From the human T2T-CHM13v2.0 reference genome, Homo sapiens, in assembly GCF_009914755.1 (NCBI RefSeq), contig NC_060930.1: a stretch of 64,000 bases of DNA; one strand, 5' to 3'. Shown piece after piece: positions 1-64,000 of this stretch. Positions within the stretch are counted from its first letter, which is position 1; every line of letters starts with the position of its first letter. Position numbers and translations under genes: made by a program. Below the pieces are notes generated by a model. The model was not told the origin of the DNA, searched no databases, and was given only the letters and a program-made list of their open reading frames with translations.

Positions 1-538
1 CAGTATGATGTTTCTTTCTCTGATTTACTGCTTTTTCTCTTTTAGAGGATATTGTAGGAGAAAAACATTTGTTAAGCAATTTCCAGAACTACTAGGTTCT
101 AATAAGACCAATAGGCTAATAATTCATTTCATTGCAACTGGAGTGTGTACTTTTCCTTTATTCTCAGTCATAATTTTTTAAAAGAGCCAAGAACACCAAA
201 TCATCAAATCTAATGTTGAACATGTAGTAACTTTTATTTGCTGATCATACTCTGAGATTCACCATAACGAATAAATCATAAGTATTAAAATTTCAGCTTT
301 TTAACATACCCACTACACTGCTAGCCTGGTAACACAGTCACCAACTACACAGCTTCTTCAACTGTTGACGTGCTTTAAAGCTAGGATTATGGTATCCTGC
401 CAAAAAGATCCTACAAACTGTCACTATTTTGGTTTGTCCTGCCAGCCATTGAGAAGTAGACAATTTCTATATACACAAACCAGTTTGGAAAATTTATGCA
501 AATAGGAAGTTATTCTCAAAATGGGTTATTTGATTGCA

Positions 539-835
<297 letters not shown>

Positions 836-2148
836 TGATTGTGTTTTAATGTATTGGCTCCCAACCAGTAGCAACAGTTTGGGTGCACAGATATTGCCGT
901 AGTGTTTCTATTCAATGTGTCAAATTATTTAGGTAAAAGTTTGGCTTAACTTTGTTGACATGGAATTTCTATATCCTCCAGTTTCTGGTTTAACTGGTTT
1001 ATGTGGAAATGAATGGAAACACATGGTTAAGTTCCCCAGCCTCCAGCTTCTCTCTTCCTCTTACCTATATTTGTACTTGCCCACTTTTCCTCTTGTGGGC
1101 CTGTTCCTAGAATCCATTATGTTCTGTGGGTGACATCAGCCTGCTACTGCGGGAAGAAATAGAATTTTATGGTGCCCAAGATAAAATCGACTATGATGAT
1201 GCAGAATGAAGACCTGGAGAGGAGTCAGAGATTGCAGGGGATAAAAAGAGAGAAATCAGAGATGCTCCCACAAACAGAGAAAACCTTCAGAAGCAGCAGG
1301 AAGGACAGAGTAAATGGAGAACAAAAACTCAAGTCAAAATAGTCAATGGAAATAAACAGTTTTGAATTCCAGTTATAATTTGGAAAAGAAGCAAACGTTT
1401 ATTTTAAATTAAGAAAAAAGTCGCTTATAATTTCCTGAAGTTTAGAAAAGTGAAAAATAGTTAAACCTCCTGTTGTTAGCTAAGAAGTGTCTATTATTAT
1501 AAGTTTGTCGCTGGAGAGAACATAAAAATCTCTATCTATTGCTATTTTTTTTTTTTTTTGCATAAGGGATAGATAAAAGAGTGTTTATTTTATTTAGCCT
1601 TTGGCCTGTAAAGTAAGATTTATGAAACAAAGGACAATCGGAAATGATAAGAATTTTTTCCTAATTTCTAATTATTTAGCTAAACCTTGATTGATTTCTC
1701 TCAGGCTAGTGCCCATATTACAGCAGCAGTCAGCCTTCATTTATCTTACCTGGGACCACTGCTAAATCCGATGTCACTTTTCAGTTTTTATATTATGTGA
1801 CCATTTAGCCACATTTCACCTACTTGATCATTCCCTCCATCTTGAGACCTCCCTCGACCCGGCTTCCAACATACTTTGCCCTCCTGGTTTTTCTTTCTCT
1901 GTTGGCTCACTTTCTCAGTCTCCTCTGCTGGTTGCTCCATTTTTCCACAATCTCTCAAAACTGGTGCTCCTCAGATTAAGTCCTTGGACTTCTCTCCTTA
2001 GATTGACATCTGGAGTCATGGCTTCAAACACCACCTATCACTCCCTTTCTCCTTGAACTCTAGACGTGTCCATCCAACTGCTACGTGACATCTCCACTGG
2101 GATTTCTAAGAACTTTGCCAAACTTAACATGTCTAAAACCAAATTCTG

Positions 2149-2494
2149 GGCTGGGGGTGGTGGCTCACGCCTGTAATCCCAGCACTTTAGGAGGCTGAGG
2201 TGGGCAGACTACTTGAGCCCAGGAGTTCGAGACCAGTCTGGCCAATAGAGAAAAGCTGTCTCTACAAAAAATACAACACTTAGCTGGACGTGATGGTGCA
2301 TGCCTGTAGTCCCAGTTACTGGGGAGGCTGAGGCGGGAGGATTGCTTGAGCCTGAGAAGTTGATTCTGCAGTAAGCTATGATTACACCACTACATTCCAG
2401 CCTGGGTGACAGAGTGAGACCCTGCCTCAAAAAAAAAAAACAAAAACCAAAACCAAAACCAAAAAAAAAAAGCAAAGAGCAAAACACAAAAAAC
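2149..2494 (+). mobile_element. AluJ with (CAAAA)n tail
   Basis: Alu dimer with J-type TTGAGCCCAGGAG motifs. Confidence 0.92.
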
Positions 2495-2844
2495 ATATTC
2501 CAAATCTCCCCTTTAAACCTCCTCTTCTTACAATGAGTCCTATCTTGATTTATGGCAGATCCTTCCTTCCAGTTCTCAAGCCAAACACCATGGGGTCATT
2601 CTTGACTCCTCTCTTCCATGGGCTCATCTAAACATCAGAGTATCCTGTTGGCTATCTGGAATTTAACCACTTCCTATCACTGCCATTGCTACCCACCTGC
2701 TCTTAGTTATCACCAGAGTTCCCTGGAGTGTTGGAGCCGCCGCAGAGCTGGTTTCCCTGCTCCTGCCTTTCCTGCCCATGCTCTGTCCTGCCAGTCAGCT
2801 CTGTCCTTTAAAAATGGAAATCAGGTTACCTCATGACTCTTTTC

Positions 2845-3149
2845 TTTCTTTTTCTTTTCTTTTTTTTTTTACAGAATCTTGCTCTGTCATCCAGCCTGGA
2901 GAGCAGTGGCATGATCTCTACTCACTGCAACTTCCGCCTCCCAGATTCAAGTGATTCTCCTGTCTCAGCCTCTTAAGTAGCTGGGATTATAGGTGCCAGC
3001 CACCATGCCCAGCTACTTTTTGTATTTTTAGTAGCGAAGGGGTTTCGCCATGTTGGCCAGGCTGGTCTTGAACTCCTGACCTCAGGTGATCTGCCCGCTT
3101 CAGCCTCCCGAAGTGCTGGGATTACAGGTGTGAGCCACCGCGCCCAGCC
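2845..3149 (-). mobile_element. AluS
   Basis: Reverse-complement Alu; TSD ATGACTCTTTTC at 2833-2844 and 3150-3161. Confidence 0.95.
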
Positions 3150-3350
3150 ATGACTCTTTTCAAAAACTCCCCATCTTCTCCACTTCCATTCAGTAACAGT
3201 CAGATCTGCATGGCCCCCTCCTGACCTTCTGATGTCATGTTCTTTGCTACCCCTTGAGTGCATTGAACATGCCTCTGACCCAGAACTTTTCTGTTTGCTA
3301 TTTCCTCAAGTGCATATCTTGTTCCTTCATTTTCTTCAGGTGATTATTAA

Positions 3351-3781
<431 letters not shown>

Positions 3782-3922
3782 TAAGCTCTATGAGGGTAGA
3801 CTTCTTTGTTTTGTCCAATGCTCTATTTCCAATATTTATAACCGTACTGGCCGGTAGGTACTGTCAATTATAGTTTTTGAATAAATTGAGAGTAACAAAT
3901 TCTAACTGGTGAAAATAAATTA

Positions 3923-4262
<340 letters not shown>

Positions 4263-5696
4263 TCATTTCTTGATTGGAGGAGGAGAGAAAAATGTGTATG
4301 TGTGAGGGTACAGAGAGAGTTCCTTTGCATTAGTGAGGGTTCACATCAGAACTGTCTAACCTCCCTACTCAGTGGGTCCTGTTACCTCTCTCCTGAATCC
4401 AATAATACTCTGGTGCACACCTTTTACTGGTACTGAGGCTATTTTAACGTTCCATTAAAAAAAAAAGAAAACATTTAAAATACAAAAACAAGGCTGTACT
4501 ACTTTAACTCTGACCTTAGAAGACTCTCAGTTTTATAACTGTTTAGAGAAAATGTGGAAATGTTTGCTGGCCCCAATCTTTTTATTACTCATCTCTATAA
4601 AGAGGCTTTTAAGGACATATTAAAAAGTTTCCATCTCTCTTGTCTCTTGCCTTTCTTCTCATCTTCCTTTCTTGTACCCCAAATGGCTGAAAGCAAGACC
4701 CTGAGAGTCTGGAAGAAATATATTCTGGTCAGAGCAGACTGAGCTGGAGCTGGCCTAGAACCTTGGATCCTGACCTCAGAATTGCTGCTCAAATTACTGC
4801 TCTCTGAAAGAGTGAGCTCATGCATGTTTATTATTACTGTGAACAAATTTAGCTGTTGTTTCACCCAAACATTGAAGTTCTCGCTTGGACCCCTTTGCTT
4901 GTTTGTGCTTTTGCAAATGTGTTTTCTCATGTGCTACTAGAACCAAGATGAAAGCTTCAGTTCTCAGAACAGGTGCCACGACCGAGGAGACAAAACAAGA
5001 GCTATAGAGGGGTGTGGTGTGTGAAACTGAGAAAGCAGGTAGTTTTTCAGAAAAACTGAGAGCCAGGAATGACTTCATCCATTTCCTGTAATAAGGCAAT
5101 GGTCTGACCTTGAGGAACCTATTAGAGTGTGCTTCTAAACAGAGGCCATTTCGAGGCTGAATGTACGGGAGTATTTACCTTTGACTGTTTTCTGAAGCAA
5201 GGTATTTTATAAACTGTAAAGTGGCTTATACAATTTTAGGAATGGAAAGTTTTGCAAAGTCTCCAAAATCCCTGGGAGTTTTGAATGTGCAGGCCATATG
5301 AATTCTTTGTAGTTTCATGGTCTTGCTGTTCAGCATTCTTTAGAGTCACCTGCATGGTAGAAGTTTAGTAGGAATTTGGGTAGTTATGGGCTGGTTTCTT
5401 TGTTTTCCCAAATAGAGGTAGCAAAATGGATGCTAAGAAGCAAATTACTTTTACTATTTTAGATGCCTCTGGGGACATCCTGTCATAATGCAACTTAAAA
5501 TATACTCGTCTCCTCAGTTCCTTTTTATGTATTTATTTAATAGTCTTCAACCAATTTGTTCTTCATTAGCTGTTCTACAATACTTCAAGAGAAGTCATGA
5601 TAATGATGCATTTAGGATCAGAAAAATATAGCATGTGTGAGTTCCTGGGGACTTTAGAGAATATCTAGCCCAGTCTTTCATTTTATAGAAGAGGAA

Positions 5697-5997
5697 GGCC
5701 AGGGATGGTGGCTCATGCCTGTAATCCCAGCACTTTGGGAGGCCAAAGTGGGCGGATCACCTGAGGTCAGGAGTTCGAGACCAGCCTGGCCAACATGGTG
5801 AAACCGCATCTCTACTAAAACTACAAAAATTAGGCAGGCCTGGTGGTGGGTGCCTGTAATCCCAGCTACTCAGGAGGCTGAGGCAGGAGAATTGCTTGAA
5901 CCAGGCAGAGGTTGCAGTGAGCCAATATCATGCCACTGCACTCCAGCCTGGGCAACAGAGTGAGACTCTGTCTCAAATTAAAAAAAAAAAAAAAAAG
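5697..5997 (+). mobile_element. AluSx-like
   Basis: Full dimer with poly-A tail. Confidence 0.95.
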
Positions 5998-6213
5998 AAG
6001 AAGGAGAGGAAGCTGGGGGTGAGGACAGGCAGTGACTCACCCAGGGTCTCACACTGATTTGCTGGCAGAGTTAAGCATGAAAAGGTGCCTCTCCTAGTCT
6101 CTTTCCAGTGTTCTTGTCATCACAATGAGTTAAAATAAAAATTACTAGCAACTTGGGAGTAATAACAATAAACTTCTCAAAATCTACTACATGGTCTAGA
6201 AAACCAAACATAA

Positions 6214-6598
<385 letters not shown>

Positions 6599-6610
6599 TT
6601 AGAGGCTCTT

Positions 6611-6769
6611 CATTGGGAGATATACTTAATGCTAGATGACGAGTTAGTGGGTGCAGCGCACCAGCATGGCACATGTATACATATGTAACTAACCTGCACA
6701 TTGTGCACATGTACCCTAAAACTTAAAGTATAATAATAATAATAATAAAAAAAGAATAACAGGAAAAAT
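6611..6769 (+). mobile_element. Extremely 5'-truncated young L1PA 3' end
   Basis: CATTGGGAGATATACTTAATGCTAGATGACGAGTTAGTGGGTGCAGCGCACC...ACTTAAAGTATAATAA; TSD AATTAGAGGCTCTT at 6597-6610 and 6770-6783. Confidence 0.92.
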
Positions 6770-7083
6770 AATTAGAGGCTCTTTACTGTATTTAAGGTGT
6801 TCAAATAATTGAAGCTAGGTTAGTATCTCCTTAGCCTTCCCCAGCATGCCCTGCAGCTTTGACGCTGCAGAACACCAGTTGGTGGCTGATATTTAGATGA
6901 TGGAAATCTTGGACACATTTTCATTTTTGATAAAATGACATGGCACTATGGTTACATTTTACAAATATTTTTGCGGATGTATATCAGGTGGCATACCCAA
7001 GAAGGAACAGACCTTCCTCAGGGGTCCTTCTTAGGAAAGTACAGCTTTGCTTCTCTGATCATCAGAATTGGATCCTTCAGGTA

Positions 7084-7133
7084 TTAGGTTGGCGCAAAAG
7101 TAACTGCGGTTTTTGCCATTCAAAGTAATGGCA
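7084..7133. mobile_element. MADE1 (Hsmar1-derived MITE), partial
   Basis: TTAGGTTGGCGCAAAAGTAACTGCGGTTTTTGCCATT, a mariner TIR. Confidence 0.85.
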
Positions 7134-8714
7134 CCTGAAAGGGTTGGTAAAATTCAGAATATTATAAAATCAGTAAAAGCTTAATCAAATTTGCCTAAAT
7201 CTATCCTACAGATTAGTCTATGCATGGTTTATTAAACAACCTAACTGAAACACACATGCATATGTGTGAGTAAGCTGACATCAGGGATCACCTTATCATG
7301 GAAAATCTAGGGAAGGTTGGCTCAATCTTCAATTTGTGAAGACCAATTCCCCTACCACGTCCATATATACATATTCCCAGGAGACTTGTTTCTTCAGGGC
7401 TCTCTTTGGTTCTCAGCTCTTCCTTTCTGAATTAGTGGGTCACTTTAACCTCCCTTGGGTCACAGTCGTGTTCCACACTGGGTGGGTCCAGAGGTAGAAC
7501 TCATTGCCTTTCTTTGAATCCCACACAAGACCACCCAACAAGGCATTGTAGTTGGTGGAAAACTCCATTGAAGAAAGGGTCTATATTGCAACAAACAAGC
7601 ATCTAGAAATAGAATATTAAATATCCCTCCTCTTAAAAATCCATTGTCCAATTCAGACTTCAGCATAATGTAATCTTCTGTCTTCTTTTCTCTGTGTTTC
7701 CATCTTGAGAGCCATCCTATTATCTGTGTCCTTTCTTTGTTGTCTTAGGAAGAATATTTTGGCTTATCCTTTGTTTTGTTCTCTCCTTCCCGGACCTATT
7801 ATGGTAAATGTGGAATTTGCAGATAGGCTTATTTGCGCTCCCCAGCCTGCTCCCTTAATGCTCTCTGGTAAGACACTTCTTTGAGTCCTCCGAGGCGAGT
7901 TGCTGCCCCCCAGCACCTGCTCTTCCCCATCGCAACCCATGACAGTAAACGCACTGCACATACTTATCCCACAGACTGCTGTGAGAACTAGATGGAGGCT
8001 ATGTGTGAAGCTGCAAGCTCTTGGTAAAGTGCTACAGAAATTGGTAGACACTGTTACTATGATAAGATGTTCAGAAAATAATGGATCGATTAAAGTTTCA
8101 CTTATCTATTAAAAGATAAAAAACTCTATGATTGAGACCTTTTTGGAATATTGGAAAATATTTTTGTGTGCTTATTAGCATACTGATATGTTTCAGTACA
8201 CATTTCATGGATTTATGGCTAAGGATGTTACTTTCAAGAAGGTAACTATACATCGCTCTCTACTAGCATGCTGTTCTGTTCCTGAGAAATAGTGGCTGGG
8301 CGAAGGGTATGCAAACATTTCTTAATATCTCATCCAATACCATTTTCCCACTACTAATTATTCAACACATGGAAATGTAGGTCAAAGCATTAAAAAAAAA
8401 AACTAGAACAGCAATACCTTGGTGGTTGGCAGGTGTTTATTTAAAATATTTATGTTTTAGCCTTATTTTTTAATACTTCTTTTTCATATATATTAGATAT
8501 TTAACTAAAGAAAATAATAATCATTCTCATGGAATACTTTAAAATAGTAGAAACAATCATGAATAGAAATGAAGATTTAGGCCTATACTACCCTAGGCTC
8601 TGTCATTCTTATTCCTAACCATTTGCATAGGAAATTTAGATTCACCCACTTCTCTTTCTTAGAATAAGATTCACAGGTTTTTGGGCATATTCCCATTGCA
8701 TGCCTGACTGGGGA

Positions 8715-8910
8715 GGTGTTCAAATCCCTGCTTTTCTACTCCTCAGCCCTGTGACCCTGAGCAATTTCTGTGGCTTGGTTTCCTCATCTGTAAAATAGGA
8801 TATTAATAGAACATATCCCTTTAACGTTGCAGTGATCACATTAATTAGTTGATGCAAAACAGTCCATCTAGAACAGTAAGCCCTCAATAAATGCTAGCTA
8901 TCATTATCAT
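8715..8910 (+). mobile_element. MIR
   Basis: GTTCAAATCCC...TGTGACCCTGAGCAA...TTTCCTCATCTGTAAAATAGG core. Confidence 0.75.
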
Positions 8911-9007
8911 TTCATAGCCAGCCCCACCATGGATGGGTCATGTGACCTGAAGCAAATTTAAATTCTCTGGATTTCAGTTATCTCTCATTGAAGGAATTAG
9001 GCTCCAT

Positions 9008-9358
9008 CAGTGGTTCTCAAACTCAAGTGAGTATCAGAATCACAGGGAGGGTGTGTTATGACACTGAAGGCCGGGCCCCACCCTCAGAATTTCTTATTCA
9101 GTAGATCCAGGAGGGAGTGCAATAATTTGTATTTCTAAAAAGCTCCCAAGTGAAGTTGATGGCTGATCTGGAGACACACCTTGAAATTCTTCTGCTTACT
9201 CTAAACAAAACGTGCTTTTTTATCTTGAGTGCACATCAGAACCCTCTGGGGAGGTTAAAAGTCCCAGTGAAATCACAACCTCTGCAGATGGTAACCAGAT
9301 CTTAGTGGCTTTTAAAGTTCTCCAGGTGCTTCCATTGAGCAGCTAAGGTTGACAACAC
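9008..9358. mobile_element. MER5-family (hAT-Charlie) relics
   Basis: CAGTGGTTCTCAAACT...GGGCCCCACCCTCAGAATTTCTTATTCAGTAG, plus a second degraded copy. Confidence 0.7.
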
Positions 9359-9900
9359 TTCTAACACCGCTTTCAGGTGAAAAAGAACTATCATTCTAAC
9401 TTAAATGAAGGAGAAAATGAATTCATCATTCTGACACCGTTATCTATTCTTTCATGCATGGGCTTATCCTATGAGAAATAAACATTTACTAAGGTGTATG
9501 CATGTTTTTAGAACATCCATTGGGAAGCATGTTGTACAGCTTGTAGTAAAACAGCATGGTGCATGCTGAAACTGTTATAGGCTTTGCAAGTTATTTTTTA
9601 TAAATTAGTTTTGCTGGTGTGCTGTTTGATTATTGGAGAGTGGTGTGAACATGTTTCTATGCATCCCAGGGGGTTGCTGTCACCTTTAAGGGGCCTCTTT
9701 AAATCCCAGCTCTTTCATTTACAAATTCTATGACCTTGGATGAGTTTCTTCACTTTTCTGTGCCACAAGTTCTCAGTAAAATGGAGATAATTATAGAACT
9801 TACTTCATAGAGCTTTGAGAATCATACAGGTAAAGTTATTTTACGTAATTAGCACTCAAAAGTGACCATTAATAATCTAACGTTTTAAAATATATTAATA

Positions 9901-10180
9901 GGCCAGATGCAGTGGCTCACACCTGTAATTTCAGCACTTTGGGAGGCTGAAGTGGGTGGATCACTTGAGGTCAGGGGTTCAAAGCCAGCCTGGCCAACAT
10001 GGCGAAACTCCGTCCCTACTAAAACTGTAAAAATTAGCTGGGCATAGTGGCGTGTGTCTGTAGTCCCAGCTATTCAGGAGGCTGAGGCAGGAAAATCGCA
10101 GTGAGCCGAGATCACGCCACTGCACTCTAGCCTGGGTGACAGAGTGGGACTCCATCTCAAAAACAAACAAACAAACAAAA
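9901..10180 (+). mobile_element. AluS with right-arm deletion
   Basis: GGAAAATCGC joined directly to AGTGAGCCGAG; (AAAC)n tail. Confidence 0.93.
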
Positions 10181-11325
10181 ATTAATAGTTTAAATATTTT
10201 TAATATATTTCAATATATAAAGATGTAATTTTTATTTTAAATATATTAAAATAGATAAGTTTAAAATACATAAAGTAAATATATAAAATTAATATGTTAA
10301 AATGTTTACTGAAAGTTTACATTTTTCTCTGTATTGCTAAGAGCAATTTATTGCCTTATATGTTGTGTAATATCTAGAAAACACACCTATGTAATTTCCA
10401 AATTATAACCACCTTGGCTCCTGGACAAGTAGGACTGTGTCTGATTTTTTTTTTTGCATCCTTGTCACTACCTGCCACTCTGAGATCACTTGTTGTCTTT
10501 CCATATATAATCACCTCTAGGTACACTTCTTTCATTATTTCTACGCATCCTCTCCACTTTGCTGCATTCTTGTGTGCATTCTTTTCTCCCACGTTGGAAA
10601 GAAATATGCATATTGAGCGATTCCAACCCCCAAAGGCAAAAATTACTAGCCAGTGTTGAAAATGAAAGCAAGGAATTTTTTGGTTATTGTTGCTGTAACT
10701 TTTTGATGTGCGTACATATGTGCGTCTTTTTTTTCCCCCTAGGGGTGGAATGGGGTGGTGTTAGTCAGGGATTACTGACAGGACGGTGTTCCCTACTGTG
10801 TTGGAGAGACTAAGACTGGGGAAAGATTCTCCAAGGCTGGGAAATGCAGACGTCCAGTCTTGGAAAACAGTTTGTCGTTGGTCGTTATGTCAGAAGAGGA
10901 GTGTATTCCTGGAAGAAGGCCCACAAAATATACCCAGAGCCCAGGCGCCTTTCTAAGACGAATCAACATTCACTCACAAGTTCAGCTAATATATGACAGA
11001 AATACAAGAATGAACAAGACTCCTGACTTAAGCTTACAGCTGATGGGAAACTTGGGGACTGGACAGAGAATTAAAATACAACGTGGTTAGGTACAACTTA
11101 CCTGCGCCAGAGGAGTGACGGAAGGCCTTGGACGGGGAGTGATGCCTGGAGGATGACAGGGCGACAGGTAAGTTAGGGGGCTGGGAAGGGGAAGGGCGGC
11201 CCTGTGGGTAAAGGGAAGGAGGTTAAAGTCAGCAGGGAAACAGGCAGTTCCCTGTTGCTGGAGCAAAGCGCGGGGGTGTGGCTCTCCTGTCTCTGGCTTT
11301 GCTGTCAACAGGCGAGATTGGCAAG

Positions 11326-11440
11326 TAGGGCGACCAACCGGCCTGGTTTGCTCGGGACTGGGGTTTCCTGGAAGGTGGGACTTTCAATGCTAAAACTGGG
11401 ACAGTCCTGGGCAAACAAATCAGTACGGTTGGCCACCCTA
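11326..11440. mobile_element. MER81-like hAT-Blackjack MITE
   Basis: TIRs TAGGGCGACCAACC...GGTTGGCCACCCTA; 115 bp. Confidence 0.8.
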
Positions 11441-12129
11441 TCTTTGTGTGGGCATCTGCTAACTGAGTCATGGGCCTGTCTGGTTTATTTATTTATTTTT
11501 TTTCTGCCTGAGTAACAGAAGAATGTGTTAAACATATGGAGTATGGAAGAAGAAGGAGAGGGGAGATAGGATTTTTATGTTATAGATTGGAAGAAGACAT
11601 TCTTGATGAAGGAGATGTTTTTACTTTGGAGAAGGACTGCCTCAGCCGCGAAAGACCAAGGGGTGGCACCACAGGGAGAAGTCTGCACTGCGCTTGTCAG
11701 GACGGCCAGTGGGGGGCTGCTGAGCGCAGGGAGTCAGTCCTCGCAATGAAGATATAGTCTCGGGGAGATAATGCTGGAAATCGATGGAAGAAGTGGAACA
11801 GGACACAAATTTAGTGGAATTTCTTTACAATGTGTGCTTCTTGTCACCAGTTCGTTAACCATGATAAAAACGGTTATGTTGTTACATTCATCAAGATCCA
11901 AATTTTCTACCATTTTAAGATGTCTATCAGTCACAATGATGATCACTGAAGACCGAACGAGATCATTTCCTCTAAAAATTATGTTACATTTATCCATAAT
12001 GGCATCAGTGTCTGTTACACGTTTGCTTTAATTTTGAGGTCAAATACGACATTTGTAAATCTAGCACTTCATGTGATTCTGTAAGCACTAAACAGCTAAA
12101 CATATTTACTTCTTTTTTTTGAATCAATT

Positions 12130-12686
12130 AGAACAGTGCTGTACAATAGAAAAATAGAACAGTGCTGTACAATGGAAACAGTGCTGTACAACAGAAATCT
12201 GTCAGCCACACGTGTCGTTTAAACTTTTCTAGTAATCACATTAAAATTGTAAAAAGAAGCCAATAAAAGTAATTTTAATAATATATTTTGTTTGACATAA
12301 TATAGCTAAATATCAATTTTGACATGTTCTAAATATAACAATTATTAATGAAAAATATTACATTCTTTTGGCTTTGTACTAAACATTTGAAATGTGGTGT
12401 ACGTTTTTCACTTATAGCACACGCAATTCAGATGCTACATTTTTATTAGGAATATTTAATCTGTAGATAGATATCGTAAAATTTACATTTGAAAAAAATA
12501 GATTCAGACACCTAAGTTGTTACAAGCATACTTAAAAGTTTTCAATGACTGAATTGAGTATCAGTTTTAAAATTTAAATCAATGAAATTAATTAAAATGA
12601 AATGAAAATTTAGAAACTATTCCTCAGTCACGCTGGCTACATTTCAAGTGCTTCATAGCCACATGAAAGCTGTATTGGACAGCAAA
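12130..12686. mobile_element. MER33/Charlie5-like hAT relic
   Basis: Ends CAGTGCTGTACAA... and ...GTATTGGACAGC; internal CTACATTTCAAGTGCTTCATAGCCACATG. Confidence 0.7.
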
Positions 12687-13592
12687 GAAGTAGAATATAT
12701 TTGGAATAAAAATTTTAAAGTGGACACATTGTGTTACTCTCGTTAGCCATGCTATTGCTATTTTTTTTCCTATAGCTAATTAAAACCTTAAGATCCAGTA
12801 GGTTCTCCACCTTTTTTTAAAGCATTAGTTCCATGTCGACCCTGTAGATGGCAGCACTTTCTTCCTAAAACTACATGGAGGAGTTGCCTGGGCTTGTCAC
12901 TCAGATTCTGGCACTTTTCATAGAAAGAGTCTGAATTATCTGGAAAATTCTTTGGTAACATAGGTCAGAATCTTTTCAGCTCTATTGTTATTCTGCACAG
13001 ATGGCTGTTGCTTATGAAAACAATCTCTCAGCCTCTAGTCCAGGATATTACTCATTCCTCAGTTCAAGAAACTCTAGGGTGAGAGGAGAAAGGGGTTCAA
13101 TTACAGAACTGTTATCAAAATGCGTTGGTTTATGCACATCCGTGTTTTGGACATGGTGATTCCAAGAGACTCTTAATAAAACTTTTCAAAGTAGATGAGA
13201 GACAGTTTTTCCCTCACATGCTGTGGCAATATTAATCTATGTTTTCATGTTCCACTGGACTTTGTAATTGAATTTTAAGGAATGCATACAGGGCTTCATA
13301 TTTATATATAAAATATCCATATCCAGTGTTGAAAGAAATTAACAATAAAATATGTACCTGTATAAAATTTGTGATTTTTGAAGCACCCCTCTCTTCCTCT
13401 TCGCATTGCATTTGTGGTAGGAGAACATGAGACAAGGAACGAGGTACTAAGGACAAAGAAGGAGCGATTCAGAGGTGGATTTCCTGAAGACCAACAACAT
13501 TTTTGCATAGCTCGTGAGGACTCTCTGATACTAAACTCCAATAAATGATGGTTTGGTGTTTTGATTGCTTTTGATTGACATTTAAAAATTAC

Positions 13593-13741
13593 AGGAGACT
13601 GAGATAGGAGGATTGCTTGAGCCTGGGAAGCGGAGGTTGCAGTGAGCCAAGATTGCACCACTGCACTCCAACCTGGGTGATCGAGTGAGACCCCATTTCA
13701 AAACAAACAAAAAAATAAAAAATAAAAAAAAACAAATAAAA
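13593..13741 (+). mobile_element. Alu right-arm fragment
   Basis: GGAGGATTGCTTGAGCCTGGG...GAGACCCCATTTCAAAA plus A-rich tail. Confidence 0.9.
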
Positions 13742-14629
13742 ATCACACGCCTCTTTTTTTCACTCAATCTGTTTTCCAAATAAAATATCAAGATTCTATT
13801 TGAATTTTAATAATGATTTTGCTGAGTTTTATAGCTTGAATACTATGGCAAGTATAATGTCTAAAATGCTGTGATTTTGACTTAAGAAAAAATTTACAGT
13901 TTTCTTAATATACTCTTTAGTTCTTTTAAACTCTAATACATGAAATGGATTGCTAATGAGGGTAGGAAGGGGGAAAGACTGGGGAGAAAAATAGCTAACT
14001 TTTCTAGCGATAGATACATGTCAGAAGCTGTAGTAGGTTCTTTTGCATGTGTTTACTTACATTACCTTCTGTAATCTGCATTGCAATTTTTTCATAGACA
14101 AGGAAACCTAGACTTAGAGAAGTACAATACCTGTCATCTCGTAAATGACAGATATAGTTGAGCAAATCTACTGAAATGGTTTAGCTTCTTATCTTTCCAG
14201 ACAACAGATAAGGACTTATTCTATATGAAGACATCTGAGAAATGAAAATATGGTTTCAGGTTCATAGAATCTTTTACACCACGTATTTCTGGTTCTCTTT
14301 CTTCTATTCAGATCATTCTTTCATCTGTTTCTTTTGTCTTCTTTTCCAAAATGTAGCAATTGCCCCAAATTCAGTACTTGTCTCTCTTCTTAACAATCAC
14401 ATCCAATCCCATGGCCTCAACCATCTTCCCTTGCATATAATTTCCACATTTACAACTTTATTCTCTTGATTACTCAGGATAAGATAATTGCTGAACAAAT
14501 AACAGCATATATCTCAGCTTAAGAGAGTAAAAGTTTATTTTTCTCTCATGCAAATTCTATTGCAGATATTCCCCACCTCCTTCCCTAGGTTGTCCTCAAA
14601 ATGCAGTGACTCAGGGAACTCCTCTTTCT

Positions 14630-14985
14630 GTCTTAACCTATTTTAGGTCTTAGACCCCTTTGGCAGTCTGGTGAAGCCAATAAATCTCCTCTCAGGACAG
14701 TTTCTAAATGTGATAAAAGAAAAAAAAGATATAGTGACAGATCTAATAATTAAAATTCAAAGTTAATTTCAAATTAGTGATAGGTAAATATATTTCAAGA
14801 TGTCTGCACTGAATACAGCGTGATAGGTAATATATATGATTTATCTTGGTGACAAAGACATTGGTATTGCTAACACTATTATAGCTGCCATCTGTATTCA
14901 CAAAGGGAGATGTCAAATTCCAGTTAAAAGAAAGATTTTCTTAACCCAAGTTCATAGGACTTCCTGAATGGTACAGATGCTAAGG
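14630..14985. mobile_element. MER119-like DNA transposon relic within degraded MLT1-like sequence
   Basis: GACCCCTTTGGCAGTCTGGTGAAGCC motif; boundaries approximate. Confidence 0.5.
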
Positions 14986-15259
14986 TCTAGTGGCTCCACA
15001 ACTACCAAAGCCTTCTTAGTGTTCTCTGCTGGATCTTATGCATCCAATTGACTGACAAGCAAAGAACCTGCAGAATAATAGGAGACATTTGTTGGGTGGG
15101 GAGAGCAAACCTAGAAGGGGCATATACCCCTTACAATTATAGCTCTATGCGCTAGAATTAGTTATATCATTCCTCCTAGATATGAGGGGACTAGGCACTG
15201 TACTTCAGCTGTGTGTCCAGGAAAAAGGTAAGGTATGGGGAATGTGGAGCAATAATTAT

Positions 15260-16040
15260 TTGAAGCAAGAATCACCAGTGGATGCTAAAATTCGTGAGGG
15301 AAAACAGGACCAGAAACAGGATATTTTTAAAGTCTCCAAGTACCTCCACATAGGATACTTATTAATTGCAAAGGGAAAATAGTAACTTTACAGAGAAGAA
15401 GAAATCTGGCAGACACTACCATATCCAAGTGATCAAAGGTGACATCAGTAGTGGGACACATTAACATCATGTGCTTCTGATATGATACACAAAGGAGAAA
15501 CAACCTCATTCTTGTGATGTTCCTGCCAAAAATCCATAACCTGAAAGAAGCATCACAAAATCCCCAATTGAGGGGCATTCCACAAAATAGCTGGCTAGAA
15601 CTCTTCAAAATTGTCAAGGTCATGAACAGTTCCAGACCAAAGGAGGCTAAAAGAGACAGGATGCCTCAATGCAAGTATAATCCTGAATTGGGTCTTGGGT
15701 CAGAAAATGGGCATTAGTAAGACAATTGGCAAAATTTGAATAAGGTCAATAGATTTGAAAATAATACTGTACCTATGTGAATTTCCTGACTTTGATCAAA
15801 GCACTGGGGTTAAGTTAAAACATAAGATGTTGTTTTTGGAAATACATGCTGATATATGCAACTTACTCTCAAACATCTCAGAAAAAAAAATAGATAAGTT
15901 CATAGATAGATAGATGACAGGATAATAAAGCAAGTGTGATAAAATGTTAGCATTTGGGGAATGTAGGTAAAAGTATATGGGAATATTTTGTACCATTTTC
16001 TCAACCTTTCCTTTAACTCGTAAATTACTTAAAAGAAAAG
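15260..16040 (+). mobile_element. Old L1M (L1MC/ME-like) 3' fragment
   Basis: AAAGGGAAAATAGTAACTTTACAG...CAAGTGATCAAAGGTGACATC...CAATTGAGGGGCATTCCACAAAA. Confidence 0.65.
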
Positions 16041-16985
16041 CAATAACCCTGGCTCTTATAAAACTAAGGAAAATGGTCCATCCTTTCCTGTGCCTTGTGT
16101 TTTCCTGCTGGTCAAAGAACCTTTGGTAATGACAATCTGAGTTGGTCACTGATATTCTAGTAAATTCAGAATATAACTTCCTGGGCTATGTAGAAAAATA
16201 TAGCTCTTCATATTTTAATTCATTTTCCTGACAGCACGTTTCTGTGCTTTTATGTATGGATACTGCCTAGTAATGTGCACACCAGTCCTGCAGATCCTGG
16301 AACATTTTATTATCTTGATATTGACTTACGTATTTAGGTAGATCTGAATAGCAGAATTGTCAGTCGTTTCACCAAGACATTATCGGGAAATCTGGACTTG
16401 GAAGTCTACTTCTGCCAGGCATCTCTCCACGCTGGCTTCTGGGCCACAGAAGAAAAGATCTAATCAAACTCATTTATTAACAAAGGCTTATAATATTGAA
16501 TAGCAGCTTCCAGGAATCTAAGAAAATGTTCACTTTTATTTCTGACTAAGGAGGAACTATTATAGTCTTTTTATACCAGTTAGAAGTGATGACTTGGTAT
16601 TAAACTTATTCTAATTCTCAATAGCCCTGATCTCGACTCTGACCACATGCGCGCACACCCTCCCCCAACCCTGTAAGTGTGATTATGGCAAGGGGAAAGT
16701 TAAAGTGGAGTGAATGGTGAGTCGTGGAATGACAGAGAGCATTTAGCATTTGTAATTGACAGAGTTGGTGATTGACTGAATGGACACTGAGTATCTAGGC
16801 TAAAAGTAATTGAATGTGGATGGTGTAGTGAGATGGAGAACACTAGCAGGAAGATAGACTGGGCTACGCAGGGGCTAGATCATGTGTTCAGTCTGGGATA
16901 TACTAAGTTTGAGGTTTCTGTAAAATGTCCATGTGAAGATGTCCAATTGGGAGTTGGATATTTATTTATGTTTCCATTCCCATCA

Positions 16986-17290
<305 letters not shown>

Positions 17291-20187
17291 TTATATTAGC
17301 CTGAATGGAATAGATGAGTGGAGAGATGGGCATGATAGGTGAGTTAAGAAGGAAATTCTTTGCCTCAGCAACCAACTCAGATGCTTTGTGAATCTAAATT
17401 ATGTGTTGACATTCTAGTAGACCTAGACCTGGGATAATTCACTTCAGCATTATGTAATCTTAATTTTTCATTTATAAATAAGAAAATATTATGCAATACT
17501 TGCCATAGTTTTCTAAAAGCTGAACTCAGAATGTTAATGAAATTAAAATGGGAAAGCTATTTTGCTTAGAAGATATTTTGTTATAAACATTTCTTAAATG
17601 AAGAGGCTCTAGAAATATTTATTTTATAGAATTTAAAATATAGCCATCACTAATAAAGGCAGGCATAATTCCAACGATTTCATAACACATCAGTTATTAA
17701 ATCTAATTAATATATAAATGTAACTAATATGTAATTTAATATAACCCTAATTCAATGTTTAACCAACTGAAGCTGGTTAAACTATGAAGAAGAATCTTCA
17801 AATTGACCATTTCTTTCCAAGCGGTAAAGGTGATACGGGATTTTGTCTATACATATAGAGCAAAGGAGAATTAAGCCAAGATTTAGAATTTTAGGCAAAA
17901 AGTGTTTATAGTATCATTAAGTGGTTACATATGTAATTTTACTGTTATAAATATGACTGAGTCAATTTTTTTTTCAAAGATTTTGTCACAATGGGAGGCA
18001 CAAGGAGTTTAGACAGATGAAGACTCTTTCTAGAAATCTACCTAATCTATCACATTAGACCTGGAGATAATTGGTTTGACAATTTCAGTTGTTTCTCAGC
18101 AAAAAAAATAAGAAACTAAAAGTGTTCAGATGGCAGAGAAAAAAGTTTGAAGAGGAGAGAAAGAAGAACAAAAAGAAAAAGGAAACAGTAGACATATAAA
18201 GAAAGCACCTAAACCAGTGAGATGCCCCAGCTATGCACCAGCAGCATGGTGGATTACAGTAGAGTTTTTCTACAGAACTATTGTAAATCACTGGAAAATA
18301 GTGTCCAACTTATTTGCTTAAAATTTTCAGTTAATGTGCTCCAGCAGCATTCTGTAGACAACGACTCTCACTCTCCCCTTATTATGGAGGCAGAGCTGTT
18401 TCTCTTTGTCCCGTTCTCTAGCCTGTGATATACTTTTTATTGCTCAAGAGCTATAGAATTGTATCCATGCCTATTGTTGTCCTCCTGATGGGAATTCATG
18501 TAATTGAAAGCGTTTATCCTCTCTTAGTAGAAAAATTGGGCACTTGGAGGCAATGAAAATCCCCCACCTTTGTCCACGGCACTGGAAATACTCTTCAGTC
18601 TGCTTTGTTCTAAAGTTTCTACTTTTCCCAGTATAACCTGTTGAAAATTTAGTCCTTCATGAGAAATACGGCTGGAATTTCTTGTGGCAGGCTGGCCGCC
18701 GGTGTTCATGTAGTTACACCTATTGTTGCTATTTCACCACTGATCAAAAAATAAAATTGTATTTTTTCAAAAGAAACATGGAATGACATGAAGAAAGTCC
18801 TTAATATATCATGGAGTGAAAAACAGCAAGTTGCCATGCAAATGTCAAATAGATCCTATATTTTTAAATAAGCAACTGCATATGTATCATTTAAATATAT
18901 ATGTTTAGATATTTGCTAAATTATGAACCGCAGTTACCCCTGGGGAGTGAGGTTAGGAAAAGTAAAGTGAGATTTTCACTTTTTACATTATACTTTTTAC
19001 TTTACCCACTTCTGTATTGTTTGAATCTTTAAAATGAACAAGTGTTATTTTGTAATTAAAAAAAACAACAACTGACAAATAACTATGGGGAGTAAGAAAT
19101 TACTTGGAATGGAATATGTTTAAATAATTAATTTGTTGATACACTGCTTGACTATTATTTTCTTTTGCTAAATCAAAACTCCCCTGCTTTTCTCAGGAGG
19201 TTGTTTTGAAAAGAAGGGTAAATGTTTCTAATGAAATGAACAGCTCAACCTTCCCACCTCCTGCCTAAATGCCTCATTTTGGTTTTGTTACTAACAAATG
19301 CAACACGCAAGGCTTTATGGTAAAGCAAGCAATGTGGGTTTCTAACAGGGCAGTACACACCCGTAGTTGCTGGGAAACCACTTTAGTAATGGTGGATTTA
19401 TTGAATTGGAACAGGAATGGAGATTTGGAACAACAGGAAGTGAGGTACCTGTAGGGGTCTCAGTTGTCCTGGGCACTGTGACATGGCACCCAAATGTCAT
19501 GCAAGAGTGGCCCTTCCAACATATGCACCAATCTGAATCTCTCCAAAGTTTCTTGATTACACCATAAAACAATGAAGAGAACAGCATTGCCAATAACTTC
19601 AGTAATAACTTTTGCATCATATTACAAAGGGTGGTGGGTGGCACTTTGTGTGGTCATGGGTATGTCCAAAAGAAGGGAGTGGTGGCTAGACTCAGTTCTC
19701 CTTTAGATTTTAAGGCAAAATTTAGCAAACTCTATGGCAGATTCTTCAACTATTTGTCAGACAGACATTGTCTACTTTTCTGGGGATTTATGATTGAGGC
19801 CCCTTTTGAGGGGAGCTTTGAGTGCAGTGAGGCCAGATAGAAGGGCCAAGAAGGATGGGAGCAGCTGCATGCTAGTGAGCAATTCAAAGTTGGATTGTGC
19901 TGACTGGAAAATCCCGGTTAGCAAATCAACTATCACAGACTTCATATTCTTTTCAGATGTGCAGCCTTTATAACATATTTGTAAATGCTAAAGGACTGCT
20001 CCACAGGGAGGTTACAAAGAGAAAAGCTCTGGGTGGTTGTAAAATGGACAAATTGTAAAGCCTTACTAGTAGTCTTACCATTCCTCTCAGCTCATAAAAA
20101 AGTCCTCCTCTTCATTTGACTATGCCTCAAATCTACTGCTTCTTGGATTATTAAACACTCTTTTCCTCCAGGATCTTAAAATCTCTC

Positions 20188-20659
20188 TGTTATAAGTTGA
20201 ATTGTGTCCCCCTCAAAAATGATATGTTGAGGTCTTAAACCCCAGTATCCTAGAATGTGGCCTTATTTGGAGGTGGGGTCTTTACAGGGTTAATGGAATT
20301 AAAACAAGGCCACTAGGGTTGGCCAGTCCTTTTTATAAGGAATCCAGTATGACTGGTGTCCTTATTAAAAGGGAAAATTTGGACAGAGACACACACATAG
20401 GGAGAAAGACGTGATGATGAAGGCAGAGTGGGGGGTGATGCTTCTATAAGCCAACGAACCCCAAAGATTGCCAGCAAACCCCCAGAAGCTACAGAGAAGC
20501 ATGCAACAGATTTTCTATCACAGCCCTCAAACAGAACCAACCCTGCCAATGCTTTGATTTTGGACTTTTAGCCCCTGGAACTGTGAGACAATACATTTTT
20601 GATGTTTAAGCCACCCACTTTGCGGTGCTTTGTTCCAGCAACCTTGGGAAATGATTACA
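20188..20659 (+). mobile_element. MLT1C-like MaLR solo LTR
   Basis: TGTTATAAGTTGAATTGTGTCCCCC...GAACTGTGAGACAATACATTT...GATTACA; near-TSD CTCTC/CTTTC. Confidence 0.85.
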
Positions 20660-22433
20660 CTTTCTCATCTGTGATCACAGTGAGGCCTTGTCACAATCTT
20701 CACTCATTCCTTCTATAGAAAGCTGAAAGCCTATGGACAAGGATAATTGCCTTGGCTGACGCATATGTTTGAAGGCAGCTGCTGGCAGGCAACCGGAGAC
20801 TTTACCCTGGTCCTAGTGGAGAGGAAGTCTATAGGAGGAGGCAGGGAGCCTTCCTGGCTGGCAACCCAGTGACTCAGGTTGTTTTCTTACTCCAAGGATC
20901 TCTGTGCAAGTAGGAATCCTGACATCTTCTCTTTTTCACTTGTTTATGAGACCCTGCTTGTTGTAGAGTAAAGAGCAGAACTTAAGAATGGAATCTAATC
21001 ACCTTGAAAGAATAATCTCTCATCTCCTCTGGTGGCAAAGGATTGGGATGTGGAGGTTATAGTTGGAAAATTGATTCCTAGGTCAATGTCTGTGGGTGAA
21101 TTTCTCTTTGAATTGTTATCAGCAATGTTATGGTGTTCGGTGGCTTTCAACGAAATAAACACACCTGACATCCTTAGTAAAGAGAAAGCTTTCTGAAATA
21201 AGAGTGAGGGACAGACTGGGACATGATGCTTTGCATGAAATAGGTGTTCAGTAAGTATTTGTAGAGTTGGAAGAAGTTAGATTAAACAGGGCTATTGTAT
21301 GGCACATTGTCATTAGGGAGTTAGAGAGGGCTTCTGGAAAGGTTTGGTCAGTTTTGACTTACCTTGCAATAAATTTGGACTATAATAACCATTTCACTAG
21401 TTTGTAAAAGGTACTGGCAACCAAAGATGGGGAATGCCACTCAATCTCACTTGTTCTACTTTCAAAAGCTTGCTTTGGTCACATTGAAAGGTTCCATTTG
21501 GTGAAGTATAGCATATCACAGAAAACAATGGAGTTTGGGAGTTCGGGAACAAATGGTTGTTTTGTGATAATGAATAACTTTGACATTTCGTTTGAAGTTA
21601 AGTTATGTTGTTTGAACTTTTCTGTCCCTGAACAAGGCATCGTATGCCAAGAACAGGTAACAGTTTCTGGATCACTGGGGACTCATTAGTCATGGATGGT
21701 TAGTGGTACTACATTGTGGTCTTCCTTCAATATTGAAAGCTGTAAGAAGCTTGTGACAAATTCTTACCTTGGCCCTCACACAGTACTGGTAGGGCTGGGA
21801 TGTTATTGCTTTTGTCCACCAACTTCCAACTGTAGAAGTCTAGGATGATCACAGCAGTTAGAGATGATCCATTTAGATAGTCTATATTAAGGGAAAGTAT
21901 CCTTCATCCATGGTGTTGAACATTCGTAGGATTAAAATGAAAGAAGCCAAAACCTTTCTAGATCTTTATTGGTATATCAACAGAATTAGCTGATTAGGTA
22001 TGCAGAAAAAACTTGGGACTTGAAGACACCATTAAATAAATAACTGTACATAACCATACATTAAATAACTGTAACACCATTATATAAATAACTAACTATA
22101 AATAAAGAGCTCTACATTCAAACTGCTTTTCACTGCATTTGTCAGATTTCACTTTTAATATAATTTTAGTTGACTTATCCCTCATCTTACCTTAAGAAGA
22201 TAATGAGTTGAGGTGGATCTTGAGCCAGTGTTTAGTCCAATATAGCCCTTTGACTTGGGGAAAGATCAAACTTCGAAATTTATATGCATGACTCCTCTCT
22301 GGGCAAGGACTGAAGTGGCAGGAGAGGTGAAAGAAGGAATCAGGACAAAAAGTAGATGCTAAAAGGAAAACAGTCTGTCCCGTGGAGAGGAAGTACCCAA
22401 AGAAACAGAAGAACTCCATGATGGAGAGTAATA

Positions 22434-22661
22434 CAAGTTGAATATCCCTTATCCAAAATGCTTGCGACCAGATTGTTTTGGCTTTGGGATTATTTCAGAT
22501 TTTGGAATATTTTCATACCCGCTCAGTATCCCTAATCTGAAAATCCAAAATCTGAAATGCTTCAGTGAGCATTTCCTTTCAGTGTCATCTTGGCCCTCAA
22601 AAAGTTTTGGATTTTGGAGCATTTTGAATTTTGGATTTTTGGATTAGGGATACTCAACCTG
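22434..22661. mobile_element. Tigger4a/MER46-like MITE
   Basis: TIRs CAAGTTGAATATCCCT / AGGGATACTCAACCTG flanked by TA. Confidence 0.85.
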
Positions 22662-22684
22662 TACTAGCGTGTTAAAACAGTCCT

Positions 22685-23009
<325 letters not shown>

Positions 23010-23758
23010 CTACAGCCTAGAGCAGTGGGCAAAGAGAAGCAGAATCTACAGAAGATATTGTTCAAGGCCTGCTATGCTAGGTCTCAGATAGCACCAGAAC
23101 TGGGCAGGGCAAGAAACGTCAGGCCCAGGGGTCTGGTTTAACCAGAAGAGGTGCTGAATTTTAGGATCTGAATAGCAAGGGTTGTGGTCAGGAAGTCAGT
23201 TTCATGTAAGAATGAAGGTGAGCGGATCTTAAATCCCTGAAAGGAGGCAGAGAGAAGAATATAGGAAATGGGTGGATAATTTTTGTTGCGAGTAAAAATG
23301 TTCAGGACTTTGGAGGCAGGAAGAGCAGGTAAAGCAAGTTCGAGGAAAGAGGCTGGGTCAGAGGGGATCTGAAAGCAGGAGTCAGAAACATCCATTGGAG
23401 GCCTGGAGAACATAAATGGGAGGTGAATAGACTGGGGACATAGTGCCTGGGTGGAAAGAAGCTGGCTCGAGTCCGAAACCACAGGCTGAAATATTAGGAA
23501 AAAGAGACCCAGGAATTCAGTTCAGAATAGGAGGGATTTGTGGGGCAAGACCAGTGGTTCTTCCAGACATTTTATCAGAGATAACAAAGCAGAGGCTGTC
23601 TGTTCTCTGCCCTTGGTGTGAGAAGAAAAGGACTGACAGGAGTGCTTGGCAGCTCAAGCCAGTTATGGAGCTGTGGGTGCTAGTGGCTATTAACTACCAG
23701 GGAATTAGCTCTGCTGAATGAGTCCTCACGCAGAGGCAGGGATAGAACGTTGCATTCA

Positions 23759-24130
<372 letters not shown>

Positions 24131-24321
24131 TTATAGGGAGATATACGTGAGTTTGACGGGATGGGCTAGCAGGCGGACATTCAGGTTTTATGGGATAGGC
24201 AAAAAGGTACAAATGGTATTTGGGGGGATGTGAATGGCATCTGAGAAAGGTTGATCCAGGCTTGTGTGGAAGCTGGCTCTGAGCATAAAATGCCAGAGAA
24301 AGGCTTGTACAACTCTGAGGT

Positions 24322-24637
<316 letters not shown>

Positions 24638-24883
24638 TATTTTCTATTTTTTAACCAGTCCCAAGTAAGGGTATTGGTTAGGGTTGAGGCAATGGAAATC
24701 TGAAAGAAAGGGTGAGTTAGGTATTTCACTGGACACATGTGGAGAATGTTGGTGATTTAATGCAGAGGGAATTGTGGTTAAAAAGGTTAATGTAAGAAGG
24801 GTCATGTGGGGACTGGAAATCACAATAGAGAAACAGAGGCCAGAATGCTGAACTCATAGGAAGTGGGTGACCATGGGTGATTA

Positions 24884-25212
<329 letters not shown>

Positions 25213-25592
25213 ATTAAAATGTACAATAGAGTGTGTAAAACCAGGAAATCTACATCTTGACACTTAACTACCCAAGACGCAATTGGTTCCTCGTCTGATT
25301 TTTAAAAGAAGTTTCCACTTTCTTCGGAAAATCACGACAGTCCTTGTTCTCAATTTCTTTGTTTTTAAGAAGAGAAATGTTGTATGATTTCACTTATATA
25401 AACTACCTAGAATAGGCAAATTCACAGGGATAGAAAGGTGGAATGGAGGTGACCAAAGGTGGAAAGGAAGGAGGATTGTTCAATGGGTACAACATTTCTG
25501 TTTGGGATGATGAAGAATTTCTGGAGATGGACAATGGTGATGGCTGCACAACACTGGGAATGTGCTTAATGCCATTACTTAAAAATGGCTAA

Positions 25593-25923
<331 letters not shown>

Positions 25924-26161
25924 ATATTTACAACTTTTAAATCATAGGAAAGAAACCACTAATGCTTTGACAACTGTGAGATTTTGAATCTCAACTGTGA
26001 GATTATGGTTTGTGGAAATTTCTTTATGTGATTAAAAAAGATACTTTTTTTGCCAAAAAATTTGTTTTCGCTGTCATGCAAGTTCTCCTGGGTAAGCACC
26101 TTTGGTCTTGTTTTGTGCATAGCATACAGAGCAGCAATTGTATATTGCTAAAGAAAGCCTG

Positions 26162-27603
26162 TTTTTTTTTTCTTGTTAATTTATTTAAGTTCCTTGTAGA
26201 TTCTGGATATTACCCTTTGTCAGATGGATGGATTACAAAATTTTTCTCCCATTCTGTAGGTTGCCTGTTCACTCTGATGATAGTTTCTTTTGCTGTGCAG
26301 AAGCTCTTTAGTTTAATTAGATCCCATTTGTCAATTTTGGCTTTTGTTGCCATTGCTTTTGTGTTTTAGTCATGAAGTCTTTGCCTATGCTTATGTCCTG
26401 AATGGTATTGCCTAGGTTTTCTTCTAGGGTTTTTATGGTTTTAGGTCTTATGTTTAAATCTTTAATCTGTCTTGAGTTAATTTTTGTATAAGGTATAAGG
26501 AAGGGGTCCAGTTTCAGTTTTCTGCATATGGCTAGCCAGTTTTCCCAATACCATTTATTAAACGGGGAATCCTTTCCCCATAAGGATATGAACAGACACT
26601 TTTCAAAAGAAGACATTTATGCAGCCAACAAACATATGAAAAAAACCTCATTATCACTGGTCATTAGAGAAATGAAAATCAAAACCACAATGAGATACTA
26701 TCTCACACTAGTCAGAATGGTTGTTATTAAAAAGTAAAAATATAACAGGTACTGGTGAAGTTGCAGAGAAATAGGAACACATATACTGTTGGTGGGAGTG
26801 TAAATTATTTCAACCATTGTGGAAGACAGTGTGGCGATTCCTCAAGGATCTAGAACTAGAAATGCTATTTGACCCAGCAATCCCATTACTGGGTATATAC
26901 CCAAAGGATTATAAATCATTCTACTATAAAGACACATGCACACGTATGTTTATTGCAGCACTATTCACAATAGCAAAGACTTGGAACCAACCCAAATGTC
27001 CATCAATGTTTGACCGAATAAAGAAAATGTGGCGCGTGAACCCGGGAGGCGGAGCTTGCAGTGAGCCGAGATCCCGCCACTGCACTCCACCCTGGGCGAC
27101 AGAGCGAGACTCCGTCTCAAAAAAAAAAAAAAAAAAAAAGGAAATGTGGCACATATACACCATGGAATACTATGCAGCCATAAAAAAGAATGAGTTTATG
27201 TCCTTTGCAGGGACATGGATGAAGCTGGAAACCATCATTCTCAGCAAACTAACACAGAAACAGAAAACCAAACACTGCATGTTCTCACTCACAAGTGGGT
27301 GAGTTCCATAATGAGTGGGTGAGTTCCACAAGTTCCACAAGTTTCACAAGTGGGTGAGTTCCACAAGTTCTATAATGAGAACATATTTGCACAGGGAGGG
27401 GAACATCACACACCAGGGCCTGTCGGGGGGTTGGGGGTCAAGGGGAAGAATAGCATTAGGAGAAATATCTAATGTAGATGACGAGTTGATGGGTGCAGCA
27501 AACCACCATGACACATGTATACCTATGTAACGAACCTGCACATTCTGCACATGTATCCCAGAACTTAAGGTATAATAAAAAAGAAAAAGAAAAAGAAAAA
27601 AAA
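26162..27603 (+). mobile_element. 5'-inverted (twin-primed) L1PA7/8-like element
   Basis: 26162-26580 is antisense L1 ORF2; sense ORF2 C-terminus and 3'UTR run from about 26582 to an A-rich tail. Confidence 0.9.
27034..27139 (+). mobile_element. 5'-truncated AluY inserted in L1
   Basis: GCGTGAACCCGGGAGGCGGAGCTTGCAG...poly-A; TSD AAGAAAATGTGGC / AAGGAAATGTGGC. Confidence 0.92.
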
Positions 27604-28387
27604 CCCTGCCTTTTGCTTTGGCAGTCATCATTCCTTCCATCTTCTCATGTTTTCTTATTTAACTCAGTAGTTCTCAATTGACAGCACAAAAGAATTACTC
27701 AGGAGAGTTCAAAAAACACCTATGGCTGACTCCCCCAAGATTCTGATTTCCTTGGTGTGGGGTAGCCTGGGCATGAATATTATTTAAAAACTCCTCTCAT
27801 GATTCTAAGGTGGTAGCCAGGATTGAAAAATGCTGGACTTTCAAGTTTTTGTTTTCTTTCTTTTCTTCCAAAAAGGTGAAGCCCTGACTTGGGAAGAATT
27901 CAAATGCGAGTTAGGCTTATGTTTGATGTCACTGATTCCTAAAGATCAGTCCATTGATTCTCCTCATTCTCAGGAGAGCATTTGGTGTCAAAATCACAGC
28001 CCAAAACTCTTACCCTAGTTCAGCATCTAACTCTCTTCAGTCCTGAAACTGTTTTTGTCACTCTGTCCATATAATCACAGTGTTGTAGAAATTTCCAGCT
28101 AAACATTGTCTCAAACTTTTTGTACCTAGTTTTAAATCAAAATGTAGTACAAAATTATTAAATACAACGGGCTTTAAAATATTGAGATTTTGGTGATCTT
28201 TTTTGTAGAATGCAAATACTAATGAAACTAATTTTTTCTTTTGCTTTCAAACTATACATTTCTTCTAAAACTTCTTTCAAAGTAGAATTTCATAAGTGGA
28301 AGAACCCTTGAAGATTATTTTAATAGAATTCCTTAATTTTAGAGATGAGGAAACTGAGACTCAAATATATTAATTAATTTATCTAAG

Positions 28388-28731
28388 TGTCTTAGTCCAT
28401 TTTGTGCTGCTATAAGAGAGCATACTTGAGACTGGGTAATTTATATTGAACAGAAATTTATTGGCTCACGATTCTGGAGGTTGGAAAGTCTGATATCAAG
28501 GTGCTGGCATCTGGCAAGGGCCTTCTGGATGTGTCTACATGGTGGAAGGCGGAAGGGCCAAGAGGTAAAATGTGGCTGAATTTGTGCTTCTATTATGGCA
28601 TGAATCCCATCCATGAAGGTGGAGGCCTCATGGCCTAATCATTTCTCACAGGCACCACCTTTTAATACTGTTACAATGGCAATTACATTTCAACATGAGC
28701 TTTGGAGGAGACAAAAATTCAAACCATAGCA
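28388..28731 (-). mobile_element. MST-family MaLR LTR inserted into a MIR
   Basis: TGTCTTAGTCCATTTTGTGCTGCTATAA...ATTCAAACCATAGCA; MIR pieces on both flanks. Confidence 0.8.
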
Positions 28732-30799
28732 CTGAAGTTATACAACTAGTTAAGAAGAGAGAACCTGAGACTGAAACCCTGATGTTTTGACTCCCAATCC
28801 AGAATGTTTGATCCCCTACATCCCACCGCTTCGCTGTTTCCATTCCTTTCTCCTGTTTTCATCTATTTTCACTAAGAGGGCAAGATATTTGCTAACTGCT
28901 ACACACCCAAATTGTATACCAGGCAGGTCAGAATGACTCTAACATTTTATTTAATGAGGCAGAATAAAATATCTTCCTACTAAACAGTGACAAGTGTTTG
29001 TTTTAAAAAAAAGTATTGTGCACAAAAAAAAAAACTACTTTCAGCATAGGCTATATTTTACAAAATAAATTTACAGTGGGAACCACAGAGCTATTTAGAG
29101 TGTCTGGTATAAATGATTTTATTGTTACTCTGCTTTTTTGAAAAAGAAGTGTGTGAAGCAGAGGTAAGTAGTACTGAGGAAATAATAACTAAAATACTAA
29201 GGACGAGATGCACATGGGAAAAGTTCTTCATTAACTGTAACGTGGTGGAGAAATGTATGTTCTAGACAGGTCAATCATGGAATTAGAAAAAGTTGGGATC
29301 TTGGATTGTTGAGTTCAAATCCTTAGTTTTAAAACTGAAGACTTCAAATTTTGATTGACTACAGATCAATCAACAACCTGTTGGAGTTGGAAACTTGAAT
29401 CTGATTCTCCATCCTTGTTTGGGATATGAAAAAAAGGAAGACATTTAAGAGTATTTTTTTATTTATGAAACTAATGTATCATCATGTAAAAATATGAAAT
29501 AGAAAGTGTTAAAAATTATAAAGAAACAAGAATGTGTTTTTATAATCTCATTTTCTTACTTTACGTAAGATGGTAAGTCTATTTTGGAATTAATTGTTTT
29601 TAAGAATAGTATTATAATTCAATGTTAGATAAAGATTTATTTAACCCTTTCCCCTTTAACAAGTGTTTGGGTTTTTTAAGTTTGCTTCCAAGTTTTCGGT
29701 AAATGATGCTTCAATGGATATCTCTGTTTGTTATCTTAGTATGTATCTTAGATTAATTCCTCAAGATAAATATTTAAAGGTATGGTATATGTAATATTCT
29801 TGATACATACTTCCATATTTCCCTCCAGAAATGTGTGCACCTATTTAAATGTGTGTGGAGGTGCACATTTTAACACTCCTCATTATTCTGGCTGCCTTCT
29901 ATAAATCAAGCTACCCTGGTATTATGGCTCTCCTCCAGAAATCTAATCATTTAAACACATGAAGTGAATGTGTGAATGGACAATTAAGTGCTGGCCAAAT
30001 GTGGAAAAATGTTAAGTGTAAATCAAAGGCAACTGAAACGTTAAATACACCTTCCATTCCTCCGCCACATCCATGCTCTTTCCCATACTCCACATCTGCT
30101 CACTAAAATTGGAAATAAACTGTAATGAACCAGAAATGTCTGACTTACTGGTGTGTTTAGGTGAGTTTTATTGAAACACTGACTGACCCCACCACTCTAA
30201 TACCATCACCTTAATGTTTGTATCTTAGATTAATTCCTCAAGATAAATATTTAAACGTATGGTATATGTAATATTATTGATACATACTTCCATAGTTCCA
30301 GCAACCACTTGTCATCCTGTGTCCCCCAAGGACACTGCAATGACTGTCACAGTGACTTGTGCTCGGTTGAGGAGCAAGTGGTGGCTGAAATCCAGCCCCA
30401 GTCAGCTCCCCAAACCAAACCACTTTTACACAGTGTCTATGTGTAAAGTTGGTTTGCTTTGGGGAGATTGATCCCCATAAGGGATCAGCACCAGCCCTGT
30501 GTCTATCTCTTCTTCTCCTGGGGAGATGTTGGCTATTTTGCTAGCTGGAGAAGGGCACGCAATTTGTTGTCAGGAGACAGGTTCTTAAGTTCCATTGGTA
30601 CATGCAGGGCAAGACAGGCAGAGGGAATCTGTCACTGCTACAGGCACTTCATAAGCCCAGGTATAGACGATAATTGAAATGGATTGATTTCATAGTAGTC
30701 TAATACAGAGTGGTGCTACAATCTCTGTATGTGCCTATTTAGAAAATAACTTCATATTTAATTCTTCACTTTACATAAAAGATATGTGTATTAAATACA

Positions 30800-31605
30800 C
30801 CTTTTATTTTAGAACAGTTTTAGATTTTAGATTTAAATTGGGAAGACAGTAGAGATTTCCTATCTAACCCACACCCAGCTCCCGTATTAGTAACTAACAT
30901 CTTGCATTAGTATGGTATATTACAATTAATGAACCAATACTGTTATTTTATTATTAACTTAATTCATGCTTTATTCCAGTTCCCTTAGTTTCTACCCAAT
31001 GTCCGTTTTCTATTCCAGTATCCCATCCAGAATACCACATTACATTCTGTTGCCATGAGTTTCTCAGATTTTCCATGTTTTTGATGACCTTGACAGTTTT
31101 GAGGAATACTGGTCAAGCGTTTTGTAGAATGTACCTCAACTGAGATTTGTCTCATGTTTTTCTCATGATTAACTTGGTATTACAGGTGTTTTGAGAGGAA
31201 GACCACAGAAATGAAATGCCATTCTTATTACATCATATCAAGCATATATTCTAACAATATGATTTATGACAACTAATGTTGACCTTGGCCAACTGGCTGG
31301 GGTAGTATTTGTCTAGTTTCTCCTCTGTAAAGTCCTTCCTTACCCCCTTTCCACACTGTACTCTTTGAAGGAAGTCACTCTGCACAGCTCACAATGAAGG
31401 AGTGGGGAGCTATGCTTCCCCTCTTTGAGAGTTGTGTATGTACACAAATTATTTGGAATTCTTCTGCATGGGAGATTTGTCTATTCTCCCCTATTTATTT
31501 ATTTATTGAATTATTTATATCAGTATAGCTTCATGGATATTTATTTTAGACTTTGGGCTAAAAAACAATACTACTTTATTTTATTGTTCAAATTGTTCCA
31601 GCTTC
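30800..31605 (-). mobile_element. Old L1M fragment
   Basis: Antisense L1M 3'UTR-like motifs, e.g. TTTTTGATGACCTTGACAGTTTTGAGGAATACTGGTCA. Confidence 0.7.
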
Positions 31606-32049
31606 TAGAAGTTATATTTTTATAGAGAAGATATGTTTTTAAATATAAAAACACTTTAAAAAAATGAAGTCAACAGGATAAAATATTTTTAAATTTTCCT
31701 TAATGGGTGTTCTTTGTACCATGTTTCCATCAAATAACATTCTGATTGAAATCTAAAAATTAGTGTTTGTATTTTAAGTGCTAAGATCAGAGAAAAAGTC
31801 ACAAGTTTCCCAGACTGAGTTAGGCAACATGTGACTCAGAGTTATAAGGAATACCTTTCCCATTCCTGCATTGCAACCAGTGTTACAGTTACAGAAGTGA
31901 CTAGTGTAACTTCCCCTCCTGGGTTCCAGCTGCCAGGACTTACTTTAGTTCTTTTAACATATCCTTCCCACCAAAGATAAGTTTTTTGAACAGTTTCCCC
32001 ATGAGTGCTCCCCCCACCCCAACTTGTGCCTTTTATTCATGTCTTTATA

Positions 32050-32399
32050 ATATTTATTGGTTGGCTGGTGCAATTGCAGAGGTTGGCAAGTCTGAAATTT
32101 GTAGAGCAGGCCAGCAGGCTGGAAACTCAGGCAGGAGTTAATGCTACATTCTAGGGACATTTTTTTCTTCTCTGGAAACTTCAGTTTTTGCTGACAAGCT
32201 TTTCAACTGATTGGGCAAGGCCCACCCATGTTATGAGGGGGAACTGTACAATCAGTTGTCATTTAAGCCAATCAGTCAACTGATGGTTGGTGTCAACCAT
32301 ATCTTCAGAATACCTTCACTACAACATCTAGACTCATGTTTGATTAAATAACTGGGTGCCATAACCTTGGCAAGTTGACACCTGAAATTGGCCATCACA
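32050..32399 (-). mobile_element. MLT2-like ERVL LTR fragment
   Basis: GGCAAGTCTGAAATTTGTAG...CAAGTTGACACCTGAAATTGGCCATCACA. Confidence 0.7.
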
Positions 32400-33950
32400 G
32401 TGACCAAGACAGAAAGTGTAATGAGCAGGAAAGCACCCCAGTGACAGGACAGTGAAAGATGAGCCTGGAGACGGGGAGTGGGAGGAGTGCTTTGACAGAA
32501 TGGTCAAGAGAGATGGCATCTGGGTGGAGATATGAAAAGATGTAAAAGAAGGGAAGGAACCAGTTCTGCCAAGAATTTATACTTCTACAATTTCCCAGAT
32601 GATATTGATGCTGTTGCCCTGGAGCCCATACTTTGAGAACCACAGAGTAAGGGTATACCTCTGTTATTATCCAATGAATCCTGAGAAAGCCCATTAATAT
32701 CTCAGTGTGACCATTTTTTCTCAAAATTCCTACCTCACATGCTCTGAGGGGCTGGCAGCTTTTCTGGGAAGGTAAAATCTCAAGAGGGAGGCTTTGAATG
32801 ATTCCAGGACAAAGTGAAGATAACATACTACCGCAGGTAAAGTCTAGGTTTACTTGGAGGTGGCTCAAAACACAAATCCTGTCAATTTTAATGACACATG
32901 AGGCCATGACTCTGGGTCGTCACTCTGGGCAAGCCATTGAACCCATTAGAACCTCAGTTTTCCCATCTGTACAAAAAGAGGTGATAATGGGTAAGCAATC
33001 CTGGACTGCATTGTGGTAGTGCCATCAAGCAATGAGATTTGTCAGGAAGGAAGTGTGATTCAAGTACAGGCACTTTGTTATCTGATGCCTGTGTGTTGAG
33101 TGTGAAGGAGGGGTTAATTATTCCTCTATTCATGTCCTTTCTATTCTCAAAATTTCTTATGTGGGAGGAAAATCTTGGTGCGGTAAAGATCACAGCCACC
33201 CTGGGGTCAGACAGAGGACTGTGTCAAGCTTGGTAAGCGTCACCATTCAGGTGAGTGGGAAAGAGACTGAACCCCATTAAACCAGATGACCTCCAAGGCC
33301 CTGCCCGCCCCAACATCTGAGGGCTGCCTGGCTTGTCTGCACAGGGTGCTCACAGTACTCCTGACTTTGACATAATTTTAACATTAAAGTCACAAGGATG
33401 CCCTGGATCACAACTGCTGGAGAAGAGATGGTAGTGGGATTTGTTTCCCAGGAGACTTTCTGATTCTAGTGGGGCCAGGACCAACCTCCAAAATAAGAGG
33501 TCTTTGCAACTGCTGCGAGCCTCCTGGCACCTCTACCCTCTAGCGAGAGGCTGCCTCTCCTGCCCCACCCCGGTTTCAAGCACGCTGCAGGGCAGGAACT
33601 CACTGTGCTGGCAAAGGTGAGCTGGAGACCTGGCACGGCATAAAGCTTTTTTAACTGACCCTTTTTAATTTCATCTTCCCTGGACTTAATCTAGAGAGTC
33701 ATTGATGAAACAAACATGCCATTTTCTCCCGATTTCACGCTTTTAAATGTCAACAACAAACAAACGTTTATATACACAAATGTTGCTGAAGGAGACTTTT
33801 GGCTTTAGACAAGGGTAAAAACTGAACCTCTTAGTGTGACTTTGGTTGATTTTTTAAAAAATCTGTAATTTGACATATAAAGAATTATTAAGACTTTTTT
33901 TTTTTTTTCTGGTAGGCATTGAATGTGTCCTTGAAAAGAAAAAAAATATG

Positions 33951-36340
<2,390 letters not shown>

Positions 36341-38396
36341 CCCAAAAGGTGAAGTGTTGGTGAGGATGTGGAGAAAAGGGAACCCTTATTACACAATTAG
36401 TGGGAATGTAAATTAGTGCAGCCATTTTGGAAAATAGCCAAGGAAAATTTTTTTATTGAGTCAGATGATGTTACCTTACAGCAATAGCTTCCAAAGGGGA
36501 TGTCCTGAATAGTAGAACTTCTCTTTACATTTTCAAACCTCTTTTTACTTTCTGATTTTGAGTTTCATAATGAACATGTATCAATACAATAGCACACTAT
36601 GTATTTTATAAATGAACAAATATGGGAAAAATAAGATATGTTCACTTTCCTGGCTGACCCTAGTTAGTCTAAACTATCAGTTATAGGATCCATTTGTTCT
36701 AAATATTGAAGGCATTGTTGGGGGCAGTGGGGAGGGTGAATGATAGACGCAAATTCCTTGAAGGAATAGAAATGTGACTACTATGCTGAAAAGCAGGACC
36801 CATGGAGTATAAATAGAGTATTCACTGTGCTTTTACATTTGTTTCCCTGGAGGAAACGTAAAACAAATCTCAAGACTTTCTGGTCATTTCTAAGTCATAA
36901 ACGGCCACTAGTCACTAATTTATATAACCAGCCCAATGTAAATATCAAACGTGTGAGTTTCATTTCATCTCACAACTCCTCCCCTTTCCCAGTTCTGGCC
37001 CCATACAAGCCCGCTGCCTGCAGTGGGATGGAGGAAGATGGTTTCTTTTTCCTTCCCTCCCATTTATTTGTCTTTGTGCATCTTAAAGCCAGCCTGAATT
37101 TCTACTCCCTACAAGGTTGAAGTGGGTGGGTCAGGAGGTGGGGAGAGAGCTAAGGAACGTTGGCGTGAGTTGTTGTTGTGTTTGAGTCTGGAAGGTGTTG
37201 GGAGCTGCCCCCCCTCACTCAGGGCCTCATTTATGGGCTCTTCGGATAACCCCCATGCTCTAGCACTGGGATCTTGCCCTGTGGATCCCTCCATGCAGGT
37301 GGCACCACACCCTCTGGCTGGTTGTGATGGGCCTTCTCAGCTTTGAGAATTAGCAACACACTTCCTATTGAAGTCATCTGTCCCTGTGGGTAGCCCACTT
37401 GGGCTGGATGCAAACTGAACCTGCACTGATTCTCTCTTGCATGTGGCCCACATGAGCTCCATTTTCCTCCGCAAACTTTGGGTGCACAGCCCCACGACGA
37501 CACAGACAGCTTTTCTTGCGTGCCACCAAAGTGGTGGGCCAGAGTTCTCTTATCCTTAAGATTTTCAGGTGTCACCACGTCCACCAATTCTTGGCAGACA
37601 TGAATCAATACTTCCAAGGGTTTTGGTGAAGCCCTTTTCCCTGGGCTGCAGATGAGGGCAGCCATGTCCTGTCTCTTCCACCTGTTGTGGAAGGGGTTCA
37701 TGGCAAACATCTTCGAACATCCTCTAATTTCCCAATTCTTGATCCTTTCGTATGCTTGATGTGTGAGAGAGAAGAGAGAAGAGAGAAACGCTTCTTGCTG
37801 CTTTTTTTTTTTTTAATCCCACATGGTGACCTTAGACTTTACTTTGGAATGTGCCATTTAATATCTGGGGACCTCAGCCCAACACAGGGACTAAATAGCT
37901 CTGTTTTAACATTTTGTTTATATACACACATTCATTTGACCAAATGAACATGTTCCAGCTTTTTTAACCCTTGCCCAGCAAATCACTTAATTCAGTTAAT
38001 AAAAAGACTAAAATAATGAGGCCAACCTTATTGGCCACGAACATCTGTTGGGTATTCCTAAATTGATCCCTGAGTTAATCTCCACCTTTAAGGAGTTTAT
38101 AATTTTATTTGGCAAATTGATGTTATAATGAAATTCCTGGGCATGAAAAAAACCTAACTATGTAATGTTGGATAGTGTGAGTTTTCCCAAAAGTACCAGT
38201 ATAAGCAATAAATGCTATAACTGATCATGAATTGTTTACAGTGATTGAGTAGAATCATTGCATCTGGTCATGAATAGAAAGAGCACCTCCCAGACGGCTG
38301 GTCTGCTGCCAGGTGTGCAGTTTTAGGGGTCTCCACACTCATTCTATTCACATCTTTTGACTTTATCAGCTGTGTGGTGGATCTGTGGTTACAGGC

Positions 38397-38760
38397 TGAT
38401 GTGGTTTGGCTGTGACCTCGCTCAAATCTCATCTTGAATTGTAGCTCCCATAATTCCCACGTGTCATGGGAGGGATCCAGTCGGAGGTAATTGAATCACG
38501 GGGGCGGGTCTCTCCCGTGCTGTTCTCGTGGTAATGAATAAGTCTCACGAGATCTGATGGTTTTATAAATGGGAGTTCTCTTTCACGAGCTCTCTTGCCT
38601 GCCGCCATGTAAGAAGCGCCTTTGCTCTTCCTTTGTCTTCTGCCATGATTGTGAGGCCTTCCCAGCCATGTGGAACTGTGAGTCCATTAAACCTCTTTCC
38701 TTTATAAATTACCCAGTCTTGGATATGTCTTTATTAGCAGTGTGAAAATGGACTAATACA
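38397..38760 (+). mobile_element. THE1-family (ERVL-MaLR) solo LTR, full length
   Basis: Begins TGATGTGGTTTGGCTGTG...CAAATCTCATCTTGAATTGTAGCTCCCATAATTCCCACG, ends ...GGACTAATACA; 364 bp with TG...CA ends. TSD not clearly retained. Confidence 0.92.
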
Positions 38761-38930
38761 TGAGCCACATTGTTACAGAGTTTCTGAAGGTCATTAAGAG
38801 AAGTCCATGCTGTGGGCTGAGCTGGGACTCAAGAATCTCAAAGGAGAGCCAGTGCAATCAACACGAAGGGCCCATCTTGAACTCCTAAGGCAGGGCAGAG
38901 CTGGGTCTTATGGAGACATGTGGCTTTCAG
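38593..38930 (+). other. ESR1: Candidate ESR1 T1 (to 38677) and T2 (from 38779) untranslated exons
   Basis: TATAAAT 38564-38570; donor ACT|GTGAGT; acceptor TTACAG|AG; 101-nt intron; about 16 kb upstream. The TSS and T2 3' end (CAG|GTAATC at 38931) are inferred. Confidence 0.55.
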
Positions 38931-39666
38931 GTAATCCAGTGAGCACCTGTGTTTTCCTCCTATAATTCTTGAGGAATGGATATTGTTCTATATTTCAGAT
39001 AGTATAATAATAAATACCTGGAAAATACTGTATGACCCCAAACAACAGGTAAAATGTCAAAAAAAACCTTTTATCTACACAAAGTTAGACAACAAATTCA
39101 AATAATCTTATCCGTTTATTCATTCTCTTCCAATACAATCATGTATCATTTAATGATGGGGATGAGTTTGGAGGAAGGTGTTGTTAGGAGATTTTGTCAT
39201 GGTGCAAACATCATCAAGTATACTTATGCCAACCTCAGTGGTATAGCCTACTACACATCTAGGCTTGGATAGTACAGCCTGTTGCTCCTAGGCTATAAAC
39301 CTGTACAGCATGTTACTGTCCTGAATACTGCGGCAACTATAAAATAATGGTAAGTATTTGTATATCTAAACACACTTCAACATAGAAAAGGCACAGTGAA
39401 AATATGGTATAAGAGATAAAAAATGGTCCACCTGTACAAGGCACTTGCCAGAATGGAGCTTGCAGGACTGGAAGTTGCTCTGGGAGAGTCAGCGAATGGC
39501 TGATGAGTGAATGTGAAGGCCTAGGGCATTATTGTATGCTACTGTAAACTTTATAAACACTGTGCACTTAGGATACACTAAATTTATTAAAAATTTTTCT
39601 TTCTTCAATCAATAATAAGTGAACATTAGCTTACTGTATTTTTTTTTTTACTTTATAAACTTTAAT

Positions 39667-39956
39667 TTTTTTTTAGAGATAGGGTCTTGCTCTGTTGGCC
39701 AGGCTGGAGTGCAGTGGCACAATCATAGTTCACTACAACATTGAACTCCTAGGCTTAAGCAATCCTCACACCTCAGCCTCCTGGGTAGCTGGTACTGCAG
39801 ACGTACACTACTGCACCCAGCTAATTTTTAAATTTTTTGTAGCGACTGGGTTCTGCTATGTTGACCAGGCTGGTCTTGAACTCCTGACTCAAGCAATCCT
39901 CCTGCCTCAGCCTCCCAGCATGCTGGGATTATAGGTGTGAGCTACTGCACTTGGCC
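39667..39956 (-). mobile_element. AluJ
   Basis: Diverged reverse-complement dimer; TSD TAAACT(T/C)TAATTTTT. Confidence 0.9.
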
Positions 39957-40106
39957 TAAACTCTAATTTTTAAAATCTTCTTGACTGTTTTATAATAACA
40001 CTTAGTTTGAAACACAAACACATTGTACAGCTGTACAAAAATGTTTTCTTTCTTTACATCCTTATTCTATAAGCTTTTTTCTGTTTAAGTTTTTAAAAAT
40101 GTTTTA

Positions 40107-40451
<345 letters not shown>

Positions 40452-42423
40452 CTAGGCCTACCCAGGGTCAGGATCATCAATGTCACTGTCTTCCCCTTCC
40501 ACATCTTGTCCCACTGGAAAGTCCTCAGGGACAGTAACACCCCTGGAGCTGTCATCTCCTCTGATAATAATATGGGCTTCTGGAAGACCTCCAGAAGGAC
40601 CTGCCTCCTGCCTAATGCTGTTTTACAGGTAATATTTTTTTCTAGTAGAAGGAGTACACTAAAATAATGATAAAAACTGTAGTAAAGTAAATATATAAAT
40701 TAGTCATATAGTCATTTATTATCATAATCATTATGTACTGTACATAATTGTATTGCCAGACTTTTATACAACTGGTGGCACAATAGGTTTGCTTACACCA
40801 GCATCACCACACACGTGAGTAATGTGTTGTGCTGTGACATTAGGACAGCTACAATGTCAGGAGGCAATAGGAATTTTTCAGCTCCATTATAACCTTACAA
40901 GACCACTGTCATATCTGCAGTACAAAACATCATTATGTGGTGCATGACTATATTTACTGAGCACCAAATATGTGCCCAGGCAGTGTGCTAGGGGCTGGAA
41001 GTGACCTCGAAGTCTAGTAAAAAAACCACAACAGTAAAACAATATGTGTAATTCAAAGTGACATATCCTGTAATAGCTGGTTGCCTACCTGCTCCCCAGA
41101 GAGAAATTAAACCTGCTTGCTTAACTTATTAATTTTAAATTCATGTACTTGCAATATAAAAACATATTTTAAAACATATTAGGAGAATAGGATGTCTTCT
41201 GTAGTGATAGGCTATTTAATGTTCTCTTCACTGTGTTCTAAAAAAATCGTGATCGAGTGTAACAAAATGGGGAAGGGAGGGTTAGCATAAACTCTCCTTT
41301 GATGTCTATGCTGTGGATCAGAAAACTCATGAATATGTTAACAACTGGATTTTCTCCTAATATGAAAACAACTCTTTGGCTTCTTTTGCAAATGTGAAAA
41401 GTTAACCATAAATATAAGACCTTTTCTTTCCACTAAAACTAGGGCACAATCATTGTTTTCCTCTTATTGGAGTCCAAATGGGTTTCCATAATCTTCAGAT
41501 CTAGTAGTTGTATTTATCGATGACATAAATGGAAAGACTAAAAGATAAAGTTAAGAAAAATTCAGTGGTTTATGGCTTCAACTCTACTGATAATTTTGTA
41601 TATAAAGGGATCCTAAATTAGACTGTACACACATTTGCCATTTGAGTTCCAAGCATTTTAGCAATAGATCAAAAGATCTTAATGCCTGATAGTTGAAAGA
41701 TTACTTCCAAATTTTTTTTATTTTTGTGAAAGCCAAAGTCCTTTTCTCAACATGACAGTCACAATTTTGTCAACAATCTACCCGTTATTTACAAAGGTTT
41801 AAAATCTGATAATAGATATTTACTTGGACTATACAATGTCTCAGTGGGAGCAATAGATGGTTTACAATGGGTCTGAAAATGTTGCAAATAGTCAAAACTG
41901 GCATTGCAACAATTCATTTCCAAAAACACACTAGACTCGTGAGTTTTTGGTTTTTAAGTTTATATAGCTTGCTTCTGGTGTTAACGTTCTCCACACCTAA
42001 GGTGCCAACATGCATGGCTACTCTTTGTCCCCAGAGAAACATTGCTAATTTGTACCAAATTTCAATGATGTGTCAAGCAAACTGTCATTTTGGAATGATA
42101 GTAAGCACGCCTTCAACAACAGCTCTTTATTTCGTCCAAAACCTTTGGGCCACACAATTCTGACCTTTATCACACTCTCAGTACCTTTCATTCATTATTA
42201 GCTTGTGCTTCTGGGGCCCCGGGAATTGTCAACTATGGTCAAAATAATGGAGCAAAATAGCAAGAAGAACTTGCGTTTCCTATATCATTGCATTTAATCT
42301 TTGCAACAACTCTTTGAGGTGGAAATTGCCCCAATTTTATAGATTCAGCTTAAAGACCTTGATTTGTCCAAGATCACACAACCACTAGGAGGTATAATGT
42401 TCAAATAAAAATGTCTGAAAAGA

Positions 42424-42726
42424 GCTGGGTGTGGTGGGTCATGCCTGTAATCCCAGCACGTTGGGAGGCTGAGGTGGGGGGATCACCTGAGGTCAGGAGT
42501 TTGAAACCAGCCTGGGCAACATGGCGAAACCCCGCCTCTACTAAAAATACAAAAATTAGCTGGGTGTGGTGGTGCATACATGTAATCCCAGCTACTTGGG
42601 AGACTGAGGCACGAGAATTGAATGAACCCTGTGAGGCAGAGGTTGCAGTGAGCTGAAATCGCACCACTGCACTCCAGCCCAGGCGGCAGAGTGAGACTCC
42701 ATCTCAAAAAAAAAAAAAAAAAAAAA
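42424..42726 (+). mobile_element. AluS
   Basis: Full dimer with poly-A tail. Confidence 0.95.
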
Positions 42727-43085
42727 TCTGGAAAGATAGATTACTTGGCCTCAATCATAGTAAAAAAGTGTCAGTTAAAACTGCATGGAGAGATACTATT
42801 TTGAAAAGCATCAAAAAGTTCGAAGATCCATCATATTTGTAAGGCTATGGGAGTTTAAATTGTACAGGCGTTATGAAGGCATTTGGTTACATCTACCAAA
42901 ATTAACACCGCACATATTTACTCATGTGCAAATTGACTTATGTACAAATTTACTAATTGTAGCATTGTTGATAATTGTAAAATATTAGGAACACACCTAA
43001 TTGCCATTAATGGGGAACTGGTAAAATAAACTAGAATTCCTCTGTGCATGGAATACTATGCAGTCATCAAAAATGACGAAGATGT

Positions 43086-43430
<345 letters not shown>

Positions 43431-43814
43431 TTATTTAGTGAAATAGAAAGATATCCAAGATATGTTGCTAATAAAAACAAAAAAAAACACATGGCACAAA
43501 TAAGGTGCATGTTACTATCTGGGTCTTTTAAAAAGGGGTGTGGAAGAATGTGTGTGTGTGTTTTCTTCAATATGTGTAGAATATCTCTGGAAGGAAATTT
43601 AAAAACTGGCGACCTCAGCTGTCTCCAGAGAGGGAAAATTGGTGGGTTGCAGGCAGAGGTGAAAGATTTTCCCACTATGACTTTGAAAATATCTTTTCAA
43701 GTTTAAAGCACCAACTGCATTATATATCAAGAGTAAATAAAATACAATTTTAAAATGAAATGGCATTTGTAAAACACTTGATAGATGTTCAGTTAACAGC
43801 CATCAGGATTTATT

Positions 43815-43912
43815 AGTAATTGTGGTTTTTGCCATTAAAAGTAATTTTAAAAGTAATGGTTTTGCCATTAGTTTTAATGACAAAAACCACAATTAGTTTT
43901 GCACCAACCAAA
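43815..43912. mobile_element. MADE1 with internal duplication
   Basis: AGTAATTGTGGTTTTTGCCATT...AAAAACCACAATTAGTTTTGCACCAACC. Confidence 0.8.
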
Positions 43913-46719
43913 TACCTTACGCTTCTGGTGAGGGCTCAGAAGAGAGATCATAAGTAAAGAACACTAGAAAGGATGTTTAATATTATTTCCCTTTTTAAAA
44001 CTGGTGGTTGTCAAAGCAGTCTGAAGGAAAAGTCTCCAGAACTGGTGATCATGTTCACATAGCAGTAGTTTGGAGTCAACAGAAATCATCTTCACCATCA
44101 ACCTAGCTCCGAAAGAGGCCGAGCCAATCTAGTTCCCTTGGCCAACCACCTTCCTCCCAACCTATACGTTGGGGTGATCCACTACAAAGCTCTCAAGAGT
44201 ATACACAATGCTACTACAGTCATTGTGAGTGAGATCTGAAGGGAGCATAGGCTAGGACTCATGAGATTATAGTTCAGAGTTTCTACTGTAATTCCTTTCA
44301 GCAAAGTGAAGAGCATGTCACTGGGGTTACAAGTGTTACTGGCTACTTAGCTAGTGCTAGATTACCCAAAAAAGTAACCGGGTCTCATGGGCAGAGGTGG
44401 GAAAGTCTGTTAAGCACATAGTGAAGGATGAATCTGGGCTGATTGGAAAACATTTGTTTGAATGAATGTAGCATTTATTTCCAAGAATAAGCATGTCCAG
44501 ACTGATTGAGCAAGAGTTATATTTAGTTCAGTCGTTCTGATGTCCATTTTGAGAAAGCTAAACCAGCATGCCAGAAGGGGTCAAAGATCACATTTTGCAT
44601 GAAAGAAAAGCCAATGGAAATGGGACTGTTAGACTTAAACTTTTGGGTATTTTACACTAGGACTTAGAAAGGACTTTATTCCTTTTTATATTTTCTGTCT
44701 CTAGCATTGCAAGTAGCAACAGAGTGAATTTTTGGTATTTGGAATACTCTCTCCTCATTTTTCCTTTGGGAAAATCATTAGCCTATTTGATTTGACTGCT
44801 GTTGAATATGTTCCATGACATCCATAAGTCTACCTTCAGGCATTGCTTGTGCTTGTTTATTACATATGATTAATTGCTTACATAAGAACAATGATGATCC
44901 CTGCAGGGGGAGGAGGGATGTGAAGAACAACTTACTTAGGCATTCCAGGGGCTAACAAGGGATGGTTTGATACAGCTCATTCTTGTTTTGAATCTTCATG
45001 CCTCTTGAGAAAGAAAGGAGCAGAATATGCTTTGCATGGCGCTATGTCCTCCCAGGTCCTATGTTTTCTTTTTTGTATTTTATCAGTTCTCTACGTAAGG
45101 ATTTTCTCAGTTTAATATAATTTCCATTTTTAAAATTCAAATACCTACATATGAGGTGGGAAAGGAAATTAATCAGATGCATTCCTATAAACTGCAGACT
45201 TAAATTAAGACCTTGAGCAAACTGGCATTTTGATGACTTGAGGATTCAGTGGGTGGGACAGTTGTACATCTTGAACTCTGGGTACACTGCCGAAAGCGAG
45301 GCCTGAGAAGGCTGTGTTGAGGAAGGAGTGTCAGTGACTGAGCCTGTTGGAAAGGGAGGCTGAGAGAGATGAGGACACATACGTAAGGGAGAACACATTG
45401 GCTGGCCAGGTGTTTTTTTTTCTGCTGTGGGTTTTGATTAGAATTCTGGGTCTCATTAAGTGACCCATGTTGAATAGAGATTGGATAGGGCTGGCTTGGA
45501 AAGCCCTCAGTGAAGAGATGAACTCGACAGCATGATAAGGAAGTAGATGCAAATTCAGGACAGGAAATGGAGAAGGGCAGGGTGAGAAAAGGGAACAAAT
45601 TTACAATTTGTGCCATTAGCCATTTATTAGAATTTGGTATAAGAATTTGTGGAATTATTGTTTCCTTCTGGATTTATGGTACAAAAACCTACTGACAAGT
45701 GTCACTAAAAGTGATGTCTTTATTCAATTATCAACCAAAAGTTTTACACTAAATTCTTTTGAGTCTTTGAATGTTTATGTTATTTCCAATAATCTTTCCA
45801 GTTCTTTTAAAAGGCTGATTTTTAGGAAGGCTAGCACTTTTTGATCACAGAATAGTTTCCCCAATGAGTATGATAGCTTCAATATCTTTCAAATTAGATT
45901 CTTTTGGAAATTGAACTGTGTCAAATCAAATAAAACAAGTAGGGTTTTTTGCTGTTATTGTTGAAGGTATTATATTTGCAAGTTTGTACAATTTAGCAGA
46001 TATAGGAAAGGTCTAATTTTTTTCTTTAGCTAGAATGTTCAGTTCAAATTATACAGATATAAGCATGAGACCTAAATGAACTCTCTTCTGATGAGTAATG
46101 AATGGAAGGTAGATTACTCATTTCTTCATGTTCAAAAAACAAATTATGTCTCTGAACACAGTTGTTTCAATGTTTTTAACTTATGTTCTCAAGCTCTTCC
46201 CATTTCTTTATCAGTGATTTGGGAATGTGAAGGCAGTCTTGTTGTAGTTTCCAAAGATTTAGGCATTTTTGAGACTCTAAGAATAGTTCATTAAGCCACC
46301 AATTAGTCCCTTAATTTTATTTAAGCTGAGCAAGCAAGGCCCACACTAAAAGTCAGAAGAATGCGGCATCTACCCAGAGAGGCTGAGGGTGGGATAGAAA
46401 GAAGGAGGCACTCCAAGTTTGGAGACACAGATTCTATTCCAGTTCCTCAAGCTGCATGACCTTCAGCAAGTCTCCTGTGTTGTTCAGGACCCCAGTTTCT
46501 TTATAAGTGCAATGAAGAGTTTGGACTCAACAACTTATAAAGAAACATTCATTCTAATTGTCTATTGTGTGAAAAGAATGTGAGTTGTTCTAGAAAATAT
46601 GAATCTGCTCCCCAATTGTCCTCCAAGCTCTGGTTCTAAATTTCAGTTATTATAGTTACTTCTTTCGAGGTAAATCATTGAGGAAGTCAGTTAATGCAGA
46701 GATGATGTCTGGAAGGAGT

Positions 46720-47540
46720 TTACAAGTTCATTGTTCAAATAGTATTTGTTGGGGGCCAACTACAACTACACATCAGGGATTGTGCTCACATTGGACTAGT
46801 GTCTTTGGAAAACAGAGTCCTTGTGTGCCCTTTTTGAATTTACAGGCCAACTTGGGGAAGCAGAGAGACAAATAGGAAATCCAACAGCATGATAAGTAGT
46901 ATAATGAGAATGTTTAGGGAGATACGAGCATTTATAGGAGTAGCACTCAATAGGAAATCAAGGAAGGCTTCCTGGTGGCTATGATGTCTCAAGGGAGACT
47001 TGAAGCATGAGTAGGAGTATGTCAGATGAAAAGGGATGGGAGGAAGATTTCAGGTAGGGTAATTTGCATACGTGAATATTTAGACCCAGAGAAAGTCCAG
47101 AGGGACTGAGGAACTTAAAAGAAATCCAGTATGGGAGGAGCATAGTACCTGTTGGGGAGGGTGGGGACTCTTGATAAATGAGGATAGTAATTCAAGTTCT
47201 TTGGCTCTTGAGTTACTTTTGGACAAGTTGAGCTTCAAGTAGCTAGTACATAGGAGGAGCTTAATAAATATTTATTGAATGAATGAACATGTAAGTAAAA
47301 ATGTCTAATAGGTACCTGGCAAAGTGGACTTCCTAGTCAGGAAAGAGAGGTTGGTTGGAGATTTCTATTTTGAAATTTTCAATGTATATATGAAAGTAAA
47401 AACACAAGGAGTGGTTGTGATCATCCAGGAGAAGGTATGCAGAGGAGGGAAGAGGGTCTAGGGGCTGAATCCTGGGGTACCCACACCTGAGAGGAGGGAG
47501 AGGAAGAGGGGCTCTCAGAAGAGCCTGAGCAGGAAGGGCC
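46720..47540 (-). mobile_element. L2 fragments (approximate)
   Basis: TTCATTGTTCAAATAGTATTTGTTG start; CAAGGAAGGCTTCCTGG and GAATCCTGGGGTACCCACAC motifs. Confidence 0.55.
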
Positions 47541-47634
47541 ATTGTAATAGGACTAAACACTAAGCCCCTGAAGTCAGCTCTCTGGGGGCAGAGGTTTTTG
47601 TTCTGTTTATTTTGGGATGCCTGCTGTTGACCAG

Positions 47635-47925
47635 ATTATGCTCCCCTACCCACCCAAATTCACATATTGAAGCCCTAACACTCAATGTGACTGTATCTGG
47701 AGATAGGGTCTTTGGGAGGTAATTATGGTTAAATGATGTTTTAAGGCTGGGACCCTACTCTGATAGGACTGTGGCCTTATAAAAAGAGCTCTCTCTTTTT
47801 CTGTCCTCCTCCTTCTACCTCCTCCAGGACCCACCCCAACCCCACACTGAGAAAATAAATCGCTGTTGTTTAAATCACCCAGTCTATGGTATTTTGTTAC
47901 AGTAGCCTGAGCTGACCAAAACAGT
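47635..47925 (+). mobile_element. MLT1A-like LTR, internally deleted
   Basis: CCAAATTCACATATTGAAGCCCTAAC...AAAATAAATCGCTGTTGTTTAAATCACCCAGTCTATGGTATTTTGTTA. Confidence 0.7.
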
Positions 47926-48267
47926 TCTCCGCACTTAGAAATGGTCCTGGTAAATACAGCTAATCAATATTTTTTTGAGTGAATTGAATGAATGAGTCAT
48001 TCACTGGCATGCTTATAAATGCATTACTCCCTCCACAGTGTGATTGTCATTGAGCAGGTTGGGAGAAGGGAGGAGCTCTCGCAAACATGGAAGTCCTGGG
48101 TGCTTAGGGAGAATGGGAAGGTGCCGTGGTCACAAAATCGGAAGAAAGAGCTGAAAGGCTGAAAGGCTGAAAATGCTAAACTGCTCAAATCTCCTCTGTC
48201 TTTTTTTAAAAAAAATCATTTGGCTAGGCTGGCTCTGAAATTGGGGATGGTTCTTGGTTGATTATGT

Positions 48268-48268
<1 letters not shown>

Positions 48269-48300
<32 letters not shown>
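48269..48300. repeat. (GT)16 microsatellite
   Basis: 32 nt of pure GT about 6.6 kb upstream of promoter A; matches the known upstream ESR1 GT repeat. Confidence 0.95.
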
Positions 48301-48303
<3 letters not shown>

Positions 48304-49876
48304 GGCCCTTCTTAACATTAGATAGGACTATCTGAATCTAAGTGAATTTAGGCACAATCTAGATATTGCTCTTCATAGAGAAATAATACTCTAAGCTGGC
48401 AATGAAATTCCTCAAGTAAACAACAGATAAAGGGAAGGAGAGGGACACAGTGTAACAATAATTGGAATAATTGGAATTCTTGTATCACTCATGGCACTTA
48501 CAGTGAAAGTACTTTCTACATTGTCTTCTATTACATGCAACATAGGTACATTATATAAAAAGATCCTAAAATATTGTTAAAAGAAATTTTCCCAGAAAAT
48601 GTAAGATAAAAGTTACTAAATTCTATTAAGCTTGCAAGTTAAATCCAAATCATTCATTGACTCATAATCAAGAACAGTCATGCTGCCTGACAACCAAAAA
48701 ATTCAAACTGTCTTCATCAAGTCCTGGGTGGGAAGCCAGGAAATGGGATCTGAGATCACAGGCTTTGTGAGAGTCAGGGTCTTTGGCGTGATTCTTGGTC
48801 ACAAATCATGCATTTTTTTCCTTGGAGAGATAGTGGGAAAGAAAAGGCTGTTTAAAAACATGTTAAAGAATACTGATTCCATTTGACTTCTTGTTAATGT
48901 GTACCCTTGCAGACTTGGGTAAAACTTGATCATGTTAAAAGCCATTGTACTTAAAGATTCATGACTAGAGTGTTAGGACAATTCTGTGGCCTTGGGGGTC
49001 CCATTGCAGCAAGAAGAGTCTGACTGAGAAGAGGATAGCTCCGTCCTTTGATGCCTAGTAACCTGCATGCCCAGCACTTTGCTGGCTGGGCCATTGGTAG
49101 GAAATGCGGTACATGCACTTCAATCTGTAAGAGATCATGGTCCATAGAGATCATAGATTTATTTTGCCACCTGGCCCAGATGGTGATAGAAGTCAGGACA
49201 ATGGTTGCCTAGAGGGGTTGGGAGTTTATTAGAATGGGACACAAAGGGAAATTTCTGGGGTGATGGAAATACTCTATACTTTCATTGGGATGATTGTTAC
49301 ATGGACATATCCATCTGTCAAATTCATCAAATGGTATGCTTTAGATACATGTATTTCATTGTATATAAATTTTGCCTCAAGAAACAAAAACTCAAGGTCA
49401 GGTGAAAAAAGTCCAGGAGCTAATCAAAAACCCTTAAAATAAGTGACCAAACTATTTGTGAAAATGAGCAGAAACTTAAAGGGAAATTCTTTGTTATTTT
49501 TCCACATTAGAGGAAAATTGATGGTATCAGATAAATGCTCAAAAATAAGCTTCCAAACAGAGCATTTATAATCAGTACAATAATAAGTTTGAACACAGAC
49601 AAACCTTCATGTCTCAGAGTGAAGGAACCATTTCTAGTAGTATAAGCTATTACGGAGATAGTTCCACATTTATTTTCTTTCATGTTTCTTTTGGAGGAAT
49701 AATGTTTTTGTAAATGTAAAATGCTTTTAATGGAGCTAGAGAAGAAGCTATGTTTGGTCATAGTATTATCTGCTTGCGAACTAAAAATTCAGAGCTCTCT
49801 TGTGAATCATGCTGCCAAGAATTGCAGACTTAAGCCTCAAGATTGTACGAATTTAAATTTTGACTTTATGGCCTCA

Positions 49877-50226
<350 letters not shown>

Positions 50227-51127
50227 TGGTAGAATGTCACATGGAAAGTTAACTTTTAGAGATAGTAATCCAGACACCTATAATATTACATTGTCCTTTT
50301 AAGTATCTATATCAATAAATTAACCAACATTTGTTGACTTAACATGGCCAGGGACAGTGCTGGGTTCTCATAATTCCCAAGTAATTCTAGCCAGACCTTG
50401 TCCTCAAGGAGCTTATGAGCAGCATGAGGAGATAAAAAACAGATAAATAACTCTAATTCAGGAAGAATTTGATAAATGCATGATAACTACTACTAGAATT
50501 CAGAGGAGAGGAAATTTTCTTTGAATAGAGACTAAAGGAAGGAATAATGAATGTGGTAGCATTTGGGCTGGACCTATTACAAGAGGCATGCTTTCCCCTG
50601 ACAAGCCAAGAAAGTGGGGATTTAAGGTAGAAGAAAAGAAAAGCCTTGAGTTCTTGGAGTATTAAAATTTTGCTTGGCTGAAGCATAGGTTACAGTCGGA
50701 GGAGATGGACTAGGAAGGATCGTTATGGGCAGAGAGGAAGCCCTGAACTCATGGGGGAAGCTATGATTTGGGTTAAAGACAGAGCTGGGTCATGTCAAGA
50801 TGGATCCTGAAGCAGTAAAAAAAAATCCAAGAAAGTAAACAGGTTGCAGGGTTTAGGATGAAGTCCGGGAGGAAAGGGCAGAGTGGTCCTTAGGAGGCCG
50901 TTAGGACAGGTAAGGTAATGGGTCTCAAAGGGAGTGGCCGAAATGCAATGGAAAAAGAGAGATTGTAAAGCTAGAAGGCTTAGGAATTGCCTCTTGATTA
51001 GGTGTGGAAGGCAAGGGAAAATCAGCCCTCGAAGAAGACAGTGAGATTTTAATCTGGGTGGCTGGAGAGACAGTGATGCTGGGCACAGACACGGGGAAGT
51101 TGAGAGGAACACCATGTTTGAGAATGG

Positions 51128-51134
51128 TGACTCA
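51128..51134. promoter_or_regulatory. AP-1 site in the distal ESR1 enhancer (ER-EH0 region)
   Basis: Perfect TGACTCA about 3.78 kb upstream of promoter A, consistent with the remembered position of the AP-1-containing enhancer. Confidence 0.6.
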
Positions 51135-51139
51135 TATTT

Positions 51140-51243
51140 GAACAAGCCTGCAATGCCCAGCAGACCGCTGGAAAAGTGGGGCTGGAGACACATTCAACGG
51201 AGGAGCCAGATCAATCTTTACCCTTCTTCACCTGAGAGAGCCA
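51140..51243 (+). other. ESR1: ESR1 untranslated exon D (5' end approximate)
   Basis: CACATTCAACGGAGGAGCCAGATC leader; donor CCA|GTAAGT after 51243; about 3.7 kb upstream of promoter A. Confidence 0.7.
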
Positions 51244-52681
51244 GTAAGTCACGGCTGGAACGTGTGTGTCCAGCAGGAGAGGGTAGGGAGGGAAGCCAAG
51301 AGAGCTGGGAGCCCAAGAGTGAAGTTTTTGCCAAAGGCAGAAGAGGAAAGTCGGCGTAGCACAGTATACTTTCCCACCCATGCTCACCAAGCCCAGGGAC
51401 AAGGCTCACCAAGATGAGTTTGGAAGAGAATGCTGGAGAGAAAGTGGTTAAGAAAACTGCCTTTACTGAACTTCTTGGGCTAACTTTGATTGTAAGTCTC
51501 TGAACAATCAAAGCCTGTGAGGAGACAGCCAACCTTCTTATTCTTCCTATGTCAATAGTGAACAATTGCAGATCCCCTTTCCTTTCCTTCTCCTTTCCCC
51601 TGTTCCTCTCTCCTCCCTCCCTGAATACTCTTGCTTTTTTCTGGGACTGGTCTAGAGCATGGGTGGCCATTGTTGACCTACAGGAGGCACCACTGTCACC
51701 AACAAAGGGTAACAGTCTTTCTTTTCAATATTTATTTATATCCAGTATTTATTTTCAATACTGACTATGGAGAGAGCTCTCCTGTGCTCAAACACTGCAA
51801 TACTGGGGGTCTTTCAAAGCACAAAAACATATATTTGCATGATGGCATCATTAACATTTTTATGGCTTTCTATTTCTTTTTTGTACTGGTCTCAAGAGCC
51901 ACTCATAAATCTCTCAGTAACTGCATAGTGTCCCAGGGCCAGAGACCGGCCACTCCTGGCATTGTGATTAGAGTCATTTAATATCCAAGGTGGTGACTAA
52001 TGTCTGGCAACAAAGCCTCCATTGGGTGTCATGTGTCCTGGGACCCTGAGCGTGGGCACTCTAGGAGCACCTCAGTATTGCGTGTTAGTACTATGGCCGA
52101 GAGAATAGTTGAGAAAGTGGTCAAGAGGTGGATCCATGTGAACGCCACTGGGAAATGAGAGACCTCGTTCCCAATCACGGTCAGTGCAACTCGAAAGCCT
52201 AAAATCAGTTTAAAACAAAGGTATCTACCTTTATCTTATGTTCATATCCTAGGCTTTTAATAATACGTATTTTTCACATGTTTACAGAAAGCAGTCAACT
52301 GAGCTATTCATGGAAAGGTTTGTGGGTTTGGTTAACGAAGTGGAGGAGTATTACATTTCAGCTGGAAACACATCCCTAGAATGCCAAAACATTTATTCCA
52401 AAGTCTGGTTTCCTGGTGCAATCGGAGGCATGGCAATGCCTCTGTTCAGAGACTGGGGGCTAGGGCCAGTAAGGCATTTGATCCACATGTATCCCAGAAG
52501 GCTTTTATTGTTAAATTATATTCTTTCGGAAAAACCACCCATGTCCTATTTTGTAAACTTGATATCCATACACTTTTGACTGGCATTCTATTTTAGCCGT
52601 AAGACTATGATTCACAGCAAGCCTGTTTTTCCTCTTGCTTGGGGTGGCAGCAGAAAGCATAGGGTACTTTCCAGCCTCCAA

Positions 52682-52704
52682 GGGTAGGGGCAAAGGGGCT
52701 GGGG
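52682..52704 (+). other. G-quadruplex motif in promoter/exon C region
   Basis: GGGTAGGGGCAAAGGGGCTGGGG, four G-tracts. Confidence 0.75.
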
Positions 52705-52899
52705 TTTCTCCTCCCCAGTACAGCTTTCTCTGGCTGTGCCACACTGCTCCCTGTGAGCAGACAGCAAGTCTCCCCTCACTCCCCACTGCCATTCATCCAG
52801 CGCTGTGCAGTAGCCCAGCTGCGTGTCTGCCGGGAGGGGCTGCCAAGTGCCCTGCCTACTGGCTGCTTCCCGAATCCCTGCCATTCCACGCACAAACAC

Positions 52900-53041
52900 A
52901 TCCACACACTCTCTCTGCCTAGTTCACACACTGAGCCACTCGCACATGCGAGCACATTCCTTCCTTCCTTCTCACTCTCTCGGCCCTTGACTTCTACAAG
53001 CCCATGGAACATTTCTGGAAAGACGTTCTTGATCCAGCAGG
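52900..53041 (+). other. ESR1: ESR1 untranslated exon C (5' end approximate/variable)
   Basis: Recognised TCTCTCGGCCCTTGACTTCTACAAGCCCATGGAACATTTCTGG leader; donor CAGG|GTAGGC after 53041; about 2 kb upstream of promoter A. Confidence 0.8.
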
Positions 53042-53746
53042 GTAGGCTTGTTTTGATTTCTCTCTCTGTAGCTTTAGCATTTTGAGAAAGCAACTTACCT
53101 TTCTGGCTAGTGTCTGTATCCTAGCAGGGAGATGAGGATTGCTGTTCTCCATGGGGGTATGTGTGTGTCTCCTTTTTCTTTCAGGACTTGTAGGATTCTT
53201 TGTGCCATTTGCATATAATTTGGCAGGTTCACATTTTTTAAGAGCCCTATGAAGTGCTTTTTGCATGTGTTTTAAAAAGGCATTTGAAAATTGAAAGTGT
53301 GATTTATGGAAATTAAATCATCTGTAAAAAATTGCTTTGGAAAGTAATGATTGCTGGCCATAAAGGGAAATATCTGCGATGCACCTAATGTGTTTTTAAC
53401 CCTTTATTTGCTGACAATCTATAGTCATTAATGCTAAACTCGATTTTGGCTTCAGCTACATTTGCATATTGTCCAACAATGGTCTATTTTTGTAAGAATT
53501 AGATAAAATGTATACTTGATATAAAATAGTCAAAAATGTAACTCTTAGTAACAGTAAGCTTGGCATTTAGATAGACCATGAACACTTCGTCAGATACTCT
53601 GTTGGGTGTTTGGGATAGCAATTAAAACAAAGTATTGATAGTTGTATCAGAGTCTATTAGGCTGCAGCAAAGGAAGTTTATTCAAAAGTATAAACTATCC
53701 AAGATTATAGACGCATGATATACTTCACCTATTTTTTGTCTCCTTA

Positions 53747-53751
<5 letters not shown>

Positions 53752-53789
<38 letters not shown>
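53752..53789. repeat. (TA)19 promoter microsatellite, followed by imperfect (TG)n
   Basis: 38 nt of pure TA about 1.1-1.2 kb upstream of promoter A; the known polymorphic ESR1 TA repeat. Confidence 0.95.
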
Positions 53790-53797
<8 letters not shown>

Positions 53798-54017
53798 TGT
53801 GTGTGTGTATGTGCGTGTGCATGTTTAACTTTTAATTCAGTTAAAAACTTTTTTCTATTTGTTTTTCATCTGGATATTTGATTCTGCATATCCTAGCCCA
53901 AGTGAACCGAGAAGATCGAGTTGTAGGACTAAAGGATAGACATGCAGAAATGCATTTTAAAAATCTGTTAGCTGGACCAGACCGACAATGTAACATAATT
54001 GCCAAAGCTTTGGTTCG

Positions 54018-54490
54018 TGACCTGAGGTTATGTTTGGTATGAAAAGGTCACATTTTATATTCAGTTTTCTGAAGTTTTGGTTGCATAACCAACCTGTGGA
54101 AGGCATGAACACCCATGTGCGCCCTAACCAAAGGTTTTTCTGAATCATCCTTCACATGAGAATTCCTAATGGGACCAAGTACAGTACTGTGGTCCAACAT
54201 AAACACACAAGTCAGGCTGAGAGAATCTCAGAAGGTTGTGGAAGGGTCTATCTACTTTGGGAGCATTTTGCAGAGGAAGAAACTGAGGTCCTGGCAGGTT
54301 GCATTCTCCTGATGGCAAAATGCAGCTCTTCCTATATGTATACCCTGAATCTCCGCCCCCTTCCCCTCAGATGCCCCCTGTCAGTTCCCCCAGCTGCTAA
54401 ATATAGCTGTCTGTGGCTGGCTGCGTATGCAACCGCACACCCCATTCTATCTGCCCTATCTCGGTTACAGTGTAGTCCTCCCCAGGGTCA
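54018..54490. promoter_or_regulatory. Three ERE half-sites upstream of promoter A
   Basis: TGACCT 54018-54023, AGGTCA 54045-54050, GGGTCA 54485-54490; possible autoregulatory half-EREs. Confidence 0.45.
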
Positions 54491-54589
54491 TCCTATGTAC
54501 ACACTACGTATTTCTAGCCAACGAGGAGGGGGAATCAAACAGAAAGAGAGACAAACAGAGATATATCGGAGTCTGGCACGGGGCACATA

Positions 54590-54740
54590 AGGCAGCACAT
54601 TAGAGAAAGCCGGCCCCTGGATCCGTCTTTCGCGTTTATTTTAAGCCCAGTCTTCCCTGGGCCACCTTTAGCAGATCCTCGTGCGCCCCCGCCCCCTGGC
54701 CGTGAAACTCAGCCTCTATCCAGCAGCGACGACAAGTAAA
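54590..54740 (+). other. ESR1: ESR1 untranslated exon B (5' end approximate)
   Basis: Sequence CTGGCCGTGAAACTCAGCCTCTATCCAGCAGCGACGACAAGTAAA followed by GTAAAG donor; position just upstream of promoter A. Confidence 0.65.
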
Positions 54741-54799
54741 GTAAAGTTCAGGGAAGCTGCTCTTTGGGATCGCTCCAAATCGAGTTGTGCCTGGAGTGA

Positions 54800-54915
54800 T
54801 GTTTAAGCCAATGTCAGGGCAAGGCAACAGTCCCTGGCCGTCCTCCAGCACCTTTGTAATGCATATGAGCTCGGGAGACCAGTACTTAAAGTTGGAGGCC
54901 CGGGAGCCCAGGAGC
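54800..54915 (+). promoter_or_regulatory. ESR1: ESR1 promoter A (proximal)
   Basis: CCAAT 54808-54812, TATA-like TACTTAAA 54883-54890, classical start near GGAGCTGGCGG at about 54911. Confidence 0.8.
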
Positions 54916-55029
54916 TGGCGGAGGGCGTTCGTCCTGGGACTGCACTTGCTCCCGTCGGGTCGCCCGGCTTCACCGGACCCGCAGGCTCCCGGGGCAGGGC
55001 CGGGGCCAGAGCTCGCGTGTCGGCGGGAC

Positions 55030-55092
55030 ATGCGCTGCGTCGCCTCTAACCTCGGGCTGTGCTCTTTTTCCAGGTGGCCCGCCGGTTTCTGA
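55030..55092 (+). other. uORF of promoter-A transcript (20 aa, MRCVASNLGLCSFSRWPAGF)
   Basis: ATG 55030, TGA 55090-55092; same frame as the main ORF. Confidence 0.85.
55061..55074 (+). promoter_or_regulatory. ESR1: Common 3' splice acceptor used by upstream untranslated ESR1 exons
   Basis: GCTCTTTTTCCAG|GTGGCC; first exonic base 55074 is 70 nt upstream of the ATG, matching the known shared acceptor. Confidence 0.9.
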
Positions 55093-55143
55093 GCCTTCTG
55101 CCCTGCGGGGACACGGTCTGCACCCTGCCCGCGGCCACGGACC

Positions 55144-55595
55144 ATGACCATGACCCTCCACACCAAAGCATCCGGGATGGCCCTACTGCATCAGATCCAA
55201 GGGAACGAGCTGGAGCCCCTGAACCGTCCGCAGCTCAAGATCCCCCTGGAGCGGCCCCTGGGCGAGGTGTACCTGGACAGCAGCAAGCCCGCCGTGTACA
55301 ACTACCCCGAGGGCGCCGCCTACGAGTTCAACGCCGCGGCCGCCGCCAACGCGCAGGTCTACGGTCAGACCGGCCTCCCCTACGGCCCCGGGTCTGAGGC
55401 TGCGGCGTTCGGCTCCAACGGCCTGGGGGGTTTCCCCCCACTCAACAGCGTGTCTCCGAGCCCGCTGATGCTACTGCACCCGCCGCCGCAGCTGTCGCCT
55501 TTCCTGCAGCCCCACGGCCAGCAGGTGCCCTACTACCTGGAGAACGAGCCCAGCGGCTACACGGTGCGCGAGGCCGGCCCGCCGGCATTCTACAG
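55144..55595 (+). CDS. ESR1: Estrogen receptor alpha, first coding exon (c.1-452; A/B domain, AF-1, including S104/S106/S118)
   Basis: Translation [57 protein letters not shown]...PPAFYR matches the ERalpha N-terminus. Kozak ACCATG at the start; donor TACAG|GTACCC after 55595 gives 452 coding nt. The ORF-track continuation to 55962 is intronic. Confidence 0.99.
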
Positions 55596-55644
55596 GTACC
55601 CGCGCCCGCGCCGCCCGTCGGGGTGGCCGCCGCGCCCGGCAGGA

Positions 55645-55664
55645 GGGAGGGAGGGAGGGAGGGA
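55645..55664 (+). repeat. (GGGA)5 G-rich tract, G4-capable
   Basis: Five GGG runs with 1-nt loops, 50 nt into intron 1. Confidence 0.85.
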
Positions 55665-58600
55665 GAAGGGAGAGCCTAGGGAGCTGCGGGAGCCGCGGGA
55701 CGCGCGACCCGAGGGTGCGCGCAGGGAGCCCGGGGCGCGCGGCCCAGCCCGGGGGTTCTGCGTGCAGCCCGCGCTGCGTTCAGAGTCAAGTTCTCTCGCC
55801 GGGCAGCTGAAAAAAACGTACTCTCCACCCACTTACCGTCCGTGCGAGAGGCAGACCCGAAAGCCCGGGCTTCCTAACAAAACACACGTTGGAAAACCAG
55901 ACAAAGCAGCAGTTATTTGTGGGGGAAAACACCTCCAGGCAAATAAACACGGGGCGCTTTGAGTCACTTGGGAAGGTCTCGCTCTTGGCATTTAAAGTTG
56001 GGGGTGTTTGGAGTTAGCAGAGCTCAGCAGAGTTTTATTTATCCTTTTAATGTTTTTGTTTAATGTGCTCCCCAAATTTCCTTTCATCTAGACTATTTGA
56101 TTGGAAATATGTCAGCTATGATGATGACTTTCTGGGAAGCGATTCCTGTCACCCGCTTTCCCCTCCTCCCCACCCCACGTCCTGGGGCTTTAGAGAGCGA
56201 TTGGGAGTTGAATGGGTCTGATTTCGGAGTTAGCTGGCTGAGTCCGCGCTGGAGCGGATTGCTGGCATGTGACTTCTGACAGCCGGAAATTTGTAGGTGT
56301 CCCGCGAGTTTAAAACAAGCCATATGGAAGCACAAGTGCTTAAAAATAATCTCCTGCCAGCCCAGTGACAAGCCTGTCCCACCCGGGGAGAATGCCCCGG
56401 AGTGGCGTGCGGGTCAGCCAGGGTCTGCGCCTCGCAGCCACTGTGGAAGGAGCGCGGCCGGTCCAGGACACAGGAGACCACTTTGTGACTTCAATGGCGA
56501 AGGTTGTGTGTCCTCATTTTAATTTTTTTCCCTACAAGAATTGTTCTTTCTCCCTCTCCTCTCCCTCCCATTTTCTCTTGCCCAGTTTCTCCTTTTGTTT
56601 TTTGTTTTTTGTTTTCCTGATGGGCCTGCAGAGGGATTAGGTGGGCGCTTCTGGTGAACACCTTCCTAGGTGGCCACAGGACAGGTGTACCCCGGACTGG
56701 GTTTGGAAGCTTCAGGGCGCCACATGGCTGGGTCCTGAATTAGGCATTTCCCAACTGTACACTGGTATCCGGACTGGTGTCCCTATATCTTTCTGCCTTG
56801 TAAGCCGTGGACCAGTTTTTGTTCAGTATTCTGTTTCCAGGGATATTTATAGCAGAAGGAAGGGGACTAAAGTGCAGTTTGGCCCCAGAGGATACTGAAG
56901 GGCAGATTCTGGGGGTATTCAGTGTGCATCTTCAGCCGCCTTGGAGAAATTTAGAGCATCCCACAGCCACGCAGATCCAAGCTGTCTTTACTCAAAAGAC
57001 AAACAATGAACAAGACTTTTAAAGGTTGGCATATTTCAAATTAATTTTACTTGTTTTAATTTAGGGTTAAAACAGAGAAAAAGGATTTCTTCTGCCCACC
57101 TTTTTTTTTTTAAATGGAAGAACAAAGTACAGCGATTAAGTCTAATTCCACACAACATTTAAAACTGCTTGATGTGAAGGAAGGCACTGGTATGATGTGA
57201 ATTCCATAACCTTATGATGGACTCCAGAAACCATTTTCTTCCCTATTTAATTTTCAGTTCTTTTATTGCAAATTAATGCTGCTGAATTTCAATGGGCACT
57301 AATGAGACTGCTCCTTGGTAGATTATTTACTGCCTTGCTAATAATTACAAAGTGAACCTGGTCAAATACAGAGGGGATCGCATCTTATTCAAAATTGTTC
57401 ATCATCCCAGTGATAAGTGGTATCAGTGTAATATGCCCTATCTTACACTTTCTGCATTACATGATATTCAAACACTCTTAGAATAATAAAAAAAGAGACA
57501 AGGAACTTAAAAATTAAAAAAAAAACTTGCACAAATGGGACTCTGTGTGGAAATTCAGTTTTAGAATGATTTTTCCTGTGTTTTATTTCCCGGATTATCT
57601 TTCCTCTTTTGTTAGAATTCTGCCTGTTATTATCCAGCAAGGAAAAGAAGCATCTATGCAAGTTCTTCATATGGACAGATATTATTTAGTATTTTTCCCC
57701 TCTCAGTTTTTCTGCTTAAATGACTCTGGGTATAAAGGAAAGGATTGATTGGGCTCTTTTAGGAAACTTTAAGTTTCTTAAGTAGTTCTCAAAAGTTTTG
57801 GGGCTGAAAGCAGTGTTTTCAAACTGCTTGTCATGACCCAGAGGGTCATGAACTCAGTTTAGTGAGTCTAGAATATTTTTTAAAAGGACTAAAATGGAAA
57901 GGAATATAATAGAAAATATCAGAGTGCATGGTATTTCGTAAGGATAAGTTTTGTTTCCTGAAAATCTGTTTTAATTATATGTGCTTCTGTGTGCTGATTG
58001 TGATGTAAAATGTATTTCTTACTGTGGATTGAATTCAAAGAAAAAATTAGAAAGCTAATGGCCTAAAATATTATATGTTCAGTAGAAAACAAAAAATTCA
58101 GGCAAGTGGCTGGTTGTTTTTACCTATACAAATCAAAAGGCTATTTTGATTGTCTTCATTTTCCCCTTATAAATTAGGTTGGTGTCTTTAGTCATTTAGG
58201 CTAAGTTTTACTATCTGATTCTTAACTTTTCTATTGTAGAATGGTGCTGTCATGTGGACTGTCCTCCCGAGTGTCCCACTGGATGTTCAGAGAATTTATG
58301 TGAAGGTCACGTCATTTAGCATTGAGATGCTGTGGTTACCTTCTTCCATTTCTTCCATAATATGCAGCCACATCTATGTGTGAAGAAATGTAATAGATAA
58401 AATTTCTCTGGACGCATAATAATGTGAGAAAGATTGTCACATGTCCCAGCAAATTGTTATTAATATAAATTTGTTACTTGGCAAGCTGAGATTTTGCAAG
58501 ATGTTACTCAAAATTTCACAATGAAGGAAACAGGGAGTCATCTTATCCTGGGTTCCTTTTTTAGATTTCAAACAACTTAGGAACTTTGAATAAAACTAAA

Positions 58601-61600
58601 GATGAAGCTTAACTATATCAACTATCCTTTTTAAAGTTCTAATTAGGAATTTAATGCTGCATGCTTATTTCAGTTTTATTACTCAGTATTCTTAAAAGTT
58701 AGACGTCTCTCACTTCTCCAAAAAACTTGGCAAATGTATAAATCTTTTGCATCAAAATCAATGCCCTGCTAATTTGTATCCTGGCCATCTGCATATTTTG
58801 GACAACTAATTTTTCCACTGGTGATCATTTGAAACTCTTTCTCAACTTTGAATAGAGACTGATTTCCAAAGTGAGATTTAAGTGACTAAGTTTCAAGTTT
58901 CCGATACATTTTTCCTTTTACTTAGATAACATTTCAGCCCCCTTCCTTTCTGATCTTACTTTTTTATTAATTTAAATTGTTACTGATTACGTGACACTTT
59001 GTGCTGGTCTAAGAATAGTCCAGAGTCACATATTCCCTGGTGAATGAGCATATTTTCGGATGAAAACGGAATCACATCTTCAATCCCCATTTCATTTTCA
59101 CCTCCTCCATGTGGCTTGTACCTGTTTGGAAGAAAGCTCCTGAAGGATAATTGCCACTTATTCTAATCTTTCTCACACTCATTTAATTTGGATCCCTGGC
59201 TAAAGTTGTTATTTACTTTTGTGATTATACTTAGTCTATGACATTCATAATTTGGGAAAATTCTCAGGTTTGAGAATTTTGGCGGCTTGGGATTTCTTTT
59301 AGTTTCTTATAGTTTTAAGGATATGTAAGACAGGTGTAAGAAACTGCCAAGGGGAGGAACCATAGATATCAGGAAAAACTAGAAAAGATGCCAGACTTAC
59401 CATTAATGAATGATGAGACAATAGTAACTTTGTTAAGTGAGATTGTATATGTGAAAGTGGTATAGAAACTAAACAAACATTAGGTGTTTTTATTATTTTA
59501 CTCACATGTTAATATTTGTTTTGGTGCTTTCATAGGCTAAAAAGCTGGGAAATAACAGATTTAAGTGGTCAGGAATTTTGTTATAAATATAGAATGATGA
59601 TTATATGAAATCTTTTCCTGTGAAAGTCAAATTTAAGTAAAATCTTTATCACCATCTGCAACATTTGTCTGCAGCCTGGCTTACCAGGTTATCATAAAGA
59701 ACATTTATTTTACAGATACATTAAAGAAAGTCAAAACCCTGATTATGTGTAAACAATTTTACATAAGGAAATATATGAATTTTAATTATATTTTTCTAAA
59801 ATCCGTACTCAGCATGAAATTAATACATCTTAACCCCTCCCTGTGACTTCATTATTATTTTTAATGTAACTTTAGAAGAACCCAGTAGAGAGAGCAGCGT
59901 GCTAAGTGTGTTTCTTTCTTTTCCAGACAACTTTGAATGGAGAGGAGCAAATTAGTCTTTTGGTTTAATTCTGTCTCAGTTTGCTTATCTAAAGAAAGGA
60001 AAACAGAGTGGCTACACTTGTTTAGAACCATATGCATACTCCAGAGAAAGATGCTCTATTAATCCAAAAAATACAGCCACTTGAAACCAGCCAAAGCGAA
60101 AGTGTAAGGGACTTCATGGAAAGGAGGCAGTTCACCAAAGTTATTGAGGGGTTTTATATTTTAAACTCCGCCAGTGAATTGACGTGTAATGTCACTTACA
60201 AAAAAAAAAAAAAGTATGTCTGAGCTGTTCGCTACTTCGTCTCTAAAATATACTCATACTGATCTCTGAAATCCCAGAATTTAAGTGGGCTGGAGGTTAC
60301 GGGAAGCACCTTTATAATATCCTTAATCTCATGAGGGAAGAAACCATAATTGCTGAATTCTCTGCCTTGGATAATATCAGGAGGGACTCTGAAGAAAGTT
60401 TTGCAGTAATCAACAATGTTTTAAATTATGTGTATATTTTTAGATCACCTCAAAAAATATAGGAAGCACAGAATGACAACTATTCTGGTCTCAACTGACA
60501 CAATTTTATGTAGTTTAATAAAGTAATAATTTCAAGAAACGTGGGCAAATAAGAAAGAGTATGACTTTCTTACAACCCGCTTGTAAGTGATGTGGTGGTG
60601 GTAATGATCCATGATTTTGATGATGACGATGATGATGAAAATGAAGTTTTTGTCTCAGTTTGGGTAGGTGGTATTTCTGGATGCCTCCTATGGACCCTGG
60701 AGATGTTCATCCTATACAGAAATCCAATCCTTTAAATCTACTTGGCTCATTGTTTTAGAATTCTAATTCCATAGTCTGAAAATTTTAATAATGATATTAC
60801 CAATAATATTAGAAACTTATTAAGTACCTATAATTGCTATACAAAAAATTTAAAAGAACCCAAAATTCCAAGCAAGACTGAAAATTTTTTGTCTCTCCTC
60901 TGAACTATTTAGAGGGACAAATTAGTTTGTTCTTATAATATCTACTTTAAATAAATGTGCCATCTTTAATAAGATAGTAGACTTCTTTGTTTGGTAATGT
61001 TCTATTTTTTGGAGATCCTATGAGTTACACTTGGGAAAATTATAAAAGTTCACTTAAAGTTAATAAAATCCATTAAGTAATGTTCAGAACTAGACATTTC
61101 CAAATGAGCCCTTGAAAAGCTCAGGTGGGTTCTTTTTGAGAGTTCCCCAAATGTTGTCAACCCCAGGAGGAATGGAAGACCTCTGCAGTTTTGTTATTCA
61201 GATTCTCATCTCCTTCTCAGAAGCCGTAGAACTGGCCGGGCCCTAAGGTCCACGCTCCTTGGTTCCAGTTCTGTCTTCCATCCTTCGGTCCCGGGCTCAT
61301 TCTGCCTGTTCCTAAACGGTGGCAAGTTAGGGGCCCCAGCAGCCAACTTGTGCTTACCTGGCACTACTTCCTGGGCAGTTTTCTTGGCTCCTTGACTTGT
61401 TGGGCGGCTTGGGATTTCTTTTATGGCCCTGAAAGCAAAAGACAATGTTCTCTTTTAGTTTCCTGCAATTAAATGATGTTAGAAATAGTCATCTTCACAT
61501 TGGCGTACTTCCTCTTTCTTCTGTAGGTCTTTTAGAATTTTGAGTCCATTCTCATATTTTCTTGTTTCATTTGCTTTATTTTCTAATACATAGAAGTTTA

Positions 61601-62880
61601 AACTCCCTTTAAAGAGTTTTTGGCCTCTTTTACCCTATTAAGCTTTCTTTTTTCTTTTCTGTTTTAGTTGTTCCATCTGTGTATTCTCAGATATTTTTCT
61701 TTCACCTTTTCTGGTTTATTTCTTTATTGACCTGTCTCATCTGTTATTTTAATGAAATTTGGAACAGGGCTAAACAGAGTTCCTACCTCAGCCAGTATAA
61801 GAATATACCGTAATAACTCAGAGTGGTATTAACTAGATTAAAAGTTTCAAAAAGTGATGTTTTTCTTGTCTCTGAGGATAGAAACTTCAACAAAATAAAG
61901 AAGAAATTTTCAATTAGTAGAATTTCTTTGAAAGTTTGTTCATTCATTCATTTGGCTACCTTATTCCAAATTGAGTCATTCATTGAGGGCTTAGACTATA
62001 TAAAGTGTGGTTTTGTTTTCCCAGCAGTTCATGCAACAGCATTGCACCTAGCAGCTGGGAAGTCTTATAGCATGAATAGGTGAGATTCTAATACCAGAAT
62101 CTCCTGCATGTGTAAACTAACAGTGTAGTCTTGACTGTTGTCTCCCAGTAAACTTGGTTTCAGGAGTTTTAGATCCATGTGAACGTGTACAAGGCATTTT
62201 TGCTAACTGTAACTTCCCACTTAATCAACAAAAACAAAAACACTCATTTCTGAACATTCAGTGCATTCATGATTAATCTTAATTACACCACAAAGGTATT
62301 TTTCAATGGTGATTTTGCGGGAGTGGGGTAACAGTTTCGAAAGCAACATTGTCAGAAACATAGTTGATTTTAAAGGTTCTTTCTGGTGACTTTGACTTCT
62401 GCTTTTTTAGAAGACCTTACACAGAGTTGTATTTATTTCTCCTGGAATATTTCAAGCAATTCAGAGTGAAAGGGTATACATTCCAATTTGCGTATGAGAT
62501 AAAATTTAGTTACATTGAGAAGCTATTTTCTTTAGTTACAGGGAAAAAATTGTAGGGCTTTTGGAAGCCTCTTTGATTTCTAATAGGAGGAATCCCTGAG
62601 CACTGGTCCAAACAGAAATCATCTCTTCTTCATTGCTGTATTTCCCTCAAGCTCTTAGCAAAGTGCATGGCACGTGAAAGCCCGGAGAAGCTGTTGGTTG
62701 AAAGAATGGATGGTGGTGGGCAGGAAGCATCAGGGACATGGTTTGCTTCAGTCTATTGGCTGGGAGAAAGGCCATTTAGGAAGGGATCCTTAGATGCCAC
62801 TGGAAGAATGTGGGAAGTTTGTGAATCTCTCTTTCTCAGGAACAAAAGTAGAAAAAGGACTCCACACAGCATTCCAAGTA

Positions 62881-63519
62881 CAGTCGGCCCTCATTATTCA
62901 TGGATTCTGTATTTGCAAATTCGCTGACTTACTGACGTTTATTTGTAACCTTCGAGTCAACACTCACGGTGCTTTCTCAGTCCTTTGCAGACGTGTGGAA
63001 TGGCAAAAAAATTTGAGTTATATGACGTATATGTTCCCAGCTGAGGCTGAGCAAGGCTCACTTCTCCTTGCAGCCCTCAGACTATAAACAAGTGTCCCTC
63101 TTGCTATCTACTTCGTGTTATGATTTTTGCATTTTCATAATCCCTGTTGATGATTTTGCTGTTTAAAATGGCCCCTAAGCATGGTCCTGAAGTACTGTCT
63201 AGGGATTCTAAGACAAGGCTCTGACGTGTCTTAAGAGAAAATACGTGTTTGATAAGCTTTATTCAGGCATGAGTTACAATGCTGTTGGCCATGAGTTCAA
63301 TGATGGTGAATCAACAGGATATATTAAATACAGTGTTTTTGAACAGAAAAACATATAAAACAAGGTTATGTATTAATGAGTTGGCAAAAATGCTGTGACC
63401 AAAGGCTCCCAGGAACCTACCCTATTTTCCCCTCAATGCAATGGTTCAGTATTTGCTAATTCAGTGTTTGAGGTGACTTTATAGAACATGAGTACCATGA
63501 ATAATGAGAATCGATTCTG
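62881..63519. mobile_element. MER82-like TcMar-Tigger element
   Basis: TA-flanked CAGTCGGCCCTCATTATTCATGG...CCATGAATAATGAGAATCGATTCTG; about 640 bp. Confidence 0.8.
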
Positions 63520-63524
63520 TATAA

Positions 63525-63745
63525 TAGAGTGATGAAAGCACAGGTCTGGGAGCCAGCAGCTATATTTCTATTCTGGCGTGACTCCTGTGTAGTTGTCATC
63601 ACTGGCAAATTGCTTAACTGTGTGCCTCAGTTTCCTAATCTGTAAAAGCTACATCGTTTGGATGATGTGAGGATTAAACAAATTCATAGATGTCTAGGGC
63701 TTATAACATTCCTGGCACATAACAAGTCATTATTTTTTATTACTA
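63525..63745 (+). mobile_element. MIR
   Basis: TGTGCCTCAGTTTCCTAATCTGTAAAA...GTGAGGATTAAA core. Confidence 0.75.
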
Positions 63746-64000
63746 CTTCGGAAGGGAATTGAGTACTATACCCTGAAGAAGGTGAGTATGGGAATTCTCT
63801 ACGGGTCTGGAATGTCCCTATATTTGTTTATTTTGCCTTCAAGTGACTAACTTTAATACCCTATTGTGATTAGAAGTTAAACTTCTGCAACCAAAAGGAA
63901 GCAGGAAGCTAGTATTTCTTGAAGTGCTTATTACATGCCAGGTACTGTGCTACAAAAACAAAACAAAACAACTGTAAAAAAAACTTCAAATTTGGCTGCG

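What the first reader, a model, noticed from the sequence alone, without database searches (positions are those of the whole stretch)
38397..38940. THE1 LTR appears to build a complete ESR1 promoter/exon module whose 101-nt intron deletes the LTR's own poly(A) signal
Seen: a sense-oriented full LTR with TATAAAT (38564-38570) and strong donor ACT|GTGAGT (GT 38678). The LTR poly(A) signal ATTAAA (38686-38691) lies just inside the would-be intron. A branch-point-like CTAAT comes from the LTR's terminal bases (A 38756), 22 nt before acceptor TTACAG (38778), giving an intron of exactly 101 nt. Further donors lie at 38931 (CAG|GTAATC) and 38939. Recalled, unverified: ESR1 has testis/epididymis exons T1/T2 about 16 kb upstream, separated by a roughly 100-nt intron. 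Inference: the T promoter is an exapted primate retroviral LTR, and splicing converts a self-terminating LTR transcript into an ESR1 leader.
Basis: partly seen in the sequence, partly recalled or inferred. Interest (0 to 1): 0.8.

Follow-up and report, generated by a model that had tools for sequence, protein, structure and literature searches.

The report
ESR1 testis promoter is a THE1 LTR
An ancient retrovirus-like repeat (a solitary THE1 long terminal repeat) sitting 16 kb upstream of the oestrogen receptor gene appears to supply that gene's published testis and epididymis promoter, its first leader exon and the splice site that removes the repeat's own stop signal.

Summary
Window 38397-38760 is a 364-bp solitary LTR of a very high-copy family. 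It aligns end to end with three copies that print calls THE1B, at 82-84% identity, and it lacks the deletions that mark THE1A. There is no internal sequence and no viral gene. Its divergence gives about 34-41 Myr (49-61 Myr at a slower rate), and print says the family occurs only in simians.

A review states that ESR1 exons T1 and T2 lie about 16 kb upstream of exon 1 and are separated by a 101-bp intron. The only good donor/acceptor pair 101 nt apart here is 38678/38778. RefSeq confirms the T2 donor at 38930 joined to 55074.

So the LTR supplies the promoter, exon T1, the donor and 83 of the 101 intron bases, including its ATTAAA signal. The acceptor and T2 are flanking DNA.

A donor placed just before the poly(A) signal is family heritage (about 70-90% of copies) and is already documented for THE1B-CSF1R. 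It is not peculiar to this copy.

New here: this copy holds 11 CpGs, all in the promoter half, against 0-8 in 56 other copies. That suggests long-term germline hypomethylation.

Not checked directly: the T1 cDNA, the TSS, primate orthologues and Brand 2002.

The parts
38397..38760 (+). Solitary THE1-type (ERVL-MaLR) LTR, 364 bp, TG...CA ends, sense to ESR1. No internal region and no viral gene beside it.
   Evidence: 39 other genomic places match, nearly all over 1-364, at 86-90%. Identity to print-named THE1B copies at CRH, HEY1 and CSF1R is 83.9, 82.8 and 81.6%. Masked as repeat 38394-38764 with unmasked flanks. The flanks have no hits in 68 loci apart from downstream masked repeats.
38397..38595 (+). 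U3-like promoter part of the LTR. It holds an E-box-like CACGTG (38458-63), the MaLR DUX4-type 11-mer (38488-98), a GC box (38500-08) and TATAAAT (38564-70). It also holds 9 of the copy's 11 CpGs; the other two are at 38603 and 38617.
   Evidence: Sequence. The 11-mer equals the 'MaLR' DUX4 motif tested in PMC4730607. TATAAA is shared by 27/29, 17/26 and 2/3 copies. The E-box and GC-box names are recalled consensus motifs, not tool results.
38596..38677 (+). Predicted exon T1 (82 nt). The 3' end is fixed by the donor; the 5' end is inferred.
   Evidence: The AFAP1-AS1 RefSeq start in a THE1A LTR maps to the homologous position, 38597. The PMC6558280 Fig 1a legend speaks of an 82-base 5' region of the THE1B transcript. 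PMC10735291 places the TSS upstream of LTR position 204. No direct cDNA or CAGE evidence was seen.
38678..38778 (+). T1-T2 intron, 101 nt. It consists of 83 nt of LTR plus 18 nt of flank. It contains the donor GTGAGT (38678-83), the LTR poly(A) signal ATTAAA (38686-91), a second TATAAAT (38703-09), CTAAT (38753-57) and the acceptor AG (38777-78).
   Evidence: Coordinates. The 101 bp intron is stated in PMC8616513. It is the only good 101-nt GT-AG pair. The donor 9-mer is identical in 19/29, 20/26 and 2/3 copies, and ATTAAA in 24/29, 20/26 and 3/3.
38779..38930 (+). Exon T2 (152 nt), non-repeat flanking DNA. Its donor is CAG|GTAATC at 38931, and a further GT lies at 38939.
   Evidence: The RefSeq exon ends at 38930 and is joined to 55074. 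The region is unmasked. Sequence.
38733..38930 (+). RefSeq first exon of Gnomon model XM_054354480.1. It starts inside the 101-nt intron. It is either an alternative start or an intron-retaining partial model.
   Evidence: There is no AG before 38733, and TATAAAT lies 24 nt upstream.
55074..55595 (+). ESR1 exon 1 from the common acceptor used by all upstream leader exons. The coding part starts at 55144.
   Evidence: The acceptor lies 161 nt after the NM_000125.4 start at 54913. The review gives +163.

Best explanation
A THE1-type MaLR element, THE1B-like, inserted upstream of ESR1 in an early simian roughly 35-50 million years ago. It is now a solitary 364-bp LTR.

Its U3 part, including the TATA at 38564-70, acts as ESR1 promoter T. 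Transcription starts near 38596. The LTR's R region forms exon T1. The LTR's own inherited 5' splice site at 38678 lies 8 nt before its ATTAAA signal. That site is joined either to a weak acceptor 18 nt beyond the LTR, giving exon T2 (38779-38930), which then splices to 55074, or directly to the common ESR1 acceptor at 55074. Either route removes the LTR's poly(A) signal and yields a full-length ER-alpha mRNA with a uATG-rich leader in testis and epididymis.

Shown:
- The LTR, its family and its approximate age.
- All motifs.
- The match to the published 101-bp intron and 16-kb distance.
- The 38930^55074 junction.
- The family-wide nature of the donor/poly(A) layout.
- An exceptional CpG content in the promoter half.

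Inferred:
- The exact TSS.
- That the LTR alone carries promoter activity.
- That unspliced transcripts would end at the LTR signal.
- Which factors drive it. DUX4 is a candidate because the exact MaLR DUX4 11-mer is kept.
- That the CpG excess reflects long-term germline hypomethylation.
For: Motifs and arithmetic.

LTR reality and bounds.

Family:
- Full-length alignment to the CRH THE1B copy, with the paper's THE1B primer found inside it.
- Full-length alignment to the HEY1 and CSF1R THE1B copies. The CSF1R match is 357 bp, the same length as the hg38 interval printed in PMC5134097.
- Much lower identity to the print-named THE1A copy (73.7%). The extra bases in ours sit where PMC10735291 places THE1A deletions.

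Age: the star-tree branch of this copy is 0.074-0.091, and 0.066-0.111 for others. That gives 34-41 Myr at 2.2e-9 per site per year. Print says THE1A-D occur only in simians (PMC10735291) and dates THE1B to about 50 Myr (PMC6166974).

T1/T2: PMC8616513 gives a 101 bp intron, about 16 kb upstream, and testis/epididymis expression. There is a unique good 101-nt pair. The distance is 16,317 bp. The RefSeq junction is 38930^55074.

Known mechanism in the family:
- The CSF1R and HEY1 promoter copies carry the same donor 9-mer, ATTAAA, TATA and 11-mer as ours. The CRH copy, judged an enhancer in print, has a changed TATA and 11-mer.

TSS: see the T1 entry in parts.

CpG:
- 11 in ours against 0-8 in the 58 rows (56 distinct copies), with 0 rows at or above 11.
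- 6 of 8 decay-type sites are kept in positions 1-225, against 1.75 expected, P about 1e-3.
- There are 5 further CpGs where the family has CA or TG. Only 1 of 56 copies has that many.
- CpG o/e is 0.57 in the LTR against 0.11-0.28 in the flanks.
- There is no GC or weak-to-strong bias once CpG sites are masked.
Against: - No T1/T2 cDNA, CAGE or RNA-seq data could be examined.
- Brand et al. 2002 and Kos et al. 2001 are not held, so T1's sequence and length are unknown to me.
- The only RefSeq model here starts at 38733, inside the proposed intron, and does not contain T1.
- The T2 acceptor is weak, at 7 of 14 pyrimidines.
- A 101-nt GT-AG pair is expected by chance about twice in this interval.
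- There is no clean target-site duplication: CAGGC against TGAGC, 2 of 5.
- The U3 part has not evolved more slowly than in other copies, ratio 1.2. There is therefore no sign of purifying selection on the promoter as a whole.
- Only about 1% of DUX4-bound THE1B copies are activated (PMC3836709), and DUX4 does not explain expression in the epididymis.
- THE1C or THE1D membership is not excluded. No print-verified C or D copy was compared.
- The comparison copies were picked by similarity to ours, so they are not a random sample.
Confidence: 0.85

Rival explanations
1. T1 and T2 map here, but transcription starts upstream of the LTR or is driven by non-LTR flanking elements. On this view the LTR is only an exonised piece that donates a splice donor, and is not the promoter.
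For: No direct TSS evidence was seen. The U3 part shows no slower evolution than in other copies, ratio 1.2. Only a small share of THE1 copies are active promoters (PMC3836709).
Against: T1 is described as a first exon under its own promoter T (PMC8616513). There is an intact TATAAAT 26-32 nt before the position homologous to a RefSeq-annotated THE1 start. CpG retention and gain are confined to U3 and the start of T1. The upstream flank is CpG-poor, o/e 0.17-0.23.
Confidence: 0.07
2. The real transcript is the RefSeq model. On this view initiation is at 38733, downstream of the second TATAAAT in the LTR's 3' part, the exon runs unspliced to 38930, and the 101-nt coincidence with print is chance.
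For: XM_054354480.1 starts at 38733, 24 nt after TATAAAT 38703-09. Chance gives about 2 GT-AG pairs of 101 nt in the interval. The T2 acceptor is weak.
Against: It is a Gnomon prediction whose 5' end may simply be incomplete. Print describes two exons with a 101 bp intron and a T1-to-exon-1 variant that skips T2, which this model cannot produce. No AG precedes 38733 and no other placement of a 101-nt intron fits the 38930 donor. It may well coexist as a minor or intron-retaining form. I rate that coexistence at about 0.4 and this model as the sole truth at 0.05.
Confidence: 0.05
3. The LTR is an inert solitary repeat, and the annotated exon and published T exons are rare transcriptional noise of no consequence for ESR1.
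For: The family has tens of thousands of copies with the same motifs. The leader carries 3-6 upstream ATGs, which should depress translation. No functional data were seen here.
Against: Print reports predominant use of this promoter in testis and epididymis. This copy's CpG content is higher than in any of the 56 distinct copies compared, while its overall divergence is average at 0.075 against 0.078.
Confidence: 0.03

Closest known systems
THE1B LTR promoter of CSF1R (Hodgkin lymphoma; Lamprecht 2010 as described in PMC5134097 and PMC11007075)
   Same: It is a solitary sense-oriented THE1B LTR a few kb upstream of the gene. It initiates transcription, contributes the first exon and contains the splice donor, and the full-length protein is unchanged. 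That copy has the same TATAAAT, donor 9-mer, ATTAAA and DUX4-type 11-mer as the ESR1 copy.
   Different: CSF1R use is pathological de-repression, whereas the ESR1 T promoter is reported in normal testis and epididymis. The CSF1R LTR exon splices into an L1-derived exon, whereas here it splices into unique flank 18 nt past the LTR. The CSF1R copy has 1-3 CpGs against 11 here (named set).
DUX4-dependent THE1B-HEY1 and other MaLR promoters active in testis (PMC3836709)
   Same: A THE1B LTR tens of kb upstream starts a spliced chimeric transcript that is present in testis. The HEY1 copy shares the 11-mer, the donor and ATTAAA with ours.
   Different: DUX4 binding or dependence of the ESR1 copy was not tested. 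ESR1 does not occur in that paper's main text (listing), and its supplements are closed. Expression in the epididymis is not explained by DUX4.
THE1A LTR promoter of lncRNA AFAP1-AS1 (PMC5134097, PMC11007075)
   Same: The LTR holds the TSS about 193-207 nt from its 5' end. The RefSeq start maps to position 201 of the ESR1 LTR.
   Different: It belongs to a different subfamily: 73.7% identity, with THE1A deletions that ours lacks. It drives a non-coding RNA.
MaLR (MT, ORR1) LTR promoters with built-in splice donors in rodent oocytes, and suppression of a 5' LTR poly(A) site by a nearby 5' splice site in retroviruses (both recalled from memory; no paper read here)
   Same: The same logic applies. 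An LTR that carries a promoter, a poly(A) signal and a donor can only yield long transcripts if the donor wins over the signal.
   Different: These are recalled analogies only. Here the donor lies 8 nt upstream of the signal, so splicing physically removes it.

Membership tests
THE1 LTR (ERVL-MaLR) | About 350-370-bp unit with TG...CA ends, present as a very high-copy dispersed repeat matching over its full length | tested here: met
   364 bp, TGAT...TACA. There were 10142 first-look candidates. Of the 40 scored, 39 are other places, nearly all over 1-364 at 86-90%. The first four bases are shared by 25/29 copies and the last four by 20/29.
THE1 LTR (ERVL-MaLR) | Sequence similarity to copies named THE1B in print | tested here: met
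   Identity to the CRH, HEY1 and CSF1R copies is 83.9, 82.8 and 81.6% over the full length. The paper's THE1B primer lies inside the CRH copy. Mean K2P distance from ours to the three is 0.189, against 0.222 among the three.
THE1B rather than THE1A | Absence of the THE1A changes 226_235del and 303_312delinsTT (PMC10735291) | tested here: met
   Against the AFAP1-AS1 THE1A copy, ours has 6+4 extra bases after positions 221 and 229, and 6 after position 296. Identity is only 73.7%.
THE1B rather than THE1C or THE1D | Subfamily-diagnostic positions, or a RepeatMasker/Dfam call | not testable with these tools
   No repeat library is on hand. The LTR at the IL2RB start is 72% identical to ours, but its THE1D name is recalled, not seen in a paper.
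THE1 LTR (ERVL-MaLR) | 5-bp target-site duplication | tested here: not met
   CAGGC before and TGAGC after, 2 of 5 identical. Decay, or an origin by recombination between different elements, could explain this.
THE1 LTR (ERVL-MaLR) | Present only in simians at the orthologous site | not testable with these tools
   No primate genomes are available. At family level, print says simians only (PMC10735291).
ESR1 promoter T with exons T1/T2 (Brand 2002, Kos 2001) | About 16 kb upstream of exon 1, with T1 and T2 separated by a 101 bp intron | tested here: met
   PMC8616513 passage. The intron 38678-38778 is 101 nt and is the only good pair of that length. It lies 16,317 bp from the promoter A start.
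ESR1 promoter T with exons T1/T2 (Brand 2002, Kos 2001) | Spliced to the common acceptor in exon 1 (+163) | tested here: met
   RefSeq joins 38930 to 55074, which is 161 nt after the NM_000125.4 start. This is within a base or two of the printed +163.
ESR1 promoter T with exons T1/T2 (Brand 2002, Kos 2001) | Identity with the published T1/T2 cDNA sequence | not testable with these tools
   The paper is not held, and no nucleotide database of human cDNAs is on hand.
Exapted LTR alternative promoter | Transcription start inside the sense-oriented LTR | tested here: inconclusive
   There is only indirect support, from the TATA position and a homologous annotated start at 38597. The RefSeq 5' end is at 38733, which is still inside the LTR.
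DUX4-responsive MaLR | Double-homeobox motif in the LTR | tested here: met
   Window 38488-98 equals the MaLR motif tested in PMC4730607 (2.4-fold in a reporter). It is kept in 16/29, 14/26 and 2/3 copies.
DUX4-responsive MaLR | DUX4 occupancy and DUX4-dependent transcription at this copy | not tested
   No ChIP or expression data are available here.

The most novel reading that the evidence does not exclude
The ESR1 copy is not merely one of thousands of THE1 LTRs that happens to be transcribed. On this reading its promoter half has been kept unmethylated in the germ line for tens of millions of years, retaining 6 of 8 ancestral CpGs and fixing 5 new ones, while its 3' half lost all 5. That would mark it as a long-standing germline-active promoter, possibly driven by DUX4 or an E-box factor. 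ER-alpha expression from this promoter in male germ cells, and perhaps cleavage-stage embryos, would then be a simian innovation that rodent models lack.
Probability: 0.3. Interest if true: 0.65.

Novelty: new member of a known kind. Interest (0 to 1): 0.5.

Why it matters
ESR1 promoter T and exons T1/T2 have been known since 2002, and LTR-derived alternative promoters with built-in donors are a well-described class. What seems to be missing from the papers I could search is the link between the two.

If the link holds, the testis/epididymis promoter of the human oestrogen receptor cannot be older than simians. Rodent models of oestrogen action in the male tract would then lack this layer of regulation. 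Its tissue pattern would be inherited from the regulatory logic of THE1 LTRs, which use DUX4, NF-kB, AP-1 and Sp1 sites according to print.

The CpG signature is a sequence-only marker that could be used to pick out the few germline-active copies among about 37,000-49,000 THE1 LTRs.

Tried and rejected
- Direct alignment of the T1/T2 cDNA was impossible. Brand et al. 2002 is not held, and no human cDNA collection is available.

- Orthologue presence or absence in other primates was impossible, because the genome collections hold bacteria and archaea plus this reference only.

- Subfamily naming beyond 'THE1B-like, not THE1A' was not possible. A THE1D comparator rests on recall only.

- Target-site duplication: none convincing, 2 of 5.

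- Purifying selection on the promoter is not supported. The U3 branch ratio is 1.2. Only the 3' part, positions 226-364, is slower, with ratio 0.62 and bootstrap 5-95% range 0.39-0.89. This is single-locus and weak.

- GC-biased gene conversion as the cause of the CpG excess is rejected. GC content is not an outlier, with 13 of 56 copies at or above ours. With CpG sites masked, ours is if anything poorer in G/C, 849 against 1035.

- A younger age as the cause of the CpG excess is rejected. The overall branch is 0.075 against 0.078.

- A THE1 internal region next to the LTR is rejected.

- Print search for the ESR1-LTR link used six searches. No held main text makes the link.
  - Four held papers cite Brand 2002. 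I word-searched three of them. 'LTR' occurs 0 times in all three; 'retrovir' was searched in two and also occurs 0 times.
  - PMC12924553 mentions ESR1 8 times but THE1 0 times. I saw the listing only.
  - Supplementary tables of TE-promoter catalogues are closed and may list this locus.
  - Brand 2002 or Kos 2001 may themselves mention the repeat.

- Rows dropped before counts. From the second sample of 29 loci I dropped L066 (best hit not at the target), and L062 and L040 (partial copies). For the 56-copy set I also dropped L045 and L052, which are the same places as L008 and L003. The 26-copy counts still include those two.
Full report
OBSERVATION

- TATAAAT at 38564-70.
- The donor ACT|GTGAGT, with GT at 38678-9.
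- ATTAAA at 38686-91.
- CTAAT at 38753-7.
- The acceptor AG at 38777-8. The intron 38678-38778 is therefore exactly 101 nt.
- Donors at 38931 and 38939.

RefSeq's exon for this place is 38733-38930. It belongs to one Gnomon model, XM_054354480.1, which joins 38930 to the common ESR1 acceptor at 55074. The T2 donor and its junction therefore have independent support. The model's 5' end, however, lies inside the proposed intron, 24 nt after a second TATAAAT at 38703-09.

IS IT AN LTR, AND OF WHAT FAMILY?

The reference masks 38394-38581 and 38586-38764 as repeat, and the flanks are unmasked. A search of the same genome with 38397-38760 found 10142 first-look candidates. All 40 scored places matched. 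The 39 other than the window itself cover essentially the whole query at 86-90% identity. This fixes the unit at 364 bp with TG...CA ends.

To name it without a repeat library, I located copies that papers call by name:
- The only match within 10 kb upstream of CRH contains the 'THE1B-specific' primer printed in PMC6166974. It is 83.9% identical to ours over the full length.
- The copy about 47 kb upstream of HEY1 (THE1B in PMC3836709, which says about 40 kb) is 82.8% identical.
- The copy upstream of CSF1R is 81.6% identical. It is 357 bp long, as is the THE1B interval printed in PMC5134097.

Ours is as close to these three (mean K2P 0.189) as they are to each other (0.222).

The copy at the AFAP1-AS1 start is 353 bp and is named THE1A in PMC5134097 and PMC11007075. 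It is only 73.7% identical to ours. Ours carries extra bases exactly where PMC10735291 places the THE1A-specific deletions 226_235del and 303_312delinsTT.

The element is therefore a THE1 LTR of the THE1B type. THE1C and THE1D are not excluded.

The flanks contain no THE1 internal sequence, so it is a solitary LTR with no viral gene. No clean target-site duplication is left, with 2 of 5 bases matching.

AGE

I made no consensus. I used a star-tree estimate instead: the mean distance from ours to other copies, minus half the mean distance among those copies.

| Sample | Branch of this copy | Branch of others |
|---|---|---|
| 29 best full-length matches | 0.074 | 0.066 |
| 26 copies chosen on a 61-bp piece, measured outside it | 0.091 | 0.102 |
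| 3 print-named copies | 0.078 | 0.111 |

At 2.2e-9 substitutions per site per year this gives 34-41 Myr. At 1.5e-9 it gives 49-61 Myr. The rates are assumptions from general knowledge.

Print agrees:
- THE1A-D occur only in simians (PMC10735291).
- THE1B entered about 50 Myr ago (PMC6166974).
- THE1B is found in Old and New World primates (PMC5134097).

Orthologous presence of this particular copy in other primates could not be tested.

LINK TO THE PUBLISHED T PROMOTER

[quoted passage not shown] It says transcripts are T1-T2-exon 1 or T1-exon 1, spliced to the common acceptor. It also says promoter T is used predominantly in testis and epididymis.

In this sequence, donors between 38300 and 38830 give only two GT...AG pairs 101 nt apart, which is about the chance number. 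Only 38678/38778 has a real donor, matching 7 of 9 consensus positions. That intron sits directly before the exon whose 3' end RefSeq splices to 55074. The predicted start is 16,317 bp from the promoter A start.

I therefore take T1 to be the LTR-derived exon ending at 38677, and T2 to be 38779-38930. The original papers (Brand 2002, Kos 2001) are not held, so the cDNA itself was not compared.

WHAT THE LTR CONTRIBUTES, AND WHAT IS FAMILY HERITAGE

Shares of other copies identical to ours at each feature, in the three samples (29 copies, 26 copies, 3 copies):

| Feature | 29 best matches | 26 picked on a 61-bp piece | 3 named |
|---|---|---|---|
| Donor 9-mer | 19/29 | 20/26 | 2/3 |
| Donor GT | 26/29 | 22/26 | 3/3 |
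| ATTAAA | 24/29 | 20/26 | 3/3 |
| Second TATAAAT | 25/29 | 21/26 | 2/3 |
| CTAAT | 23/29 | 21/26 | 2/3 |
| TATAAA at the first TATA | 27/29 | 17/26 | 2/3 |

A donor placed 8 nt before the poly(A) signal is thus a standing property of THE1 LTRs. It is not an adaptation of this locus. PMC5134097 already describes the CSF1R THE1B LTR as initiating transcription and containing the splice donor.

The two documented promoter copies, CSF1R and HEY1, share the TATA, the donor 9-mer, ATTAAA and the DUX4-type 11-mer with ours. The CRH copy, judged an enhancer rather than a promoter in PMC6166974, has a changed TATA and 11-mer.

Three things are specific to the ESR1 locus. The first is the weak acceptor 18 nt beyond the LTR, with 7 of 14 pyrimidines against 12 of 14 at the common acceptor. 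The second is exon T2. The third is T2's donor. All three are in non-repeat DNA. The weak acceptor fits the published skipping of T2 and the intron-retaining look of the RefSeq model.

WHERE TRANSCRIPTION PROBABLY STARTS

- The RefSeq start of AFAP1-AS1 in its THE1A LTR maps to position 201 of our LTR, which is window 38597.
- PMC11007075 puts 193 bases of that LTR upstream of the start.
- PMC10735291 places the THE1 start upstream of position 204.
- A figure legend in PMC6558280 speaks of the 82-base 5' region of the THE1B transcript. The span 38596-38677 is 82 nt.

This places the start 26-32 nt after the TATAAAT. It is inference by homology, not a measurement at this locus.

With that start, the T1-T2-exon 1 leader has 6 upstream ATGs in 304 nt, and the T1-exon 1 leader has 3 in 152 nt.

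A NEW SEQUENCE SIGNATURE

The ESR1 copy has 11 CpGs, all at LTR positions 23-221, that is, in U3 and the first 22 nt of T1. In one search, none of the 58 rows compared (56 distinct copies) reaches 11:

| Sample | Range | Mean |
|---|---|---|
| 29 best matches | 0-8 | 3.1 |
| 26 picked on a 61-bp piece | 1-8 | 3.9 |
| 3 named | 1-3 | 2.0 |

Further points:
- Thirteen dinucleotide columns show the two-way decay pattern CG/TG/CA among the 56 distinct copies. Ours keeps 6 of them. Others have a mean of 2.2 and a maximum of 5, and 0 of 56 reach 6.
- Within positions 1-225 ours keeps 6 of 8, against 1.75 expected, P about 1e-3. Within positions 226-364 it keeps 0 of 5.
- Five further CpGs stand where nearly all other copies have CA, TG or another pair. 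Only 1 of 56 copies has that many 'extra' CpGs.
- CpG o/e is 0.57 in the LTR against 0.11-0.28 in the flanks.

This is not explained by youth. The overall branch is 0.075 against 0.078. Nor is it explained by a general weak-to-strong bias. GC content is not an outlier, and once CpG sites are masked ours has fewer strong bases than its partners, 849 against 1035.

The comparison copies were picked for similarity to ours, which should if anything favour shared CpGs.

The simplest reading is that the promoter half of this copy has been spared germline methylation for a long time. That is what one expects of a promoter active or occupied in germ cells. It is an inference and needs methylome data.

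Against a simple 'conserved promoter' reading, U3 as a whole has changed as fast as in other copies, ratio 1.2. Only the 3' part is slower, ratio 0.62 with range 0.39-0.89.

POSSIBLE DRIVERS

Window 38488-98 is identical to the 'MaLR' DUX4 motif that PMC4730607 tested, with 2.4-fold reporter activation.

PMC3836709 reports three things:
- DUX4, which is expressed in testis, binds about 30% of THE1B and THE1C copies.
- It activates about 1% of the bound THE1B copies.
- Such LTR-initiated transcripts occur in healthy testis.

PMC5134097 and PMC11007075 report Sp1, AP-1 and NF-kB sites in THE1 LTRs. Ours has a GC box and an E-box-like CACGTG. Those motif names are recalled. None of this was tested at this copy, and DUX4 would not explain use in the epididymis.

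NOVELTY

The exons and the promoter are known, and so is the kind of mechanism.

Six full-text searches found no held paper whose main text says that ESR1 promoter T is an LTR. I word-searched three of the four held papers that cite Brand 2002. 'LTR' occurs 0 times in all three; 'retrovir' was searched in two of them and also occurs 0 times. The fourth could not be opened.

Supplements are closed, and the two primary papers are not held, so prior notice cannot be excluded.

I file this as a new member of a known kind. Interest is moderate. It implies that the human testis/epididymis ESR1 promoter is a simian acquisition. It also offers a sequence-only marker, CpG retention in U3, for germline-active THE1 copies.

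LIMITS

- No RNA, methylation, ChIP or primate data were available.

Noticed in passing
window 38458-38463 (LTR positions 62-67): The CpG inside an E-box-like CACGTG is kept in 31 of 56 other THE1 copies. The other 12 decay-type CpG sites are kept in only 2-18 of 56. Part of this may be bias, because one sample was picked on positions 24-84.
   Followed up: partly
window 38703-38733: A second TATAAAT (38703-09) is shared by 25/29 and 21/26 copies. It lies 24 nt before the 5' end of RefSeq model XM_054354480.1 at 38733, inside the T1-T2 intron. This could be a minor start or an incomplete, intron-retaining model.
   Followed up: partly
window 38596-38677 + 38779-38930 + 55074-55143: The predicted T leaders are rich in upstream ATGs. 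There are 6 in the 304-nt T1-T2 leader and 3 in the 152-nt T1 leader. The first is an ATG followed directly by a stop, and several upstream reading frames overlap the main start. This suggests low translational efficiency.
   Followed up: partly
window 38622-38760 (LTR positions 226-364): The 3' part of this copy, comprising the second half of T1, the donor, the poly(A) signal and the LTR part of the intron, has a shorter branch than in other copies: 0.051 against 0.081, ratio 0.62, bootstrap 5-95% 0.39-0.89. U3 does not show this, ratio 1.2.
   Followed up: partly
L031:2360-2725, L035:9028-9384, L037:6683-7047: Two copies are documented as promoters, CSF1R and HEY1. Both keep the TATA, the DUX4-type 11-mer and the donor 9-mer. 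The CRH copy, described in print as an enhancer, has a changed TATA and 11-mer.
   Followed up: partly
window 28388-28469, minus strand: An 84-nt match at 75% identity to LTR positions 282-364. It is probably a fragment of another, older MaLR-type LTR.
   Followed up: no
window 4698-4811: An internal non-coding ESR1 exon is used by a single Gnomon model (XM_054354475.1), between the far-upstream leader exons and 55074.
   Followed up: no
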